From NCBI GenBank assembly GCA_041753395.1, contig JBGSUQ010000029.1, positions 20,482 through 84,481 of the forward strand: a stretch of 64,000 bases of DNA, given 5' to 3'. Of the stretch, positions 1 through 64,000 are shown in pieces. This DNA is from Spirochaetota bacterium. GTDB taxonomy: Bacteria > Spirochaetota > UBA4802 > UBA5550. The notes under the pieces were generated by a model, which made no database searches, was not told the origin of the DNA, and saw only the letters and a list, made by a program, of their open reading frames with translations. The translations under genes and the position numbers were made by a program. How positions within the stretch are numbered: position 1 is the stretch's first letter; each line of letters begins with the position of its first letter.

Positions 1-203
1 TACGGGCTATCAACGTGGCAGTGTATTTTGAAAAAGATTTGAAAATTGACCCCATACGGCTTGAGGTCGCGTCTTTTTCCAAGTATCGTCCCCTGGTCCC
101 GAACACTTCCGCGAGCAACAGAGCAAAAAACAGAAGGATAGAGATTGTGCTCATCAACAAGGACGTGTATAAGTATCAAAATATGGGAATGAATAAAGAC
201 TGA
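1..203 (+). CDS. OmpA/MotB-family peptidoglycan-binding protein, C-terminal part (gene begins left of window)
   Basis: RLEVASFSKYRPLVPNTSASNRAKNRRIEIVL matches the OmpA/MotB C-terminal 'P..N.....RA.NRRIEI' motif. Confidence 0.8.
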   Translation, partial: RAINVAVYFEKDLKIDPIRLEVASFSKYRPLVPNTSASNRAKNRRIEIVLINKDVYKYQNMGMNKD

Positions 204-239
204 AGATAGATACAAGAGGGTGCTCCCTGTTTTGCATCC

Positions 240-376
240 ATGGCAATGGCAATTTGGCCGTAAGTGCCCTGATTCTCGGTATTTCAGGCTGCAAGAAACA
301 GGGAACCCCGGCCGAAAACGCCGGGAAGGATATCGACCAGAAGGTCAACGAAGGCGAGCAGAAGATCAATAGATAA
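240..376 (+). pseudogene. Small lipoprotein, apparently frameshifted near the start (or TTG-initiated at 254)
   Basis: ATG GCA ATG GCA ATT at 240, then a one-base shift into LAVSALILGISGCKKQGTPAENAGKDIDQKVNEGEQKINR* (254-376). Lipobox-like ISGC. Not in ORF track. Confidence 0.5.
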
Positions 377-408
377 TAGCGCACAACAGGTAAGGGAGGC
401 ATTTTATT

Positions 409-945
409 GTGAAATACTCAAAACACATTATTCTTTTTATCTTAATGGTAGTGGTAGTTTTATCAATGGCATGTGGAAAGTGGTTTCCAGATAAAAAGAC
501 TGTACAAACGGAAATAAATCTTCCGGAATTTTCATTAAAAGATCCTCAAGGTAAAACCTATTCCCGGGAAGATATAATAAAAAATGGAGCTGTCTTCGTT
601 ATTACAGCTCCCACTTTAAAAAATAAAAAAGATCAGGAAGAGTGGGCGAAATATCTTACAAAAGCAAAACATAGTTGCAAAGGTCGTTTGATATTCATTC
701 AAGACATGTCCCCCAGTTCCTTTAAAGGGATAGCTCTAAACGAAATGAAAAAGAAATCTAATCCGGATAAGGAACCTTTACTCCTTATTGATCCAAAAGG
801 AGACACGAGAAGCAAACTCGGTGTTAAAAAAGACTCCACTATTGTTATGGCATACAATAAAGAAGGAATACGCGTTCATGAGGGGAGAGAAAAACCAAGC
901 TATAAAAGTGCTTCTCAAGTTTGGAAATCACTGGATAAAATTTAA
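409..945 (+). CDS. Lipoprotein with redoxin/thioredoxin-like fold, no CxxC
   Basis: GGGAGG RBS; signal peptide ending LSMAC; LPEFSLKDPQGKTYS and LLIDPKG..RSKLGV are redoxin-like. Confidence 0.6.
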   Translation: MKYSKHIILFILMVVVVLSMACGKWFPDKKTVQTEINLPEFSLKDPQGKTYSREDIIKNGAVFVITAPTLKNKKDQEEWAKYLTKAKHSCKGRLIFIQDMSPSSFKGIALNEMKKKSNPDKEPLLLIDPKGDTRSKLGVKKDSTIVMAYNKEGIRVHEGREKPSYKSASQVWKSLDKI

Positions 946-1107
946 GTAATCCCGCCCAGGTCGGGAACCGGATAAAGGTAATTATGCCTGTCAAAGTCCC
1001 ATAACTTTTCCTGAGAAAATTCGTGAGCAAACACGATATATGCACGAAGACAATGATGCGCAAACATAATCAGGCTGGTTATTACCGCGTCCTATGAGGA
1101 ACATGAA

Positions 1108-3042
1108 ATGGAAAAAATATTAGTCGTTGATCATGAATTGTCCACCCTACATTCATACAATACCGTCCTCTCATCGGCCGGATATGGAGTAATTAACGCG
1201 GTAGACGGAAAAAAAGGATTTGAAAAGTATAAAAAAGAAAAGCCGGATCTGGTACTTATGGATGTCATGATACCGGGTATGGAATGGCATGAAACCGCCC
1301 GGCTTATGCGACAGGACAGCAATACACCGCATATGCCGATCATATTCGTATTTGACGCCCTGAATAAAATAGAAAAGAACTTTCATGCGCTGGACTCCAG
1401 AGACACTGACTTTCTTGTCAAACCCGTTGAAGATAAAGCGCTCCTGCTGAAGATACGTGCGTCCTTGCGGATGAAAAAACTGAATGAAGAACTGCTCTCG
1501 ACTAGAAAAATGCTGCGGAAGAGCGAGGCAAAATATTCTACCATCATTAAAACATTGCAGGACGGATACTTCGAGATTGATAAAAACGGCACCATAACCT
1601 TTTTCAATAACGCCACCTCTAAAATTTTTGGCTACCCTGGTGAAAAACTCATGGGCATGAACATACTCATGTTAACGGCACCTGAATCAGTAGGAATAGT
1701 AAAGAAAAATTTTATTGATTTCCAACAGATATGGAAACCAACAAACCTGGTTGAGTATAAAATCGCCCGGGGGGACGGCAGCATCCGGCTGGTTGAGGTT
1801 TCCGCGAGTCTCGTACGTGACGAAAACTCCGATCCTGCCGGATTTCACGGAATAATTAAGGATGTAACTGAGAAAAGGAAAGCAGAGAGGGAAAATCTGA
1901 TTAAGAGTTTTGCCGTCGAGAAATCTATAAATGCTATAGCAATTATGGACATTTTTGGGAACTGTACCTTTGCCAACAATTCCTTTGTCATGATGTGGGG
2001 TTATGATGAAATGAACGCCGTGCTGAGTAAATCCATTATTGACATATGCCATCCGGACAACCGCGATGACTTTATGAATATCCTGGAAGTGTTAAAGGAA
2101 ATCGGCAGCTGGGGAGGAGAGTTGATGCTGAAGAAAAAGGATAATTCCACGTTTTTTGTAATTCTATCAGCAGCGATTATTAAAAGTGAGATGGAAGAAC
2201 CAATGGGCATTATCATGTCCTTCGTCGATATTACACTGCGCAAAAAAGTCGATTATTCATTGAAAGAAAGCAAGGACGTTCTCACCAAACGCAACATGCA
2301 GATGGAAAATGATTTACAAATCGCCCAAACGGCCCTGGGGGACATCATCGCCAAGGATGTGCCAAGCCTCGAATCATTAAAAATTGATTATCGATATTTA
2401 CCCATGGAGAAGCTTGGAGGTGATTATTTCTGCTTTTATCCATACAATAAGGATACCCTCGGTGTTTTCATCTGCGACGTTTCCGGACATGGGATCGGGT
2501 CATCACTCTTCGTGGCACTGTTGAAATCAATAACTGACAAGCTTTCAATGAAATTCGGGGAATCACCGGCTGATTTCATCACTCAGCTCAACCTGGAATT
2601 GATGGGGCATATGTCATCTTTCTATATTACCGGCATATATGGACTATTCACCCATCCCCTCGAATCTGAAGAGATACTATTTTCATACGCTAACGGCGCC
2701 CACCCCGGCCCGATACTTGTTAAGAACAACGGCCAGATACAGCTCCATGCTGCAAAGAGCACGCTGATTGGCATAAATAGCGATATAGTATACAATACAA
2801 ATACGATAAAAATGGGCAAAGGAGACCGGTTATTCCTCTATACCGACGGGATACCGGAGACATCGAATCCAAAGCATGCAATGATCGGTTTTGAAGACAC
2901 CCTTCTTGAATTTTTTAGAAAATCACACCAATTGACGCTCGGTGAAAACCTTGACAATATCATCAGCCAGGTGAGCCGGTTCAGGAGCAGTGCAAAGATA
3001 ACCGATGATATGCTTATCCTTGGCGTCGAGGCTATTGGTTGA
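1108..3042 (+). CDS. Receiver-PAS-PAS-PP2C (SpoIIE/RsbU-type) phosphatase
   Basis: N-terminal REC (ILVVD..PDLVLMD..FLVKP), two PAS/PAC domains, GGDY, CDVSGHG, LYTDGIPE, DDMLIL motifs. Confidence 0.9.
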   Translation: MEKILVVDHELSTLHSYNTVLSSAGYGVINAVDGKKGFEKYKKEKPDLVLMDVMIPGMEWHETARLMRQDSNTPHMPIIFVFDALNKIEKNFHALDSRDTDFLVKPVEDKALLLKIRASLRMKKLNEELLSTRKMLRKSEAKYSTIIKTLQDGYFEIDKNGTITFFNNATSKIFGYPGEKLMGMNILMLTAPESVGIVKKNFIDFQQIWKPTNLVEYKIARGDGSIRLVEVSASLVRDENSDPAGFHGIIKDVTEKRKAERENLIKSFAVEKSINAIAIMDIFGNCTFANNSFVMMWGYDEMNAVLSKSIIDICHPDNRDDFMNILEVLKEIGSWGGELMLKKKDNSTFFVILSAAIIKSEMEEPMGIIMSFVDITLRKKVDYSLKESKDVLTKRNMQMENDLQIAQTALGDIIAKDVPSLESLKIDYRYLPMEKLGGDYFCFYPYNKDTLGVFICDVSGHGIGSSLFVALLKSITDKLSMKFGESPADFITQLNLELMGHMSSFYITGIYGLFTHPLESEEILFSYANGAHPGPILVKNNGQIQLHAAKSTLIGINSDIVYNTNTIKMGKGDRLFLYTDGIPETSNPKHAMIGFEDTLLEFFRKSHQLTLGENLDNIISQVSRFRSSAKITDDMLILGVEAIG

Positions 3043-3049
3043 TATCGTT

Positions 3050-3745
3050 ATGAGAATATTATTGATATTATTCGTTGTATGTTCGATGGCGGCGCCAGGT
3101 GCTGCGGGTGAAAAATATTCATACCGGGAGCGCAAGGGGGGGCAGGAATCGACAAACACCTGGACACGTAGGATGATTAAACCCGGCCGCTTAGAGCTGA
3201 CCGCATCGAAAACAAGCACGGGCGAATTCGATAAAATGATCTGCGACGCCGGTTACAGCACCCTTGAATGGTTTTACACCAATAAAACAAATCACACCAG
3301 TCTCCACGCTGTGAGGGAAAACGGCTCTATCCGGATAACCGGCCAAGTCAAGGGAAAGCCGGTAAATAAAACAATAAAGATAGAGACCGCCGCATGGCAC
3401 CAGTTTTCAGAATTCGCCTTCAGCCGAATGCTAGCGGCCCGTCAGGACAATGTAATCTATTCAACATTCTGGCCTGAAAAAATGTCCTTCTACAAGATGA
3501 AGGCGGCTAAAATCGGCGAGGAGAAAATCCGGGTTGATGGTAAAGAGATCGACACGATAAAGGTTAAGGTAACTCTCACTGGTTTTAAATCCGTTTTCTG
3601 GAGTTCGAATTACTGGTTCCGCAAATCCGATTTTCTCTTTGTAAGCTATAAAGGGGTCAACGGCCTTGCCGGCACTGATGCCACGACCATTGAACTTATC
3701 ACCATATCTACAATCATTGATCGGCCACTTCACAAGTCAAAATGA
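3050..3745 (+). CDS. Secreted hypothetical protein (beta-rich, DUF3108-like)
   Basis: Signal peptide MRILLILFVVCSMAAPGAA; GEEKIRVDGKEIDTIKVKV and YWFR motifs. Confidence 0.55.
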   Translation: MRILLILFVVCSMAAPGAAGEKYSYRERKGGQESTNTWTRRMIKPGRLELTASKTSTGEFDKMICDAGYSTLEWFYTNKTNHTSLHAVRENGSIRITGQVKGKPVNKTIKIETAAWHQFSEFAFSRMLAARQDNVIYSTFWPEKMSFYKMKAAKIGEEKIRVDGKEIDTIKVKVTLTGFKSVFWSSNYWFRKSDFLFVSYKGVNGLAGTDATTIELITISTIIDRPLHKSK

Positions 3746-4029
3746 TAATGAAGCAACCTGGCACTTGTTGATCACAAAGCAACTGGATTTGCGGCCTTTT
3801 ACATAAAATCTAATCTCGCAAAACATTTTTTTAACGACGACAGATTCAGCAAAATCATTACCCTACAATCCGGGCCCCTCCCCCGTATCACAGTTGAAGC
3901 CTGGGTATATTTTTCTTGTTATCACTTTTTACCTTATTTCATACATTAAATATAGCATAATTAAAAAAAGCAAGTTACCCGATTTATTGGTATATTTTAA
4001 ATATCAATATATATAGAAGAGTAATTGCG

Positions 4030-5097
4030 ATGTGGAAAGATGACAAAAATCACACTTTCGGGGAAGAGGGATTTAAAAAAGACCTGAAAGCTAAAAGACT
4101 TTTTGAGTCCGAAACGCGGTACAGACGGCTTTTTGAAACAACTCAGGACGGTATACTCCTCCTCAATAAAGAAACCGGGCAGATAGATGATGCGAATCCA
4201 TTCCTGTGCGGGATGCTAGGTTATTCCAGGGATGAACTGTTGAACAAAAAACTCTGGGAAATAGGACCTTTCGTCGATATAGCCGCTAATAAAGATTCTT
4301 TTGAAAAATTAAAAGTGAACAGCTATATCCGGTACGAAGATCTCCCTCTTAAAACAAAGGACGGTAAGACAATCGTTGTCGAATTTGTAAGCAACGTCTA
4401 TCCAATTAATGGCAAGAAAGTCATTCAGTGCAATATACGGGATATCACGGACAGAAAAAAGCTGGATGATGAAAAAGATAAATTGAACAAGGTTATTAAG
4501 GCATCGGAAACCCGATACAGACGTCTTTTTGAAACAGCCCAGGATGGCATATTGATTCTGGACGAGGCGACAGGTCTGATTAACGATGTGAATCCATTCC
4601 TGTGCAATATGCTGGGTTATTCTCGGGATGAACTTTTGAAAAAAAATATCTGGGAAATAGGACCTTTTGCGGATATTCCCGCCAGCAAGATCGCATTTAC
4701 CGAGCTTAAAGCAAAAAGCTATATACGCTATGAAAATCTGCCTCTGAAAACTAAAGATGGTAAAATTGTCGATGTCGAATTTGTAAGTAATGTTTATACG
4801 GTGGAAAGTTTAAAAGTCATACAATGCAATATTCGGGAGATCACGGAGAGAAAAAAGCTTGAAATTGAAAGAGAGCATCTCATTAAGAGTCTTACGGATG
4901 CCATGGCCAGCATCAAACAGTTGAAAGGTTTACTTCCCATCTGTATGTACTGTAAAAAAATCCGGAACGACAAGGGCTATTGGGAACAGGTTGAAAACTA
5001 CATATCCGACCATACCGAGGCGGAATTCTCTCACGGACTGTGTGATGATTGTTATAAAAAACATTATCCCGATCTGTACGATAAGAAACCCCGGTAA
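4030..5097 (+). CDS. Tandem-PAS sensor with C-terminal Cys/His putative Zn-binding domain
   Basis: Two very similar PAS domains (SETRYRRLFET.QDGIL); tail GLLPICMYCKKIR..GYW..VE.YI..H....FSHGLCDDC. Confidence 0.85.
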   Translation: MWKDDKNHTFGEEGFKKDLKAKRLFESETRYRRLFETTQDGILLLNKETGQIDDANPFLCGMLGYSRDELLNKKLWEIGPFVDIAANKDSFEKLKVNSYIRYEDLPLKTKDGKTIVVEFVSNVYPINGKKVIQCNIRDITDRKKLDDEKDKLNKVIKASETRYRRLFETAQDGILILDEATGLINDVNPFLCNMLGYSRDELLKKNIWEIGPFADIPASKIAFTELKAKSYIRYENLPLKTKDGKIVDVEFVSNVYTVESLKVIQCNIREITERKKLEIEREHLIKSLTDAMASIKQLKGLLPICMYCKKIRNDKGYWEQVENYISDHTEAEFSHGLCDDCYKKHYPDLYDKKPR

Positions 5098-5366
5098 ATC
5101 CTTCATCGATATTTCATCAATTGATTATTATTGTATTAATTCAGCTATTATATCATTATCTTTAAGCCATTCATATGCGAATTTTCCCATTTCAAAGAAC
5201 TGTTTCTTCCGGCTAATCATTGTTCTGTTCAATTCCCTGAAATATGTTATTTCCTTGACGTAACGATCTATCCTTGCAATACATAATAGACTTGATGCAA
5301 ATATAGTTGATTATTGAGTTTCGCAACAAGTCTAATATATATATAAATTTATTCTTGAGGATAATA

Positions 5367-6626
5367 ATGACGGAAAAGAAAGACAAATTGACAATTGCAT
5401 TGGAACAGGGTTTAGAAAGCAATAAATCCGTTATCAAGCATAAAATGTTCGCCCCCACCACGCAGGTTCAAATGGCTTTCCTTGCCAAAGACATGGGACT
5501 ATATCCCTACTTCATCCCGAACTTCGGGCAGATCGGACCGCGCACCCTCATAAACGGGAAAGAGACAATCATGCTCGGCTCGAACAACTACATGGGGTTG
5601 GCCAACCATCCGGAAATGATTCAGACAGGCATCGAGGCTCTTAAGAAGTACGGAACGGGGTGCACGGGTTCCCGTTTCCTTAACGGCACCCTTGACCTTC
5701 ACATCGAACTTGAAGACAAACTCGCTAAATTCTTCAACAAGGAGTCAGCCCTTTGTTTCAGCACGGGAATGCAGGCAAACCTTGGCACCATCGCAGGTAT
5801 AACGACCAAGGATGATCATATAGTATCCGACGAAAACAACCACGCCAGCATCATCGATGGTTGCCGCCTCTCCTACGGTAAAACGCATGTTTACAAGCAT
5901 GATGATATGGACGATCTCGAGCGCGTCCTTGAGTCACTGCCAGCAGGCGGGAACCACTGGGTCGTGACCGACGGTATCTTTTCCATGGAGGGCAACCTGG
6001 CCCAGATACCCCGCATCATCGAGCTTGCCAGGCACCATGGAGCCCGTGTCATCATCGACGATGCCCACGGCATCGGTTATTTAGGAGACCACGGCGAAGG
6101 GTCCTGCGGCCTCTTCAACGTAATGGACCAGGTGGACATCCTCACCGGAACCTTCTCCAAGTCCTTCGCCTGTATCGGTGGGTTCAGTGTCGCCAGCGAA
6201 GAAATCATCCATCACCTCAAGCACCACGCCCGGAGCCTGATCTACAGTGCCTCCATGCCGCCCGTCATGACCGCGTGCGCGATCAAGGCCCTTGAAATAT
6301 TCTACCGTGAGGACGGATTGCGCAAGCAGGTGCTGATAAATGCGGGCAATTTCCGGAAGGGGGTGGAGGCCATCGGCTTCCGAACGGTCCCCCAGCGCAT
6401 CCCCACGCCGATCGTCCCCATCATCATCGGCGACGCCTTTAAAATGTTAAAGATGAACAAGTCCCTCCTCGCAGCCGGGCTCTATACCAATCCGGTCGTT
6501 CCACCCGCCGCTCCCGAGGCCCTCCTGCGTACGTCGCTTATGGCGACCCACACGCAGAAGGACATAGACGACGCCCTCGAAATCCTTCAACGGGTTGGCA
6601 AAAAGGAAGGTGTACTGGAAGGATAA
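5367..6626 (+). CDS. PLP-dependent alpha-oxoamine synthase, serine palmitoyltransferase-like
   Basis: GSNNYMGL, YGTGCTGSRFLNGTLDLH, NHASIIDG, DDAHG, GTFSKS (PLP Lys); GAGG RBS before ATG 5367. Confidence 0.85.
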   Translation: MTEKKDKLTIALEQGLESNKSVIKHKMFAPTTQVQMAFLAKDMGLYPYFIPNFGQIGPRTLINGKETIMLGSNNYMGLANHPEMIQTGIEALKKYGTGCTGSRFLNGTLDLHIELEDKLAKFFNKESALCFSTGMQANLGTIAGITTKDDHIVSDENNHASIIDGCRLSYGKTHVYKHDDMDDLERVLESLPAGGNHWVVTDGIFSMEGNLAQIPRIIELARHHGARVIIDDAHGIGYLGDHGEGSCGLFNVMDQVDILTGTFSKSFACIGGFSVASEEIIHHLKHHARSLIYSASMPPVMTACAIKALEIFYREDGLRKQVLINAGNFRKGVEAIGFRTVPQRIPTPIVPIIIGDAFKMLKMNKSLLAAGLYTNPVVPPAAPEALLRTSLMATHTQKDIDDALEILQRVGKKEGVLEG

Positions 6627-6749
6627 AGATGCATCTCAGCTCCCAATGCCTCCGCAGCCCGGTATAATCGCTTGACACGTTTTACGGTCTGTTTTCAATT
6701 CGGAGCTGTGAATTAGTGAACAGTAAAAATACATACACCGGAAATTATA

Positions 6750-7643
6750 ATGAGATTAATAACACGGCCGGACTTTGACGGCATTGTTTGCGCTGTTCTG
6801 CTTGGAGATGTACTCGACATACATGAGCCCATTGCATGGATAGAACCATATGAATTAATGGACAACGTAAACATAGTGAAGAAAGGCGACATCATCGCCA
6901 ATCTGCCCCATATCGAAGGCTGCACGCTGTGGTTCGATCATCATTTTTCCAATATGACTGACAAGAAATTCGAGGGCGCGTTTGCAATCGCGCCCTCCGC
7001 CGCGCGCGTCATATACGATTATTACAAAGGGGCATTTTCGAAAGATTTCGCCGAGCTTGTAACGGTGACTGACAAAATAGACTCGGCGAATTTCACGTTA
7101 GACGAAGTGCTTAACCCTGAGAATCATCAGTACATTATGCTTTATAACACAATCTCGGGCAGCAACAAAGCGGATGAAAAATACTGGAATAAAGTAGTCG
7201 ACCTTTTAAGCACGAGCAGCATATCGACCCTGATGAGGGATGCCGAGGTAAAGAAGAAATGCGTTCAGGCTCTTGCGCAGGACAAATCATCCGGAAAGAT
7301 TCTAAAAGAGTACACAGTAAGGAAAGAGAACATCACGATAACGGATTTTCGCCCGCTTTCCATTGAGCCGAAGGTCAACAGGTTTATGGTTTATTCGTTG
7401 TTCCCTGATTCTCTCATGAATATAAAGATACGGTACGACAAAACCAACAGAGACAGGGTGATTATAAGCCTCGGGCGGAACATCTTCAACCGGTTGAGTA
7501 AAGTCCATCTGGGGCATCTTGTGGCGCAGTATGGCGGAGGCGGACACGAGGGCGCGGGTTCATGCCATTTTCACGCAGACGGTGCGGATGAAAAGATAAA
7601 CGAAATCATCAAGGTATTGACAGACAACGTGGCAGTTCATTGA
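6750..7643 (+). CDS. DHH/DHHA1-family phosphoesterase (exopolyphosphatase-like/nanoRNase)
   Basis: RLITRPDFDG, WFDHH, GGGGHEGAG motifs. Confidence 0.85.
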   Translation: MRLITRPDFDGIVCAVLLGDVLDIHEPIAWIEPYELMDNVNIVKKGDIIANLPHIEGCTLWFDHHFSNMTDKKFEGAFAIAPSAARVIYDYYKGAFSKDFAELVTVTDKIDSANFTLDEVLNPENHQYIMLYNTISGSNKADEKYWNKVVDLLSTSSISTLMRDAEVKKKCVQALAQDKSSGKILKEYTVRKENITITDFRPLSIEPKVNRFMVYSLFPDSLMNIKIRYDKTNRDRVIISLGRNIFNRLSKVHLGHLVAQYGGGGHEGAGSCHFHADGADEKINEIIKVLTDNVAVH

Positions 7644-7648
7644 ATCCT

Positions 7649-8332
7649 CTATAGATATGTTATGATTTGCCAGACCCCGATGGCTAACACAGCCAGGAAG
7701 ACAATCATCCTCAGAAGAAGGGCAAGGTCCTTACCGCGCAGTAGCGAATGTATTGTCAGAATTGCATACTGGCGGATGAGGCGGGCCACGGTCCTGATAT
7801 CGAGCGTCGAGAAGACCGAGTCGGCTGTGCCGAAGGGGAACATCCGCGGCACGCTGCCCCGACAGTACTCCAGCATCCAGGCACCTTTTTTTATAGAGTA
7901 ATGCTTTATTACTTTTGTTCCCAGGTATGCCGGCGGCGTATGTATGGTATGCACCTCGGGTTCAAAGCGCCCCTCATACTCACAGACCATCTCACCCTGA
8001 ATCATGAAGTCGAACACTTCTGAAGCATAGCGTCCGGAGTGCCCTTCGGTACCAATGCAGGTGCCGAAAAAAATCAGGTATTCCGATAGAGATCCGTGCA
8101 GCAGGTTTAGCTGCCCCATTGCGCCGCCGGCATTGTTGAAGATCCAGTCGTGCCTGGTGCGGATCTGTCCGGGATAGGCTTTGGCCAGTTCCCTGGTGAT
8201 AATATCGAAAGCCTCATGGACCGGTTTCCCGATACCCTTGCGCCGAATTTTATCCAGCACAACGGGGTCGAAAAGATATTTGCGTTTAATCAGACCGATT
8301 TTTTTTTGTTCTTTTTTCAGCGTCACGTTCAC
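7649..8332 (-). CDS. ERG2/sigma-1 receptor family protein (C-8 sterol isomerase-like)
   Basis: YLFDP, WIFNNAGGAMGQLNLLHGSLSEYLIFFGTCIGTEGHSGRY, WMLEYCRG, FGTADSVFSTLD; probable GTG start at 8332 after GAGG. Confidence 0.88.
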   Translation of the reverse strand: MNVTLKKEQKKIGLIKRKYLFDPVVLDKIRRKGIGKPVHEAFDIITRELAKAYPGQIRTRHDWIFNNAGGAMGQLNLLHGSLSEYLIFFGTCIGTEGHSGRYASEVFDFMIQGEMVCEYEGRFEPEVHTIHTPPAYLGTKVIKHYSIKKGAWMLEYCRGSVPRMFPFGTADSVFSTLDIRTVARLIRQYAILTIHSLLRGKDLALLLRMIVFLAVLAIGVWQIITYL

Positions 8333-8491
8333 GTAATACCTCTTTTCAATACTATCGTTAAACTCTATATCTATATTGTATATTTTGCATAAATATTCAG
8401 GAATCAGCAAACTATTCAGCCTCTGGATGACGCTTCCGGCTAATAATACCTGCATCACCAGATGTTCATGATAGAGAAGAAATAAAAAACC

Positions 8492-9487
8492 TTACAGTCC
8501 CAACATCGAATCGAAATTCGGCAGAGAAAAGAAATTGCTGTATAGAAAAATCCCATAGAGGATCATAAGCCCGAGGGCTTCCCATCGGTTTAAAAGTCTC
8601 CCCGATGTTATGAATATCTGTATTATCACCGCCGAAAAAACAAGAAATGGCATGGCAAAGCTTATCATTCCGCTTGATATTGTTATTGGACTGATAAGGG
8701 TGCATATTCCCAGAACAACCAGCTGGGTAAAGATATTCGAAGCATACACTTCGCCGATGGTCACGTCCGCCTTCTTCTTGAATGTCGCCATAAGGCTGAT
8801 GGCCAGCTCGGGAAGGCTGGTGCCAAAGGCAAAAAATACTACTCCCAGAGTCAGGGATGAAATCCCCATAGCAATACCGAGCTTTTCTCCATTAACCAGG
8901 GCCAGTTTGGCGCTGAATATAATTCCGAAAATAGCGGCAATCGCCCAGAGTGCATGAATCCATATACTGCCTTCGGGAGATTCATGGTGCTGATGCTTCT
9001 CTTTCATGGCCTGACGAATCACAGTTATGATATACGGAATGTAGACAAGTATCAGCAGTAAACCATCCAGCCGGGAAAGCTTCCCGTCCATGGAAAGTAC
9101 CATAACCAGGGCAGAGGAAAGTATCATCCAGCTTGATTCCCTGTCCTTTATCTGCTCGTGAATATCAATGGGGCGGATAAAAGCACACAGGGCTGTCACA
9201 AAGGTCAGGGTTACAAAATTGGACCCGATGACGTTACCCACCGAGATATCGGATTTGCCCTCCGCTATGGCGAAACCCGATATCGTCAGCTCAGGTAGAG
9301 ACGAAAGGATACTCACACCGAGAATGGTTACAACCAGTTCATTGACGCGGAAGAATTGTGCAATGGGTGTAATTTTCCGGATAACAATTTCCGAGGATAG
9401 CCACAAAATGGCGATTCCCGTTAGAAATAACAATAGATTAACAATCATATTATTATATTTTTGAACCAGATTATTAACGTCAACCAT
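8492..9487 (-). CDS. Ca2+/Na+ (cation) antiporter, YrbG/CaCA family
   Basis: Two alpha repeats, SSLPEL..GNVIGSN and GTSLPEL..GEVYASN; about 10 TM segments. Confidence 0.9.
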   Translation of the reverse strand: MVDVNNLVQKYNNMIVNLLLFLTGIAILWLSSEIVIRKITPIAQFFRVNELVVTILGVSILSSLPELTISGFAIAEGKSDISVGNVIGSNFVTLTFVTALCAFIRPIDIHEQIKDRESSWMILSSALVMVLSMDGKLSRLDGLLLILVYIPYIITVIRQAMKEKHQHHESPEGSIWIHALWAIAAIFGIIFSAKLALVNGEKLGIAMGISSLTLGVVFFAFGTSLPELAISLMATFKKKADVTIGEVYASNIFTQLVVLGICTLISPITISSGMISFAMPFLVFSAVIIQIFITSGRLLNRWEALGLMILYGIFLYSNFFSLPNFDSMLGL

Positions 9488-9605
9488 TTTACATTACAAG
9501 AACTCCCGACTTGTTGGCCGGCAGTTCTGTTTCGACCGTTGGGCATAATTATTCACTGCTTTTCACAAATATCGTCTATATCATCAAGTTTCTTCTTAGA
9601 TAGAG

Positions 9606-10075
9606 GTGGAGATCAGCAGAATACAACGAGATATTGAAAAACGCCTGCAGACCTTTTCACTCATGTTTATTGACCTGGATAATTCTAAATATTACAATGA
9701 CGCCTTCGGGCACCAGGCAGGAGACCTGATTTTGAAGGAATTCGCCTCGCTGATCAGGTCAGTCACGCGTAATGTCGACATATGTTACGTTTTGGCGGTA
9801 ACGAATTCATCATTATTGTACCGGAAACCGGTTCTGAAGATTCTGTTAATATCATTAAACACACTAACGACAGATTGATACTCCGTAATTATTTTATCCC
9901 ATACCTGGAGCAGTATCTTAAAAGACCGATCACGGTACCGGATGAATATATTCTGGGATTTTCGACAGGAATAACTGAATATAAACCTGGCATGAATATG
10001 GATTCCCTCTTAAACACCGCTGATAATGCCCTCTATAGCGCCAAGAAAAACGGTAAAAAACCAGTATACGGTACG
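9606..10075 (+). pseudogene. GGDEF diguanylate cyclase remnant (5'-truncated, frameshifted near 9782)
   Basis: FIDLDNSKYYNDAFGHQAGD in one frame; RFGGNEF...ADNALYSAKKNGK in another; active site reads GGNEF. Confidence 0.8.
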
Positions 10076-10187
10076 CATGTGTACATCATAGTGCTTTCCA
10101 TGGGAGCCGGTGGATCCACCCGCTGTCTAAAAATCGATCAGCCGCACCTGTTAACGACACGGGTACGGCCATCGTCATCATGGAGGA

Positions 10188-11099
10188 TCAATATGTATAG
10201 ACAACAGCCAGGCTCGGTCCGAAAAAGACATCGGCGTTGTTTCCGTAGGAATCGCGCACTTTTTTCAGATAATGAAGATACTGCGCGCGGAACCCGGCCG
10301 TGATCGTTACGCCGGCTTGCGCTACATAGTATCCGAAATCGACATTGCAGTTGAAGCCCAGGGCGCCGGCGATCTTAGCATCGTTTTGAAGTGTATACGA
10401 GAGTTTGTAGGGGTTGTTCTCCTCCCACCCGACAAGACCCACCAGCGAGAGGTTTGGCAGGAAGTAAAAGCTTGCGCCGATAGGCACCGTGAAGGCACAG
10501 CCGAACCCCATAGATACCGAATGGTAAACCACGGGAGACGATTTAATGAACAGAAATTTTTCATTATAACGGTATCCCTGGTAGCGTGGACCGAAGAACA
10601 GCCGTGCGAATTTCGCCAGGGTGACCATAACCAGGAGGTCGCTGTCCATTTTTTGCACCGCGAAACGGATCTTCCCGGGTATTAACAAGGAAGATACAGG
10701 AGGAAAATAAATCAGGGCATGCGCATTGGCTATGTACCGGCCATACTGGAAATTCCAGGCAAGGCTCCACCGGTCATTAATGGTGAAGCCCAGCATTGGA
10801 CCGAAAATCGCGTTGGGACCCATCTTGTATTTGAAATCGTCCAATCCATTGTTGACATCTTTTAAGGCCACGTACTTCTGCCACACCGGCTGCCACCAGA
10901 AGCATCCCACTCTGAAGCCGGCGCTAATGTGCCACTGCCGCTTGCCATCGTCAGTGGTGTCTTTCTTCTTTACCTGGTACATTTTCTGCTGCTGCTTTTG
11001 CCCCTGCTTCTGCTGCGCCGCGGCAGGTAGCGGCAGGGAAAGCGCAAACAGCATAAACCCGGCTACACACGCTGCAGATACAGTTGATAATGGTTTCAT
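10188..11099 (-). CDS. Putative outer-membrane beta-barrel protein
   Basis: GGAGGGG RBS, signal peptide, alternating aromatic beta strands, C-terminal VVYTY. Confidence 0.65.
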   Translation of the reverse strand: MKPLSTVSAACVAGFMLFALSLPLPAAAQQKQGQKQQQKMYQVKKKDTTDDGKRQWHISAGFRVGCFWWQPVWQKYVALKDVNNGLDDFKYKMGPNAIFGPMLGFTINDRWSLAWNFQYGRYIANAHALIYFPPVSSLLIPGKIRFAVQKMDSDLLVMVTLAKFARLFFGPRYQGYRYNEKFLFIKSSPVVYHSVSMGFGCAFTVPIGASFYFLPNLSLVGLVGWEENNPYKLSYTLQNDAKIAGALGFNCNVDFGYYVAQAGVTITAGFRAQYLHYLKKVRDSYGNNADVFFGPSLAVVYTY

Positions 11100-11201
11100 G
11101 GTACCCCTCCGAATAATAATATCATTATTTGTTACTAGCATAACAGCTAAAGGATGATACAACTCTCCCCAAAACTGGGATAAGGCGACAGAATGACAGC
11201 A

Positions 11202-11996
11202 TTACAGACTGGGAATGCTCTGAATGTCCTTTGGCGCATCCTGCCTTTTCATCGGAACGGTTTTTACTTTTTTACTTGTTTCAGAATCACTTGTTATCTC
11301 GGTGAATTCCTTTTTCGCTTCCGGGTCGAGTTTATCACTTATTTTTATATCCTTTATTTGTTCCTTGATCTCGGAAATCTCTTTCTGACTTAAGGGCACC
11401 ACTTCCATTTGCTTTTTCCCGGCAATGATCACATTGGCAAGATCTTCGCTCACAATGACCTTCTTGTTCGCTTCAAGCATTTTTTCGATACCCGCCGCCA
11501 ATTTCCCTTCTTTAGCCAGCTGGACAAGAATTTTCCCCTTGAGAACATAAATCCTGGAATCATTAGGATCAGACACGACCATGAAAGAAGTACCCCTGAT
11601 AGCGGCAATCGTTGTCCGGGTTTTGACACTGAAGCCTGATTCTTTTGACAGTTTTGCCATCACCACGAGTATTTTTCCCTTGTCCATGTCAAATTGGACC
11701 TGATCATTTCCGGTTGCTGTCTTCAGTGCCGCCATCCTAACATTGGAATTCTCAGCTATCCTGATTACCCCCCGGGTGCCCACATTAAGATCAACAAACG
11801 ATGATGCTCCGGTAACGATACTGTCATCGTTCGATACCACGTCCCCGGATTTAGCGGCCTTTTCGCCGCCAGAGGATACGATCTTCGTGTCACCGACAGA
11901 AAATTGTACAGTCACAAGAGCTTCTACCGGCTTTTTACATGTCGGGAGCACCATTATTGCCGCCAGCAGCGCCAGTATAAAAACACGTTTTTTCAT
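11202..11996 (-). CDS. FecR-domain lipoprotein (LipL45-like)
   Basis: MKKRVFILALLAAIMVLPTC lipoprotein signal; IRIAENS, VKTRTTIAAIRGTSFMV, VLKGKI FecR motifs. Confidence 0.8.
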   Translation of the reverse strand: MKKRVFILALLAAIMVLPTCKKPVEALVTVQFSVGDTKIVSSGGEKAAKSGDVVSNDDSIVTGASSFVDLNVGTRGVIRIAENSNVRMAALKTATGNDQVQFDMDKGKILVVMAKLSKESGFSVKTRTTIAAIRGTSFMVVSDPNDSRIYVLKGKILVQLAKEGKLAAGIEKMLEANKKVIVSEDLANVIIAGKKQMEVVPLSQKEISEIKEQIKDIKISDKLDPEAKKEFTEITSDSETSKKVKTVPMKRQDAPKDIQSIPSL

Positions 11997-12779
11997 ATAT
12001 TCCCCTCCCTGATTTGAAATTATTTTTCCAATACTAATTATTAATAAAATCCGGGAAACGACTCGCTGCATCTTCTTGCAGCTCTTTATATATGTATATA
12101 AAAATAACGGCGAACTTAAATATCAAGTACAAAAAACGTATTTCATCATATAAAAAAATTGTTCCCCATTGGCCGGTACCGATGACGGAAGAATAATTTT
12201 TCTATCAACTCTGGAATATATCTTCCATCAATAACATAAAATTCAGGGTAATCTTCTCCAAATCAACAGAAGGTTTGCCCTGCCCGGGGAGCAGGAAAGG
12301 ACGTTATCGCCCCCTCGGCAACGTCTATTTTTTTATGGGAACGTTTGGCAGTTCCATTTAAGACCGGGGCGTTATCCTGCAGCCATAATCCAGGCAAATT
12401 GGAAGATTTTTCATTCATTAACTGCTGCGGAGTGGTTTAAAGCTATACAGTGACGCAATGCAAATCTTCCGTGATATCTATTTATCAATAATGAAAATCA
12501 CAGCGGTTTAAATTATCAGAAGAGATGATACCTTCTTGACAAAAACAACCCTTCTGTTCCATTGTCAATTATCAGCTGATTAAATTTGCAGGATGCCCGA
12601 CCCGGGATTCAAAGACAAATAAGCCATCTATCCGGAATACTTTCTTTTATATGATAAAATCTTATCTTTCCCGCTGCACTCAAGAATAATCCTAAAAATT
12701 ATCCGGAAAATGACAATTCAGAGAATATTAGGCTTGAGTTATTGATCACAAAATGAAATAAAGTAACCAGAGGTTATTG

Positions 12780-13853
12780 ATGGAAAATAAAAATGTATTC
12801 ATAGGGAATTTGGACTTTGCGGTAACAGAAGAAGAGCTTAAAACTCTTTTATCCGATTACGGCACAGTGGTTAATATAAAGATCCAGAAGAAGAAAGGCT
12901 GTGCCTTTATCGAGATGTCTGATGAAGCAGAGGCCGCACTGGCTATTGAGAAACTTAACGGCACCATGTTTAAAGACCGGGAAGTCCGCATCAGCCTAGA
13001 AATAAAAGCCAACAAAGCCAAAGCTTTATCAATCAAAAAATATAATGAACGTGTGGAGAGTTTTTCCAGACAAAAGATAATTGATAACCCGGATAACGAA
13101 CCGCGAAATGAAACCGATTCAAATTCCGTGAAAGTTGAATCACATGATAAAAATTCAGGTTTTGAAGATAGACCCATACATAAACACAAGAAAAACAGAA
13201 CCGCGGCTCATAGACCGGGCGTTTCCCTGCATCCTCAAAGAAAAGAATGGTCCCCTGACAAACCGGCATACTCAAAAAGAGCTCCACGGGATAGTCAAAA
13301 ATCCGGCCATGGCGGATCTCCCGAACATGAAACGAATTACAACCGGGAAAAGTTCCATAGCCCAGATGAGAGACCGCCGAGAAATTATTCGCGGGGAAGA
13401 TCCGACGCTCCTCACCCCCAAAGAAAAGTATGGTCACCTGATAAACCGGCATACTCAAAAAGAGCTCCACGGGATAGTCAAAAATCCGGCCATGGCAGAT
13501 CTCCCGAACATGAAACGAATTACAACCGGGAAAAGTTCCACAGCCCGGATGAGAGACCGCCAAGAAATTATTCGCGGGGAAGATCCGACGCTCCGCATCC
13601 TCAAAGAAAAGAATGGTCCCCTGACAGACCGGGATACTCAAGCAGGCCTTCAGGTCCATCACGACAGCCTGGCGCCAGAACACGTGATGATTCCAAACCA
13701 CGTTCATCGGGCGGTTCGCAGAATAGATACCCTTCATCCTCCAGGCCGCAATCGGGCTCCCGCGGAAAAAACAAATCAGCGAACTCTGCAAGACCGAAAG
13801 CACGGGATGGCGCTGGAAATAGAGACCGGAACAACCGGCCGAAGAGAGACTGA
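12780..13853 (+). CDS. RRM RNA-binding protein with long disordered repeat tail
   Basis: RNP2 VFIGNL and RNP1 KGCAFIEM; about 270-aa R/S/P/G-rich tail. Confidence 0.88.
   Translation: MENKNVFIGNLDFAVTEEELKTLLSDYGTVVNIKIQKKKGCAFIEMSDEAEAALAIEKLNGTMFKDREVRISLEIKANKAKALSIKKYNERVESFSRQKIIDNPDNEPRNETDSNSVKVESHDKNSGFEDRPIHKHKKNRTAAHRPGVSLHPQRKEWSPDKPAYSKRAPRDSQKSGHGGSPEHETNYNREKFHSPDERPPRNYSRGRSDAPHPQRKVWSPDKPAYSKRAPRDSQKSGHGRSPEHETNYNREKFHSPDERPPRNYSRGRSDAPHPQRKEWSPDRPGYSSRPSGPSRQPGARTRDDSKPRSSGGSQNRYPSSSRPQSGSRGKNKSANSARPKARDGAGNRDRNNRPKRD
13230..13640 (+). repeat. 183-bp (61-codon) in-frame tandem repeat, 2 full copies plus a partial third
   Basis: Units start at 13230, 13413 and 13596 (HPQRK.WSPD..). 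Confidence 0.95.
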
Positions 13854-13981
13854 TTGTCCGGGAAATTGAAATAATACAGGTTAATGCTGTAAGATTTTCC
13901 TGACCCTGAAACTCTTTGCTATCAAAATAAAAGAAATGCATAAAACGAGCGACAATAAACTCGGATTAAGGTTCTGCTACC

Positions 13982-15331
13982 TTGAAAAAACCGGCAGTTA
14001 AACTGAAAAAGATCGAAAAAGAAGAAAGATACCGGGATATCCTCGAAAATATTCACGATGGATGCTTTGAATTAGATCTTGCGGGTAACTTTACTTTTTT
14101 CAACAATTCAGTATGCCGTATTCTCGGATATTCCAGTGAAGAATTAATGGGAATGAATTACCGGCATTATACAGACAAAGAAACCACAAAAAAAGTTTTC
14201 CAGGTATTCAACCAGGCATACAGGACCGGTGAATCCGACGAAGGATTCGATTGGCTGATCATAAGAAAGGATGGCGCTAAAAGATATATCGAGGCATCAG
14301 TATCCTTGCGAAAAGATATATCAAATGCACCCATGGGTTTTAGATGCATTGTACGCGACACAACCGATCGCAAACTGATGGAAGAAAGATATAGAAGCAT
14401 TTTTGAAAATGCACAGGAAGGCATTTACCAGTCAACGCCGGAAGGGAGATTCATCATTGCCAATCAGTCCATGGCGCGAATTCTCGGATACGATTCTCCT
14501 GAAGACCTTGTCGCCGGCATGACCGATATCGCCCACCAGCTCTATGTCGATCCGGAGGAACGCAAGAATGTCATCGGAATAATAGAACAATATGGTTTTG
14601 CAAGAAACCGTGAAGTCCAGTTCTACAGGAAGGATGGAAGCATAATCTGGGCTTCCCGGACAATGCAAGTGGTTCGTGATGAGAAAGGACAAACGCTGTA
14701 TTACGAGGGGATTGTCGAGGACATCACGGAAAGGAAAGAAAGTATTGAACGTTTGAGAAATGCCCTTGGAGGAACCGTCCAGGCCCTGGCCTCCATGGCT
14801 GAATCAAGAGATCCATACACTGCCGGCCATCAGCGCAGCGTGTCTAATCTTACCCGTGCCATAGCAGCAGAAATGGATCTCCCGATTGATCGTATCGAAG
14901 GTCTCCGCGTGGCTGCCATCATCCACGATATAGGGAAGATATCCGTTCCGGCTGATATTCTTAACAAGCCGGGGAAACTGACAAATATTGAATTCAGTCT
15001 CATTAAAGCCCATTCTCAATGCGGGTACGATATACTTAAGGATATTAACTTCCCCTGGCCTGTTGCGAGGATGGTCATTGAGCACCATGAAAGGATGGAT
15101 GGCTCTGGCTATCCGCAAAACCTTAATGGAGAAGATATTCTTCTTGAGTCCCGAATACTGGGTATCGCCGATGTTGTTGAAGCCATATCCTCACACCGTC
15201 CATATCGTCCGGCACTGGGAATCGATATCGCTCTGGATGAAATTTCAAGGAACAGAGGCATCCTTTATGACGCAAATGTTGTGGATGCCTGTCTTAGATT
15301 ATTCCACGAGAAAGACTTCACTTTACGTTAG
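13982..15331 (+). CDS. PAS-PAS-HD-GYP c-di-GMP phosphodiesterase
   Basis: RDPYTAGHQ, HDIGK, HHERMDGSGYP, HRPYR motifs; start codon uncertain (TTG). Confidence 0.92.
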   Translation: MKKPAVKLKKIEKEERYRDILENIHDGCFELDLAGNFTFFNNSVCRILGYSSEELMGMNYRHYTDKETTKKVFQVFNQAYRTGESDEGFDWLIIRKDGAKRYIEASVSLRKDISNAPMGFRCIVRDTTDRKLMEERYRSIFENAQEGIYQSTPEGRFIIANQSMARILGYDSPEDLVAGMTDIAHQLYVDPEERKNVIGIIEQYGFARNREVQFYRKDGSIIWASRTMQVVRDEKGQTLYYEGIVEDITERKESIERLRNALGGTVQALASMAESRDPYTAGHQRSVSNLTRAIAAEMDLPIDRIEGLRVAAIIHDIGKISVPADILNKPGKLTNIEFSLIKAHSQCGYDILKDINFPWPVARMVIEHHERMDGSGYPQNLNGEDILLESRILGIADVVEAISSHRPYRPALGIDIALDEISRNRGILYDANVVDACLRLFHEKDFTLR

Positions 15332-15637
15332 CGAAATTGTGCTGAGAACGGCAAACTGCGCTCCATGTAATACTTGATGTTTTTTCAAAGTGTTTCTTCC
15401 CGTAATTATTACCGCAGATATTTTCTCCGGGTATTGCCGGACTCAAACCAGGGTCCCTGGAGAATTAGCCATTAACAGTCATGGCATTTTCGGTAGACCA
15501 GATTTCGATAAATTAAAATTTGTACTGATGCATTATATAAAAATATGTATTGACTTATAAATTTTCATTTGACGTTCATATTAATTTCAAAATATTAAAA
15601 ATCCAAGCAATTCTTAATCATACATTTGAGGGATATT

Positions 15638-16429
15638 ATGGAAGTAATAATAGCAAAAAATTATGATGAAATGAGCAGAATATCAGCTGAAATTATTGCA
15701 GGGGAAGTTAAAAAAAGGTTTGATCTGACTCTTGGGCTCGCGACAGGAGACACCCCGGTTGGCACCTATAAAGAGCTGGTCAAGCTTTATAAAGAAGAAG
15801 GCCTGGACTTTTCAAAAATTACAACATTCAATCTTGACGAATATGTCGGCCTCGCACCTCTTCATGAAAATAGTTACAACCATTTCATGAAGGAAAACCT
15901 GTTTAAACACGTAAATATTAATCCTTCCAAGGTATTCGTTCCTCAAGGAAATACCAATGATCCCGAGATTTTTTGTGAATGGTATGAAAATAAAATCAAA
16001 GAGGCCGGCGGCATTGATCTGCAGATCCTCGGCATTGGGAGAGACGGACATATCGCTTTTAACGAACCAGGATCGTCCTTTGCAAGCCGAACAAGGGTAA
16101 AAGGACTATACAAGGAAACCATAGAAGATAACGCAAGGTTTTTTAAAAAAGAGGAAGATGTCCCACGGTTCGCCATTACCATGGGTATCGGGACAATATT
16201 GGAGTCGAAAAAAATATTGCTGATCGCCAATGGCAAGAGAAAAGCCGAAGTTTGCGCGAAATTCATCGAAGGCCCTGTTACCTCCATGATCACGGCATCG
16301 GCGTTACAACTGCATTGCCATGCCACCGTTGTCCTTGACGAAGAGGCGGCATCCATGCTTACCCGTACAGAGTATTACAACTGGGTCCGTGACAACAAAA
16401 AACTTGTGCAGAAAAAGATCGGCCGTTAA
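15638..16429 (+). CDS. nagB: Glucosamine-6-phosphate deaminase
   Basis: LGLATGDTP, FNLDEYVGL, LGIGRDGHIAFNEPGSS, AITMGIGTI, ASALQLH. Confidence 0.96.
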   Translation: MEVIIAKNYDEMSRISAEIIAGEVKKRFDLTLGLATGDTPVGTYKELVKLYKEEGLDFSKITTFNLDEYVGLAPLHENSYNHFMKENLFKHVNINPSKVFVPQGNTNDPEIFCEWYENKIKEAGGIDLQILGIGRDGHIAFNEPGSSFASRTRVKGLYKETIEDNARFFKKEEDVPRFAITMGIGTILESKKILLIANGKRKAEVCAKFIEGPVTSMITASALQLHCHATVVLDEEAASMLTRTEYYNWVRDNKKLVQKKIGR

Positions 16430-16459
16430 CAGTATGCCGCAAACTGACAAGAGATAACA

Positions 16460-18379
16460 ATGTCACAAGAAAATGATACTATGACAGGCAATATTCTGGA
16501 AGAATCCGCTTTTCTAAAAAGCATTGAATTGTTAAAAATCAAACAATTTAAAAGCAGGCTTTTAAAAGATAATGTCAGAAAATTGCGCGAAAAAGAAATT
16601 GAACAATTAAAAATACAGGGCAATTTCTCCGAAGATTGGGGCGCCATACTGGTTGCGGATGATTTTATACCTGCCTGCATATTTCACAGCATCTTTCAGG
16701 GAACATGCTGTCTCGGAACATACTCAATGACCCGTGTCGTAATAGATGAATCAACCAGTCTTCCCGCAGGTATTTATCGGAGTACCATTGTTAATTCGGA
16801 AATAGGAAACGGATGCGTTATTCATGACGCGGGAGTTGTCTCCAACTGCGTGGTGAACGAAGGGGCGATACTCATAAAGAACGGGTCGATATCCGCGTCA
16901 GATTCCTGCACCTTCGGCAACGGAGTTGAAATAGCCGTCGGCAATGAAACGGGAGGAAGAGAGATTTTATCCTACGCTGACTTGACGATCCCGGTGGCGG
17001 AGGCAGTCGCAAAAAAAAGAGCCGATAAAGTTTTTTTAAACGAATACAAGGCGTTTATAGATCGTTATGTTGCGAAATGCACCTCTCCAGCGGGGTATAT
17101 CGGGAAAAATGCGATTGTCCGAAATACTGCCACTATTGAAGATACGTATATCGGCGACGATGTCGTTGTCATCGGGGCCTTGCTCATCAAAAACTGCACG
17201 CTCCTTGCAACCCCTGAAGAGAAGACTGAAATCAGCCATGGCGCATACGTAAAAGATTCATGCGTACAATGGGGCAGCGAAGTCACCTCCATGGCCATTG
17301 TTGAAAAATCAATTCTCTGCGAACATTCACATGTCGAGCGTCATGGCAAGGTGACCATGAGCATAATCGGGCCAAACACCGGCATCGCGGAGGGTGAAGT
17401 GACATCGTGCCTCCTCGGCCCCTTTGTCGGCTTTCACCATCAGGCAATGCTCATTGCCGGGATATGGCCTGAAGGCAAGGGCAATATTGCATACGGCGCC
17501 AATATCGGCTCCAATCACACCTCGAAGTCCCCTGACCAGGAGATATGGTGCGGCGAAGGCCTGTTTTTCGGTCTCGGCACGAATATCAAGTTCCCATCCG
17601 ATTTCAGGAACGCGCCGTATTCGATTATCGCGACCGGGGTTGACACCCTTCCGCAGAAGGTTGAATTTCCTTTTTCCCTGATAAACAAACCGGCTGCACA
17701 GGAGTCCGGAATACCACCCTCGTATAACGAGTTATTCCCCGGGTGGGTGCTCTCACAAAACATTTATTCAGTGAGAAGAAATGAAGGCAAGTACAAGAAA
17801 CGGAACAAAGCCCGCAGGTCCGAATTTGTTTTCGCGGTATTCAGGCCGGAGATAATCGATATGATGATCAGTGCTCGGGACAGGCTGAAAAGCATCGGTT
17901 CCGTGAAAAAGGTTTACACGAACGAGAATATTCCCGGGATCGGCAAAAACTTTTTGTCCGATCAGAGCAGAAAGTCAGGAATCGAGGCGTATGAATTATA
18001 TATCGGGTATTATGCCCTGACCCAGCTGCTGAATCGCATATCCTCTATACAGGCAAAGAAAGCAACCAGTGCTCTCGATGGGATCTACGATGAAAAGACG
18101 AATGACCACGAATGGGAATATGCCCGGAAGGTTATCGCCAGTGAGGGATACCGCGACAGAAGCCTCAAAGACAACCTGTTGCGTCTCATCGACATACTCA
18201 GCACTATCTCGGCCGACACGCTCAGGTCAAAGGAACGCGATGACGAAAGAGGAATAAAGATAATCCCTGACTACACGGTCGTCAACACCCTCGCGGATGA
18301 TGATTCATTCATTAAAGAAACCATCAAAGAGACCGCAAATCTGATAGGCCGGATAGAAAGCATTATCACAAATATCTGA
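16460..18379 (+). CDS. DUF4954-family protein (beta-helix-like)
   Basis: LREKEIEQLKIQGNFSEDW, VGNETGGREI, GPFVGFHHQAMLI, YGANIGSNHT, PFSLI. Confidence 0.75.
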   Translation: MSQENDTMTGNILEESAFLKSIELLKIKQFKSRLLKDNVRKLREKEIEQLKIQGNFSEDWGAILVADDFIPACIFHSIFQGTCCLGTYSMTRVVIDESTSLPAGIYRSTIVNSEIGNGCVIHDAGVVSNCVVNEGAILIKNGSISASDSCTFGNGVEIAVGNETGGREILSYADLTIPVAEAVAKKRADKVFLNEYKAFIDRYVAKCTSPAGYIGKNAIVRNTATIEDTYIGDDVVVIGALLIKNCTLLATPEEKTEISHGAYVKDSCVQWGSEVTSMAIVEKSILCEHSHVERHGKVTMSIIGPNTGIAEGEVTSCLLGPFVGFHHQAMLIAGIWPEGKGNIAYGANIGSNHTSKSPDQEIWCGEGLFFGLGTNIKFPSDFRNAPYSIIATGVDTLPQKVEFPFSLINKPAAQESGIPPSYNELFPGWVLSQNIYSVRRNEGKYKKRNKARRSEFVFAVFRPEIIDMMISARDRLKSIGSVKKVYTNENIPGIGKNFLSDQSRKSGIEAYELYIGYYALTQLLNRISSIQAKKATSALDGIYDEKTNDHEWEYARKVIASEGYRDRSLKDNLLRLIDILSTISADTLRSKERDDERGIKIIPDYTVVNTLADDDSFIKETIKETANLIGRIESIITNI

Positions 18380-18409
18380 AAGGACCTTCTTGGGTATATC
18401 AACAGCCCG

Positions 18410-18445
18410 TCAAACCCGCCTGTAAAACAGGCGGGTTTGAATTTA
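18410..18445. terminator. Hairpin between convergent genes (probable intrinsic terminator)
   Basis: TCAAACCCGCCTGT-AAA-ACAGGCGGGTTTGA, perfect 14-bp stem. Confidence 0.8.
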
Positions 18446-18480
18446 TAATACAAAAAAGATTGAAAAGGGGATTTACAAAT

Positions 18481-19137
18481 CTATCGCCCATGACCTCCTT
18501 TATCGTCCCTGTCTTTTTTTTCTCCCCTGCCTCCTCTATCACCACTGTCTTTTATTGGTTTTTCTTTAAACCGGGAATCATCGGGCCGATATTTCTTTTC
18601 TTGTTTCTTTTCTCTTTGCAGCTGCCGCTTTTTTTCCTTCAGTTTCTGCTTCTGTATTTTCTTCTGCTTCTGAGGTTTTAAGCCTTTAACATACCAGGTC
18701 CCCTGTTTTTCCCAATGCCGGTCTTTTTCCCATCTGCTCCAATGCTTCTCGAGATCCTGGTGCGGTATTCTTTTATACTCCCAGGACTTCCCGCCCCAGC
18801 GGCGATCCCTGTAATTATTCCTCCAACCCGGCGATACACGTTTATAAAAGGATGGGATGCTTTTATAATGAGTCCATTTCTGATTGTAATTGCGCGATTG
18901 ATACCATCTGCCTTCCCACAGGCGCCACCATAAACCATTCCAGAAAAAGAGGTCGTCAGCAATATCAGGGTCAACTTAAACATACGTCTCCGGTATTACT
19001 ACAACATTTGGCGGAGCGATAAATTCAATGGGCGGCGGCAGAAAAATATTAATATTAACATCCACCTCTGCCATCGATGGAATGGGAACGACAGCTACCA
19101 TGGCTAAAAGCATTGTTCCTAAAAACAATCTTTTCAT
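18481..19137 (-). pseudogene. Secreted Trp/Arg-rich protein interrupted by one in-frame TAA (18976-18978)
   Basis: AAGGAGG RBS; MKRLFLGTMLLAMVAVVPIPSMA-EVDVNINIFLPPPIEFIAPPNVVVIPETYV*VDPDIADDLFFWNGLWWRLWEGRWY...GGHGR*; 657 nt in a single frame. Confidence 0.85.
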
Positions 19138-19360
19138 TTCAAACCTCCTTCATGTGCACCTGATTTTTTAAAAAAACATCTTGTTCGGTACTTTAAAGTA
19201 TGATTATAAAATTTTTGAAATTATCTCACGATACCAAAAATCAATCTCCTGTTAAGAGTATTGCGTATCACTGTTTCGTGGAAGATCAACCGAAAAAATG
19301 CTTGATGGTAATCTCCCCCGATACTGATAATGCTGTATATCATGAAAAAACAGGCGTCCT

Positions 19361-20848
19361 ATGAAAGAAAGATCATATTACCAGGCTTTATTTGAACCAC
19401 GGGGAATCGTGTTTATCGGCGCGTCAACCAATGTGACAAAATGGGGATTTAACATCCTTCACCATCTCATCAAGGGCAACTTCACCGGCGGCATTTACCC
19501 GGTAAACCCCCGGGGAGGGACCTGGTTCGGCAGGGAGATGTATAAAAACCTGGCTGAAGTTCCCCGCCCCGTCGACCTGGCGGTAATTGTCGTACCCAAG
19601 GAACTGGTACCCAATACAATGCGCGAATGCGCAGCTGCCGGTATACGAGCGGTCGTGATAATAACCGCTGGTTTCAGCGAAACGGACACGGCAGGCACCG
19701 CACTGGAGCGTGAAGTGGTTGCCATCGCGCGCGACAGCGGCATTCGCATCGTGGGTCCGAATACCATGGGCGTCTTCAGTGCCTATCCATTGCCGGTGCA
19801 GTCAGTCATGATGTCATCGACGATCAAACAGGGAAGTGTTGCCATTGTTTCACAGAGCGGCAACCTGGGAACCTCGATCACATACCGTTTTACCCGCCGG
19901 GATATCGGAATCAGCCGCCTCGTCAGCTCCGGCAATGAAGCCGACCTGAAAATCGAGGATTACCTGGAATATCTCGAAACGGATGACCATACTCGGATAA
20001 TCTGCCTGTATATTGAGGGGCTGCGTCAGGGACGCCGTTTTCTGGAAATCGCCCGGCGAGTCGCCCTCAAAAAACCGATCATCCTCCTCAAGGGCGGCAC
20101 CGGGGCCACCGGCGCGAGCGCGGCCATGTCTCACACGGGAGCGATGGCGGGAAGCTGTAAGGTTTTTAACTCCATGTGCCGACAGGCAAACATCATCCCG
20201 GCTGCAACCATCGACGAGATGGCTGATATTGCCGGTCTGATACTCTCACAGCCCGAGTTCACCGGGAAGCGTATCGGAATCGTCACCCAGGGGGGCGGAT
20301 GGGGCGTCTTGTCGGCCGATCTGTGCGAGGAGGCTGGTCTTGAGCTCCCTCCCCTTGAAGAGCGTGTCGTAGCCGAGCTTGACACATTCCTTCCAGCCTT
20401 CTGGAGCAGGCGCAACCCCATAGACCTGGTGGCCCCCGGCAGGATATCCATGGTTACCGATACCATCGAGGCCCTTATGGAGCACTCCGACATGGACGCC
20501 ATACTGCTTCTTGGGCTGGGCTACATGACCGCCCGGGCTCGGCGATGGCTCGATTCGCCCGTGCTTCCCCGCGAGACCATGGAGCAGCCGGCTCAAAAGA
20601 TGATCGACGGCGAGATGGAGCTTCTGGACATGGTAGTAAAACAGATCCGACATTTTAAAAAACCGATCATTCCGGTCATCGACACGGTCGCATTTGACGA
20701 GCCCGCTGCGGGCAATATCGTAAAGCACCTGGACCGGGAGGGAGTCATGGCCTATTCATCGCCTGAGCAGGCCATCAGGGCCCTGGCCAGTGCTCAGGAT
20801 TATTTTCGGAAAAGGCGCACACGGGCAGACGGACAGGCGATGCCTTGA
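19361..20848 (+). CDS. Acyl-CoA synthetase (NDP-forming) alpha subunit / CoA-binding protein
   Basis: IGAS, YPVNP, IITAGFSE, VGPNTMG, SQSGNLG, GNEADL, SHTGAMAG (phospho-His), NPIDL. Confidence 0.9.
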   Translation: MKERSYYQALFEPRGIVFIGASTNVTKWGFNILHHLIKGNFTGGIYPVNPRGGTWFGREMYKNLAEVPRPVDLAVIVVPKELVPNTMRECAAAGIRAVVIITAGFSETDTAGTALEREVVAIARDSGIRIVGPNTMGVFSAYPLPVQSVMMSSTIKQGSVAIVSQSGNLGTSITYRFTRRDIGISRLVSSGNEADLKIEDYLEYLETDDHTRIICLYIEGLRQGRRFLEIARRVALKKPIILLKGGTGATGASAAMSHTGAMAGSCKVFNSMCRQANIIPAATIDEMADIAGLILSQPEFTGKRIGIVTQGGGWGVLSADLCEEAGLELPPLEERVVAELDTFLPAFWSRRNPIDLVAPGRISMVTDTIEALMEHSDMDAILLLGLGYMTARARRWLDSPVLPRETMEQPAQKMIDGEMELLDMVVKQIRHFKKPIIPVIDTVAFDEPAAGNIVKHLDREGVMAYSSPEQAIRALASAQDYFRKRRTRADGQAMP

Positions 20849-22026
20849 ACCGCCATCAGGAGCTGAATATTGTTCCTTCCCTGGAATTAATAACAATAAC
20901 TGCCGGGCTAATAATTCTCTGCTGTTCAGTAATTACTTTTTTCAAGTCCCTCGAACAGGTATTGATAAAAAAACCGCAAAGAACCAATTTGACCCTTGCG
21001 TTGCTTCTCGCGTGCATCGGCTATCTTCAGATCTGCTTTGGAATATTATTTACCGGCTCCTCGGTTGCGATACCGCCGGAAATGTTCCTGGCAGGCTTCA
21101 TTTTCTTTATCCTCGCTGCATACATGGCAGCGCCACTGGCGTTTTTTTATTATAATGCCCTCGTTAATATTCCAACAGCCGGAAAAATGCTTCATGTTCT
21201 ACCGTCAATGGCAATGACACTGGTTATCGCGGCCTATGCACTGATCCGTACTGACGAATACAGGCATGGCATATGGAAGGACTTTTTCTCGGCGGCACAT
21301 GAAATACCGGTGTATCTCGTTCTTGCAGGGGCTGTGATCAGCGTTTTTACATATCTCGCTATTATTCTAAAAGTAGAAATGACCGTAAAAAACAGTGATA
21401 AAATGAAATACGCGGTCCGTCCATTGATACTTGTCACTGCGAGTTTCATTCTGGCGCCGTTTGCACTCATGGCGGGGTTCATCTTTCAATGGATATGGCT
21501 TTCAGCATTCGGCGCCTTTCTGGTCAGTGTCAACATCATCCTCTTTATCCTGGCCCATGTCAGGTACCGGGACTTCTTCCAGTTACTGGGAAAGGAGCTG
21601 CGCCTTGCGCGCTACAGGAAATCGTTATTGAAAGGCATAGACATGGCCGTTCTGCTCGATCGTTTGAACGATCTCATGAATGAAGAAAAATACTACCGCG
21701 ACTTCGATATCAGCATCAAATCCACCGCAGATGCCCTGGCAATCACACCGCACCAGTTATCGATGTATCTGAATAATAAATTACACGTCGATTTCAGGGG
21801 TTACATCAACAGGTTCCGGGTTGAAGAGGCGAAACAACTATTAGTTAAAAAACTTGATCAAAACGTACTTACGATCGGTTATCATGTGGGCTTCGGGTCA
21901 AAGACGTCTTTCAATGTCACCTTCAAGGAATTTACCGGAAAGACGCCCTCTGAATTCCGTGACGAACACCTGAAAATAGAGGCTCAGGCAGATGGTGATG
22001 ATGCCCCTGCTCCACGTAATAGATAG
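20845..22026 (+). CDS. Membrane-anchored AraC-family regulator
   Basis: About 6 TM helices, then an AraC HTH (PHQLS..LN, INRFRVEEAK, VGFGSKTSFN). Confidence 0.9.
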   Translation: MNRHQELNIVPSLELITITAGLIILCCSVITFFKSLEQVLIKKPQRTNLTLALLLACIGYLQICFGILFTGSSVAIPPEMFLAGFIFFILAAYMAAPLAFFYYNALVNIPTAGKMLHVLPSMAMTLVIAAYALIRTDEYRHGIWKDFFSAAHEIPVYLVLAGAVISVFTYLAIILKVEMTVKNSDKMKYAVRPLILVTASFILAPFALMAGFIFQWIWLSAFGAFLVSVNIILFILAHVRYRDFFQLLGKELRLARYRKSLLKGIDMAVLLDRLNDLMNEEKYYRDFDISIKSTADALAITPHQLSMYLNNKLHVDFRGYINRFRVEEAKQLLVKKLDQNVLTIGYHVGFGSKTSFNVTFKEFTGKTPSEFRDEHLKIEAQADGDDAPAPRNR

Positions 22027-22060
22027 CAGCGGGGCATCACTCTTTCCGATGCCCCATGAT

Positions 22061-23890
22061 TCAGTTTTCCGAATAAAGTCTGTCTATATCCACCTGATAC
22101 CGCTTCAATACTTCCTTCCGCTTGAGTTTGAAGGTCTGGGTGAGCAGGCCGTTCTGCAGCGTGAACCCTTCGCCGAGGATAAGATACTTTTTCGGGATCT
22201 CGTAAGAACCGAACTTGCCCTTCAGGTGCGACGTTATTTCTTTCTCGATGAAATCCTGCACCGCTTTTAATTTTACCATCTCCTGCGGGTCCGCCGGCCA
22301 GTTATTCTGCTCCGCGTGGCGTTTCATTACGGCAAAATCCGGATAAATGATGCAGATGGTATAGGGCTTGTTGAGGCCGTAAATCATCGTCTGCTCGACG
22401 ATCGGGAGCAGTGTTATCTCCTCCTGCATGGCCACCGGGAAAACAAACTTTCCGTTTTCGAGCTTGAACTGCTCTTTGATCCTGCCGGTGATATACAGGA
22501 ACCCGTCTTCATCCACAAATGCGCGATCGCCGGTGCGGAGGCCTCCGTCGTCGGTCATGGTCGCCTTCGTTTCCTCCGGCTTGTTGTGGTACCCCTTCAT
22601 GACATTGGGGCCGTAGATGATAAGCTCGCCTTCCCTGGTGTTGGGGTCATCCTCGATGACGCTGCGGTCGATGAACAGGGTCACCTTGTCCAGGGCCCTG
22701 CCGCAGCTTCCGATCTTGTACGCCCGCGGGCTGTTCAACGAGCCTGCCGGAGATATCTCCGTCATTCCCCATGCCTCGTATATGGGAATGCCGATATCAA
22801 AGAAAAACTCGGCTATTACCGGGCTCAGGGCCGCGCTCGAGCTCACGCATTGTGCCAGCTGGCCCCCGAAGCGCTCGCGGATTTTTGAAAACACGATTGC
22901 ATCTGCAATTTTAAATTTTAATCCGGTGAGGGTGCTCTTCTTTCCCTCTTTGAGCAGCTCCCGCTGGTGATGGCCGGCGGAAACGCCCATCTCGAAAAGC
23001 TTTTTGGCAAGGCCGCCGGTTTCGTTCATACGCGCGCACAGGCCGTCGTAGATGCGGTTGAACACGCGCGGAACCGCAACCAGAAAATTGGGCCTGACCA
23101 CACCGATATCGTCAACGATCGTCTGCGGGCTTTCTGCGAACCCCGTCGAGCCGCCAAGACGCATGACGACGTTAAGCTCGCCGGTCTGGCCGTATGAATG
23201 TGCCCAGGGGAGGAACGAAAGAGTCCTCACGTTTTCATCAAGGTCATTGAGGATTTTTATGACGCCATGGACATTGCTGGTAAAATTGCCATGGGTCAGG
23301 AGAACACCCTTGGGATCACCGGTGGTGCCCGACGTATATATGAGACCGGCCACATCTTCGGGATGCGGATATTTGGACTTGACCGGGTTCAGCTCGCCTG
23401 TCTTTTCAAGATCAGCCATGGTTCCCGGGCCAGTGCCTTCAATCCTGATGATCTTCTGCAGTGTCTTCAGTTCGCCGGGCCAATCCTTTACCTTATCAAA
23501 TATCTCCTGCCCTGAAACGAATAGAACTTTTATATTGCTGTCCTCAACAATATATTTCCAGATCTTCGGCAGCTCGACTTTATACATCGGGACATATTTG
23601 GCGCAGAGGCCATAGGTGGCAAAACAGCCCGTCGCCCAGGCAACACTGTTGTTGTCAATAATGCCGACTGCGTCCCCTTGACCGACACCCAGAGATGACA
23701 GTCCCGCCCTGAGATTATCAACCCGCTTCGCGACCTGCTTATAGGTGACCCATTCGTACACTCCGCTGCTGTTCTTGGTTCCCATCCATTCCTTGTCGCC
23801 GAATCTGGATATCGATTCTTCGAACATCTCCACCAGGTTGTCAGGTTTATCAAGCACATAGGTAAATCGAGTCTTCGCTGTCTGCTCCAT
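22061..23890 (-). CDS. fadD: Long-chain fatty acid-CoA ligase
   Basis: YTSGTTGDPKG, FLPWAH, EAWGMTE, RTGD, ITGRIKE. Confidence 0.9.
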   Translation of the reverse strand: MEQTAKTRFTYVLDKPDNLVEMFEESISRFGDKEWMGTKNSSGVYEWVTYKQVAKRVDNLRAGLSSLGVGQGDAVGIIDNNSVAWATGCFATYGLCAKYVPMYKVELPKIWKYIVEDSNIKVLFVSGQEIFDKVKDWPGELKTLQKIIRIEGTGPGTMADLEKTGELNPVKSKYPHPEDVAGLIYTSGTTGDPKGVLLTHGNFTSNVHGVIKILNDLDENVRTLSFLPWAHSYGQTGELNVVMRLGGSTGFAESPQTIVDDIGVVRPNFLVAVPRVFNRIYDGLCARMNETGGLAKKLFEMGVSAGHHQRELLKEGKKSTLTGLKFKIADAIVFSKIRERFGGQLAQCVSSSAALSPVIAEFFFDIGIPIYEAWGMTEISPAGSLNSPRAYKIGSCGRALDKVTLFIDRSVIEDDPNTREGELIIYGPNVMKGYHNKPEETKATMTDDGGLRTGDRAFVDEDGFLYITGRIKEQFKLENGKFVFPVAMQEEITLLPIVEQTMIYGLNKPYTICIIYPDFAVMKRHAEQNNWPADPQEMVKLKAVQDFIEKEITSHLKGKFGSYEIPKKYLILGEGFTLQNGLLTQTFKLKRKEVLKRYQVDIDRLYSEN

Positions 23891-24219
23891 GGTGTATTTC
23901 CCCGTTTTATATTTTTAATGTTATAATCTGCGAGATTATTCGTCCTATCCCCCCAAAAGGCGTCAGGGGTATAAGAAAGAAGACAATAACAAGATACCCT
24001 GCAAGTATGGTAAATCCCCGGATTTTATCAATCAAAAAATGCCTATCTGTTTAAATGATAAATTCAGTTCCCATGGAGAAGGTTTATGCATTTAACACGT
24101 AACAACCTGACACCAAAAGTTGTTGACCGGTGAAGATGTTCATGGTATCATTATCTTACTCGCCGGTTCAGAATGCCGTTGTCTGTAGAAACAGCATCCG
24201 CAACTTCCGAGAGGTCCCC

Positions 24220-25803
24220 ATGAAACGTTTTTTATCCACAGCCATATTTTTTTTCCTCATTGCGATAGTCAGTATGCTATTCATCGCCCCTGCCAATTAC
24301 GCCGGGAATGGACGTGTGCATGGCTTTGCTGACATTCACCTTCACCAGATGGCCGAATATGCCTATGCTGGCGCATGGTTCCATGGGAGCCACAAGGGGC
24401 CTGAAAACGTGGCTTTGAAAAAATGCTCCGGCGGAGACCTCCTGGGGGGGAATCATGCACGGACAAAATACGGCATCCTTAATGAGTTCCTGGGCATGGT
24501 TTCCGGAACCGACGGCGACACGGGTTGGCATTTCTATAAAAGAAACGGATATCCATCCTATACCGGATGGCCCCGATGGAACACCCTCGCCCATCAGCAG
24601 GTATGGGAGGGCCATCTCAGGCAGGCCCATGAAAACGGACTGACCCTCTATGTCATGTCCGCGGTTGATTTCAATCCATTGTGCAACTGCATGCCCAGAA
24701 AGAACATGAAGCCGGGCCTGAATTGCGACGAGATGTCCAGCGTCGATGTCCAGCTCCAGGCGGCAATTGATTTTGCCGCACAGAGAAACTGGGTCAAGAT
24801 CGCCCGCACCCCGGAAGAAGCGCGCAGCATCATCAATTCCGGGAAGCTGGCCATGATTCTCGCCATCGAAGTCACAAGCCTCTTTAACAATGACGATTGG
24901 CCGGATCGTCTTGATTACTATTACCGGCACTATCATGTCCGATCGATACAATTCGCCCACCAGCTGGACAACAGGTTCACCGGAGTGGCCCCGCACCATT
25001 TTATATTCAAATTTTTCAAGATCCTCGATGATATCGGCGTAGGCGACCCGAATCCCGGTTTTGACCTAGATAGAAACGGCCTGAACAGGCTCGGGATGAC
25101 CATGGAAGGCAGGGAGCTGGCCAGGGCTATGATGGAGAAGCACATGATCATCGATATCTCCCACATGTCCGAGCGCGCCGTCAAAGATCTGTATGAAATC
25201 GCGAAAGAAATGAATTATTACCCGCTGGTTCTGTCGCACGGGCACCTTCGCTCCATCATGATGAAGAAAAAGCAGAAAGAGGAAAAAACAACGCCCGATT
25301 ACATAATCCGCATGATCAGAGAGACCGGCGGTATTATCGGCCTGCGGACCGGTTCGGAGCAGGTTAAAACCTATCCTGCGTCCGGGGTGCCCAATGACTG
25401 CGACGGATCCACGAAATCCTTTGCCCAGGCTTATCAATACGGCACCCTCGGCCTGAAAGTCAACATCGCCTTCGCGAGCGATTTCAACGGCTTCATACAG
25501 CAGCTGCGCCCCCGCTTCGGCAGTCAGTATGAGACCTGCGGAGCCTCCGGCAGTCTCACCGCTGCTTCAAAACAGAGAAAGATGCAGACCCGTCGGGTGG
25601 GCACCCCCCTTGATTACCAGGGATTCGGGCATATCGGCCTCGAGGGAGACATCATCCGGGAACTGAATAACTTCGGAGTGAACACATCCGCCCTGGAAAA
25701 TTCGGCCGAAACCTTCATCAGGGTCTGGGAGCGCTGTTATGATGATGACAGGATCGGTCCCTTCGATACCAGCGACATGGACACCGGCGGGATAGCACAA
25801 TAA
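24220..25803 (+). CDS. Secreted M19 membrane-dipeptidase-fold amidohydrolase, sphingolipid ceramide N-deacylase-like subgroup
   Basis: Signal peptide; GFADIHLH, WPRWNTLAHQQ, CDEMSSVDVQ, GKLAMILAIE, IDISHMS, SHG, ASDFNG. Confidence 0.75.
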   Translation: MKRFLSTAIFFFLIAIVSMLFIAPANYAGNGRVHGFADIHLHQMAEYAYAGAWFHGSHKGPENVALKKCSGGDLLGGNHARTKYGILNEFLGMVSGTDGDTGWHFYKRNGYPSYTGWPRWNTLAHQQVWEGHLRQAHENGLTLYVMSAVDFNPLCNCMPRKNMKPGLNCDEMSSVDVQLQAAIDFAAQRNWVKIARTPEEARSIINSGKLAMILAIEVTSLFNNDDWPDRLDYYYRHYHVRSIQFAHQLDNRFTGVAPHHFIFKFFKILDDIGVGDPNPGFDLDRNGLNRLGMTMEGRELARAMMEKHMIIDISHMSERAVKDLYEIAKEMNYYPLVLSHGHLRSIMMKKKQKEEKTTPDYIIRMIRETGGIIGLRTGSEQVKTYPASGVPNDCDGSTKSFAQAYQYGTLGLKVNIAFASDFNGFIQQLRPRFGSQYETCGASGSLTAASKQRKMQTRRVGTPLDYQGFGHIGLEGDIIRELNNFGVNTSALENSAETFIRVWERCYDDDRIGPFDTSDMDTGGIAQ

Positions 25804-26061
25804 TCGACCTTCGCCGGCAACATTCTAACTGCGCAGCCCCTTATTCCATGACGATCTGCTTCATGAAAAAACTGCCCCAATACCGGCATAATGTGACTGT
25901 TACCTGAATTTTCGATGAAAACATACATCACAATCATGAATACCTCTCAAGATTTACCTGTTTCATGCCGAATATGCAAGTGAATTCTATTATGTGTATT
26001 TTTTTAAACAGATATTTCTTCTGATTCCACCTTGGGGTTAAGGCACTGCGCTTTAAAAATA

Positions 26062-26490
26062 ATGAAAAGCAGGTCAAATCAATCCACAATCTTTGAAAAG
26101 ATAATTCTAAGCAATAAAAGCGAAGCTATAAAAATAATTGACGAAGCCATTGCTTACTTCAATAAACTCCAGAAATCAGGTCTTGCCCTTCAGATATCGG
26201 AATTTAATTTCAGACTGGCCCTTGACGAAGCAATCGAAAATGCCATAAGTCACGGCAATGGATATAATCCCAAGAAGAAGATTTTCATCACCATCCGGGG
26301 TTTTAAGGACAAGCTGGACATGACCGTCGAAGACGAAGGCGCCGGCTTCAAACCTGAAGCCGATCCGGGAACGTCTTTGAAGAAAAATTTTTTCTCCCCT
26401 CACGGCAGGGGACTGTGCCTCTTGAATAAAATCGGCACCATACAGTGGAACAAGAAGGGCAACAGTATTAACGTGGTGCTTATAGACTAA
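26062..26490 (+). CDS. Anti-sigma factor / RsbW-type Ser kinase (HATPase_c_2)
   Basis: LALDEAIENAISHGN, VEDEGAGF, HGRGL. Confidence 0.88.
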   Translation: MKSRSNQSTIFEKIILSNKSEAIKIIDEAIAYFNKLQKSGLALQISEFNFRLALDEAIENAISHGNGYNPKKKIFITIRGFKDKLDMTVEDEGAGFKPEADPGTSLKKNFFSPHGRGLCLLNKIGTIQWNKKGNSINVVLID

Positions 26491-26724
26491 ATTCATTTAT
26501 CCGCCGATTATCTGCCGCCCCCCCCTGCAATCCGCTTAATATTCCGGTAATGATATATCATATTTGCCGCAGAATCTCCCTGTGACCAGCGGACAGATGG
26601 TCTCTGCAGACCTGTGTGATTTTTATAAATCTATTTTTTAAATGCTTATTATCTATATTATTTATTGACAAAAACCGCCTCCTTCCATGAAGATGAATAC
26701 AGTTACTCATACGCGAGGTAAGCT

Positions 26725-27840
26725 ATGAAAAATATCCTATCATCAAGAGTCGGCATAATAATCGCCGGTTCGGTTATTGGCATAATAGCAGTATTGCTGC
26801 AGGCGGCCGGCAATCCGCCCAACATGGGAATCTGCGTTGCCTGTTTCGAGCGGGACATAGCCGGGGCACTGGGGCTCCATCGGGCCGATGTCGTCCAGTA
26901 CCTGAGGCCGGAAATACCGGCGATCGTCCTTGGTTCATTTATCATTTCATTTATCATGAAAGAATACAAGCCACGGGCAGGGTCTTCGACACTGATACGA
27001 TTTTTTCTCGGAGTCTTTGCCATGATCGGCGCCCTTGTTTTCCTCGGCTGCCCGTGGCGGGCACTTCTCCGCCTGGCCGGCGGCGACATGAACTCACTAC
27101 TTGGCCTCCTCGGCCTGATCTGCGGTATCGCAGTTGGCGTACTGTTCCTCAATAAGGGTTATAGCCTTGGCCGCTCCCACGGAAACCGAAGCGCCAGCGG
27201 ATGGGTATTCCCTGCTTTTATGCTGGTCCTCATTCTTTTCAACGCCTTTGAAGTAACATTCTCTGAGGGCGGGCCGATTTTCTTTAGCGCAAAAGGACCG
27301 GGCTCCATGCACGCAAACCTTTGGATAAGCCTCGCGGCGGGACTTGCCTTCGGCGTTATCGCCCAGCGCAGCAGGTTCTGCACCATGGGATCGATCCGAG
27401 ACATCATACTCGCCAGAGACTTCCATCTCATGAGCGGCGTCGCGGCACTGCTGGTGACTGCTTTCATTGGCAACCTCATACTGGGCAAGTTCAATCCTGG
27501 CTTTACAGGCCAGCCGGTGGCGCACAGTAATCATATATGGAATTTTCTCGGTATGACCCTTGCCGGTCTGGCTTTCGCCCTTGCCGGTGGATGTCCCGGG
27601 AGACAGCTCATCCTTTCAGGTGAAGGAGATGCTGACGCAGGTGTATTCGTTCTGGGTATGATAACCGGAGCCGCCTTCGCTCACAACCTGTCCCTCGCTG
27701 GCAAACCCGACAGTGTCATCGAAACGGTGTACACCGTGGGCGGTCCCGGGTTTTACGGCCAGGCAGCTGTTATCGCGGGTATCATATTCTGCCTCATTAT
27801 CGGCTTCACTATGAGGGAAAAGCTGATGGTGAAAGCATGA
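26725..27840 (+). CDS. yedE: YedE-family putative selenium/sulfur transporter
   Basis: GNPPNMGICVACFERDIAGALGLH, LGCPWR, SRFCTMG, GGCPGRQL. Confidence 0.9.
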   Translation: MKNILSSRVGIIIAGSVIGIIAVLLQAAGNPPNMGICVACFERDIAGALGLHRADVVQYLRPEIPAIVLGSFIISFIMKEYKPRAGSSTLIRFFLGVFAMIGALVFLGCPWRALLRLAGGDMNSLLGLLGLICGIAVGVLFLNKGYSLGRSHGNRSASGWVFPAFMLVLILFNAFEVTFSEGGPIFFSAKGPGSMHANLWISLAAGLAFGVIAQRSRFCTMGSIRDIILARDFHLMSGVAALLVTAFIGNLILGKFNPGFTGQPVAHSNHIWNFLGMTLAGLAFALAGGCPGRQLILSGEGDADAGVFVLGMITGAAFAHNLSLAGKPDSVIETVYTVGGPGFYGQAAVIAGIIFCLIIGFTMREKLMVKA

Positions 27841-27883
27841 TAGTGAAGAATAACTCGTCGCATATTCAAAAAAGGAGAACATT

Positions 27884-28096
27884 ATGTCAGAACATACAAT
27901 AGACGCCAGAGGCCTGTCATGCCCGCAACCGGTAGTCCTAGTCCGCAAGGCAATAAGCGAAGGTCTTACTTCATTCGAGATAATGGTCGGCAGCGAGGTA
28001 GCCAGGGAAAACGTGCTAAGGACGCTGAAAAACAGCGGCATGAAAGCAGATGTACGAAACGTCGGTGACGATTTCATTATCAATGCCGTGAAATAA
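27884..28096 (+). CDS. TusA/SirA/YedF-family sulfur carrier
   Basis: IDARGLSCPQPV motif. Confidence 0.92.
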   Translation: MSEHTIDARGLSCPQPVVLVRKAISEGLTSFEIMVGSEVARENVLRTLKNSGMKADVRNVGDDFIINAVK

Positions 28097-28125
28097 TATA
28101 ATCATTTGAAAACATTGGAGGAACC

Positions 28126-29397
28126 ATGAGCAGTGAATATGTTAATATGTGGAAGGAACTGGGACTCGATCTTGAATCCCACGACCAGCTTCTTTCCGTC
28201 CTGGGACAGGCTTACGGCGATATTTTTCTTTCTCAGAAAAACAGGCCCGAAGGAATGAAATACTTCGATTTCGTCGTATCCGAAGTCCATGGACTCAGAA
28301 TAAGGGAAATAGTCGATGAAAAGGCAAAAGGCAGCATCATCGTTGGGACCTTCTGTGTGTATGTACCGGAAGAGCTGGTCCTGGCCGTCGGCGGTGTGCA
28401 GATCGGTCTCTGTGCTGGCGCTGAAATAGCCTTTGATAAAGTTGAGGAATACCTTCCCCGGAACACCTGTGCACTGATAAAGTCGTCCCTCGGTTTCAGG
28501 CTCGGGCGCATTTGCCCTTATACGCAGGCTGCGGACTTCATTGTGGGTGAGACCACCTGCGACGGCAAGAAAAAGGCCTATGAAATATTCAGCGGAATGA
28601 AAGATATCTACGTGATGGAGATCCCGCAGATGAAAATTGATTCGGACCGCGCTCTCTGGAAAAAAGAGATTGAGCGTTTCAAGGCAGAACTTGAAAAACG
28701 CTCCGGGAGAAAAATAACCCACGACTCCCTCAAAAAGGGTATCCAGCTCGTTAATAAAAAGCGGGCCGTTCTGCAGCGCCTGGCAGCTATAAGGTATAAG
28801 TATCCATTCGTCATATCCGGACGTGACGCACTCCTCATCAACCAGGTTTCTTTTTACGACAACCCTGAGCGGTTTACGGACTCCGTCTCCAAGCTCTGCG
28901 ACGAACTTGAGGAACGCGGCAAGAAAAAGTCGTCCATAAGCGAAGCCGGCGCGAAGAAGATCGTTGTTTCAGGGTGCCCCATGGCAGTACCCAACTGGAA
29001 GCTCCCCTTTGTGGTCGAAACCAGCGGCGCCACCATTGTGGCGGAGGAATCATGCGTCGGCGAGCGCAACACCAGGAACCCCGTGAAAGAAAGCGGGACC
29101 ACGGTGGAGCAGCATATCGATAACATTGTCGACCGTTACATGAAGATCAACTGCGCCTGTTTTACACCCAACAAGGAACGCATTGAAGACATCAGCGCCT
29201 TATACAAATCATCCGGCGCCGACGGGGTGATCCACTATTCGCTCCAGTTCTGCACCCCCTATCTCATGGAGTCCAAAAAGGTCAAAGACATGTGCGACAG
29301 CAGGAATATACCATTCCTGTCTGTCGAGACTGATTACTCGTCAGGCGACATGGAACAGCTCAAGACAAGGGTCGAGGCGTTTATTGAAAAAATTTAA
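28126..29397 (+). CDS. Double-cubane cluster-containing reductase (DCCP; HAD-family single subunit)
   Basis: GTFCVYVPEE, LPRNTCALIKS, ETTCDGKKK, EESCVGER, INCACFTPN, LQFC, ETDYS..D.EQLKTRVEAF. Confidence 0.88.
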   Translation: MSSEYVNMWKELGLDLESHDQLLSVLGQAYGDIFLSQKNRPEGMKYFDFVVSEVHGLRIREIVDEKAKGSIIVGTFCVYVPEELVLAVGGVQIGLCAGAEIAFDKVEEYLPRNTCALIKSSLGFRLGRICPYTQAADFIVGETTCDGKKKAYEIFSGMKDIYVMEIPQMKIDSDRALWKKEIERFKAELEKRSGRKITHDSLKKGIQLVNKKRAVLQRLAAIRYKYPFVISGRDALLINQVSFYDNPERFTDSVSKLCDELEERGKKKSSISEAGAKKIVVSGCPMAVPNWKLPFVVETSGATIVAEESCVGERNTRNPVKESGTTVEQHIDNIVDRYMKINCACFTPNKERIEDISALYKSSGADGVIHYSLQFCTPYLMESKKVKDMCDSRNIPFLSVETDYSSGDMEQLKTRVEAFIEKI

Positions 29398-29415
29398 TTA
29401 ACTTTGAAGTAGTAC

Positions 29416-29465
29416 AAATATCGTATCTTCTTTCAAATAACCGCAGGAAGATACGATATTTTTTT
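29416..29465 (+). terminator. Intrinsic terminator-like hairpin
   Basis: AAATATCGTATCTTC / GAAGATACGATATTT 15-bp stem ending in a T run. Confidence 0.7.
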
Positions 29466-29509
29466 GCATCAGGATTCTGCTGAACAACACTGCATAAGGG
29501 CCTCCATCG

Positions 29510-29728
29510 ATGGAATTTTCAGTCATACTATTTCACTCTACAAACCACGCCATATGGACGGCTAAGCTTCTGAAAAAATCAGGGCATCAGCATACCATGA
29601 TCCCGGTCCCCCGGCACCTCAGCTCCGACTGCGGGTATTGCGTGAGAATAATGAGCGAAAACGCTCCAGAAATCGAAGGGTTATTGAAATCATCGGGTGT
29701 TGAATATCAGGAGATAAAGCCGCTTTGA
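29510..29728 (+). CDS. DUF3343 protein (often linked to selenium/sulfur clusters)
   Basis: FHSTNHAI..IPVPRHLSSDCGYC. Confidence 0.85.
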   Translation: MEFSVILFHSTNHAIWTAKLLKKSGHQHTMIPVPRHLSSDCGYCVRIMSENAPEIEGLLKSSGVEYQEIKPL

Positions 29729-29954
29729 TCCTGGTTCCCTCCCCGCCACATCGCTCACGCCCCCTATATCATCAGCCCGCTGCCCGCCATTATCATGACA
29801 AGGCAATCAACTTCCAGAATATTATTCCGCATATGTTCTGATATAATTCTCCATATGAAATGAATTACAGAATCGCATTCCTGAAAGAATATTTAAATAG
29901 CTATGATATTATAATGCGATAAATATGCAAAAAGGATATCGAGGTGCTGATCTT

Positions 29955-31277
29955 ATGAAAAAAATATTGTTTATCAATCCGACTATCAACAATACGGTTT
30001 TCGGGAAAATGAAAATGCTGGCCCTCCCTCCCATGGGCCTCGGCGTTCTGGCGAGCAGGACGCCGGAACACTATGCTGTCTCAGTCATCGATGAAAATGT
30101 CGATGCACTGGACATCAACACAGACGCCGATATAGTGGCGGTAACGGCAACAACCGGGCAGGCCCCCCGGGCCTACCAGATTATCCATGAATTCAGGAAA
30201 CGAGGAATCCCCACGATCATGGGCGGCATCCATGCTTCAGTACTTCCGGATGAAGCCGCCCTGCATGCAGACACAGTCGTTACCGGTGAAGCGGATGAAG
30301 TTTGGTCCCGCATCCTGGAAGATTACGAAAAGAACAACCTGAAGAAGCTGTATAATGCCGAGACCCGGCCGGACCTTGGAAATATTCCGAAGATCGACCG
30401 GAGCATCTATTCGAAAAAATACATGATCCACTCGGTGCAAACCTCACGCGGCTGTCCCTGCAACTGCAGTTTCTGCTCCGTGACGAAATTCAACGGCGGC
30501 AAATACCGATTCAGGACCATAGACCATGTCGCCCAGGAAATCGAGGAGATTGAAGACCGGCGCTTTTTCATCGCCGACGACAGTATTGTGGGTCTGGGAA
30601 ACGACGGCATCGCCCATGCCGAAAGCCTGTTCGCCAGGTTGAAGGGTCTTCGCAAGTCCTGGGGCTCCCAGGTATGCATAACGATAGCGGAACACGACGA
30701 CCTCCTTCGCGCCGCCTCCGAGGCAGGCGCCAATACCTTTTACATCGGGTTTGAATCCATTGATGCGGAATCGCTCAAATCCGTTGACAAGAAGATCAAC
30801 CTGAGGCCCATCATACGGAATTACAAGAATACCATAAAAAAAATACATGGCCATGGCATCGGCGTCATCGGCGGATTCATCCTCGGCACCGACGGCGATA
30901 CAAAGGATATTTTCGATAAGACCATAGAATTCATCCATGAAACCGGCATCGACGGCAGCCAGTTCACCATCATGACGCCCTTCCCCGGGACCCGGCTCTA
31001 CGACCAGATGCAGAAGGAAGGGCGCCTGCTCTACACCGACTACCCGAAGGACTGGGTAAAATACAACGCGTACGAGGCGGTCATACGGCCCCGCAACATG
31101 ACCGTTGACGAGCTTATCCGGGGATGGCGCAGGGTTTATGACGAAACATCTTCGCCCGCACAATCCATAAAAAGGAGCGTGAAGACCCTGATGAACACGG
31201 GAAGCCTCGTCAACGCATCGATTAACCTGTTCTGGAATTACTACAACTACAGGGCGGTCCAGGACACCAACATGTAG
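29955..31277 (+). CDS. B12-binding-domain radical SAM protein
   Basis: PPMGL, MGGIHAS, GEAD, TSRGCPCNCSFC, GFES, TPFPGT. Confidence 0.92.
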   Translation: MKKILFINPTINNTVFGKMKMLALPPMGLGVLASRTPEHYAVSVIDENVDALDINTDADIVAVTATTGQAPRAYQIIHEFRKRGIPTIMGGIHASVLPDEAALHADTVVTGEADEVWSRILEDYEKNNLKKLYNAETRPDLGNIPKIDRSIYSKKYMIHSVQTSRGCPCNCSFCSVTKFNGGKYRFRTIDHVAQEIEEIEDRRFFIADDSIVGLGNDGIAHAESLFARLKGLRKSWGSQVCITIAEHDDLLRAASEAGANTFYIGFESIDAESLKSVDKKINLRPIIRNYKNTIKKIHGHGIGVIGGFILGTDGDTKDIFDKTIEFIHETGIDGSQFTIMTPFPGTRLYDQMQKEGRLLYTDYPKDWVKYNAYEAVIRPRNMTVDELIRGWRRVYDETSSPAQSIKRSVKTLMNTGSLVNASINLFWNYYNYRAVQDTNM

Positions 31278-31302
31278 GGCATGGACGGAGCGCGGCCCTG
31301 AT

Positions 31303-32391
31303 TTACATCAGCACCTGCTCGTTTTTGCGGCGATAATCAGCGGGGGTCACTCCGGTCATTTTCTTGAAGGTCGAATGGAACGCCGAATAGGAATTGAATC
31401 CAACGGCAAAGGCAATTGAGATGATCTGCCTGTCCGGCTGCTCCAATATCATTTTCTTCGCTTCCTCGATGCGGTAGCCGTTGACGAAATTGTTGAAGTT
31501 TTTCTCGTAATAGGTGTTCAGAAATTGCGAAAGCTGAGTTTTCGTCAGCTCCAGGGCCTCGCTGAGCCGCCCCAGGGAGAGATCCTCATCGCAGAAAAGC
31601 TTCTCCTCTTCCATGATTATCTTCAACTGCCGGTTGATGCTCTTCTGGTCGATAGAATCGAGATACGATTTCGCATATTTCTTTCTCTTGGGAGGGATCG
31701 TGCCGAACTGCATCAGGTAGGGATAGCGGATTGACAGCAGGTAAAAACTGATGATTATCAGGCTGATGACGATATTGTCCAGCGCCAGGAGCGTTTCAGA
31801 AAGAGTCACTGAACCTGCTATACCGACTATGCCCAGGAAGAGCCAGATGATGAGGAGCGTTATCAGAAAAATCAGTGGCTGATACGCCAGGTTTTCGCTC
31901 GGCTTACGGAACCATATCTGCCACATCGACAGGGATATGTAGAATATCGGAAGCACAACCGCTGCGATGGCCGAGACCAGGATCTGGATGAACTTGTATT
32001 CCTCCTGGAGTAGGAACATCCTGACCAGTTCCCGTTTGGCGTCATCGGAGGCGAAAACGAAGGGTATCATGATGATCACGACTATTATCATGGGTATGAA
32101 ATTCACTATATCATAATAGTAAAATCTCTGCTTGTTCTTGATAAAGCTCAACACGTAGAGATAAAGAAGCGGCCCTATGCTCAATTCAATCGGCAGAAGA
32201 ACCAGGAAGTAGCCGGGGTATTGTAGAATTAGCTTCGTGTGGAGCATATATATGAAGAGGGTGAGATACCCCAGCTCGGCGATGAAAATGGCCAGTACCA
32301 CGTTTCTGAAGCGCCAGGGCCGGATGAGGAGGCCGATGGCCATGAGAAAGCTCAAAAAAATTGTCGGATGAATAATGAGGGATATGTCCAT
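31303..32391 (-). CDS. Membrane-anchored AraC-family regulator
   Basis: TM N-terminus (IGPLLYLYV); DEDLSL, FVNGYRIEEAK, VGFNSYSAFH. Confidence 0.9.
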   Translation of the reverse strand: MDISLIIHPTIFLSFLMAIGLLIRPWRFRNVVLAIFIAELGYLTLFIYMLHTKLILQYPGYFLVLLPIELSIGPLLYLYVLSFIKNKQRFYYYDIVNFIPMIIVVIIMIPFVFASDDAKRELVRMFLLQEEYKFIQILVSAIAAVVLPIFYISLSMWQIWFRKPSENLAYQPLIFLITLLIIWLFLGIVGIAGSVTLSETLLALDNIVISLIIISFYLLSIRYPYLMQFGTIPPKRKKYAKSYLDSIDQKSINRQLKIIMEEEKLFCDEDLSLGRLSEALELTKTQLSQFLNTYYEKNFNNFVNGYRIEEAKKMILEQPDRQIISIAFAVGFNSYSAFHSTFKKMTGVTPADYRRKNEQVLM

Positions 32392-32588
32392 GTGAATCCG
32401 GAATAAAAACCGGGAAAAAGTATTTCGATAATACTATCGATGAACAGTCCTCACATATTAAAAACGTTATGTCAAGATTTTTATCAGATGATTATGATGT
32501 CGCTTAGACTATTATCCGCAATAATCCCTTGACAATATATTCACTTACATCAGTTGATGTTTAATAATCAGTCAGCGGATAATAGTAA

Positions 32589-32840
32589 ATGATCGACTCA
32601 CAAGACAACGACGCCTCTTACTGCCGCATACTCGGCCACCAGGTACCCTTCAAGTATTGCCGTACAATGAATGAGCAGTTCCCTTGCAGTAAAATCAAGG
32701 ACTGCTGGTTCGAAAGGATGGATATCGAGCATTTCATCGCAGATAATTATACTGAATCTGAAATCGAGCGGATCTTTTCTCCGCCGCCCCAGAAAATTAC
32801 CACGATAATCGATCTGATCAACAAAGCCAGGGGAAACTAA
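32589..32840 (+). CDS. Small four-Cys hypothetical protein
   Basis: YCRILGHQVPFKYCR..PCSKIKDCW; TTGACA about 55 nt upstream. Confidence 0.7.
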   Translation: MIDSQDNDASYCRILGHQVPFKYCRTMNEQFPCSKIKDCWFERMDIEHFIADNYTESEIERIFSPPPQKITTIIDLINKARGN

Positions 32841-32964
32841 CTGTCCCCCGCCCAAGTTCCCGGCCGGCATCATGGTGACGCCCACCTGTAAAAGGGCAGG
32901 CACGATAAAAAAAATTGTTGAATTCCGAAAAGATATGAATAATATATAGCAATCAATATTAGTA

Positions 32965-32994
32965 TTGACAAATTATATTAGTCCTGACTAATAT
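32965..32994 (+). promoter_or_regulatory. sigma70 promoter with overlapping 20-bp palindromic operator upstream of zupT
   Basis: TTGACA 32965-70; ATATTAGTC-CT-GACTAATAT 32975-94 covers the putative -10 TAATAT. Confidence 0.7.
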
Positions 32995-33075
32995 CTATTC
33001 GAAGAAGTTATAGTCAGGATGTTTATTTGCCATAAATCGTATATAACATATATACAACAATCAGGATATATCTTC

Positions 33076-33885
33076 ATGGATCAAACTGTATTATTTGCCT
33101 TTGCCCTTACCATAGTCGCCGGATTATCAACCGGCATCGGTAGCATCTTCGCTTTTTTCACAAAAAGAACAAATACAAAATTTCTCGCAGTCGCCCTTGG
33201 TTTTTCCGCAGGCGTGATGATATACGTTTCTTTCATCGAAATCTTTTTTCAGGCTAAAGATTTATTAATCACTGAATTAGGCAAGAACGCCGGCCTCTGG
33301 GCGACCATCGGTGCCTTTTTCGGAGGAATACTGGTTATCGCAATTATTGATTATCTTGTTCCATCGTACGAAAATCCCCACGAGACCCATAAAGTCGAGG
33401 AAATCAGCTCCTGCGATACAATACCGGTTGACAAGAAACTCTTCAGATCCGGCCTTCTTGTTGCCGCTGCCATTACCATACATAATTTCCCTGAAGGGAT
33501 CGCAACTTTTACCATGGCGCTGACAAATCCATCACTAGGCATAGCGATTGCAGTCGCTATAGCAATTCACAATATCCCGGAGGGAATCGCGGTCTCAATT
33601 CCGGTTTTCTGCGCAACCGGCAAGAGGAAAAAAGCATTTTTCCTCTCTTTACTAACAGGCTTCTCCGAACCCTTCGGCGCTCTCATCGCGTATCTCATAT
33701 TAATGCCATTTTTAAATAATTTTGTCCTGGGAATTGTTTTCGCATCGGTGGCGGGGATCATGATTTACATTTCTTTTGATGAACTATTGCCGGCAGCGCG
33801 GGAATACGGGGAACATCACCTGTCAATGTATGGATTGATAAGCGGCATGATGGTCATGGCAGTAAGCATAATACTTATCGGTTAA
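33076..33885 (+). CDS. zupT: ZIP-family metal transporter ZupT
   Basis: AGLSTGIG, FSAGVMIYVSF, HNFPEG, HNIPEG, DELLP. Confidence 0.95.
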   Translation: MDQTVLFAFALTIVAGLSTGIGSIFAFFTKRTNTKFLAVALGFSAGVMIYVSFIEIFFQAKDLLITELGKNAGLWATIGAFFGGILVIAIIDYLVPSYENPHETHKVEEISSCDTIPVDKKLFRSGLLVAAAITIHNFPEGIATFTMALTNPSLGIAIAVAIAIHNIPEGIAVSIPVFCATGKRKKAFFLSLLTGFSEPFGALIAYLILMPFLNNFVLGIVFASVAGIMIYISFDELLPAAREYGEHHLSMYGLISGMMVMAVSIILIG

Positions 33886-34213
33886 AACGTAAAAACAGGC
33901 GGCATTTACCACGCACTATCCGGGGCCGCTTGACCATATAATTCTCTCATGGAAAGCCATACAATAATGATAATCATTTATTCCTGATACATTTACATGT
34001 ACTAAAACACTAAAATAGTGCAATTAATACTTGATTTCGCAACCTGTATGCAATAATAATGTAAATTAAGCTGACACGACGAGCTGTTAAACATAGTAAT
34101 AAAAGCTTTTGCGCTGTCGTAAAAAGCATTATCGTATTCTGCTGAATAGTATGTTTTACAATATGATATAGAAATATTTTCACATTTCTATATATAATAT
34201 CACAGGTTGACGA

Positions 34214-35311
34214 ATGATAGTTCAGGAAAAACACATCGACGTTTCAATTCAAGTTTCCATGATGGAAAAAATACGGCCTCTACTTTCAAAAATAACCGGC
34301 GACAGCGACAAGCAACTGATTGAAAATTTCTGGCAAAAGGCTTGCAGGTATTTCGGCATTATTTACAGCCTTGAAACGGCCATGGAACGCGGTGAAATTG
34401 ACGATGAATCCGCCAGCAACATCCTTATCAGGGAAACCGATATAATTCTTCCCGAAGGTAAGAAGCTTGAAGATGCCCTTAATTATCATGATGGTATAAA
34501 AAATTTAAAGAAGCTCTTCCGAGAATGCGTCATCCCACTTGGAATTAAATCAAAGATAGTCAAACATGCTTTTACCAAACCGAGTGGATATGCCGGCGAT
34601 TACGGTCTTATTGAAATAATATACAACCAGAAAATATTGTCCGATAAAATCGGCTATTGCATAGACAGGCGCTTTCAGATTGATGATTACGCCCGGGCTG
34701 TCAGGAGCCGGAAAAATAAAATGAAAGATATTCTTGCCGGTTACATTAAAAATGCACCGGGGCAGAGCCTGGACATCTTTAACATCGCCTGCGGCTCTTG
34801 CCGCGAGATCAAGGAGATGTTTGACGAGAATACCTTCGACGGTTCTAAAAAAATATCCTTTACCCTTATGGACCAGGACAGTGACGCCCTTGAATTCTCG
34901 CTTACTGCTCTGAAGAATTCCCCTCCCAACGTCGAATACCAGACCCAGTGCAACAGTGTTTATGATTACATTAAAAACCCGGACACCTACCGGAAAAATC
35001 TTTTCGGCAAAGACCTTGTCTACACGATAGGCCTTGCCGATTATATTCCGGAATCCTCCCTGAAACCCCTGATCAGCTTTTTATACAGCCTGCTGAAACC
35101 GGGCGGAAAGCTCATCATCGCCCACAAAGACTCGAAAAACTTCAGCCCCCTCGCCGCTGACTGGTGGTGCGATTGGACGTTCCATCTGAGAAACGAGCCT
35201 GAAACGATCAATCTGGTGAAATCATCGGGCATTCAGGATTTTGATATATCCGTAATACGGGAAACCGAAACCAATATCATTTTTTTCATGACCATTGAAA
35301 AAAAGAAGTAG
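34214..35311 (+). CDS. Class I SAM-dependent methyltransferase, PhcB-like
   Basis: AFTKPSGYAGDY, AVRSR, NIACGSCREI, MDQD..AL, DLVYTIGLADY, LKPGGKLII, W.CDW. Confidence 0.78.
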   Translation: MIVQEKHIDVSIQVSMMEKIRPLLSKITGDSDKQLIENFWQKACRYFGIIYSLETAMERGEIDDESASNILIRETDIILPEGKKLEDALNYHDGIKNLKKLFRECVIPLGIKSKIVKHAFTKPSGYAGDYGLIEIIYNQKILSDKIGYCIDRRFQIDDYARAVRSRKNKMKDILAGYIKNAPGQSLDIFNIACGSCREIKEMFDENTFDGSKKISFTLMDQDSDALEFSLTALKNSPPNVEYQTQCNSVYDYIKNPDTYRKNLFGKDLVYTIGLADYIPESSLKPLISFLYSLLKPGGKLIIAHKDSKNFSPLAADWWCDWTFHLRNEPETINLVKSSGIQDFDISVIRETETNIIFFMTIEKKK

Positions 35312-35313
35312 TA

Positions 35314-37455
35314 ATGACATTTCTTGCTCTCACAGGACTGCTGAATTTTCTGGGAAGCGCATCCCTCGCAGCAGTTGTGTTATTCAAGAACCCCCGCGGC
35401 ATACTCAATCGTAATTTTTCATACAACAGCCTGAGCATAGCTTTTTACAGCGCCGGATATTTTGTCTGGCAGCTTAGCTCCACGCCTGAAATGGCCACGA
35501 TATGGTTCAGGGTGCTGTTCACCGGCATTATCCTGATAAACCTCACCTTCCTGTTCTATGTATTTGCCCTTATTGAAAAGCTTAACAGGAGAAAAATTGA
35601 GCTCGCGGTTTATACGGTAATAAACATCATTTTTATCGCTTTAAACCTCTGTTCAATGCTCTACACGAAGCTTGAACCCAGGTTCGGCCTCGGTTTCTGG
35701 CCGGTACCGACGGTTCTCTTCCACATATATCTCGCCTTCTGGATATGGCAGCTCCTGTACGGTTTCATACTCCTGCTCTGGAGCCTGAAAGCTACAACCG
35801 GACGCTTGAGAGAGCAGATCAAATATACGATTGCATCGGGCCTTATCGGTTTTATCGGCGGGGCATCGAACTGGCCGATGTGGTATAAAATCGATTTCCT
35901 CCCATATCCCAACATCCTTATCGTGGTCTACATCGGCCTCATGGGTTTCGCCATCATACGCTACCGGCTCATGGACATCAAGATCGTCCTGACCCGGACC
36001 GGGATCTTCCTGGCAATATACACGCTGGTACTGGGCAGTCCGGTCCTGATCGGGTTGCACACAAATTTCGGCTTCCTATCGTTCGTAACAATGTTCATCC
36101 TCGCCACCATCGGTCCGATCCTATACCGGTTTCTCCTGGGGAAGGCGGAAGATGTCCTGCTTTCCAAACAACGGGAATACCAGAAGGTGCTCAATGAATC
36201 AGTGGTATTTATGCTGCGCGAACACAGCCTTGATCGTCTCCTGAAGCTTATAATTTACGGAATGAAAACCATCATAAAAGTCGACTATGCGGCGATTTTT
36301 CTCAACGACAAGGAACATGAATGTTTCACGCTCAAGGCCGCGAACACGTACCAGGTCATACCTGAAGGCTTCAGCATACCCTGCGGCAATCCAACCATAG
36401 AGCTTCTCATGGAGCACAAGCGCCCCCTGGTCCTGGAGGAGATGTCGCACCTCTTTCACAGCGACACCGATCGTAAAATAAAAATGGTTGTGCCTTCGTT
36501 TTTCGACAACAGGCTCCTGGGATTTCTGCTGCTGGGCGAGAAAGAGAACAAGACCTTCTACACGATGGATGATCTGCAGACCTTTGAATTGCTGTCGCAC
36601 CAGACCGCCATGGCCATAGAAAACTGCCTCTACATGGAAGAACGCAAAAAAACGCAGGAGCGACTGTTCCAGGCTGAAAAACTGGCCTTTATCGGCGGCA
36701 TGGCCGAAGGTGTCGCGCACCAGATACGGAACCGCCTCAACCACTTTTCACTCGGATCGCGGCAGATCCAGCATGAGATCGCCGACTTTCAGAAGCTGCA
36801 TGAAGATATAATCAACCGGAACCAGCCCATCAGGGAAACCTTCGACTCGCTTTATGAAATCAGCGAATCCATAGTCGAAAACGTGATACGCACCAATGCC
36901 GTGATCCAGGGAATACTGAACTATACCATTGCCGATGACAAACGGAACACGTTCTCCGATTTTCCCTTTATGGATGTTGCGGAAGGGGCTATTGATCTTG
37001 CGAAGATAAAGCACGGCATCGACGAGTTGCCCATAAAAACCGAAATAGATCCCGACGCGATGACCTTCGGCGTCATGACACAGCTCATGGAATCCATATA
37101 CAATCTTATTGACAACAGCTATGAAGCCATCGAAGAAAAAAGGAACAGTTTTAAAAGCTCCGAGGAAAGGAAAAATTACGAGCCCCTTATATTAATCAGG
37201 CATACGCAGCAGCCTGACGGTTCGCTTATAGAGATCATTGACAACGGCATCGGGGTAGCCGACGCAGACACCAAAAAAATATTTGCGCCGTATTTCACGA
37301 CCAAGTCTTCATTCAAGTCGCAGTCAGAATCCGGGATAGGTCTTTATGTCGTTCACCGGATCATCGAGGAGAACCACAAGGGCAAAATCTGGTTTAAATC
37401 CGCATACATGAAGGGAACCACCTTCTTCATAAAGCTTCCTATAAAAAACGGCTAG
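35314..37455 (+). CDS. Membrane sensor histidine kinase (7TM-type N-terminus, GAF, HisKA, HATPase)
   Basis: About 9 TM helices, AIIRYRLMDI, GAF, AEGVAHQIRN, NLIDNS, DNGIG, FAPYFTTK, GIGL. Confidence 0.92.
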   Translation: MTFLALTGLLNFLGSASLAAVVLFKNPRGILNRNFSYNSLSIAFYSAGYFVWQLSSTPEMATIWFRVLFTGIILINLTFLFYVFALIEKLNRRKIELAVYTVINIIFIALNLCSMLYTKLEPRFGLGFWPVPTVLFHIYLAFWIWQLLYGFILLLWSLKATTGRLREQIKYTIASGLIGFIGGASNWPMWYKIDFLPYPNILIVVYIGLMGFAIIRYRLMDIKIVLTRTGIFLAIYTLVLGSPVLIGLHTNFGFLSFVTMFILATIGPILYRFLLGKAEDVLLSKQREYQKVLNESVVFMLREHSLDRLLKLIIYGMKTIIKVDYAAIFLNDKEHECFTLKAANTYQVIPEGFSIPCGNPTIELLMEHKRPLVLEEMSHLFHSDTDRKIKMVVPSFFDNRLLGFLLLGEKENKTFYTMDDLQTFELLSHQTAMAIENCLYMEERKKTQERLFQAEKLAFIGGMAEGVAHQIRNRLNHFSLGSRQIQHEIADFQKLHEDIINRNQPIRETFDSLYEISESIVENVIRTNAVIQGILNYTIADDKRNTFSDFPFMDVAEGAIDLAKIKHGIDELPIKTEIDPDAMTFGVMTQLMESIYNLIDNSYEAIEEKRNSFKSSEERKNYEPLILIRHTQQPDGSLIEIIDNGIGVADADTKKIFAPYFTTKSSFKSQSESGIGLYVVHRIIEENHKGKIWFKSAYMKGTTFFIKLPIKNG

Positions 37456-37562
37456 CATTAACCGCAGGAGATGATCATCCTGTTGTTTGTTCATCTCACT
37501 AATGCGGATAAAACGGCATCAGTCGCTCCTTGCAAATCGCAACGAAACCAGGAAGGCCCGCT

Positions 37563-38411
37563 TCACTGCGGCATGACAGCAATTCTACCGTTGACTCGAA
37601 GCTGAACAACATCCATTTTTCCTCCCCTGCGGCAGGCAAGCACCGCCGCCCCCAGGGCGCCCATGACCTGTGGGTCGACAGCAAGGGGCGCGATCTCAAT
37701 CCTGAGCAGGTCACCGAGGGCCTTCATGAGGCCGGCATTCTTGGCACACCCCCCCGTGACAGTAAGTTTTTCCCTGATGCCGATGCGCTTAAGGAGCGTG
37801 AAACAACGCTTGGCAACCGCGGATTGAATGCCGGCGGCCACGTCAGACGGCGGCTGCTTCTTCGCCAGGAGGCTAATCACTTCGCTTTCGGCAAAGACGC
37901 TGCACTGGGCCGTCACGGGAATCACCTTTCTGGCATTCAATGAGAGCCGCGAAAATTCGTCGAGATTCATCCTGAATACGCGGCTCATAGCCTCGAAAAA
38001 GCGGCCAGTCCCGGCGGCGCATTTATCGTTCATGGCGAATTCCAGCACGGACCCGTCCTCTGCGACTGATATCCCCTTCAGGTCCTGGCCGCCGATATCT
38101 ACAATTGTTTTTATCCCCGGATCACAGGAAAAAACACCCATGGCATGACAGCTGATTTCGGATATGTTTTCGTTGGCGAAGGGTACTTCATTCCTGCCAT
38201 AGCCGGTGCCCACCAGGTATGCCAGGTCTCCGCTCCCTTTCAGTTGATCAACCATGGAGCAGGCTCTCTCCATGACAATTCGCGAAGTCTCCTCCGGATC
38301 TATTTCCGAGGGTATGATGACCGAGGCAGCGATGGATCCGTTTTCATCGAGAATGACCGCCTTGCCGGTTGTTGAACCGATGTCGCATCCCCCGTAATAT
38401 TTTTTTCCCAT
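37563..38411 (-). CDS. ATP-dependent acyl-CoA dehydratase activase (HgdC/BcrAD family) #3
   Basis: DIGSTTGK, GTGYGR, EISCH, DIGGQD, NDKCAAGTGRF, CSVFAESEV. Confidence 0.93.
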   Translation of the reverse strand: MGKKYYGGCDIGSTTGKAVILDENGSIAASVIIPSEIDPEETSRIVMERACSMVDQLKGSGDLAYLVGTGYGRNEVPFANENISEISCHAMGVFSCDPGIKTIVDIGGQDLKGISVAEDGSVLEFAMNDKCAAGTGRFFEAMSRVFRMNLDEFSRLSLNARKVIPVTAQCSVFAESEVISLLAKKQPPSDVAAGIQSAVAKRCFTLLKRIGIREKLTVTGGCAKNAGLMKALGDLLRIEIAPLAVDPQVMGALGAAVLACRRGGKMDVVQLRVNGRIAVMPQ

Positions 38412-38459
38412 AAATGGTCTCCGTTGTAATAATAATTGCAATATTGGCTTTCATTATAG

Positions 38460-38523
38460 CCCCCAAAATCCCCCGGAGAGGGACTTTTTCAGCATTTTTC
38501 AACTACCTACCCCTCTGGGGGGG
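38460..38523. repeat. REP-like palindromic element, copy without insert
   Basis: CCCCCAAAATCCCCCGGAGAGGGACTTT...CCCCTCTGGGGGGG; similar to the copies at 48276 and 55382. Confidence 0.6.
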
Positions 38524-38524
38524 A

Positions 38525-39943
38525 TCACTCATTCTCCCCTAGCCTCCCCACCTTCATCACATTCTGCATAAAATGGTCAATCTGGCGGATAATGCCCTCG
38601 CGCGGACAGATTCGGGGATCCGAGAGATCGTACTCGACGATTAGGAGCGGCACCCCGCGTTCGCGGCACGCCTCCCGGAGCATCTGGTTGAGGGCCATGG
38701 TGTTCTTGCAACCGATATGACCCGCCACCCAGACCATGTCAAGGTTGAATCGGTTATATATCCTGAATATGTCATCAATGTAATTCTCCGCCGGCCCCCT
38801 GGTGTGGCGCGCCATAGGGCCCTGCATGATGATCTTACCCAGGTCGCGCAGGATCGTATCCGGCGTTGTGGTATCGATCAGGGGCTGAGAATTGTAGGTC
38901 ATACTGTCTATTACCAGTGTCACGCCATACGCGTCCTCGGCCCATTGGAAAAGATCGGAGAAATGAAGAAACGGAGGGTTCCAGAGCACCGCGCGGAATC
39001 GCTCATTAGGCACCGCCGGGACTCCCATTTCGAGGTTGCGCCTGGCCATATCGGCAAGGCGCTGGAAATAGCGGGTCGCCACCGGGTTACCCGGATCGAT
39101 ATTAAAGGCCCAGAGATGGCCCAGGTACACCGGCTCGGCGGCTAGCGGCGCCGGACGGGTGCTGATCATCTCCCAGAGCTCAATCTCCAGTTCGGCCATG
39201 CGGTTTCGCTCCTCGCATATCCGGCGCAGGCGGTCCCAATCCATTCTGCCTGACGTGTTCTCCTCGAGCCATGCGATCATTCTCTTCAGTTCTCCGGCAA
39301 AATATTCCGCGGCCCGTTCATCATAGAAATTAAAGGGAATGTCAAGTCTGAATATGGACGCGTCATTCCATCGCCGCGTGATCTCATAACCCGTCATGTT
39401 CCCGTCGCAGGGCAGGTTCGAGCTGACTATGACGGAGGCGGGAGGCATCTCGCCGGTAAGCACGACCCCCAGTGTCATCTTGACATGACTGCATATATCC
39501 GGAGGGACACCCTCGTTCTCGCACCGGTCGATATAGCGCTCAGCCGCGTGCGTGTCAAGGATGGGAAGAAGTATCGACAGGATTTCAGCCGGCCACACGA
39601 AAAGGCCCATGGCGGTGGATATCTCCGGTGGCACCATCTCCTGATGCATTATGAAATTACTTTTACGATCCAATGTATGCGCGAGAACATCCGCCATTCG
39701 AGTGGAAATGAAATAAACCAACAATTCGTTGGCTTCACGGAAGAGACCGGTCCTCCCCTTCGCGAAGCGTCCCATCAGGAACGGCGACTTGAGGAGTATG
39801 AGAATCCATGGATACCGCTTGATATCACGGATCAGTGCGACAGGGCCGCGCCGCAGGGCAAGGAACGCAAAGCTAATCCATGTAAGAGCTAAGTATTTAG
39901 CATGTATCAGATAATCACCAATGGAAGGCCTGCTGTTGTTCAT
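38525..39943 (-). CDS. 2-hydroxyacyl-CoA dehydratase / BCR-family subunit (alpha/BzdO-like) #2
   Basis: PDICSHVK, NLPCDG, FRLDIP, HIGCKN, DLSDPR. Confidence 0.85.
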   Translation of the reverse strand: MNNSRPSIGDYLIHAKYLALTWISFAFLALRRGPVALIRDIKRYPWILILLKSPFLMGRFAKGRTGLFREANELLVYFISTRMADVLAHTLDRKSNFIMHQEMVPPEISTAMGLFVWPAEILSILLPILDTHAAERYIDRCENEGVPPDICSHVKMTLGVVLTGEMPPASVIVSSNLPCDGNMTGYEITRRWNDASIFRLDIPFNFYDERAAEYFAGELKRMIAWLEENTSGRMDWDRLRRICEERNRMAELEIELWEMISTRPAPLAAEPVYLGHLWAFNIDPGNPVATRYFQRLADMARRNLEMGVPAVPNERFRAVLWNPPFLHFSDLFQWAEDAYGVTLVIDSMTYNSQPLIDTTTPDTILRDLGKIIMQGPMARHTRGPAENYIDDIFRIYNRFNLDMVWVAGHIGCKNTMALNQMLREACRERGVPLLIVEYDLSDPRICPREGIIRQIDHFMQNVMKVGRLGENE

Positions 39944-39958
39944 AGTGTTTAACCCCGG

Positions 39959-41089
39959 TTATTTACCCATGCTTTCTATGAAGGCCTGCACGCGCGTGCG
40001 CAGCTGCCCCTCGCCGGCATGCCGGTATTCCCGCTCCAGGCGTAGAACCGGTATCCCGACGGACCGGAGTTCTGACGTAAGCGTGCTCCCTTCAACACCC
40101 CAGGTATCGCAGAATTTTATCGCCTGCAGAATGACACCGTCGGCGCGGTATTCCCGCGCCGTGTCCCGGATGGCCGCGGCGCGCTCGTCGAATTCATCCA
40201 TCATTCTGGGGCACAGGACCTTGAAAAGCGTGTGCTCCGCCACGGCCCGCAGGGGATTGCCGCTTTCCGATACCGGGTCCAGCCACGGAAGCGAACCGGT
40301 GCAGAATCGGTCAGCTACCACGAGGCCGCCCTGGGATTCTATGACATCTATGAACGACGGGTCATCCAGCTCGCCGCCGGCCACCATGATCCTGGCCCGG
40401 TACGGGCCGATCCCTCCCCGCTCAACCGCTTTCCGGTGAAAATCTTCAACCAGTGGCAGAAGAAGGTCCTTCGGAGTTACCATGGAAGCAATCATGATAC
40501 GATGAAATTCGCCTCCGGTAATGAGGGGCGGGTCCTGCTTTCTCAGGTCGCCGATGGATCGAAGAACACGCGCGAAGGCGTTGCGGCTGCGGATAGCTGC
40601 GGCGAGATCATCACCCGCCGCACTGACGCCGAAGTGCTCCGACAACTTTTCGGCGAGAACCGTCAGTTCTTCCGTAAACCAGTCAAGTGCCGGCTCGCCG
40701 CGCTTATGGGGAACGTCAAGAGTATGCAAGAAGGCAGGCTTGCGCAGATAGTCCAGGTTGTCCATCAGCCGGCGCATATGGTCGCAGTTGGCGGTGAACA
40801 CAATCCCGCCCAGGTTATCATAGGCGCCGCCAAGGGCGAACTCAAGAAGGCTCTTGGTATAGGAACAGATAACGTTTGACATGTACGTGTCCGCCAGCTC
40901 GGTACCGGCAATCCCGGGCGCTCGGAGACGTACCGGGAACAACCTGCCCGCCGAGAGCATTGTTTCCGGGACATAGCTGCAGGTGTACCCGACAGGGACG
41001 CGCCGCTCATCCCTTGCCTGCTCGGCAAGGCGGTTCAGCGGCTCAGCCAGAAGGTCGTCAAACAGTGAAAGATCTGCAGACTGCTTCAT
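39959..41089 (-). CDS. 2-hydroxyacyl-CoA dehydratase / BCR-family subunit (beta/BzdN-like) #2
   Basis: GYTCSYVPE, VICSYTK, NCDHMRR, DRFCTG, LCPRM, KFCD, GQLRTRVQAF; ATGA overlap with the CooC gene. Confidence 0.88.
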   Translation of the reverse strand: MKQSADLSLFDDLLAEPLNRLAEQARDERRVPVGYTCSYVPETMLSAGRLFPVRLRAPGIAGTELADTYMSNVICSYTKSLLEFALGGAYDNLGGIVFTANCDHMRRLMDNLDYLRKPAFLHTLDVPHKRGEPALDWFTEELTVLAEKLSEHFGVSAAGDDLAAAIRSRNAFARVLRSIGDLRKQDPPLITGGEFHRIMIASMVTPKDLLLPLVEDFHRKAVERGGIGPYRARIMVAGGELDDPSFIDVIESQGGLVVADRFCTGSLPWLDPVSESGNPLRAVAEHTLFKVLCPRMMDEFDERAAAIRDTAREYRADGVILQAIKFCDTWGVEGSTLTSELRSVGIPVLRLEREYRHAGEGQLRTRVQAFIESMGK

Positions 41090-41886
41090 GGCCTCACTCC
41101 TTCTGTAAATGCGTCTTCCGCGGCCGGCAGCAGGCCGAAGCACGAGATACATCGGCGCACGCCTGTCCGCGCAGGGCATTCCGGCAGGTCAAGTAAACTC
41201 CTTCCCTCGATGTCAAAGGCGCGTATATGGTCGTCTTCAGGCAGTGTGCCGAGAAGGGCCAATCCCGGCGGCGGTGTTATGCCGCGATTCTCTCCGGCGC
41301 GGACGCGGTTGACGATAAGGCCGCACCGCTCGTACCCGACCGATTCCCCGGCCACTTCCAGGATACTTCCCGCAACGGCAAGACCCTTGGCCGACTGGTC
41401 CGAAACAAGGAGCAGATGGCTCACCCGCTCCATAACGCGGCGGTTCACCTGCTCGATGCCGGCCTCCCCGTCTATAACAACGTAATTAAAATTGGATGAT
41501 ATCGATTCTATCACATCCTTTAAAAAATCGTTCACCTGGCAGTAACATCCTTCCTGCTCGGGCCTCCCGATGGCGAGGAAGGCCAGGTTCTTCTTCTCCT
41601 CCAGTGCGGCCAGCACCTCGTAATCAAGGGCCGACGCGAGCTGCTTCATATCCTCGCGGGCCCCTTCTTTCACCCTGGAAATCAGGTCGTTCCGAATGTC
41701 ATCAACGGTCCTCCGGGCCTGGAAGCCGAGGGCCAGGGCAAGGCCCACTGCCGGGTCCGCGTCGATGGCCAGTACTTTCTTCGAAGGATCTTCGGCAAGC
41801 ATGGAGGCCACGATGGCGCTGATGGAGGTCTTGCCCACCCCTCCCTTGCCGCAAACCGCGATGATGACCGTGTCAGTTTCTTTCAT
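41086..41886 (-). CDS. cooC: CooC/AcsF-type Ni-insertion ATPase
   Basis: GKGGVGKT, IDADP, GRPEQEGCYC, DGEAGIEQVNRR. Confidence 0.88.
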   Translation of the reverse strand: MKETDTVIIAVCGKGGVGKTSISAIVASMLAEDPSKKVLAIDADPAVGLALALGFQARRTVDDIRNDLISRVKEGAREDMKQLASALDYEVLAALEEKKNLAFLAIGRPEQEGCYCQVNDFLKDVIESISSNFNYVVIDGEAGIEQVNRRVMERVSHLLLVSDQSAKGLAVAGSILEVAGESVGYERCGLIVNRVRAGENRGITPPPGLALLGTLPEDDHIRAFDIEGRSLLDLPECPARTGVRRCISCFGLLPAAEDAFTEGVRP

Positions 41887-42622
41887 AGCCCGCCTTCTCC
41901 TTTCCGCGCATAGCGTCCCGCATCGACCTGAGCTCGGACACCTCGCCGCAGACGTCGGTAAAATCGCAGGTACCGCAGTCGAAGGACAGCTCCTTCGCCA
42001 TCTTGTTCATGGCGCCGATAAGCCGAACCGCCCGTTCGCCGACATGCTGCAGGGAGCGGACGTCCTCCGGGGACGATGTTACGATAAGCATCTCCACACC
42101 CCGCACATACTCCAGCTTCCGGTACCTTTCCATGAGCGCAGCGGCAAGCACTTCCAGGGAAAAGCCCTCCGCTATCGCCTGCCTGCTTATCCTGCTCCAT
42201 TCCCGCATGTACTGGGACACGGCCCGCATCATGTAGCCTTTAAGGTTCACGTCATAACGCGCCAGTTCGATCTCCCGGTGCCGGTCATAGCAATTGTTCT
42301 CGGTGAAACCGTCAACGTGAAGAATGACCGCCCTGCCCAGGGGAAGGCTGGCCCCGGCACTGACGGAAACATCCGGCCCGATGCGGGTGATCATTCCGTC
42401 CCGGACAAGGTCCGCATTCCCGGTCCAGACAAGAAATGACGCTGATTCGTCCCGGGGATTGCCGAGCTCAACAGCGGTATCGCATTTCAGCACGATGTTG
42501 CCCCGCTCACCCATGGGCCACGGCCGGTGAGCCGCGGCGATTTCGGCAAAGCCGCGGGGCGACACCTTCATCCCGTCCATCCAGGACCTGAGATCATGTA
42601 TGACTTCTTCAAACAATTTCAT
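41873..42622 (-). CDS. Truncated acetyl-CoA synthase (AcsB/CdhC) middle-domain homologue
   Basis: VELG..DGMITRIGPDV..LPLG..WSRISRQAIAEGFS..VEMLIVT..DCGTC....VC parallels AcsB DGKIEVIGPDI..LPLG..WLRVSKDAVAKGF..SCVLC..HVC (recalled sequence). Confidence 0.72.
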   Translation of the reverse strand: MKLFEEVIHDLRSWMDGMKVSPRGFAEIAAAHRPWPMGERGNIVLKCDTAVELGNPRDESASFLVWTGNADLVRDGMITRIGPDVSVSAGASLPLGRAVILHVDGFTENNCYDRHREIELARYDVNLKGYMMRAVSQYMREWSRISRQAIAEGFSLEVLAAALMERYRKLEYVRGVEMLIVTSSPEDVRSLQHVGERAVRLIGAMNKMAKELSFDCGTCDFTDVCGEVSELRSMRDAMRGKEKAGYERN

Positions 42623-42628
42623 TCAGCT

Positions 42629-43447
42629 CTACTCTACCAGGGCCCCTTCTTTCCGATGTTCCGTGGCAGGGGTGCCCCGCGCAGCATCCATCGCCATCAA
42701 GGCTGCTCCGATGGCGCCATTTATCTGGGGATTGTCTACCCTCAGGAGGTCTGTCCCAAGGGCGCTTTTAAGCGCCTCGAACATCCCCGCGTTCCTGGCA
42801 ACACCGCCCGTCATGACAATGTCCTTTTCAATCGTAATGCTTTTCGCCAGGGCCGCTGCCCTGTTGGCCACGGCATGATGAAGGGCGCGTATGATGTCGG
42901 AGATTTCGGCCCCATCGTTAACAAGGGATATGATCTCGGTCTCGGCAAAGACCACGCACTGGTTGGAGAGGGTTATCTTCTTCGCAGATTTCAACGAGAT
43001 ATCACCCAGGTCATCCAGTTTTATTTCTAGGGCCTCGGCTATGACTTCCAGAAACCTCCCGGTCCCGGAGGCGCACTTGTCGTTATAGATAAAGCGCGCA
43101 ACCGCGCCCGATGCGTCAACCTTGATGGCCTTGCAGTCCGGCCCGCCGATATCGATGACCGTTCTGGCCGTGGGCGCCTGCCATACCGCACCCCGGCCGT
43201 GGCACGCGATTTCCGATTCAACACTGTTGACGAAGGAGATATGCTTCCTTCCATATCCCGTGCCGACGCACCAGGATATATCTGTCATGGCCACGCCAGC
43301 ATTGTTCAGAGCCTGGTCCATCACCGCCCTGGCCGATTCCTCCGGCGACCGCTTCGCCAGGGCCATTGCAGATGCTACAATGCCATTTTCGTCAATAATG
43401 ACCGCTTTGGCGGTCAGAGAGCCAACATCGCATCCCGCAACAATCAT
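42629..43447 (-). CDS. Acyl-CoA dehydratase activase #2
   Basis: GCDVGSLTAK, GTGYGR, DIGGPDCK, NDKCASGTGRF, CVVFAETE; ATGA overlap with upstream gene. Confidence 0.92.
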   Translation of the reverse strand: MIVAGCDVGSLTAKAVIIDENGIVASAMALAKRSPEESARAVMDQALNNAGVAMTDISWCVGTGYGRKHISFVNSVESEIACHGRGAVWQAPTARTVIDIGGPDCKAIKVDASGAVARFIYNDKCASGTGRFLEVIAEALEIKLDDLGDISLKSAKKITLSNQCVVFAETEIISLVNDGAEISDIIRALHHAVANRAAALAKSITIEKDIVMTGGVARNAGMFEALKSALGTDLLRVDNPQINGAIGAALMAMDAARGTPATEHRKEGALVE

Positions 43448-44235
43448 GATTTTCCTCCTTGCGCCTTTTCCATCGCGATAAGGGCGGCGCCGATGGCGCC
43501 GGCGAGCTGCGGGTCCGCCCTGGTGACGCGCTTGATCCGGAGCCCCAGCAGTTTCTCCAGCGCCGAAACCACGCCGGCGTTCTTGGCCACGCCGCCGGTC
43601 ATGACCACGTCCCGCTCGAACCCGATGTTGTTGACGATAATAGACATGCGGCTGGCCATGGCGCTGTTGATGCCGGCCGCGATGTCCGCCACTGGGACCC
43701 CGCTGTTCAGGTACTGGATCACGTCCGCCTGGGCCCACACCGTGCAGGCCGACGCCAGGGTGATGGCATTCTTCGACAAGGCCGACAGCGCGCCGAGATC
43801 GCCAAGCTCCACATGGAGCACCTTTGCCATGACCTCGAGAAACCGGCCCGTGCCGGAAGCGCACTTGTCGTTGGCCGTAAACTTGATCATGTTCCCCTGC
43901 TCGTCAATGCGCATGGCCTTGCAGTCCTGCCCGCCGATGTCGATGACGGTCCGTGCCGACGGCACCAGCCACTGTGCGCCTTTGCCGTGGCAGGCTATCT
44001 CGGTCACCGCTTCCTGGACAAAGGATATCCTGTCGCGGCCGTACCCGGTCCCCACGCAGAAGCCTATATCCTGCATGGAAAGCCCGGTTTTGGAAAGGGC
44101 CTGGCCCATTGCCGCGTCCGCCGAATCACCCGGCCTCGCCTTCGATTTTATTATTACCGATTCGACCATCTTTCCATCTTTCATAATCACCGCTTTTGAC
44201 GTGAGAGACCCCACGTCGCATCCAGCCACCATCAT
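43444..44235 (-). CDS. Acyl-CoA dehydratase activase #1
   Basis: GCDVGSLTSK, GTGYGR, DIGGQDCK, NDKCASGTGRF, CTVWAQADV; ATGA overlap. Confidence 0.92.
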   Translation of the reverse strand: MMVAGCDVGSLTSKAVIMKDGKMVESVIIKSKARPGDSADAAMGQALSKTGLSMQDIGFCVGTGYGRDRISFVQEAVTEIACHGKGAQWLVPSARTVIDIGGQDCKAMRIDEQGNMIKFTANDKCASGTGRFLEVMAKVLHVELGDLGALSALSKNAITLASACTVWAQADVIQYLNSGVPVADIAAGINSAMASRMSIIVNNIGFERDVVMTGGVAKNAGVVSALEKLLGLRIKRVTRADPQLAGAIGAALIAMEKAQGGKS

Positions 44236-45641
44236 GGCAACAGCCTCCTTACCCGTAAAAATTCTTCCAGTCGGTCCTGTGAAGCCTCCCATGATTCTAC
44301 CCGGTCGTCAAAGGCGTCGCCGTACATGATGAATGTCGGGAACCCCGCCTGTTCCGTGTCCCGGGCCAGAAGCTTCACCATGCCCCAGGTGTTGCGGCAC
44401 CCCGGCGTGCCGTTGTATATGATGCAGTCGGCGCTGTACATCTTCGCCAGGGACAGCGTGTCCTGGAGCCACATGTCCGGCGCATCATAGGGCCCGCGGA
44501 TCGATTTGATCATGGGCATGCGCGAATTGTGATCGGCCATGGTCCTGATCATCGAGTCGAGATCCTTCATGTCGAAGGAGTACGCCGATGCCTCGGTGCG
44601 GTATTCCTTCACATGGGGCGCCGTTTTTGCCCAGGAGCGGCTGAGGATGTTCCCCTGGTAGCAGATGCCGTTTCTGTCCAGGAAATCCCAGAGCCTCAGT
44701 CCGTTCGTGTAGTGGTCGATATAGCAGAAAAAGGCACGCATCTTCTCTACGCCGCCGGTGAGGCCGGAAATACCCCTGGACGCGTTGTCGGACGCCACCT
44801 TGAGCATCGACTCCAGCACCACCGTGCACTCCTTCATGCCCGAGAAAAGGAATCGCGTTGCGTACAGCATCATGTTGAAGGTCACCGGAAGCGGATTGGG
44901 CACGATTCGGGCAAGGTCTTCCAGCTCCGCCACGATCTCCTCCTGCTTCTCGATCTCGCGAAGCACCACCCGAAGCTTGTCAATATCAAGCTTTCTCCCG
45001 GTGTTCTTTTCAATAAAGGCTATGAGGGCCTTGAAATCAGAATTATGGTATTTGTCGGTCCTGGGGTCCACCAGTACCGGCGGCATGTCGAGTGAAAAAA
45101 ACGGCTTCTTGAGATACGCCGCGGCGAAGGCGAAGGCGTTGGCGTTGGTATCACATACGCCGGGGGTATCGGTCAGGACCATGTCCACTTCAGCGCCCAG
45201 GCCGGCAAGAAACGCCCCGAGGGTTCCGCGCTGCGATGAGCATGACGTCTCCGTGTATCCCACCTCATTGCAGTAGTCCAGGAATTCCGCTGTTCCCCGT
45301 TTGTACGCAAAGGTCTGGGCGACCGAAACAACCTCAAGGCAAATCGGATAAACGTCCATGGCATAGAGTATGCCCGGGGAAAAACAGAACGTTGTTATGG
45401 CATTATGAAAACCCCTGTCCCGGGCCGTTATGTAATTCTCAAAATATTTCGTTATGCATTCAAGGAACAGCTGGCCCGGTTCCCCCGCATCAAGCACCGC
45501 TGTGACAGTGCCGTTGAAATAGGGAATATATTTCAGCATGGTCCGGAATTCCTTCTCGGAGCCGTTTCTCAGTTTCGCTGCAGCAGCGAATGTGGTCCAG
45601 AGCATCGAATCAAACTTGTATTCCTTTAATTCAGGTCTCAT
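44232..45641 (-). CDS. 2-hydroxyacyl-CoA dehydratase / BCR-family subunit (alpha/BzdO-like) #1
   Basis: ETSCSSQRG, PGVCD, FSLDMP, PGCRN, DAFDDR. Confidence 0.85.
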   Translation of the reverse strand: MRPELKEYKFDSMLWTTFAAAAKLRNGSEKEFRTMLKYIPYFNGTVTAVLDAGEPGQLFLECITKYFENYITARDRGFHNAITTFCFSPGILYAMDVYPICLEVVSVAQTFAYKRGTAEFLDYCNEVGYTETSCSSQRGTLGAFLAGLGAEVDMVLTDTPGVCDTNANAFAFAAAYLKKPFFSLDMPPVLVDPRTDKYHNSDFKALIAFIEKNTGRKLDIDKLRVVLREIEKQEEIVAELEDLARIVPNPLPVTFNMMLYATRFLFSGMKECTVVLESMLKVASDNASRGISGLTGGVEKMRAFFCYIDHYTNGLRLWDFLDRNGICYQGNILSRSWAKTAPHVKEYRTEASAYSFDMKDLDSMIRTMADHNSRMPMIKSIRGPYDAPDMWLQDTLSLAKMYSADCIIYNGTPGCRNTWGMVKLLARDTEQAGFPTFIMYGDAFDDRVESWEASQDRLEEFLRVRRLLP

Positions 45642-46789
45642 GCCGTTTTCCTCCTCTGCCCGATCCGCTCAAGAAACGCATCCACCCGCATTTTCAACCG
45701 GCCCGTTTCAACCAGGGGCCCATATTCGCGCTCGATTTTCAGGCAAGGTATGCCGGCCTCCTCGAGGTCGCGCTCAAAGAGTCCGTTCTCCGAACCATGA
45801 AGGTCGCAGAAGCGGATATTCTGCAAAATTACACCATCTATTTTAGCCTTTTCAGCCTTATCGGTAAGCATCTTCAGCCGGCCCGCATATTCGCCGTACA
45901 TGCGCGGACACTCGTTTTTGGCAAGGTACCGCATCGCTAGAGCCTGGATCGGCTCGTCCATCTCATCAACACGGTCAACATGGAAACGCGATCCGAAACA
46001 GAGGTTGTCAGCCACCACAATGGCCCTCTCCCCCTCGATCAATCGAATCAGGTTAACGTCATCGCTGGCGCTGCCCACGAGCATGAGTCGCACTTTGCCC
46101 TGCATCTCACCCTTGCTTTTTTGCATGTTGCCGATCAGGCCTTCCAGCAATTCGACATACACGTCGCGGGGCATCGTGGTCCCCGCGAGAATCACCGCCA
46201 GGGCCTCAGTCCCCGTTATTGCTGGTTTGTCGGCAATTCTCAGCCTGTCAAATTGCTCAAGGAGGTCGCGGCTTTTATTAAAGAGCTGTATTGTTTCCCG
46301 CAGCTTATCCTCATTAATTGAAACGCCAAAATGGCCCTCGACCGCCACTTTCAGCCGGAGGATCTCGTCGATAAACCATTTCACGGTGTAATCCGCGAAT
46401 TTGTGGGGCACGCCGAAATGAAAGAAGAACTTCGGTAGTACCCCAGTGATGTCTCCCCCAGCCTTGCGCCAGCACTCGTCGAGCCGCCGCATCGAATCGC
46501 ATCCCGGCGTGATGATGGCCCCGTCGAGAAAATCGAATTTGCCCTCGCCCGCCAGCTGCAGCATCGCCTTCGGAAGGCTGCAGATGAAGGGGCCGAAATA
46601 GGTGTCGCCTATGGTCGCCTCTGTCGCGCCGAACCCCCGAATACGGTACGGCAGGATCCCGGCCGCGTACAGGAGCTCGTCCGGAACGTACGAGCAGGTG
46701 TAACCCACCACTTTTTTACCGGCTTGCTTCCACTCACGGACATAGTCGTTATTGAGCGAGATTGCCGCTTCCATAAAAACAGTGTTCAT
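45638..46789 (-). CDS. 2-hydroxyacyl-CoA dehydratase / BCR-family subunit (beta/BzdN-like) #1
   Basis: GYTCSYVPDE, FICSLPK, GCDSMRR, DNLCFG, ECPRM, RFCD, GRLKMRVDAF; ATGA overlaps at both ends. Confidence 0.88.
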   Translation of the reverse strand: MNTVFMEAAISLNNDYVREWKQAGKKVVGYTCSYVPDELLYAAGILPYRIRGFGATEATIGDTYFGPFICSLPKAMLQLAGEGKFDFLDGAIITPGCDSMRRLDECWRKAGGDITGVLPKFFFHFGVPHKFADYTVKWFIDEILRLKVAVEGHFGVSINEDKLRETIQLFNKSRDLLEQFDRLRIADKPAITGTEALAVILAGTTMPRDVYVELLEGLIGNMQKSKGEMQGKVRLMLVGSASDDVNLIRLIEGERAIVVADNLCFGSRFHVDRVDEMDEPIQALAMRYLAKNECPRMYGEYAGRLKMLTDKAEKAKIDGVILQNIRFCDLHGSENGLFERDLEEAGIPCLKIEREYGPLVETGRLKMRVDAFLERIGQRRKTA

Positions 46790-48273
46790 TCTGTTGCCTC
46801 CGTGTGGTGAAAAACGTTCCTGAGCTTCTCGCATGCCTTTTTCATCTCATCTGACATCTCGCCGTCGGGAGCCATGAGCTCGGCAATGCCGCTGATGACC
46901 GGCGGCATTATCTCCATAGCGACCGGCTTCATCGATTGGACAACATCATCAACGAGCCACCCCGCAGTACCGGCCACCGCCTGCTCGTCAAGGGCGTTGA
47001 AAAACTGCGATAGGAAGTTTTTTATCGTCCCCGGCGACAGCTGCCGTACCTGGTTAAAAAGATTGCAGATGCTGCTCGTGGCGGCCGCCATCTCCTGGGC
47101 GTCCAGCTCGCTCATCCCCCGGGCGAATTCCCTCGCTATGTCCTCATCGGAGAATACTCTCTCGAAGGTATCGGCCTTCCGGCTCCAGGCCCGTACCCAG
47201 GACGCCAGCGACCTGAAATGGCTCTGGAAGAAATCAGCGGCGATTTCGGGATTCTCCTCAAACACTTCTATGACGGAAACCTTCACCAGGTCCCTGATTT
47301 CCCGCAGCATCCCCTGCGACTTAAGCAGGAGCGCGATATCAATCTCGGCAAGGGTCTCGGCAGCCAGGCGCGACACCGCCGCCGGAAAAGCATGGCTCCC
47401 CCTGTCGCCGACAAGGGCGCTCCCCGTGTGAAGCTTTCTTACAATTTCACTAACCTGGTTTACGAGCATACCGATGCTTTTTCCGTCCATGTCGCGCACC
47501 AGCGACATTATTACATCGGCCAGAAGATCCGGGGGCAGTTCATTAACCGGCCCGATGGTTTTCACTGCGGACCGGACAGTGATGTTCCCCAAGGCCGGAA
47601 TAAGCGACAGCAGGCACACCATTTTTGCCGGATATTGCCACAACTCCTCATTGATCATTCCTGCCACGGCAATGAAGCCGTCAGCCGAACCGTCCACCGC
47701 TTCCTTGATTTCCCCGAAATCAATTTCACTGATAAGTGACCGTACTTTGGGACGAAGCGCTTCGGTAAGGAATCCGGGCTCGTTCCGGTGCAGGTTTGCG
47801 CTTTTCGTCAGGTTGGTGACTATTTCGCCTATACCCCCCAGATCCGTATTATCAATTATTGATTTCAGGTGGCAGCGGCGCTCTTCCGCCGGCATATCCG
47901 AAAGACCCTTCGTAAAAGCGCCCAGACCGGCTATAACGGCATTGATGATCTCCGGCATCTGCGCGGAGGCCTGACGCACGAATTCCGGGTCCCCGCAGGT
48001 TTCGATTACCGGGCTCCCGGCGTAACCGCTCCGGGGAGCAAATCCCTTTGCCAGTACCCTCCCGGCGACACCCGCAAGTACCTTCTTTATCCTGCTCTTT
48101 CCTGCCCACACGTCAAGGACCTCGGGCAGCGCCGCGCGCATGACCTGACGGAATTCATCGGTCCGGGCGAAGGATTTTGCGAAACTGCCGATAAAGCCCT
48201 GACCCGCGTTCCATTGTGCGCCAATATCCCGGGCGAAGGTAGTATCTTTGCTGTTCATCTGTTGATCCTCCAT
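46786..48273 (-). CDS. Hypothetical all-helical protein with degenerate repeats, coupled to the dehydratase operon
   Basis: 495-aa ORF; its stop overlaps the next start (ATGA); recurring hydrophobic-D motifs (NTDLGGIG, EIDFGEIK, DMDGKSIG, ELDAQEMA). Confidence 0.75.
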   Translation of the reverse strand: MEDQQMNSKDTTFARDIGAQWNAGQGFIGSFAKSFARTDEFRQVMRAALPEVLDVWAGKSRIKKVLAGVAGRVLAKGFAPRSGYAGSPVIETCGDPEFVRQASAQMPEIINAVIAGLGAFTKGLSDMPAEERRCHLKSIIDNTDLGGIGEIVTNLTKSANLHRNEPGFLTEALRPKVRSLISEIDFGEIKEAVDGSADGFIAVAGMINEELWQYPAKMVCLLSLIPALGNITVRSAVKTIGPVNELPPDLLADVIMSLVRDMDGKSIGMLVNQVSEIVRKLHTGSALVGDRGSHAFPAAVSRLAAETLAEIDIALLLKSQGMLREIRDLVKVSVIEVFEENPEIAADFFQSHFRSLASWVRAWSRKADTFERVFSDEDIAREFARGMSELDAQEMAAATSSICNLFNQVRQLSPGTIKNFLSQFFNALDEQAVAGTAGWLVDDVVQSMKPVAMEIMPPVISGIAELMAPDGEMSDEMKKACEKLRNVFHHTEATE

Positions 48274-48275
48274 AG

Positions 48276-48370
48276 CCCCCTAAATCCCACTTCGACAGGC
48301 TCAGTGCGGCGCCCGGAGGGGGACTTTATTATACCAGCAGTAAAGCCCCCCGCTGGGGGGTTGGGGGGGC
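48276..48370. repeat. Composite REP-like element, full-length copy
   Basis: CCCCCTAAATCCC[ACTTCGACAGGCTCAGTGCGGCG]CCCGGAGGGGGACTTT...AAAGCCCCCCGCTGGGGGGTTGGGGGGG. Confidence 0.75.
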
Positions 48371-48398
48371 ATACTGAAACAGTCCCATGGCAATAACA

Positions 48399-49742
48399 TC
48401 AATGTTCGACTGCGTAGGCCGGCTGTTTCGCCCTGGAAGCGCCCTGCTTTTCCGCTGCAAGGTGTTTCGCGAGACGCTTGCCCAGGCAGACCAGGGTCAA
48501 TACCGGCGGAAGTCCGAAGGGCTCGGGAACGACCGAGCAGTCGCACACGTACAGGTTTTCGTATCCTTTCAACTTGAGATTGGAATCAAGCATGTGGCCA
48601 ATTCGTATTGTCCCGCCCGGGTGCGCCGCCAGTTTCCAGGTCTTGTAGATCCCCGTGGCGCCGGCATTGAGGAGTATGTTCTTCGCCATGTCGTAGCCCT
48701 TCCGGAGCTTTTCCCTGTCGGCGGGCGTAAGTCGTTTCCGCACCCCGCCGCGGTCCGAGAGATGCCCTGATAGATCGTCCCGTATTTTGATCATGATGCG
48801 CAGGGTCTTCCTGGTTTCAAGGAGCCTCCAGAAGCGGAAGGCCGAGATTGTGAAGGCCTGATCGAGTAAAAAAGGAACCGCCATGTCGGTCATCACAATC
48901 CCCTCGTTACGCATGACGCAGCCGGCAGTCATGGGGATCTCGTCTTTCCTTTTTTTCACGTTCTTGACCTTTCCGCAAACGGTGATGAGGGGATCGAAGA
49001 AATAGTTATACCCGGCGTTCCGTATCCCTGATTTGCGCAGTACCACCGGCGACCCAATGCCGCCGGCTGCCACGATCACCGTTTTGGCCATCACCTGCAA
49101 GGTGCGCCCCTTGTATTTCATTTCAACGCCAGTTGCTTTCCTGTTTTCGAAGAGTATCTTTTTTACCTTCGCCTTATTCAGCAGCACCGCACCCCGCGTG
49201 ACGGCCTCGTCAACGTGCATCTTGGCGCTCCACTTCACCTCATGGCGGTCGCCGTAATAACCGAAGCCGTACCCCGGGCGCCAGCGGTCCTGGTACATAA
49301 ACTTGTCGAGCTTTTTCCAGTCATACCCGAGGGCACGGGCACTTTCCATCATGCTCCTGGCCATCGGAGTCACCATTTCATCTTTAAGGGGTGCTATAGG
49401 GAGCTCCTTGCGAACCTCCTTTTCAGCCTCGGTCAGGTCAATGCCGTATTTCTTGAAAGCTTCATGGGCCACCGGGAATGCAGTCCCATAATAAAACACC
49501 GAGCTGCCGCCTGTGGTGAGACCGCGCACCATGCCGAGGAGCTCCGGCGTCAGCAGCAGGCTTTTAAAGGGAAACATCATGTAGGGCAGCGCCCAGAGAA
49601 AGGTCCCCTTTATCTTATTTCCGCCACTCCCTTCGAGGATGAGGACTTTTTTGCCTTTAGCGGCCAGGTCCCTGGCAACGCTTGCTCCCCCGGCGCCGGA
49701 CCCGACAACAATAACGTCATACTTCTCTTTCATTATCTCCAT
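48399..49742 (-). CDS. GMC-family FAD oxidoreductase
   Basis: VVGSGAGG, GGSS, AAGGIGSP, AHPGGT, NLYVCDCSV.P..G.PP.LT; GGAGG RBS. Confidence 0.9.
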   Translation of the reverse strand: MEIMKEKYDVIVVGSGAGGASVARDLAAKGKKVLILEGSGGNKIKGTFLWALPYMMFPFKSLLLTPELLGMVRGLTTGGSSVFYYGTAFPVAHEAFKKYGIDLTEAEKEVRKELPIAPLKDEMVTPMARSMMESARALGYDWKKLDKFMYQDRWRPGYGFGYYGDRHEVKWSAKMHVDEAVTRGAVLLNKAKVKKILFENRKATGVEMKYKGRTLQVMAKTVIVAAGGIGSPVVLRKSGIRNAGYNYFFDPLITVCGKVKNVKKRKDEIPMTAGCVMRNEGIVMTDMAVPFLLDQAFTISAFRFWRLLETRKTLRIMIKIRDDLSGHLSDRGGVRKRLTPADREKLRKGYDMAKNILLNAGATGIYKTWKLAAHPGGTIRIGHMLDSNLKLKGYENLYVCDCSVVPEPFGLPPVLTLVCLGKRLAKHLAAEKQGASRAKQPAYAVEH

Positions 49743-50020
49743 ATCTATCCTCCCATTATAATATACGTTAATTATATTGCAGTGCCTAACTTCGGTAATG
49801 CAATTGTACTCTGACTCCCGGCAACCGATCCAATAATTTGGACTTTTTCCATTTATGTATGATCCCATTCTCAAATGCCACATATTGAGTGATATTTGAT
49901 AATGGTATTATTAAAATAATTCCACAGATTGATTCTGGTAATAAGGAACATACCATTATTATAAATACCGGTGAATCAGCCTGAATGATATAATTATAAG
50001 ATATTAATAAAAAAAAGTCG

Positions 50021-50072
50021 TCCGGACGGATAATTCCAGAAAGAGCATTTTTTCCAGATTTATAAATCCAGA
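50021..50072. promoter_or_regulatory. Tandem direct-repeat sites, candidate AraC operator
   Basis: TCCRGA hexamers at 50021, 50035, 50053 and 50067: two TCCRGA-N8-TCCAGA sites 32 bp apart. Confidence 0.6.
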
Positions 50073-50087
50073 AATTTTACACTCGTT

Positions 50088-51170
50088 CTACTTGTTCGTA
50101 TTTCTTCTATAACGGGCTGGTGATATGCCGATGAATTTGGTAAAGGCTTCATAAAATGCTGATTTGCTGTTAAAACCCACTGAATAGCAGATAGATGTTA
50201 TGGAACGATCCGGCTGGGTCTGCATGAGGTTGACCGCCTCATCCACGCGGTACCGGTTTATATAATAATTAAAACTGATACTCAGGTGTTTATTCAGGAA
50301 TTCCGACAGCTGGTGGGGCGATATGGAAAGCATGTCTGCAAGGCGCTTCAGGTTAAGGTCTTCGTCGCAATAGACTTTCTCCACCTTCATGAGATCGTCA
50401 AGGCGGCTCTTCATGGCCTCCACATCCAGGCCCTTGATCAGGGAGCGTTCGTATATATTCTTTCTGACCACGCTGGTGATAAGCTCGATCAGTTCGGGTT
50501 TGAGGTTTCCCACAAGAAATATGAACAAGAACGGGAATATCATAAGGATCATGATAATGCGCCCCAGGGTAATATTACGTGAAATAAAGGCGTACAGCAA
50601 TAGAATCGCGATAAGGAGTACCATAACAATGAATACCAGTGCTACCTGGTTGACTTTAACACTGAACTTCCTCTTTATCAGTGATATAAAATCCTCTTTA
50701 ATCAGAATGTATATATTATATATGATGAATATTATCGCGGCGGACATCATATAATAATAATTACCGGCAATAATAAATAAGCGTAATTCATGCCATGGAC
50801 CGCTCTCCGTCGAAGCCGTCAGGTACATGAAAATATCGATACAGGAGGATATACAGGCAGGCAGCAGGTGAAAGGCGTGCCTGAAACCGATAGTAAAATC
50901 CTTATAAAACAGCTTTTTATAGAAAAAGAAGATGGAAGGGCCCAGTAAAAACGCCACTGCCTGGCCACGCCAGAGTGACAATTCATGGTTCGGGACAGCA
51001 TACACACCTAAATAATACTGCTGAAACCCTATTAAGGAAATGCAGGAAAAAAAAATGAACAGCCAGATGTGTTTGCTGTCATGGAATATTTGCGAGAACT
51101 GGGCAATGGCCATGGTCAGGGCAAGGCTGCCGCCGAAAAAGAGCAGATGATTTAAAATTGTATCCACCAT
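50088..51170 (-). CDS. Membrane-anchored AraC-family regulator
   Basis: TM N-terminus (LLGPSIFF, HLLP); DEDLNL, PHQLSEFLN, INRYRVDEA, VGFNSKSAFY. Confidence 0.92.
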   Translation of the reverse strand: MVDTILNHLLFFGGSLALTMAIAQFSQIFHDSKHIWLFIFFSCISLIGFQQYYLGVYAVPNHELSLWRGQAVAFLLGPSIFFFYKKLFYKDFTIGFRHAFHLLPACISSCIDIFMYLTASTESGPWHELRLFIIAGNYYYMMSAAIIFIIYNIYILIKEDFISLIKRKFSVKVNQVALVFIVMVLLIAILLLYAFISRNITLGRIIMILMIFPFLFIFLVGNLKPELIELITSVVRKNIYERSLIKGLDVEAMKSRLDDLMKVEKVYCDEDLNLKRLADMLSISPHQLSEFLNKHLSISFNYYINRYRVDEAVNLMQTQPDRSITSICYSVGFNSKSAFYEAFTKFIGISPARYRRNTNK

Positions 51171-51542
51171 CAGGCAAGCTCCCCCGCGGCTTGATCAATC
51201 AAAGCAAAACGTCTTCGTCAATGATACTATTTATATTGAGATATGGCTAATTTGAATTAGATTTACTCAATTATGCGATCTAACAACCTGTCCTGTCAAT
51301 AGTAATTTAGCAGGAACAGTGCGGGTATTGAAAAACAGAATCAGCGGCTATACCGATCATACCATAAACGAAATCGCAATTTTGAACATAATTGATCGAA
51401 CATGTTTTTGATATTATTATTGACTTTATCATAATTAATGCTAATCTGTCACAGGTTTTTATATTGACAGTCCGAAGAACGATATCATTGGTATCCTAAA
51501 ATAATTAATTGCTTATCAGGAGATTGTCAGGTAGGAACATTC

Positions 51543-52487
51543 ATGAATAACCGTGCATTGAAATATAGCTGGATAATCATTTTTCTTTTATCGCTGTGCC
51601 TTTCCTGTTCTCTCAACAGGACTGCCATGAAAATGGTGGCCGATACCCTTTCGTCTACAACATCGGGCACGACCTTCACCGGTGAGGATGACCCTGAATT
51701 GGTGGGAGACGCCCTCCCCTTCGCCCTCAAACTCTTCGAGAGCCTGCTCGAAGGGGTAACGGACAATCCACAGCTCTACCTGGCCACGGGTAGCGGATTC
51801 ATCATGTACGCCAACGCCTATGTGCAGACGCCGGCTGACATGCTTCCCGACACGGATGTTGATAAAAAAAGCCAGATGGTTTCACGGGCGCGGAAGCTCT
51901 ATCTCCGGGGTCGGGACTACGTTCTTCAGGGTATCGAGGTCATCTACCCGGGATTTACCGCCTCGCTGGATAACGACACCTTCAAGGCGCGACTCGAGGG
52001 CATGAAATCCGATGACGTGCCCTTTCTCTACTGGACCGCCGCAGGCTGGATGGCCGCGTACGCCGCGGACCCCTTTGACGTAAGCATCGGCGTGGGCGTG
52101 AAAAAGGCGGCCGCAATGATGGAAACCGCCCTGCGCCTGAACGAATCGTACAGCAACGGCGCCATCCATGACTTTTTTATCTCATATTATGGTTCGCTAC
52201 CGCAGTCAATGGGCGGGAGCGAGGCAAAGGCGCGGCATCATTTCAAGAAGGCCGTGGAGCTGTCAAAGGGCCTCACCGCTTCGCCTTACGTGGCCCTGGC
52301 ATCGACGGTATCGGTCAGCAACCAGAACATACAGGAATTCACCGAGCTGCTCAACAAGGCACTGGCTATTGACGTATCAAAAAAGACCGGGAACCGCCTT
52401 GCCAACATAATCGCCCAGCGAAAGGCGCAATGGCTCCTGGACCACAGGGACGACCGGTTCCTCTCAGACACGAAAGAAGGAGAATAG
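51543..52487 (+). CDS. TRAP-T/TPAT TatT component (TPR-like lipoprotein)
   Basis: Lipobox CLSC; EDDPELVGDALPFALK, YANAYV, LYWTAAGW, GG....ARHHF, NIIAQRKAQWLL. Confidence 0.88.
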   Translation: MNNRALKYSWIIIFLLSLCLSCSLNRTAMKMVADTLSSTTSGTTFTGEDDPELVGDALPFALKLFESLLEGVTDNPQLYLATGSGFIMYANAYVQTPADMLPDTDVDKKSQMVSRARKLYLRGRDYVLQGIEVIYPGFTASLDNDTFKARLEGMKSDDVPFLYWTAAGWMAAYAADPFDVSIGVGVKKAAAMMETALRLNESYSNGAIHDFFISYYGSLPQSMGGSEAKARHHFKKAVELSKGLTASPYVALASTVSVSNQNIQEFTELLNKALAIDVSKKTGNRLANIIAQRKAQWLLDHRDDRFLSDTKEGE

Positions 52488-52490
52488 AAA

Positions 52491-53486
52491 ATGAAACATA
52501 TCATAAAAGGCTTTCTAACACTCATCATGGCCGCTGCCATATCGATGCCGGTATTTTCCCTCACCATCAAGGTTGGTAGCATCGCCCCTACCGGTTCACC
52601 GTGGGACAAGGCACTTAAAAAGATCGCCGCTGAATGGAAGACTATTTCCGGCGGCACAATCGACATGAAGATATACCCGGGCGGCATCGTCGGCAACGAG
52701 CCTGACATGATCCGTAAAATGCGCATCGGCCAGCTTCAGGCCGCCATCTTCACCGGTATGGGAATGAGCTACATCTCGCCGGAGGTCTTCTCCCTCAGCC
52801 TCGCCTTCCTGGTAAGGAACGACGAGGAGCTCGATTTTTTAATGAAAAAAACCAAGCCGCACTTCAACAGGCTCATGGAAAAAAAGGGTTTCGTGGCGCT
52901 GGTCTGGTCCAAGGCGGGCTGGGTCAATTTCTTTTCCACAAAGCCCGTCATATACCCGCGCGATCTGAAACCCCTCAAGCTGTCTGTCGCTGAGGGGGAT
53001 GCCGAAATCCTTCAGTCATGGCGCGTCATGGGCTACAACGCCATCCCTCTGTCAACAAACGACCTGATGACCTCGCTGCAGAACGGGATGATCGAAGCCT
53101 TCTACGCCCCCCCGCTGGTGACCGCCTCCTTCCAGTGGTTCGGCATCGCCAGGCATATGTGCGCCATCAGGATTGCCCCGATGATTGGCGGGCTCGTTAT
53201 CACCCAAAAAACCTGGGAACAGGTACCTGCGGAAATAAGGCCGAAGCTTGTAAACTCCGCCCAGAAAATTGTTGACAACCTGTACATAGAAACGAATGCT
53301 CTCGAAAAAAAGGCAATCGACACGATGCTCAAGCACGGCCTGAAGATCCATGACGTTCCTCCCGAAGCGACAAAACTCTGGCAGAAGGAAGGGCTCAAAG
53401 GCTATGACACATATGTGGGGAAGACCTTTTCCAAGGACCTCCTGAAGCAATTGCAGGACTATGTGAAAGAATACCGTAATAAATAA
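52491..53486 (+). CDS. dctP: TRAP substrate-binding protein DctP (TatP)
   Basis: IKVGSIAPTGSPW, IYPGGIVGNE..MIRKMRIGQLQ, SLQNGMIEA. Confidence 0.92.
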   Translation: MKHIIKGFLTLIMAAAISMPVFSLTIKVGSIAPTGSPWDKALKKIAAEWKTISGGTIDMKIYPGGIVGNEPDMIRKMRIGQLQAAIFTGMGMSYISPEVFSLSLAFLVRNDEELDFLMKKTKPHFNRLMEKKGFVALVWSKAGWVNFFSTKPVIYPRDLKPLKLSVAEGDAEILQSWRVMGYNAIPLSTNDLMTSLQNGMIEAFYAPPLVTASFQWFGIARHMCAIRIAPMIGGLVITQKTWEQVPAEIRPKLVNSAQKIVDNLYIETNALEKKAIDTMLKHGLKIHDVPPEATKLWQKEGLKGYDTYVGKTFSKDLLKQLQDYVKEYRNK

Positions 53487-55366
53487 TGATACTGAAAAAA
53501 ATCACCTCTCTTCTAAGCAGGGCGGAGAATTATATTGCCTTTGCAACGCTCATATTGCTTGCCCTCATTCCGGTACTTGAGGTTATCGCACGGAAACTGT
53601 TAAAAACGGGCATACCGAATTCCAGCGACTACCTCCAGCACCTCGTCCTGTGGCTGACCTTTATCGGTGGCATGATCACGTCGCGGGAGCGCAAACACCT
53701 GTCACTGGCAGCGGGGGTCGCCGCGATCAAGGAGCCGGTCCGAAAATGGATACTCGCGGTAACAGGCGCCGTATCAACCGCCATCTGTTCCGCTTTTGCC
53801 TGGTCTTCACTTTCGATGGTACTAATAGGGTTCGATCCCGCCAAGCAGATCGGCCTGTTCCCCATCAGGCTCGTCACGGCCATCATGCCGATAGGTTACG
53901 CCGTCATGTGTGTCCGCTTTGTGACAACGGCCCCGACGCACCGGGCGGGCAAAATAATTATTGCCCTTGGCATCCTGGTTGGAACCTTTTTCTCATTCCC
54001 GCAGATAGGCAACATCATCGTGTCATTTTTCCCCGATGCCGCCGCCACAACTGACATTATTGCGCAAACATCCCATTCCCTGGTTGCGACCCTGTCGCTC
54101 CCGATAATCATACTGCTGATCGCGGCGGCCTTTTTCGACACCCCGGTCTTTATCGTTCTGGGGGGACTGGCATACCTCTTCTTTATCCGTTCCGGTGGCC
54201 AGCTCGAGGTCATCCCAAATGAGGCCTACACGATGCTCATCAGCAGTCCGCTGCCGGCAATACCGCTCTTCGCCTTCGCCGGTCTCATACTCTCGGAAAG
54301 CAAGGCCGGCGAACGTCTCATCGAGCTCTTCAAGGCCCTTCTCGGCTGGCTCCCGGGCGGCATGGCCATCGTGGTGGTCATGGTATGCGCCTTTTTCACC
54401 ACCTTCACGGGCGCGTCCGGGGTCACCATCCTGGCACTGGGCGGGCTTCTGTACGTGATTCTGACGCAAAGCGGCGGGTACAAAGAGAATTTTACAACAG
54501 GACTCCTCACCGCGTCGGGAAGCATCGGCCTGCTGTTCCCCCCGAGCCTGCCGGTGATCCTCTACGGCGTAGTCGCCCAGATAAGCATCAAGCAGATGTA
54601 CGCCGGCGGCATCATCCCGGGTGTATTCATGATAGTCGCACTTTCGATTATGGGAATCATCGCGGCGGTCCGCGGCAAGATACCCCGGGTCCCCTTTCAC
54701 GGGAGGGGGGCCTTAACGGCAATACGGAAATCCATATGGGAACTCCTCCTGCCGGTCATGATATTTGCAGGGTTCTTCTCCGGCCTTACGACGCTGGTGG
54801 AGATCGGCGCCATCACGGTTGTATACTCCCTGTTTATAACCATGGTGGCCCACCGTGACCTGCGCATCCGCGACCTCCCGGGGGTCATGCTCAAGTGCCT
54901 GCCGATAATCGGCGGCATCCTTGTCATCCTTGCCCTGGCAAAGGGGCTTTCTTATTACATAGTCGATGCGGAAATCCCGCAAAACCTAGCGCAGTGGATT
55001 CAGGCGCACATTCATTCAAAGATCGTGTTCCTGATCCTGCTCAATATCGCCCTTCTCATAACCGGTTGTTTTCTCGATATTTATTCAGCAATTCTGGTAG
55101 TGGTCCCCCTCATCATACCCCTGGGAGAAATTTTCCAAATCCATCCGGTCCACCTGGGTATCATCTTCCTCGCCAATCTTGAACTCGGATACCTGACACC
55201 GCCGGTGGGCCTGAACCTCTACCTGTCATCATATCTGTTCAACAAGCCACTGGTGAACATCTACCGGTATGTGCTGCCTTTCCTGCTGCTGCTTCTGGTG
55301 ACCGTCATTGTCATCACCTACGTGCCCTGGATGTCAACAGCCCTGATAGATCTGGTGGGAGAATAG
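53486..55366 (+). CDS. dctM: TRAP transporter fused small/large permease DctQM
   Basis: DctQ-like N-terminus; AIPLF, TGASGVTI, GSIGLLFPPS, ELGYLTPPVGLNL. Confidence 0.92.
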   Translation: MILKKITSLLSRAENYIAFATLILLALIPVLEVIARKLLKTGIPNSSDYLQHLVLWLTFIGGMITSRERKHLSLAAGVAAIKEPVRKWILAVTGAVSTAICSAFAWSSLSMVLIGFDPAKQIGLFPIRLVTAIMPIGYAVMCVRFVTTAPTHRAGKIIIALGILVGTFFSFPQIGNIIVSFFPDAAATTDIIAQTSHSLVATLSLPIIILLIAAAFFDTPVFIVLGGLAYLFFIRSGGQLEVIPNEAYTMLISSPLPAIPLFAFAGLILSESKAGERLIELFKALLGWLPGGMAIVVVMVCAFFTTFTGASGVTILALGGLLYVILTQSGGYKENFTTGLLTASGSIGLLFPPSLPVILYGVVAQISIKQMYAGGIIPGVFMIVALSIMGIIAAVRGKIPRVPFHGRGALTAIRKSIWELLLPVMIFAGFFSGLTTLVEIGAITVVYSLFITMVAHRDLRIRDLPGVMLKCLPIIGGILVILALAKGLSYYIVDAEIPQNLAQWIQAHIHSKIVFLILLNIALLITGCFLDIYSAILVVVPLIIPLGEIFQIHPVHLGIIFLANLELGYLTPPVGLNLYLSSYLFNKPLVNIYRYVLPFLLLLLVTVIVITYVPWMSTALIDLVGE

Positions 55367-55381
55367 AGGTTTATTCACGAC

Positions 55382-55433
55382 CCCCCTAAATCCCACTTCG
55401 GCAGGCTCAGTGCGGCGCCCTGTGGGGGACTTT
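55382..55433. repeat. Composite REP-like element, left half; supplies the rlmKL stop codon
   Basis: CCCCCTAAATCCCACTTCGGCAGGCTCAGTGCGGCGCCCTGTGGGGGACTTT, near-identical to 48276-48327. Confidence 0.8.
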
Positions 55434-57623
55434 AGGCTTTTTCTCATTAACATGGCTCCGCACCTGTATCTTCCAGCAGGAGTGTATCCGCTGGTTCCGC
55501 TCGAAATCACGGGGAATTGTTTCCCCCGTGATATCTTCCGCTGAAAGCCCGGAGAGGGCCCCAATATCCATCTTGAACTTTGTACGGTTGGTGCTAAATA
55601 CGAGAATCCCCCCCGGCGCCAGGAGCTTCGCCGTGTCAGTGATGAGCGACGCGTGGTCCCTCTGCACGTCGAAGGTACCCCGCATGCGCTTTGAGTTGGA
55701 AAAGGTGGGGGGATCGAGAAAAATGAGATCAAAGCGGTCAGCGCATTCCCTGATCCATTCACGGCAGTCGGCCTGCTCAAGGCGGTGCTGTTTCCCCCTG
55801 ATGCCGTTCAACTCCAGGTTGCGCCTGGCCCATTCAAGGTACGTTGCCGAGAGGTCAACCGATACCGTGGACCGCACCCCCCCCATTGCGGCATAAACTG
55901 TGGCCGCGCCGGTATAGCAAAAGAGGTTAAGAAAGCGCTTCCCACCGGCCATGGAGCCAATCATGGCCCGGGTGAGGCGGTGGTCGAGGAACAAGCCCGT
56001 GTCGAGATAATCCGTGAGATTGACCAGGAACCGGCAGGAACCCTCGGCCACCTCCATATACTTTCCCCGGCCGTCCTGCTTTTCATACTGGCTCTTTCCC
56101 TTCTGCCTGCGCCGTACTTTTAGTATGATACGCTCCCCGGCAATGCCGAGGGATTCAGGCAGTACCGCGATGACATCATTAAGCCTGGCCTCGGCTTTTG
56201 AAGCATCAACAGATGATGGTGCGGCATATTCCTGCACATGGACCCACTCTCCGTACCGGTCGATGGCCACGGCGTACTCGGGCAAATCGGCATCATAGAG
56301 ACGGTAGCAGGTGATCCCCTCCCGGGCGGCCCACTTCCCGATGGTCCTCATATTCTTGGTGATGCGGTTCATGAAGGCCCCGGCGCCGCGCTCCATGGCC
56401 CGTTCAAGTTTTATCTGCACTTTACGCGAATCAAGAGCGGCGCGGTCGACATAGCTCTCCTGCGCAATGCGGAACTGGAGCAATCGGCACTCCAGGGGCC
56501 CGTTATAGAAAACGTTCGTCTTGTGGGCCCGCAGACCCATACGCTTACCGAGCTCCGGCTCTCCCGTGATGACCGCGGCCTGCCACCCAGGGAACCTTGC
56601 CTTAAGCGTGTCCCCCAACTCCTCGTAAAGAGGCCCCAGTTCCCGCGGATCTCCCATGCGCTTTCCATATGGAGGATTGGTCAGAACGAGTCCTGGCTTC
56701 AGGTCCGGTAGTGGTTCAGCTGCCTTCATCTGTCGTTTTTCAAAATATACAATGGATTCAACATGGGCACGCTTCGCGTTAAAACGTGCCATTTTAAGGG
56801 ACTCCCTGTCGTTGTCGAAGCCAAGGCACTTCGGCGCCCGCGAAAGACCGCTTTCCATCCGCGACATCGCCTCTTCCAGCAGATCTTTCCACATAGCGTC
56901 ATCGTATTCCAGCCAGCTCCGAAAACCCCAGCGCTGCCGATGCAGCCCTGGCGCCATATCGGCAGCCATGAGGGCCGCTTCGATCACAAGGGTGCCGGAC
57001 CCGCATAACGGGTCAAGAAACGATCCCCCGGCGCCGGCTACGGCCGGCCACCCCGCCTTGAAAAGCAGGGCAGCCGCGAGATTCTCCCGTATGGGCGCCG
57101 CCCCTGACTCCAGGCGGTAGCCCCGGGCGTGCAGTCCGCCGCCGGAGAGGTCGATGCGCACCTCCAGTCCGTTCCGCGACAAGTGGCAGTTGACAAGGAA
57201 ATCAGGCTCCTTTGCATTTATAGAGGGGCGCTTTCCCCGGCGGTCGCGGAGCCGGTCAACAATCGCGTCCTTTACCAGCTGCGCTCCGTACATGGTGTTG
57301 TCGATGCCGGCGCCTGTTCCGCTGAAATCCACGGCAATAGTGGCGCCCGGCGCCACCTGTTCCTCCCATGGGACCGAGTGAACGGCGTCGTAGATATCAC
57401 CACTCTTCTCCACTCTGCTCAAGGCGAGAATATGGTAGATCCTGCTGGCAGTGCGCGACCAGAGGCACACCCGGAGGGCCTCTGGTAGGGATCCGGAAAA
57501 ATGCACGCCCCCGGAGGTTTCTCTACAGGCCAGGGCGCCGAGGCCCCGCAGCTCTTCCGCAAGGATTGGCTCTACCCCTTTAGGGGCTGAGGCGAAAAGA
57601 TTATTAGAATGCAATTGTTTCAC
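55407..57623 (-). CDS. rlmKL: Bifunctional 23S rRNA m2G2445/m7G2069 methyltransferase RlmKL
   Basis: LWSRTASRI, LHARGYR..APIRENLAAA, DPLCGSGT, NPPYG, YRLYDADLPEY, DYLDTGLFLDHR, DPPTFSNSK; GTG start overlaps the upstream remnant stop (GTGA). Confidence 0.95.
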   Translation of the reverse strand: MKQLHSNNLFASAPKGVEPILAEELRGLGALACRETSGGVHFSGSLPEALRVCLWSRTASRIYHILALSRVEKSGDIYDAVHSVPWEEQVAPGATIAVDFSGTGAGIDNTMYGAQLVKDAIVDRLRDRRGKRPSINAKEPDFLVNCHLSRNGLEVRIDLSGGGLHARGYRLESGAAPIRENLAAALLFKAGWPAVAGAGGSFLDPLCGSGTLVIEAALMAADMAPGLHRQRWGFRSWLEYDDAMWKDLLEEAMSRMESGLSRAPKCLGFDNDRESLKMARFNAKRAHVESIVYFEKRQMKAAEPLPDLKPGLVLTNPPYGKRMGDPRELGPLYEELGDTLKARFPGWQAAVITGEPELGKRMGLRAHKTNVFYNGPLECRLLQFRIAQESYVDRAALDSRKVQIKLERAMERGAGAFMNRITKNMRTIGKWAAREGITCYRLYDADLPEYAVAIDRYGEWVHVQEYAAPSSVDASKAEARLNDVIAVLPESLGIAGERIILKVRRRQKGKSQYEKQDGRGKYMEVAEGSCRFLVNLTDYLDTGLFLDHRLTRAMIGSMAGGKRFLNLFCYTGAATVYAAMGGVRSTVSVDLSATYLEWARRNLELNGIRGKQHRLEQADCREWIRECADRFDLIFLDPPTFSNSKRMRGTFDVQRDHASLITDTAKLLAPGGILVFSTNRTKFKMDIGALSGLSAEDITGETIPRDFERNQRIHSCWKIQVRSHVNEKKPKVPHRAPH

Positions 57624-58192
57624 TCGATAAGATTGTTGGTTATCACGTAATGGGTAAGCTCGGCGTTGTTCTTCATGTCCATCTTCTCCATGATGCGCTG
57701 CCGGTAGGTCTATATCCACCGCCGTAGCATTAGCATGGCGAATGATATTTGTCAACGATTCCTGGACTATGCGGTAAATATTAATCGATATCTTTTCATT
57801 GAGTACAGGCTCCTCTGTGCCGCATGAGACGCGGCAGGCGATGCCGCTCCGCTTCTCGAATTCCCCTGCAGGCGGTCCATATCATATCCGGCCATTTCTT
57901 TCATGGCCGGATTGACGTCCGTCATGGTCCTGTCAGCAGCTGAAATAAATATGGCGTCGCGGGACTTCTCAAAGAGGGCGCGGTATTTTGTTTCGCACTC
58001 TATGAGCCGGCGGTCGATCCAGTTACGATGGAGCGATGTTTCGATGGTCGTGTATAGATCACGCTCGCTGAAGGGCTTGACGAAATACCCATAGGGCTCC
58101 GTCACCCTGGCACGGTTGAACGACGATTCGTCCGACATGGCCATCGCTTCAACGGCTTCATTCTCAACAATGAAGAGTTTGATCTTCTCCAT
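57620..58192 (-). pseudogene. Collapsed two-component operon remnant (REC + PAS + NarX/UhpB-type kinase + LuxR HTH fragments)
   Basis: REC fragments LFIVENEAVEAM/AMSDESSFNRARVTEPYGYFVKPF; PAS start KYRALFEKSRDAIF; kinase EFEKRSGIAC..IYRIVQESLTNIIRHANA (57863-57710); LuxR TYRQRIMEKMDMKNNAELTHYVI* (57709-57620). Confidence 0.85.
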
Positions 58193-58498
58193 ATATGATT
58201 TTTATCAGCAACTACTGTATCGGTCAATGAAAAAACATTATGCGGCTGGAGCTAGCCAGTTCGTCCCCAATAGAAAACATCAATCTGGATTATGGTGCGT
58301 CAGAAAAAAGCCTCACGGCCTGCGAAACTAGTTTTTATACTTTGATGTTCAAAACATCCTCGGCCGCTCGGCTCTTTTTTCTGACGCTTATTAGTTATAT
58401 CCATATTGCTTCAAGCAGGAGTGCTGAGTGGAGAAGCCCGCAAGCAAGCTCGTCGGGATAGCCACGGACATTGAATTCAATCGCCAAACCACCATACA

Positions 58499-58861
58499 TC
58501 ATAAAGAGTTTGTGCGGTATTTAATGAAGGAAAAGATCTTTCTGGATTTGAGGTACTCCATGTCGTGCATCCGGTCAAAGGCCTCCCGCTCGAAGATGAT
58601 GTTCCGGTAAGCATCATGCCAGGTCATACCCCGCAGGCGGCCCGAGATGAAGGAAATCACGTACCAGACAGCGAACACCACCAGGAGGAGCTCGGCCTGC
58701 TGCCGGATATGAATCTTTTCATGGTTGATTGTGATCATGGCTTCGGCCGTTCCGCGGATCTCCTTCCTCAAAATTATAAAGGGGAACAGTGTCAGCCCGG
58801 TAATATCGGGGAACCAGGGCACAAGGAAGCGGATCAGTCGCGTGCTGAAGATTACTATCAT
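58499..58861 (-). CDS. Small membrane protein with HExxH motif
   Basis: GLTLFPFI, INHEKIHIRQQ, AYRNIIFEREA; ATGA overlap with upstream gene. Confidence 0.8.
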   Translation of the reverse strand: MIVIFSTRLIRFLVPWFPDITGLTLFPFIILRKEIRGTAEAMITINHEKIHIRQQAELLLVVFAVWYVISFISGRLRGMTWHDAYRNIIFEREAFDRMHDMEYLKSRKIFSFIKYRTNSL

Positions 58862-59250
58862 GGTTGTGAAGGGGTCACCCTCGGGAAAGACTCGCCGGTA
58901 ACGGGGCATCCCGCGATGATAAGGAGACGAAGCCTGTCAAGGGACCTGCATTCGTTTTTGCGGCATTTTCCGTCGCTATCGACCGCGGGGTAATTTTTTT
59001 TGTAGCTGTCGAGGGACTGGTATAATTCTATCCGCCTCTTGCGGTACTCGTTCATTTCCCTTTTTTTCCTGGACCGGGCCTGAGTGCTCAAATTGTGCCA
59101 CTTGGCTGTTGAAGGCTTAAGCTCATCGTTTTCCTTCAGGCATTTTTCTGACATGTTTTCAATTTTTGACTGGCCCCACCTGGCCCCCACGGTCACGCAG
59201 GCAGTCATGAAAACCAGGGTTATGATGGCGGATAGTATCACTCGTTTCAT
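58858..59250 (-). CDS. Hypothetical lipoprotein
   Basis: GAGGA RBS; MKRVILSAIITLVFMTAC lipoprotein signal. Confidence 0.7.
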   Translation of the reverse strand: MKRVILSAIITLVFMTACVTVGARWGQSKIENMSEKCLKENDELKPSTAKWHNLSTQARSRKKREMNEYRKRRIELYQSLDSYKKNYPAVDSDGKCRKNECRSLDRLRLLIIAGCPVTGESFPRVTPSQP

Positions 59251-59328
59251 TATATAGTCCTCTCATTTGCAACGGTCATGTATTCTTCACCCATCCTTTT
59301 TTTATATATCATTCATGATAACTGATAT

Positions 59329-60231
59329 TTAGACTATGGGATGAGATTCTTCAGTCAATCTTTTTTTACCCGCACCGGCATCTATGCCCGCCATGGCGGC
59401 GGTGATTTCCCAGAGCCTGGCGCCAAAGGCCTCGCCACCGGGAACTTTCGGATCCTTTCTCTTCATGAAGCGCCAGTACGTGCCGCTCAGGCCTTCCACG
59501 TCGGGAGATGACGCCAGGTATATCGCGGTACGGGCCGCCCTGTCCGGCTTCGGGAAGGTGAGCTGTATGATTGCATCCGCTATCCGCGCCAGGAGCCCCG
59601 GCTTCTTCGCAATGCCGGACGCGATCGGTCCCGGGTCAACGGCATTCACGGTGACCCCGCTCCCCTCCAGGCGCCGGGCCAGCTCAAGGGTAAAATACAC
59701 GATCCCAAGCTTTGACCTGCCATAGGCGCCCATCAGGCTGTAGCGCTTCGCGCGTCCCTCCATATCATCAAGGTCGAGGTCCGCGATCCTGTGCGTGTCC
59801 GAGGACACATTCACGATCCGGGCCGGAGAGCTTTCGATGATCCTGTCGAGGAGAAGGTTCGTCATGGTATACATGGCCAGGTAGTTGACCGCGAAGGTTT
59901 CCTCGATGCCCTCTGCGGATTCGCGGTAATAGCGGTTCACCAGACCGGCGTTGTTCACCAGAAGGTGAAGCGGCCGTTTCCATGCCAAAAATTCTGCTGC
60001 AGTGCGCCGTATATCCGAAAGCGATGACAGGTCACAGATGAGCACGTCCGGAGACTTACCCGTCTCGGCCCCGATCTCGCTCTGCACACGCCTGCATTTA
60101 TCGGAGCTCCGTCCCAGCAGGATAATATCCGCCCCCAGACGCGCCAGGGCCTTCGCAACCGCTTCTCCATGGCCGTTTGTCGCCCCGGTGATGAGGCATG
60201 TTCTACCGCCAAGATCAGCGCTGTTACCCAT
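59329..60231 (-). CDS. Short-chain dehydrogenase/reductase (retinol-DH/WWOX-like)
   Basis: ITGATNGHG, LVNNAG, RIVNVSS, YGRSK, AVDPG; GGAGGAG RBS. Confidence 0.92.
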   Translation of the reverse strand: MGNSADLGGRTCLITGATNGHGEAVAKALARLGADIILLGRSSDKCRRVQSEIGAETGKSPDVLICDLSSLSDIRRTAAEFLAWKRPLHLLVNNAGLVNRYYRESAEGIEETFAVNYLAMYTMTNLLLDRIIESSPARIVNVSSDTHRIADLDLDDMEGRAKRYSLMGAYGRSKLGIVYFTLELARRLEGSGVTVNAVDPGPIASGIAKKPGLLARIADAIIQLTFPKPDRAARTAIYLASSPDVEGLSGTYWRFMKRKDPKVPGGEAFGARLWEITAAMAGIDAGAGKKRLTEESHPIV

Positions 60232-61501
60232 GGGACTGCTCCTCCGGAATACTGAACCGATTCCGATACGTCTCGAAGGACCGTGTGATTTCATTTTTCG
60301 TCAGACCGAAATCATCAAGGCGGTATGAGTGGCGGCCATGCTTGTTCTGTGGATTTTCCTTCGACCACCGCTCTATACGTTTCTCCTTATCACTTGTAAA
60401 AGGTATGCCAAGAAAACCGTAAACGCGGCGCACTATGCCGACGGGGTCCTTCATGAGGTCGGCGTAGTGAACGTCGATGAATCTACCGCCGCCTGATCTG
60501 TCGCGGATGTCCATGGCGTGTGTCACCATTTTCAGGGTCTTCCTGCTCCAGTGGCGGCCGATCTCGACGGGATCGACACGGTCGCTGAAAACACCGTAGG
60601 CGTGGGATACCATGCTGCAGAAGGACGCGACGACACGTGAAGGATCACGGTGCGTGTTGATTATGCGGGCGTTGGGAAAAACCGTGAAGATCTCGTCAAA
60701 ATGCTCCATGTGCTGCGGCGTCTTCAATATCCACCGGCCCCGCGGGTTCTGCCAGTAGAGGAACTGCAGTATCTTCTTGAAATACCGGTATGCCTCTGTG
60801 TGGTCCTGCTCCTCAAGCCAGCGGGAAAAAGCGGGGACCCTCATGGTAGCCTCGGGCACGGTGCTCCAGAAGTCAAAGTCAAAGAGAAGGCAGTCCTCCT
60901 CCGGCTCGCGGGCCTCAACCGGGTGAATGGCGAAAAAATCCGGGGCCATGTACTTGAGGGCCCGCTGCGCTATCACGGCCATCTTCATCCGGGGGTCATC
61001 CGTTCTGCCGGCCTTTCCCGGCAGGGGGGCGGGATTGATTGCCTCCCATGATGCAAGAAAGCGGAAATTTTCAGTATCGGCCGCGAGCATCCTGTGCATC
61101 ATGGTCGTGCCGGTGCGTTGGAGCCCCACCACGATGACCGGGTCATCCATAGGTATTTCCAGAATCTCGGGGTGCTTTTTCAGGGCCTCCTCTATCTTCA
61201 GGCGGTTGACCAGGAACCGCACCAAGTTCTGGCGTACCATGAACCTGCCGAAGGGATTCAGCCCTGCTTCAGCGTCGATTGATCCGGTGAGAAGCTTCAT
61301 GCGGCCGCGAAATGACGGATTGCCGAAATCCGCAAGGCCTGTCTTGCGCATGGCTGCCTGTATGAGTGATTCCTCATCAAGGCTTGACCCGCGGTATCCG
61401 ATTCCGCCGAGGACCCGACCGATGCCGTTGATTATGGCAATGAGGCGGGGACGATAGGGCCTGGTGTAGCTCTTGGATGTAGTCCTGCCGGGGGCGTTCA
61501 T
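60224..61501 (-). CDS. Sulfotransferase (Sulfotransfer_3 type)
   Basis: IVVGLQRTGTT (5'-PSB loop), WILKTPQH, THRDP..VVASFCS (3'-PB), DVHYADLMKDP. Confidence 0.9.
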   Translation of the reverse strand: MNAPGRTTSKSYTRPYRPRLIAIINGIGRVLGGIGYRGSSLDEESLIQAAMRKTGLADFGNPSFRGRMKLLTGSIDAEAGLNPFGRFMVRQNLVRFLVNRLKIEEALKKHPEILEIPMDDPVIVVGLQRTGTTMMHRMLAADTENFRFLASWEAINPAPLPGKAGRTDDPRMKMAVIAQRALKYMAPDFFAIHPVEAREPEEDCLLFDFDFWSTVPEATMRVPAFSRWLEEQDHTEAYRYFKKILQFLYWQNPRGRWILKTPQHMEHFDEIFTVFPNARIINTHRDPSRVVASFCSMVSHAYGVFSDRVDPVEIGRHWSRKTLKMVTHAMDIRDRSGGGRFIDVHYADLMKDPVGIVRRVYGFLGIPFTSDKEKRIERWSKENPQNKHGRHSYRLDDFGLTKNEITRSFETYRNRFSIPEEQSHG

Positions 61502-62601
61502 TTCAGGGCACCCACCTTGTCTATTTTCACAACTCTCGTCTGCGGTTGCGGATACTCATCGGCCCGCACCCATCGGAGCAGCATGGTCCCCTGGCCGTGA
61601 CCCACGGTGTCGACCCAGTTATCGACGCCCGGATCCCTGTGGGCCACCACGATCCTCACTGAGCCGTCGGGGCGGTAGCGTGCAGAATGCTGGTTGACCC
61701 ATACAGAATAAAAGCGGTAATCGAGGGACTCCATCCAGTGGTTGTCAAGCTGGAAGTTCCACGCCTCGCACTTCGGGGGTTTGACATCTATGACGAGGGC
61801 CTCGTCTTCAGCGAGCCTCCAGTAACTGTGATAATAACAGATATTCGGGTCCCCCATGGCCGCCAGGGATACAGAAGGGTCAAATTGCGGGAGCTGGTTG
61901 GTGTGCTTCATGAACCCTTCGGCCCAGTTGGTGAACATGGTGGCCGCCCCCAGGACGATCTTCCCTGCCATGGTGAGGCCCTGCTCAATTTTTTCCGGAG
62001 TCACCGGGGTCGGCATGCCGTCGCCGCCGATACGCTCGATGGCAAGACGCGCTATTTCCTCGTTCTTGCGGTCTGCGAAGGTCTGCCGCACTATCAACGA
62101 CGAGGTCTCCTTCGTCATAGGGAGCCAGTTCCCGGGCTTCCGTTCAACACTCAGGATCACCTCAAAGGTGCCGTCTTTATTTATAGCAAGGTTCCTGCCG
62201 TCGAGATATCCCGTCTCCCCTGTCCCGCCGCCGATGCCGTAGTTCCCCTTGTAGGAGCCGAAGCCGAGGTAATTAATGGTGCCCCGTGTTCCGTGGAGGC
62301 GGTATTCGTATTCTCCGCTGATGGTTGCGTATTGATAATAATTATCGGGATTATCGGCCCCCATCTTTGCCGTTTCATGGACCGGCCTGAACAGGACCGG
62401 GGCGCGGGGATCGGAATTTTCAACAAAAGCCTCCACTATGGCCCGGGTGATCCTGCTTAAATACCGGAATCCCTCGGCCCTGGCGAGAGGATCCGCCGGT
62501 GAGGTTTCTTTAATGATATTATCTCCGGCCTTTTTCAGGGTTTCGCAAAATTCAGTCCACGTGGCGCCGCTCATCAGTCGGCTGATGGAATCGTCAGACA
62601 T
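61498..62601 (-). CDS. DUF1214-domain protein
   Basis: RAEGFRYLSR, GADNPDNYY, WNFQLDNHWMESLDY, DGSVRIVVAHRDPGVDNWVDT; ATGA overlap with the sulfotransferase. Confidence 0.85.
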   Translation of the reverse strand: MSDDSISRLMSGATWTEFCETLKKAGDNIIKETSPADPLARAEGFRYLSRITRAIVEAFVENSDPRAPVLFRPVHETAKMGADNPDNYYQYATISGEYEYRLHGTRGTINYLGFGSYKGNYGIGGGTGETGYLDGRNLAINKDGTFEVILSVERKPGNWLPMTKETSSLIVRQTFADRKNEEIARLAIERIGGDGMPTPVTPEKIEQGLTMAGKIVLGAATMFTNWAEGFMKHTNQLPQFDPSVSLAAMGDPNICYYHSYWRLAEDEALVIDVKPPKCEAWNFQLDNHWMESLDYRFYSVWVNQHSARYRPDGSVRIVVAHRDPGVDNWVDTVGHGQGTMLLRWVRADEYPQPQTRVVKIDKVGALK

Positions 62602-62906
62602 GGGAATACTCCTTGTTTCTATCACCGGCATTTAGTCAGGCAACATTCCTTATTATGAATCTGCAGTAAACAGGATGTTGGACGCCAAGTCTGCCGGCGA
62701 TTCTATTTTTATGACGTTATATGGCGGGATATCTATTATTAGCGCAATAATTTTTTATTATAGTTTTAATGAAAACTGCAGAACATAACAGGGAGTTAAG
62801 TGTGCAGACTCTTAAAAAAGTCCTCCTTCAGGGACATTCTACAATTTCCGGACACAAATCACATAACAAGGCTAATAATTTTATTCAAAATTTTCCGCAA
62901 AAAAAT

Positions 62907-62935
62907 TTGACATTTTCATAAATGTTTAATAAATT
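62907..62935 (+). promoter_or_regulatory. sigma70-like promoter for the small ORF at 63120
   Basis: TTGACA-N17-TAAATT. Confidence 0.5.
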
Positions 62936-63119
62936 TATAAGGTTTAACAAAATATGGGGTATTATAAAGACTGGCCTCATGTGGAGCATGAGACCAGCAC
63001 CGGGTTTACCCGGGGATTGACATTAACATTATGTAACATCAGAATGAATTTACTAAAGAATCTAATAAATGTCAATCACCCCCTGCTAAATATTTCAAGG
63101 TTTATATGGAGGTTTTGAT

Positions 63120-63308
63120 ATGAAAAGAGAAAAGGCAGCAAACAAGGCCAACAGGATTGAACAGGAAATAGTCAAAAAAGAGCGACTGGCCCGTGACGCT
63201 AAAAACAAGGGGATGCATGCCGTGTACAGCAATTACGTCATGGACATATCGGTCCTTAAGGCTCAACTGCAGAAACTGTCATCAGGCCCCCTCAGCAACG
63301 CGGGTTAG
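63120..63308 (+). CDS. Small basic helical hypothetical protein (62 aa)
   Basis: GGAGG RBS, own promoter candidate and terminator. Confidence 0.7.
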   Translation: MKREKAANKANRIEQEIVKKERLARDAKNKGMHAVYSNYVMDISVLKAQLQKLSSGPLSNAG

Positions 63309-63325
63309 CACTTCGCAGTCGGCAG

Positions 63326-63363
63326 CCATAAGGGCTGGACAATAGTCCGGCCCTTATGGTTTT
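63326..63363 (+). terminator. Intrinsic terminator
   Basis: CCATAAGGGCTGGAC-AATA-GTCCGGCCCTTATGG followed by TTTT. Confidence 0.8.
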
Positions 63364-63423
63364 GCGGATAACCCATTCATCCCCACATGATGGATCATTC
63401 GTAATCTATTCAACTATCCGGCC

Positions 63424-64000
63424 TCACATCTTCTTTATCATATTCAGAATGGCGGGAAGGGCTTCACCTGTCTTCATTGGAAGATATACATCGGTAATAT
63501 CACAGAAGGCATTTTCATTGGGATTAATGACAATGATTTCCCCAAACCGTTTCTTCGTTTCAAAAGGAATCTCTGCCGCGGGATACACCACCCCCGATGT
63601 TCCCAGAACAAGCAGAACATCGCATCCACGGGCAGCGGCAAAGGCGTGCGGCAGTTCCTGCACCGCCTCGCCAAACATGACGACATCAGGCCGTATGATG
63701 GAACCGCAGGCTTCACAGCGAGGCACCAGCTCCAACAATGCGGGAAGCGTAAAAACCCTGATCGCGCCCAGCTTCTTTTTCAAGCCTGACATGAAGGGCT
63801 TCCTGTCAACACTGCTCTTTTTCCCGCACGAGATGCAGGTCATTCGGAACAGGTTGCCATGGACTTCGATGATCTCGGTACTGCCGGCCTCCTGCTGAAG
63901 GTTATCTATATTCTGTGTTATGATTTTTTCAAGAATCCCCATTTTCTCGAGGTCTGCCAGGGCCCGGTGGCCTGGATTGGGATCAGCCCTTTCAAATACA
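63424..64000 (-). CDS. cobB: Sir2/CobB NAD-dependent deacylase (5' end outside window)
   Basis: PNPGHRALA, ITQNIDNL, EVHGN, two CxxC, RPDVVMFGE, GTSGVVYPAA, INP. Confidence 0.92.
   Translation of the reverse strand, partial: VFERADPNPGHRALADLEKMGILEKIITQNIDNLQQEAGSTEIIEVHGNLFRMTCISCGKKSSVDRKPFMSGLKKKLGAIRVFTLPALLELVPRCEACGSIIRPDVVMFGEAVQELPHAFAAARGCDVLLVLGTSGVVYPAAEIPFETKKRFGEIIVINPNENAFCDITDVYLPMKTGEALPAILNMIKKM

Follow-up and report, generated by a model that had tools for sequence, protein, structure and literature searches.

The closest described relatives of the locus analysed here are BzdNOPQ, DCCP/DCCP-R, HadBC/HadI and, for one of its proteins, ACS (AcsB/CdhC). BzdNOPQ (structures 8s02, 8s1t and 8s2r) is encoded in the order beta, alpha, ATPase, ATPase and uses two distinct ASKHA ATPases (PMC11971306); Tyr97, Gln274 and Tyr298 of BzdO hold the thioester oxygen. 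According to excerpts from PMC7317905, DCCP (6eno, 7yyl) consists of two copies of a single HGD-D protein carrying a 7-Cys motif and is a reductase that works with a homodimeric ATPase; its substrates are small molecules, and CoA esters are not believed to be among them. In HadBC/HadI (3o3m), an ASKHA activator serves an HGD-D pair of alpha and beta subunits. ACS proteins are about 700-740 aa long, and part of 10.1101/2024.08.05.606187 reports that Trp405 of Clostridium autoethanogenum ACS stacks the adenine of acetyl-CoA.

In the window (the whole stretch of 64,000 nucleotides analysed), eleven co-oriented genes at 37563-49742 of the minus strand form one operon, with the order (5' to 3') GMC, HEL, B1, A1, ACT1, ACT2, CDHC-like, CooC-type, B2, A2 and ACT3. 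The number, families and order of these genes given in the initial annotation were confirmed using Pfam and sequence reading, and direct inspection of the sequence also verified its five ATGA start/stop overlaps (HEL/B1, B1/A1, A1/ACT1, ACT1/ACT2 and CooC-type/B2). The CDHC-like and CooC-type genes overlap by 14 nt, and the remaining operon junctions are gaps of 6, 15, 113 and 125 nt. GGAGG-like sites precede most of the gene starts. The longest open reading frames overrun the likely starts of GMC, B1, ACT1, ACT2, B2 and ACT3; the starts chosen produce the overlaps, lie downstream of GGAGG-like sites and agree with orthologues. A search of RNA runs gave no match to the operon sequence. Several phyla of anaerobic bacteria share the gene order of this operon, and the arrangement is far beyond chance, since dozens of unrelated genomes show the same order.

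An AraC-family gene (50088..51170, minus strand; HTH_18 72.6 bits) is the probable regulator of the operon in this lineage. It is also found upstream in the closest relatives (L001-L003) and upstream of a paralogous cluster, and is replaced by TetR or GntR in other lineages. A tentative promoter-like site precedes the GMC gene (49760..49788, minus strand), with 9/12 matches in a consensus scan that overall returned 17 sites versus 10.0 ± 3.2 in shuffled sequences, a modest excess. The same type of scan placed a tentative terminator-like hairpin with a T-run after ACT3 (37448..37465, minus strand), a site favoured by position alone, as 14 terminator-like sites were found against a shuffle expectation of 13.6.

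B1 (45638..46789, minus strand; HGD-D 285.6 bits) is a beta-type HGD-D protein predicted to carry an [8Fe-9S] double cubane. Its PDB matches include BzdN (8s02_B, E 1.2e-42) and HadC (3o3m_B, E 1.6e-40). Cysteines C32, C70, C97, C264, C294 and C328 are invariant in 62/62 sequences, and each is aligned with a BzdN cysteine, whereas HadC has Cys at just four of these positions. A1 (44232..45641, minus strand; HGD-D 150.8 bits) is an alpha-type, catalytic subunit with a predicted open-site [4Fe-4S] cluster, and its only clear solved relative is BzdO (E 8e-10). Three A1 cysteines (C134, C163 and C415), invariant in 71/71 sequences, align to BzdO C95, C128 and C380, and the invariant E103 aligns to BzdO E65; the BzdN and BzdO cluster ligands are those given in excerpts from PMC11971306 and PMC7317905.

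The two ATPases that follow, ACT1 (43444..44235, minus strand; BcrAD_BadFG 190.3 bits, TIGR00241 241 bits against a cut-off of 125.4) and ACT2 (42629..43447, minus strand; 191.1 and 238.7 bits for the same two families), are ASKHA 'archerase' proteins sharing 52% identity. Their cluster cysteines are invariant (C125 and C164 of ACT1 in 68/68 sequences, C126 and C165 of ACT2 in 71/71). ACT1 proteins form their own clade (66/68 sequences, support 0.83), as do ACT2 proteins (71/71, support 0.86), and both clades are conserved across phyla, although this test is partly circular because the labels came from the best phmmer match to the window's own proteins. These separate clades bear out the earlier proposal of a BzdNOPQ-like four-subunit layout with two different ATPase genes in the first block.

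The system might be read as an ordinary class I aryl-CoA reductase whose substrate is benzoyl-CoA or one of its substituted or polycyclic analogues, with the additional genes being accessory. The order beta, alpha, ATPase, ATPase mirrors bzdNOPQ, the solved structures closest to B1 and A1 are those of BzdN and BzdO, and the Glu65 equivalent is kept. The acyl-CoA dehydrogenases of Smithella-type loci show a weak resemblance to glutaryl-CoA and cyclohexanecarbonyl-CoA dehydrogenases, and an enoyl-CoA hydratase is encoded near the cluster in 7 loci. However, the scores of the operon's subunits fall well short of the equivalog cut-offs for BzdN (158.7 versus 453.8 bits), BzdO (46.2 versus 448.6), BcrC (139.8 versus 421) and BzdQ (196.9 for ACT1 versus 380.2), and B1 is about equally close to HadC and BzdN. 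In the weak alignment of A1 with BzdO (E 8e-10), the aromatic pocket and thioester residues are not kept, with His131 replaced by N166, Tyr97 by S136 and Gln274 by D309, and with Tyr298 facing a gap. No benzoate-CoA ligase or dch/had/oah genes of the downstream benzoyl-CoA pathway lie next to the operon, and the initial annotation was correct on this point. HEL, CDHC-like, CooC-type and GMC proteins are not known as components of the bzd cluster. Thus, we regard an ordinary aryl-CoA reductase as quite improbable.

The second block comprises B2 (39959..41089, minus strand; HGD-D 288.6 bits), A2 (38525..39943, minus strand; HGD-D 192.9 bits) and a sole ATPase, ACT3 (37563..38411, minus strand; BcrAD_BadFG 175.5 bits, TIGR00241 214.8 bits). 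B2 shares 37% identity with B1, and its PDB matches are DCCP (7yyl/6eno, E 2e-25), BzdN (1.8e-24) and HadC (9.8e-20). A2 is 22% identical to A1 and matches BzdO (E 1.1e-9) and MbdO (1e-8); its C151, C179 and C412 are invariant in 40/40 sequences. ACT3 is 41-43% identical to ACT1 and ACT2 and forms a third separate clade (35/35 sequences, support 1.0), and all three ATPases are above the TIGR00241 cut-off and retain both cluster cysteines.

It had been proposed that this block has dehydratase architecture, so that only the first block would be an ATP-consuming reductase and the second would need its homodimeric activase for catalytic activation only. A single ATPase gene is indeed found with HgdC, HadI and FldI, a three-Cys open-site cluster like that of A2 also occurs in HadB (excerpts from PMC11971306), and the block is dispensable, which would suit an additional step in a pathway. 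The beta subunit contradicts this assignment. All six double-cubane cysteines of B2 (C37, C75, C102, C263, C293 and C327) are invariant in 41/41 sequences, and B2 ranks DCCP and BzdN above HadC, scoring 171 bits with the double-cubane model and 113 with that of HadC. Both beta subunits thus keep the six-Cys pattern of the BzdN/DCCP [8Fe-9S] cluster and both alpha subunits have a predicted three-Cys open-site [4Fe-4S] cluster, and therefore the second block is not HAD-like in its clusters. Nor does the single ATPase gene imply a dehydratase, because the reductase DCCP also uses a homodimeric ATPase. B1 resembles HadC, and the scores on the Had models are 153 and 34 bits against cut-offs of 700 and 750. 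Across the loci, neither CoA ligases nor CoA transferases show a consistent linkage to the cluster, and no 2-hydroxyacid dehydrogenase is linked to it. A division into a reductase and a dehydratase is therefore unlikely.

Between the two blocks lies the AcsB-like gene (41873..42622, minus strand), which encodes a CDHC-like protein of 249 aa (CdhC PF03598 41.7 bits, cut-off 24). Its AF2 model (pLDDT 84.6) gave 23 Foldseek matches at E<=0.001, and all of the matches listed were ACS chains. The protein aligns to ACS residues about 328-484 and corresponds to the middle (A2) domain in both fold and sequence, but it lacks the A1 domain and almost all of the A3 domain, and scores 37.6 bits against an 800-bit ACS cut-off. 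W142, C216, C219 and C225 are invariant. The Trp, in a REWSR motif, aligns with the ACS Trp of 'W-V/L-R-I/V-S', and corresponds to Trp405 of the C. autoethanogenum enzyme by an offset good to about one residue. The cysteines form a C-x2-C-x5-C tail located where the A-cluster C-x2-C-x8-C begins, whereas the fourth cubane Cys and the Cys-Gly-Cys nickel site are absent from the sequence. As judged by sequence, the protein represents the CoA-binding middle domain of ACS with three of the four cubane cysteines, and the aligned Trp and its flanking Arg residues suggest that it may bind CoA. The genome also encodes a separate full-length ACS.

The adjoining gene (41086..41886, minus strand) encodes a CooC-type P-loop ATPase matching MinD/ParA/ArsA-type Pfam families, an association reminiscent of ACS and its maturase AcsF/CooC. 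Among solved structures, CooC1 (3kje) comes closest, at E 1.1e-13; the CYC motifs of the two proteins align, and both cysteines of this Cys-x-Cys motif (C114 and C116) are invariant in 70/70 sequences.

A bona fide DCCP is encoded elsewhere in the window (28126-29397; 468 bits, cut-off 350). The operon enzymes share with DCCP/DCCP-R the six ligating cysteines in both beta subunits and an ATP-dependent ASKHA partner, encoded in the second block by one gene as for DCCP-R. The double-cubane model is the top NCBIfam match of B1, B2 and A2, which, together with the loss of the BzdO thioester-binding residues and the metal insertion suggested by the CooC-type ATPase, could point to a reductase resembling DCCP whose substrate is a small non-CoA molecule, with the CDHC-like and CooC-type proteins building a separate metal site. 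We consider such an enzyme highly improbable. The operon pairs are heteromeric, with an open-site cluster of the BzdO/HadB type; the double-cubane score is 171 bits for B2 against a 350-bit cut-off; and the spacing of the conserved cysteines, when compared with the motif in the excerpts from PMC7317905, indicates that the seventh Cys is absent. The window has its bona fide DCCP at another position, the predicted CoA-stacking Trp is retained in the CDHC-like protein, and the flanks hold acyl-CoA dehydrogenases, a hydratase and a thioesterase. All operon subunits are far below every NCBIfam equivalog cut-off.

The two upstream genes encode proteins of other families. HEL (46786..48273, minus strand; 495 aa) has no Pfam or NCBIfam match. 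Its AF2 model consists entirely of helices (mean pLDDT 79.8), and a Foldseek search against the PDB returned no match at E<=0.001. The best VIA Z was 4.9, and the Atlas gave hypothetical clusters only. HEL has 446 library representatives at E<=0.001, with lengths of 275-529 aa among the matches listed. The GMC-family FAD oxidoreductase (48399..49742, minus strand; 448 aa) exceeds the cut-offs of GMC_oxred_N (70.2 bits) and GMC_oxred_C (41.8 bits), but is far below every NCBIfam equivalog cut-off (e.g. choline dehydrogenase, 70 versus 605 bits). In Smithella-type loci, two acyl-CoA dehydrogenase genes are present in place of GMC.

A search with the CDHC-like family yielded 137 tblastn-confirmed stretches, 80 of which were kept as loci (classified by record title: 28 Spirochaetota-type, 47 Desulfobacterota-type, two Bacillota, and one each from Myxococcota, Bacteriovoracaceae and 'Proteobacteria'). 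Using synteny labels assigned by the best phmmer match to the window's own proteins, the 60 loci with at least 5.7 kb of upstream DNA showed the same order of HEL (56/60), B1 and A1 (58/60 each), and ACT1 and ACT2 (57/60 each). The CooC-type gene follows the CDHC-like gene in 67/75 loci and is absent from 8/75. GMC is present in 42 of the 56 loci having at least 7.3 kb upstream, and B2, A2 and ACT3 are present in 34/61 loci and absent from 27/61. Thus, the helical protein together with the AcsB-like and CooC genes forms the conserved hallmark, which the initial annotation overlooked, and the second block is optional: the invariant core consists of the B1/A1 pair, ACT1/ACT2, HEL, the CDHC-like protein and the CooC-type ATPase, with GMC, B2, A2 and ACT3 as accessory components. 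A second cluster of this genome, with a different gene order, again brings together beta, alpha, ATPase, GMC and CDHC-like genes, and the same combination plus CooC is found in a relative (L056). The AcsB-like and CooC genes mark one conserved system and not a divider between two enzymes.

Several associated genes are signs of net electron supply to this system. Within the cluster or next to it, 22 loci encode a GltD-like Fe-S flavoprotein and 7 an AOR protein, and 3 Smithella-type loci have a fusion of flavodoxin with ferredoxin. A further sign is one relative (P0110) in which ferredoxin is fused to the CdhC domain. In this lineage only, a TPAT-type TRAP transporter adjoins the operon, and the paralogous cluster contains an SCP2 match (E 9e-4) and a CrtI-like gene. 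These weakly hint at a hydrophobic substrate, and the lipid- or steroid-derived thioester suggested in the initial annotation is compatible with such hints.

Judged by its gene content, its conservation and the cofactor-ligand patterns and related folds observed here, the operon belongs to the benzoyl-CoA reductase/2-hydroxyacyl-CoA dehydratase/double-cubane protein superfamily. It probably encodes a conserved ATP-driven, low-potential reductase of the 'archerase' type acting on a non-benzoyl CoA thioester, even though the BzdO residues for the thioester oxygen are not found in the weakly aligned A1. The substrate is most likely the CoA thioester of a non-benzoate carboxylic acid, possibly a hydrophobic one. 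In the electron path and subunit contacts that we infer, reduced ferredoxin or flavodoxin would donate to a [4Fe-4S] cluster bridging the ATPase dimer, and ATP hydrolysis would push the electron uphill to the six-Cys [8Fe-9S] cluster of the beta subunit and on to the open-site [4Fe-4S] cluster of the alpha subunit, the presumed site of substrate reduction, with A1 Glu103 delivering protons. The CDHC-like protein might bind the CoA moiety and carry an Fe-S site, possibly metal-substituted, matured by the CooC-type ATPase; its role in the complex would be to handle the substrate or relay electrons. The two modules may perform two successive hard redox steps on one skeleton, and the flavoprotein (GMC, or the acyl-CoA dehydrogenase pair in other lineages) a flanking dehydrogenation. 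A literature search found no paper describing this operon system. In it, relatives of benzoyl-CoA reductase are coupled with a truncated portion of ACS and a nickel-chaperone-like ATPase, a combination that matches no described system.

The eleven-gene operon occupies positions 37563-49742 of the window, where ORF calling gave eleven successive open reading frames on the minus strand. Examination of the ORFs, Pfam matches and gene junctions showed that the initial annotation, which had listed eleven co-oriented genes, their families and five ATGA overlaps, was right in every particular. The first gene (48399-49742, minus strand) encodes a GMC oxidoreductase with Pfam matches to GMC_oxred_N (70.2 bits, cut-off 23) and GMC_oxred_C (41.8 bits, cut-off 24.6), and is followed by the gene for a 495-aa protein without a Pfam family (HEL). 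The beta and alpha subunits of the two blocks (B1, A1, B2 and A2) belong to the Pfam family HGD-D, and the three ASKHA ATPases (ACT1, ACT2 and ACT3) to BcrAD_BadFG. Between the blocks lie genes for a 249-aa CDHC-like protein (CdhC, PF03598) and a 266-aa CooC-type protein with matches to MinD/ParA/ArsA-type P-loop families. With start codons set by agreement with orthologues, ATGA overlaps are found at the HEL/B1, B1/A1, A1/ACT1, ACT1/ACT2 and CooC-type/B2 junctions, the CDHC-like and CooC-type genes overlap by 14 nt, and the remaining gaps are 6, 15, 113 and 125 nt. Most starts are preceded by GGAGG-like sites. A consensus scan placed a promoter-like site directly 5' of GMC and, directly 3' of ACT3, a hairpin and T-run; the terminator scan overall gave no excess of sites over shuffles. 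The operon sequence was listed in four sequencing runs, all of DNA and one of them possibly its source; no RNA run was among those listed.

To define the conserved part of the locus, a profile of the CDHC-like family was scanned against one genome per prokaryotic species, yielding 137 tblastn-confirmed stretches, 80 of which were kept with their flanks. Going by record titles, they comprise 28 Spirochaetota-type and 47 Desulfobacterota-type loci (the latter including Smithella, Desulfosudis and Desulfocicer MAGs), two from Bacillota, and one each from Myxococcota, Bacteriovoracaceae and 'Proteobacteria'. All ORFs of the loci were scored against the eleven proteins of the window. Among loci with at least 5.7 kb upstream of the CDHC-like gene, HEL was present in 56/60, B1 and A1 each in 58/60, and ACT1 and ACT2 each in 57/60; they share one strand and, nearly always, one order. 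Next comes the CooC-type gene, in 67 of 75 loci, and GMC leads in 42 of 56, whereas B2, A2 and ACT3 follow in only 34 of 61. On these counts the core consists of HEL, B1, A1, ACT1, ACT2, the CDHC-like protein and the CooC-type protein, and block 2, the source of the 'double' appearance of the operon, is an optional part. A locus encoding two enzymes, a reductase followed by a dehydratase, had been proposed from the subunit make-up of the blocks; the synteny instead describes one conserved system, and it also rules out a chance adjacency of two operons.

Additional genes differ between lineages. A TetR gene lies between GMC and HEL in many Spirochaetota loci, and GntR regulators occur in Desulfobacterales loci. 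A GltD-like Fe-S flavoprotein of about 670 aa is encoded in 22 loci, where its gene often separates ACT2 from the CDHC-like gene, and aldehyde:ferredoxin oxidoreductase (AOR) is found downstream in seven. Smithella-type loci have, in place of GMC, two genes for acyl-CoA dehydrogenases together with two small uncharacterized genes, and their CooC-type gene is followed by one for a flavodoxin-ferredoxin fusion. Beyond the cluster, the genes are lineage-variable, and no common CoA ligase or pathway was found in the flanks of the kept loci. Eight orthologues matched by exact sequence all derive from MAGs, where they are named 'hypothetical', '2-hydroxyacyl-CoA dehydratase' or 'CO dehydrogenase/acetyl-CoA synthase beta subunit'.

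A second cluster is present on another contig of the window's own genome (L084, G000:C22:96000-111000, genes at 536-9425). Its genes encode, in order, an AraC regulator, a CrtI/CrtD-like flavoprotein, an HGD-D beta and an HGD-D alpha subunit, one activase, a weak SCP2-like ORF (E 9e-4), GMC and a CDHC-like protein; the CooC-type gene is absent from this copy. A locus of a relative (L056) resembles it and also has CooC. This independent re-association of beta, alpha and ATPase genes with GMC and CDHC-like genes is the strongest argument for a joint function. The whole genome contains 12 HGD-D and 10 BcrAD_BadFG matches. Among these are another HGD-D pair just past the end of the window (C29:86103-88379) and two fusions, each roughly 1430 aa long and with a double activase domain (C29:281637-283112 and C17:218491-220140).

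The operon has a G+C content of 53-60% (38000-50000) against 42-44% in the DNA directly beside it (32-36 kb and 50-52 kb). A1 orthologues from Smithella, Bacillota and Myxococcota score against the A1 of the window as high as many Spirochaetota ones. Both this contrast and the cross-phylum scores would fit a horizontal spread of the cluster.

Relations of the subunits to BcrBC, BzdNO, HgdAB, HadBC and FldBC were judged by NCBIfam and PDB scores. In the PDB search, B1 matched the class I benzoyl-CoA reductase (BCR) subunit BzdN (8s02_B, E 1.2e-42) and the dehydratase subunit HadC (3o3m_B, E 1.6e-40) about equally, and B2 ranked the double-cubane cluster protein (DCCP, E 2e-25) before BzdN (1.8e-24) and HadC (9.8e-20). 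Six Cys residues are invariant in 62/62 B1 and 41/41 B2 sequences. All six of B1 stand opposite Cys residues of BzdN, whereas HadC has Cys at only four of these positions. According to PMC11971306 and PMC7317905, the [8Fe-9S] double cubane is ligated by six Cys in BzdN and in DCCP, and both betas are therefore predicted to carry this cluster. BzdO is the best solved relative of both alphas, which are very divergent (A1 E 8e-10, A2 E 1.1e-9). Three Cys residues, invariant in 71/71 A1 and 40/40 A2 sequences, align to BzdO Cys95, Cys128 (in A2, this or the adjacent Cys129) and Cys380; in the BzdO-type subunit, three Cys ligate the open-site catalytic [4Fe-4S] cluster, according to PMC11971306. 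B1 and B2 share 37% identity and A1 and A2 22%, and for each of them every solved protein is more distant than its counterpart in the other block. By these comparisons, block 1 and block 2 are paralogous and belong to a single new branch.

The three ATPases score above the TIGR00241 cut-off of 125.4 bits (ACT1 241, ACT2 238.7 and ACT3 214.8 bits), and none reaches the NCBIfam cut-off for BzdQ, BcrA or BcrD. The two cluster-bridging Cys residues are invariant in each. A tree of 175 ATPase sequences recovered clades for ACT3 (35/35, support 1.0), ACT2 (71/71, 0.86) and ACT1 (66/68, 0.83), a partly circular test since the labels were assigned by best match to the proteins of the window. The separate clades point to an ancient, fixed ACT1/ACT2 duplication, in line with an obligate heterodimer. 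The assignment of two different ATPases to block 1 is borne out by Pfam and NCBIfam as well as by the tree.

Block 1 shares with the Bzd-type BCR two HGD-D proteins with two different ASKHA ATPases and, compared with PMC11971306, a six-Cys N-type and a three-Cys O-type subunit. It differs in the Glu65/His131 acid/base pair at the aqua-[4Fe-4S] cluster, which is incomplete: Glu65 corresponds to the invariant E103 of A1, and His131 is replaced by Asn (the invariant N166 in A1, and Asn also in A2). In a weak pairwise alignment (E 8e-10), the thioester and benzoyl pocket residues Tyr97, Gln274, Tyr298 and Trp46 of BzdO fall opposite A1 S136, D309, a gap and F85; on this alignment those holding the thioester oxygen appear not to be kept. 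No operon subunit came near any NCBIfam equivalog cut-off, with 158.7 bits for BzdN (cut-off 453.8), 46.2 for BzdO (448.6) and 196.9 for BzdQ (380.2). Against the 2-hydroxyacyl-CoA dehydratase models, B1 reached 153.4 bits for HadC (cut-off 700) and A1 34.1 for HadB (750), and B2 (112.6) and A2 (25.8) also stayed below the cut-offs; the dehydratase beta has a single [4Fe-4S] cluster, whereas both operon betas keep six Cys. B1 and B2 each score 171 bits against the DCCP model NF040772 (cut-off 350). DCCP is a homodimer of one subunit with a 7-Cys motif, in contrast to the operon betas, which pair with a divergent alpha and have six of the seven Cys. A bona fide DCCP is encoded elsewhere in the window (28126-29397, plus strand; NF040772 468 bits, cut-off 350; HGD-D 390 bits) as a stand-alone gene without an adjoining ATPase gene, with a B12-binding radical SAM gene (29925-31277, plus strand) 0.5 kb downstream.

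At E<=0.001, 235 proteins of similar length are related to the CDHC-like protein; in the sources they are named 'hypothetical' or 'CO dehydrogenase/acetyl-CoA synthase beta subunit'. Its residues ~40-195 align to the middle domain of acetyl-CoA synthase (ACS), ~328-484 of the C. hydrogenoformans enzyme. The AlphaFold2 model (pLDDT 84.6, low only after residue 210) gave 23 structural matches at E<=0.001, all to ACS among the matches listed, with query TM scores of 0.54-0.59 for the listed chains except 2z8y_O (0.52) and 9g7i_A (0.44). An invariant R-E-W-S-R aligns to W-V/L-R-I/V-S of ACS, and its Trp corresponds by offset, to within about one residue, to Trp405 of the C. autoethanogenum enzyme, which stacks the adenine of acetyl-CoA on the A2 surface beside a Lys/Arg patch (10.1101/2024.08.05.606187). 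The CDHC-like protein thus shares with ACS the fold of the middle (A2) domain and this offset-matched Trp. It differs at the A-cluster, which in ACS comprises four cubane Cys and a Cys-Gly-Cys. In the genome's own ACS, C-x2-C-x8-C-x9-C starts 79 residues past the equivalent Trp and the Cys-Gly-Cys lies about 90 residues later; the CDHC-like protein has an invariant C216-x2-C219-x5-C225 beginning 74 residues past the Trp and ends 24 residues after C225. Lacking the nickel-binding Cys-Gly-Cys and one of the four cubane ligands, it is not an acetyl-CoA synthase and looks like a CoA-binding module with an incomplete Fe-S site. The full-length ACS locus (L083, G000:C8:19291-22665) has an open frame of 742 aa that contains the whole A-cluster motif as well as Cys-Gly-Cys, and therefore the organism also has a classical ACS. 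One relative of the CDHC-like protein (P0110) carries an N-terminal two-cluster ferredoxin domain, a fusion suggestive of a position in an electron path. A search for long fused forms gave none at E<=1e-10 among proteins of 437-2000 aa, which is weak evidence, and a predicted complex with A1 scored 0.02, counting neither for nor against a contact.

The best solved relative of the CooC-type protein is CooC1 (3kje, E 1.1e-13), with an aligned GKGGVGKT P-loop and CYC motif; C114 and C116 are invariant in 70/70 sequences. Both the deviant Walker A P-loop and the Cys-x-Cys typical of CooC/AcsF-type maturation ATPases are thus present, making it a candidate for this role. HEL has no Pfam or NCBIfam family. 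Its AlphaFold2 model is confident and all helical, and a Foldseek search of the PDB returned nothing at E<=0.001; a wide VIA comparison found only long-helix look-alikes (best Z 4.9), and the Atlas gave hypothetical clusters with a weak DUF445 lead at 0.84. A profile search of a 1.84-billion-protein library identified 446 HEL relatives of similar size, among which no informative fusion was found. By its Pfam matches, the GMC protein is a genuine member of its family, and it is far from every named NCBIfam equivalog, none of which was reached. In the C-terminal FAD-binding strand, where GMC enzymes typically have Val/Ala-Asp-Ala/Ser, residues 400-402 of this protein read Cys-Asp-Cys, the two Cys being kept in 42/42 and 40/42 sequences.

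Membership of the BCR, 2-hydroxyacyl-CoA dehydratase, DCCP and ACS families failed wherever it could be tested. No description of this gene combination was found in the main texts covered by full-text literature searches; the systems of PMC10418091 and PMC10134865 (isoprene reductase with HypAB) are different, to the extent that the accessible parts of these papers describe them. We rate the operon as a putative new branch of the archerase-dependent enzymes that is widely spread and has three partners not known from any described member, namely the ACS A2-domain protein, the CooC-type ATPase and HEL.

By analogy, the system would work like a class I BCR or DCCP. As in BzdNOPQ and DCCP, an electron from ferredoxin or flavodoxin would be taken up at the ATPase dimer of each module, pushed uphill into the double cubane of the beta subunit by ATP hydrolysis, and handed to the substrate at the open iron of the alpha subunit. 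The in-cluster electron suppliers of other lineages (the GltD-like flavoprotein, AOR and flavodoxin-ferredoxin fusion) argue for a net reduction rather than mere activation. The substrate is most likely a CoA thioester, which is favoured by the CoA-stacking Trp of the CDHC-like protein, by the acyl-CoA dehydrogenases in the GMC position of Smithella-type loci, and by enoyl-CoA hydratase, thioesterase and ADP-forming acyl-CoA synthetase recurring in the flanks. The suspicion that it may not be benzoyl-CoA gains from our comparison: scores far below the cut-offs, the loss of His131 and of the pocket residues (in a weak alignment) and the lack of benzoyl-CoA pathway genes downstream, which agrees with the initial annotation, make benzoyl-CoA unlikely.

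Weak hints point to a hydrophobic acid as the substrate in this lineage. Beside the operon, divergent from an AraC gene, lie TRAP transporter genes (51543-55366, plus strand) for a TatT-type T-component (PF16811, 304.8 bits), a DctP binding protein (52491-53486) and DctQM as a fusion, and the paralogous cluster has the CrtI-like gene and SCP2-like ORF. TRAP transporters associated with TPR proteins have a proposed preference for hydrophobic ligands, and this one is a possible importer of the operon's substrate. DctP genes are also found near the cluster in two other loci (L019 and L064). Elsewhere in the window, an ERG2/sigma-1-receptor-like protein (7649-8458, minus strand; PF04622, 187.8 bits, E 2e-55) is unusual in a Spirochaetota-type genome, as its family is known mainly for the sterol C-8 isomerases of eukaryotes. 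Beside a DUF1214 protein and a short-chain dehydrogenase (60224-62631, minus strand), the window encodes a sulfotransferase (PF13469, 161 bits) that is unrelated to the operon.

A quite improbable alternative is that the CDHC-like protein, matured by the CooC-type ATPase, uses a truncated A-cluster as the scaffold for a novel, metal-substituted Fe-S site and performs ACS-like organometallic chemistry fed by the archerases. The missing ligands could come from a partner, for example the conserved Cys-Asp-Cys of GMC, and the archerase modules would supply very low-potential electrons to this site. With acyl groups of more than acetyl size as substrates, the C-C or C-S chemistry could be, for instance, reductive decarbonylation, carbonylation or thioester formation. 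If true, this would be a new enzyme class uniting two of the most unusual anaerobic metalloenzyme families.

ATP-driven archerases catalyze some of the hardest reductions in biology, and to our knowledge only a handful of their substrates have been identified, namely benzoyl-CoA analogues, 2-hydroxyacyl-CoAs and the small molecules reduced by DCCP. The putative new branch forms a clearly bounded system that is strongly conserved, occurs in several phyla and has two predicted double-cubane modules; it is carried by uncultured anaerobes of digesters, sediments and hydrocarbon-affected sites. Its gene set is small enough for expression, which would make testable the purpose of the double-cubane clusters, the recruitment of an ACS domain outside the Wood-Ljungdahl pathway and the identity of the recalcitrant compound that these organisms transform.

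Follow-up and report, generated by a model that had tools for sequence, protein, structure and literature searches.

The window analysed here is a 64,000-nucleotide stretch of a Spirochaetota genome. It contains an 11-gene, translationally coupled operon that encodes a GMC flavoprotein, a helical protein, a BzdNOPQ-like four-subunit reductase, a 249-aa protein paired with a CooC-family ATPase, and a second HAD-type enzyme with its activase (Table 1). Four-nucleotide overlaps chain the genes from that of the helical protein through HadB2, the two genes of the pair share 14 nt, and the stop codon of the ATPase gene overlaps the ATG of the next HGD-D gene at 41089 (ATGA), with a GAAGGAG ribosome-binding site ahead. 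The earlier note on this DNA had described the overlaps on both sides of the ATPase gene as well as its GKGGVGKT and GCYC motifs, which we find as CGKGGVGKT and EGCYCQ.

Table 1. Genes of the operon and two context features, with positions in the window.
Feature	Position	Strand	Remarks
Divergent TRAP transporter (TAtT, DctP, fused DctQM; context)	51543..55366	+	TAtT 305, DctP 144, DctM 267 bits
AraC-type regulator, directly upstream of the operon (context)	50088..51170	-	Pfam HTH_18 72.6 bits
GMC-type FAD oxidoreductase	48399..49742	-	ORF to 49883, likely start 49742; GMC_oxred_N 70, GMC_oxred_C 42 bits
All-helical protein, 495 aa	46786..48273	-	Co-conserved with the enzyme; no Pfam or NCBIfam match
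BzdN-like subunit (HGD-D)	45638..46789	-	ORF to 46834, likely start 46789 (4-nt overlap with upstream stop)
BzdO-like active-site subunit, 469 aa	44232..45641	-	PDB BzdO 8s02_A, E 8e-10
BcrAD/HgdC-type ATPase 1 (BzdQ/P-like)	43444..44235	-	ORF to 44292, likely start 44235
BcrAD/HgdC-type ATPase 2	42629..43447	-	Likely start 43447; listed ORF to 43864 over-extended
ACS-fragment protein ("mini-ACS"), 249 aa	41873..42622	-	AcsB A2 (middle) domain, linker helix, C216-x2-C219-x5-C225
CooC-family P-loop ATPase, 266 aa	41086..41886	-	Deviant Walker A (K14), C114-Y-C116, clade-specific invariant C12
HadB2, second HGD-D beta-type subunit	39959..41089	-	ORF to 41179, likely start 41089 (ATGA with CooC stop)
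HadA2, second HGD-D alpha-type subunit, 472 aa	38525..39943	-	Pfam HGD-D 192.9 bits
Third BcrAD/HgdC-type activase	37563..38411	-	ORF to 38441; Pfam BcrAD_BadFG 175.5 bits

The BzdN-like subunit matches PDB BzdN (8s02_B) with an E-value of 1.3e-42 and the six cysteines of the [8Fe-9S] cluster of BzdN (36/73/100/263/293/327) all align to cysteines in it; the BzdO-like subunit keeps Cys95/128/380 and Glu65 and has an Asn (motif GVCDTN) at the position of the catalytic His131 of BzdO, the ligands of the [8Fe-9S] and active-site clusters being those given in the BzdNO work (PMC11971306). Since all six BzdN cysteines, the three BzdO cysteines and Glu65 are kept, the core should be a redox enzyme that needs low-potential electrons. 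Both HgdC-type ATPases have an AAGGAGG ribosome-binding site: ATPase 1 (BcrAD_BadFG 190 bits, TIGR00241 241 bits) starts in an ATGA overlap, and the BcrAD_BadFG match of ATPase 2 (191 bits) begins at residue 144 of the long ORF, for which ATG 43447 is the likely start. The operon has the same four kinds of subunits as class I benzoyl-CoA reductases (BCRs) of the Bzd type (BzdNOPQ; 8s02), with an N/O core and two distinct HgdC-type ATPases, but it lacks the ferredoxin, CoA ligase and dienoyl-CoA pathway genes of Bzd/Mbd-type systems and carries four genes that are not known to have been described with BCRs and encode the GMC flavoprotein, the 495-aa helical protein, the ACS fragment and its CooC-type ATPase. 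The bzdN and bzdO equivalog cut-offs were not reached (158.7 versus 453.8 and 46.2 versus 448.6).

HadB2, HadA2 and one activase reproduce the three-component layout of 2-hydroxyacyl-CoA dehydratases with an HgdC-type activator (HadBC/HadI, 3o3m; the double-cubane cluster protein, PDB 6eno, was included in this comparison), although there is no CoA-transferase gene here and scores stay under all equivalog cut-offs. HadB2 scored 288.6 bits against Pfam HGD-D and 171 bits against the double-cubane model, the latter under its cut-off, and HadB1 also matches 3o3m_B (E 1.7e-40). The GMC protein is only remotely similar to GMC enzymes of solved structure (best E 1.3e-10), and the 495-aa protein, which has no Pfam or NCBIfam match, is predicted to be helical throughout (AF2 pLDDT 81.6; best Foldseek PDB match at E 0.98). 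No CxxCxxCxxxC ferredoxin motif was found in window positions 36001-51500, and neither the operon genes nor the recurrent neighbour families revealed a CoA ligase or transferase. Elsewhere in the window lies an AMP-binding CoA ligase gene (22061-23890). A terminator-like hairpin is found near the third activase gene (37465-37448), such sites being no more frequent than by chance in this region.

A homologue of the AcsB A2 domain

The 249-aa protein is a homologue of the A2 domain of AcsB, as the earlier note had proposed by eye from a resemblance to the AcsB middle domain. It matches Pfam CdhC (PF03598) over residues 41-182 with 41.7 bits (cut-off 24) and positions 307-456 of the 705 in the bacterial ACS model of NCBIfam, while missing the equivalog cut-offs of NF040764 (37.6 versus 800) and TIGR00316 (31.6 versus 355.95). 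All 15 PDB sequence matches at E ≤ 1 were ACS chains, covered over residues ~328-479. When its AF2 model (pLDDT 86) was compared with the PDB using Foldseek, 19 of 19 among the matches listed to rank 23 were ACS (E 5e-11 to 2e-6), every listed match at E ≤ 0.001 being an ACS, and the next match after this set had an E-value of 0.17. The 249-aa start is the right one, since the N-terminal M1 and F4 are conserved among the close homologues. The part of AcsB/CdhC (1oao, 7zkj, 6ytt, 9c0s) that it resembles consists of the A2 domain and the start of A3, with ~176-200 aligned columns (best Foldseek E 5e-11, TMq up to 0.60), the same order of strand, helix and C-x2-C-x(n)-C, and the Trp of the AcsB W-x-R-[IV]-S motif. 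Unlike AcsB, it has no A1 domain and no linkage to CODH, CFeSP or folate genes, and it is present in genomes without ACS.

The tail of the protein reads C216-G-T-C219-x5-C225 and is followed by 24 residues without any further Cys, whereas that of the genome's own AcsB reads C-x2-C-x8-C-x9-C and continues into a large C-terminal domain. In an alignment of the two, the Cys triad occupies the position of the AcsB C-x2-C-x8-C behind the same strand and helix, with a spacing of x5 instead of x8. C216, C219 and C225 are invariant in 121/121 close homologues, and the tail was found in 127 of 130 distant representatives, including one fused to a ferredoxin domain (P0110), and missing from two (128, 129 and 128 of 131 aligned rows by position). 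Cys111 is less constant (90/121 close homologues) and is not conserved across the wider family. The fragment lacks the fourth cubane Cys of the A-cluster and all of A3, the domain with the Cys-Gly-Cys nickel site: the protein stops at residue 249 and its alignment to AcsB ends near AcsB residue 479. This is the ending described in the earlier note.

A preprint on the ACS of C. autoethanogenum (bioRxiv 10.1101/2024.08.05.606187) describes Arg383 and His386 as acetyl-transfer residues and Trp405 as stacking on adenine. The spacing of Arg (-22), His (-19) and Gly (-6) relative to this Trp is matched exactly by the genome's own AcsB. In the fragment, Trp142 aligns with Trp405, and Arg383 and His386 correspond to Ile118 and Ala121, as judged from one pairwise alignment. 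On this retained A2 surface R133 and R144 are invariant (Arg144 in 127/131 distant rows) and Trp142 is mostly conserved, being found in 121/121 close homologues and 105/131 distant rows, with Gln or Asn in its place in 17 of the latter. An identity as acetyl-CoA synthase was rejected on account of the missing A3/Cys-Gly-Cys domain, fourth cubane Cys and Arg383/His386 equivalents, so that the label "mini acetyl-CoA synthase" of the earlier note overstates what the protein is.

A CooC-family ATPase on its own branch

CooC/AcsF proteins are the nickel-insertion ATPases of CODH and ACS. The best PDB match of the 266-aa ATPase is CooC1 (3kje; SIMIBI class) with an E-value of 1.1e-13, and C114-Y-C116 aligns with the CYC motif of that protein. 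Both this motif and the deviant Walker A G13-K14-G-G-x-G-K19-T20, including its signature Lys, are invariant in 45/45 ATPase orthologues and are shared with CooC/AcsF; the extra Cys ahead of the P-loop, C12, is also invariant in the orthologues and sets them apart from that family. A phylogeny of the kind suggested in the earlier note placed the ATPases adjacent to the fragment apart from acs-linked CooC genes (75 versus 9 sequences, SH-aLRT 88), and the ATPase is 35% and 33% identical to the two CooC genes on the acs-bearing contig of the same genome.

A complex of two ATPase chains and one ACS fragment was predicted with an ipSAE of 0.59 (runs 0.59, 0.63 and 0.55), while the best of three controls reached 0.00; at least 44% of contacts were common to the runs and the partner pLDDT was at least 78. 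In the calibration of the tool, the mark was reached by 58/80 solved complexes and 2/110 mismatched pairs, and scores ≤ 0.60 comprised seven of the 80 solved complexes together with both mismatches, so that this prediction counts as weak support for a complex by the tool's own verdict.

Recurrence of the pair and independence from CODH/ACS

The fragment belongs to a family of 226 representatives (50% identity, E ≤ 1e-30), with relatives in 182 species-level genomes. We surveyed 80 related loci from Spirochaetota, Desulfobacterales, Smithella and Bacillota. The ATPase gene adjoins that of the fragment in 68/75 loci, and in the other seven the fragment is kept without an adjacent ATPase gene. 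All components of the upstream four-subunit enzyme are encoded in 57/61 loci, and those of the second enzyme set in only 31/57. The pair therefore travels mainly with the upstream enzyme and less with the dehydratase-like gene that the ATPase gene overlaps here, and the second enzyme set is dispensable for it. Where sufficient upstream DNA was available, the 495-aa helical protein was present in 50/53 loci and the GMC protein in 37/53. Considering that the cysteines are invariant in 121/121 homologues and that the synteny recurs in 80 loci, the arrangement is not due to chance.

Electron-transfer genes adjoin the pair in a minority of loci. The CxxCxxCxxxC motif occurs in the fetched flanks of only 17/80 loci. 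A ~390-aa Fer4 protein is found in 21 copies at 20 loci, 13 of them directly upstream of the fragment gene; at two Smithella-type loci a flavodoxin-ferredoxin fusion (Pfam; L075) or a similar two-motif frame lies behind the ATPase gene; and P0110, a single representative, carries a 2x[4Fe-4S] ferredoxin domain as a fusion.

The host genome carries a complete acs cluster on another contig (C8: AcsV, CooC, FolD, AcsD, CODH, AcsB, AcsC). That contig bears the single CODH match of the genome (PF03063) as well as both strong CdhD/CFeSP matches (PF03599, 319 and 170 bits), and two weak CdhD matches are on contigs C25 and C17. A profile search of the genome returned neither family on the contig of the window (C29), which bears out the earlier note that the window contains no CODH or CFeSP gene. 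In a 401-genome sample of the phylum, full AcsB is missing from 16/35 carrier genomes, and none of five such genomes tested (97-99% complete) has a CODH above cut-off; neither CODH nor ACS is thus present there as a client of the ATPase. In all five, the ATPase is encoded beside the ACS fragment or its enzyme, and HGD-D and activase genes of three architectures stand beside the pair. The linkage to HAD/BCR-family genes expected in the earlier note therefore holds across the survey, and its description of an Fe-S or Ni-Fe-S module that has been repurposed to serve HAD/BCR-type enzymes stands, each of the refuting conditions named in that note having been put to the test and none having applied. 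To our knowledge, ACS and its CooC/AcsF chaperones have been regarded as Wood-Ljungdahl machinery only, and we found no paper describing a pair of an ACS fragment and a CooC-type ATPase. Here, both have been taken over as a constant accessory by ATP-driven BCR/2-hydroxyacyl-CoA-dehydratase-type enzymes in several phyla, including organisms without CODH or ACS.

Possible roles of the pair

Our preferred reading, to which we give a probability of roughly 0.4, is that the ACS fragment serves the reductase as an Fe-S partner or as the subunit where electrons enter, and that its own CooC-type ATPase loads it. The 249-aa protein would be an AcsB A2 domain that came to stand alone, retaining the first three A-cluster cubane cysteines, and most likely binds an Fe-S cluster, our guess for its type being a [4Fe-4S] cluster bound by three Cys together with a fourth ligand that is not a Cys or comes from a partner. 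The overlapping ATPase would be the cognate P-loop metallochaperone, in a relationship inherited from the AcsF/AcsB pair, and would load or complete the Fe-S centre in an ATP-dependent and dimer-dependent step. We infer that the upstream BzdNOPQ-like ATP-driven reductase then uses the loaded fragment as its dedicated redox partner or as a fifth subunit, through which electrons reach either the pair of HgdC-type ATPases or the core, as they do through a small ferredoxin in known class I BCRs; the retained A2 surface (R133/R144, Trp142) may dock CoA or a protein partner. Several features sit less well with such a role: a conserved A2 domain of 190 residues exceeds what one expects of a simple electron carrier, no more than three Cys are conserved, and the ATPase hints at something odder, since a plain [4Fe-4S] carrier would need no CooC-type ATPase. 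If the pair supplies electrons, the most reducing enzymes known in biology would have a new class of donor; if it instead inserts nickel or builds a new cluster, the metal chemistry of this superfamily of enzymes would have to be seen differently. In both cases, the pair would mark a widespread anaerobic pathway in Spirochaetota of digesters and sediments, sulfate reducers and Smithella.

One of two main rivals, rather unlikely in our estimation, is that the ATPase and the fragment form a maturation pair, a system of scaffold and chaperone that assembles a special metallocluster (an Fe-S variant, possibly with Ni) or inserts it into the HGD-D-type core, neither protein being part of the working enzyme. 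NifEN, a paralogue of its target enzyme that acts as an assembly scaffold, offers an analogy, and we know of CooC/AcsF proteins only as maturation ATPases. Such a role would also suit the invariant ATPase motifs, the position of both genes inside a structural operon, as is frequent for accessory genes, the three architectures of HGD-D enzymes that are accompanied, as by a general helper, and a His-rich membrane protein encoded directly behind the ATPase gene at one of the 80 loci (L063). However, BzdNO was made by its authors in E. coli with its [8Fe-9S] and [4Fe-4S] clusters, and the word "maturation" does not occur in the text of their paper (PMC11971306); the known clusters of the family therefore seem to need no dedicated pair, and the core here keeps the same ligands as BzdNO. 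A redox partner accords better with the ferredoxin fusion and the neighbouring electron-transfer genes, and the seven loci that keep the fragment without an adjacent ATPase gene suggest that the fragment itself is the final functional product and not a helper.

We consider improbable the other main rival, that the fragment is a catalytic Ni-Fe-S/CoA site, in which the ATPase would load Ni at the cubane-bridging Cys219 and CoA would be bound through the A2 surface for thioester or carbonyl chemistry, that is, acyl-CoA formation, thiolysis or decarbonylation in an operon without CoA ligase or transferase. CooC-type partners are Ni chaperones, and Trp142 with its aligned adenine-stacking counterpart, Arg144 and the lack of activating genes among the operon genes and recurrent neighbours all point this way. 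Against it stand the absence of the Cys-Gly-Cys site with the rest of A3, the Ile and Ala at the acetyl-transfer positions and the Gln or Asn at Trp142 in some distant rows; a CoA ligase gene does exist elsewhere in the window, so activation may simply be encoded apart. With similarly little confidence, one may envisage a BCR/HAD-type subgroup with a nickel-containing or non-standard Fe-S site that is built on the ACS fragment by the AcsF-like ATPase, the fragment binding the CoA moiety of the substrate and playing a direct role in thioester/carbonyl chemistry or in the gated delivery of electrons. It would be the first case in which the metallocentre machinery of ACS/AcsF is reused by a system other than the Wood-Ljungdahl pathway.

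Because class I BCR-type enzymes consume ATP, it would be useful to control the reductase, and a conserved surface of the ligand-binding type next to a labile three-Cys site is typical of sensors; it is nevertheless very improbable that the fragment senses redox state or CoA/acyl-CoA levels and gates the ATP-consuming reductase together with the ATPase, since Pfam returned no DNA-binding or signalling domain in it, the strict pairing with a metallochaperone-type ATPase would be left unexplained, and related operons carry separate AraC, TetR or GntR regulators.

The acetyl-CoA synthase-like fragment

The earlier note had described a short AcsB-like protein and a CooC-like ATPase encoded by overlapping genes, and both genes were found as claimed (hereafter the fragment and the ATPase, together the pair), with an overlap of 14 nt and with the motifs CGKGGVGKT and EGCYCQ that had been reported for the ATPase. 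The sole Pfam match of the fragment is CdhC (41.7 bits for a cut-off of 24, residues 41-182), and it matches positions 307-456 of the 705-position NCBIfam model of bacterial ACS, with a score of 37.6 versus a cut-off of 800. When PDB sequences were searched with the fragment, all 15 matches at E <= 1 were ACS chains, spanning about residues 328-479 of a 730-residue ACS or residues 14-160 of an archaeal beta subunit. Its AlphaFold2 model, built with 43 homologues, was of low confidence in the Cys tail only (mean pLDDT 86, pTM 0.82), and Foldseek gave 23 PDB matches to this model at E <= 0.001, all those listed being ACS (E 5e-11 to 2e-6, TMq 0.45-0.60); the first match beyond the ACS group had an E of 0.17.

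The AcsB of the same genome (742-residue frame, for a gene of ~734 aa) served as comparison partner: the two proteins have in common the order of the last A2 strand, a long helix and a Cys motif. This motif is C-x2-C-x8-C-x9-C in AcsB, followed by ~200 more residues, whereas it is C216-x2-C219-x5-C225 in the fragment, which ends 24 residues further on. Given this shared order and this shortened motif, the fragment is an A2 domain followed by three of the cubane cysteines, the first ones, from the A-cluster region. The same alignment bore out the proposal that it has neither the fourth Cys nor the nickel-binding domain, the part of AcsB that it lacks being the one with the Cys-Gly-Cys nickel site.

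A word-index search identified 235 relatives, 136-436 aa in length, which their sources call either "hypothetical protein" or "CO dehydrogenase/acetyl-CoA synthase beta subunit", and C216, C219 and C225 are kept in 121/121 sequences when the best 120 are aligned with the window protein. When 1.84 billion representatives were searched with a profile, 726 proteins matched at E <= 0.001, of which 530 passed E <= 1e-10 and 226 passed E <= 1e-30; the top 150 are 130-308 aa long, mostly 230-270. The C-x2-C-x5-C motif lies within the last 70 residues in 126 of the 130 representatives with a length of 225 aa or more; among the remaining four, one is apparently frameshifted, two have no motif and one, P0110 (308 aa), has it further in and is the single representative in which a C-terminal 2x[4Fe-4S] ferredoxin domain is fused to the fragment. 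In an alignment of the distant set (131 rows), Cys occupies the three tail positions in 128, 129 and 128 rows, and Arg144, Arg133 and Trp142 are found in 127, 119 and 105 rows, respectively. A screen of 3182 candidates with lengths of 437-2000 aa gave no longer or fused form at E <= 1e-10, which is weak evidence. Cys111 was considered as a fourth cluster ligand and rejected: it is a Cys in 90/121 close homologues (Ser in 22, Thr in 5), and the position is not conserved in the wider family, where Ala is the commonest residue (34/131) and no compensating Cys is seen.

The operon and its relatives

Eleven tightly packed genes that include the pair form a single translationally coupled operon, with start codons picked by ribosome-binding sites. 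Overlaps of 4 nt join the genes for the helical protein and the BzdN-like subunit, the BzdN-like and BzdO-like subunits, the BzdO-like subunit and ATPase 1, ATPases 1 and 2, and the CooC-like ATPase and HadB2; in the last case, the TGA of the ATPase gene lies in an ATGA with the HadB2 start ATG at 41089, itself preceded by GAAGGAG. The gap between ATPase 2 and the fragment gene is 6 nt. Upstream of the operon come the gene of an AraC regulator and a TRAP transporter in divergent orientation, and a hairpin resembling a terminator follows its last gene, in a region where such sites are not above chance (14 found, 14.4 expected). Five sequencing runs from two studies are listed, all recorded as DNA and none as RNA, and four of them contain part or all of window positions 39959-46834 (two only a small share), the fifth containing next to none; one of the runs may be the source.

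Features of the window and of related loci (window positions unless a contig or locus is named)
Feature	Coordinates	Strand	Related loci with feature	Remarks
Eleven-gene operon	37563-49883	-		
Fragment	41873-42622	-		249 aa
ATPase, adjoining fragment gene	41086-41886	-	68/75	266 aa
Complete four-subunit set, upstream			57/61	
Helical protein	46786-48273	-	50/53	495 aa; no Pfam/NCBIfam family; model pLDDT 81.6
GMC flavoprotein			37/53	
Second enzyme set, downstream			31/57	
365-aa protein, then 7TM-GAF histidine kinase	34214-37455	+		
Stand-alone HGD-D protein	28126-29397	+		390 bits
B12-binding radical SAM protein	29925-31277	+		
Another AraC regulator	31303-32391	-		near stand-alone HGD-D protein
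ADP-forming acyl-CoA synthetase-like protein	19361-20848			
AraC regulator	20845-22026			
AMP-binding CoA ligase	22061-23890	-		
Second cluster of the same genome	C22:99518-105635 (L090:3519-9636)			HGD-D beta (HadB), HGD-D alpha (HadA), activase, GMC flavoprotein, fragment paralogue, CooC-type gene
Fer4 protein, examples	L052:8681-9997; L054:7262-8578; L067:8656-9849			
His-rich membrane protein, Deltaproteobacteria MAG	L063:11589-12317	+		

Upstream of the pair, a 398-aa protein matches BzdN (8s02_B, E 1.3e-42) and a 469-aa protein matches BzdO (E 8e-10), the BzdO-like gene being followed by two distinct BcrAD/HgdC-type ATPases. According to the cluster ligands listed in PMC11971306, each of the six BzdN cysteines that bind the [8Fe-9S] cluster has a Cys counterpart in the BzdN-like subunit, and the three cysteines and Glu65 of BzdO are kept in the BzdO-like subunit, whereas His131 is replaced by Asn. 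This four-subunit layout is that of a Bzd-type class I reductase, but every equivalog score is far under its cut-off. A second HAD-type set with three components lies downstream of the pair and a divergent GMC flavoprotein is encoded upstream in the operon. The 495-aa helical protein, whose model consists of helices throughout, had no fold match in the PDB (best E 0.98) and only unnamed clusters in the Atlas; its gene is conserved together with those of the four-subunit enzyme.

A pattern scan, run on a single genome from each species, turned up 182 stretches that code for a relative, of which the best 80, from Spirochaetota/Leptospirales, Desulfobacterales, Desulfosudis oleivorans, Smithella and Bacillota, were fetched. 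Every ORF of these 80 loci was searched by phmmer with the eleven proteins of the window, counts being limited to loci with sufficient flanking DNA (table). Since the complete four-subunit set is present in 57/61 loci and the second set in 31/57, the pair belongs first of all with the four-subunit enzyme. TetR and GntR regulators are recurrent neighbours, and genes for acyl-CoA dehydrogenase, enoyl-CoA hydratase, SDR and aldehyde:ferredoxin oxidoreductase occur in a few loci. A ~390-aa Fer4 protein recurs 21 times across 20 loci, and 13 of these copies lie immediately upstream of the fragment gene; a flavodoxin-ferredoxin fusion (Pfam on locus L075), or a similar frame with two motifs, follows the ATPase gene in two Smithella-type loci. 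These Fer4 proteins (~390-440 aa) combine a 2x[4Fe-4S] domain with a C-x-C-C-x-C-C-C motif and have no Pfam match beyond the Fer4 part; the 13 adjoining copies come from 12 loci, mostly of Desulfobacterales.

When 401 genomes of the phylum were searched for CdhC, 76 had a match. Matches fell into two classes, strong (165-237 bits, frames of at least 453 aa) and weak (27-61 bits, frames of 237-367 aa), and the weak, fragment-type match occurred, with two short contig-end pieces excluded, in 35 genomes, 19 with a full AcsB and 16 without (83-99% complete). The CODH model was searched in five of these 16 genomes (97-99% complete, two of them single-contig) and none had a match above the cut-off (best 30 versus 478 bits). 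All five encode both members of the pair next to genes for HGD-D proteins and activases, so that the linkage to HAD genes proposed for genomes without CODH/ACS held in each genome tested. Three layouts were seen: that of the window, HadA-HadB-ATPase-ATPase-fragment-CooC, and a five-gene CooC-HadB-HadA-activase-fragment order. Separately, at least 15 Spirochaetota genomes have their CdhC match in frames of ~1064-1186 aa (e.g. G343:C24, G296:C15, G313:C3, G164:C8), compared with ~740 in the window's genus, which points to an AcsB that is joined to a further large domain.

On another contig of the window's genome, a second, smaller cluster (table) encodes a fragment paralogue that is 48% identical to the window fragment. 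Its CooC-type gene ends after ~59 residues with no remainder downstream, and the same cluster in a related MAG has a full-length ATPase.

The ATPase and possible roles of the pair

The closest solved relative of the ATPase is CooC1 (3kje, E 1.1e-13), followed by MinD proteins at ~1e-8, and its C-Y-C aligns to that of CooC1. Among 45 orthologues from related loci, no variation is seen in the Walker A and its signature Lys, in C114-x-C116 or in an additional Cys12 ahead of the P-loop. Two other CooC-family genes of the genome, both on contig C8, show 35% and 33% identity to it, one of them sitting in a complete acs cluster (AcsV, CooC, FolD, AcsD, CODH, AcsB, AcsC). A quick maximum-likelihood tree of 75 fragment-adjacent ATPases and nine other CooC-family genes from six Spirochaetota genomes, labelled by gene context rather than by named CooC1, CooC2 or AcsF references, separated all 75 from the nine by a branch with SH-aLRT 88, several rows being long-branched.

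Complex prediction for two copies of the ATPase and one of the fragment, every chain being given as an alignment, yielded an ipSAE of 0.59 (runs 0.59, 0.63 and 0.55), graded as weak support: the calibration mark is reached by 58/80 solved complexes and 2/110 mismatched pairs, and scores of 0.60 or less come from only 7/80 solved complexes and from both mismatches. None of three controls scored above 0.00, and the runs had at least 44% of contacts in common, with a partner pLDDT of at least 78. Because AcsF loads AcsB, because the fragment keeps an AcsF-like neighbour and because of this weak complex signal, the fragment is likely a client of the ATPase.

Our tentative reading, with a probability of about 0.4, is that the fragment serves as redox partner of the four-subunit reductase, because the operon has no ferredoxin gene, one fragment homologue is ferredoxin-fused, electron-transfer genes adjoin the pair in some lineages and the reductase core needs very low-potential electrons. 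The classical ferredoxin motif was not found in window positions 36001-51500, and it lies within the fetched flanks of only 17/80 loci. However, an ordinary [4Fe-4S] protein requires no CooC-type ATPase, and a conserved A2 domain of this size points to a more specialised task, both of which argue against a redox partner; that the pair acts as a maturase is an alternative that we consider somewhat unlikely. The GMC flavoprotein was rejected as a general electron source for the fragment, its gene being present in 37/53 loci and missing from the five-gene operons.

A catalytic Ni-Fe-S/CoA site on the fragment is improbable. According to a study of the C. autoethanogenum ACS (bioRxiv 10.1101/2024.08.05.606187), acetyl-CoA sits mostly on A2, with the adenine stacked by Trp405, the diphosphate faced by a Lys/Arg patch, and Arg383, His386 and Gly399 near the acetyl group. 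The AcsB of the window's genome has R-x2-H-x12-G-x5-W at the exact offsets of the residues named there; its Trp aligns with Trp142 of the fragment, where the Arg383 and His386 positions become Ile118 and Ala121. On this one pairwise alignment, the fragment would thus keep the nucleotide-stacking Trp and the following Arg, not the acetyl-transfer residues. As for nickel-related neighbours, only three His-rich ORFs were seen across the 80 loci, too few to support Ni. A sensor function of the fragment is very improbable.

In one locus whose layout matches the Smithella loci, one of these three His-rich ORFs, a membrane protein with a weak DsbD_2 match (27.9 bits), is encoded directly after the CooC-type gene; in this single case, it may be a metal transporter.

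Full-text searches of the literature, covering main texts, turned up no description of the fragment family, of the pair or of the operon. In passages of PMC13056359 and PMC13370988, "CooC-like" and "CdhC-like" refer to CODH operons and full ACS. Every component comes from a known family, and the combination is new among BCR/HAD enzyme systems.

Elsewhere in the window, a family-less 365-aa protein and a histidine kinase without an adjoining response regulator are encoded by a gene pair that converges on the operon end, and a stand-alone HGD-D protein without an adjoining activase precedes a B12-binding radical SAM protein. The acyl-CoA synthetase-like protein and the CoA ligase (table) might supply CoA esters for the operon, though their genes lie 14 kb off.
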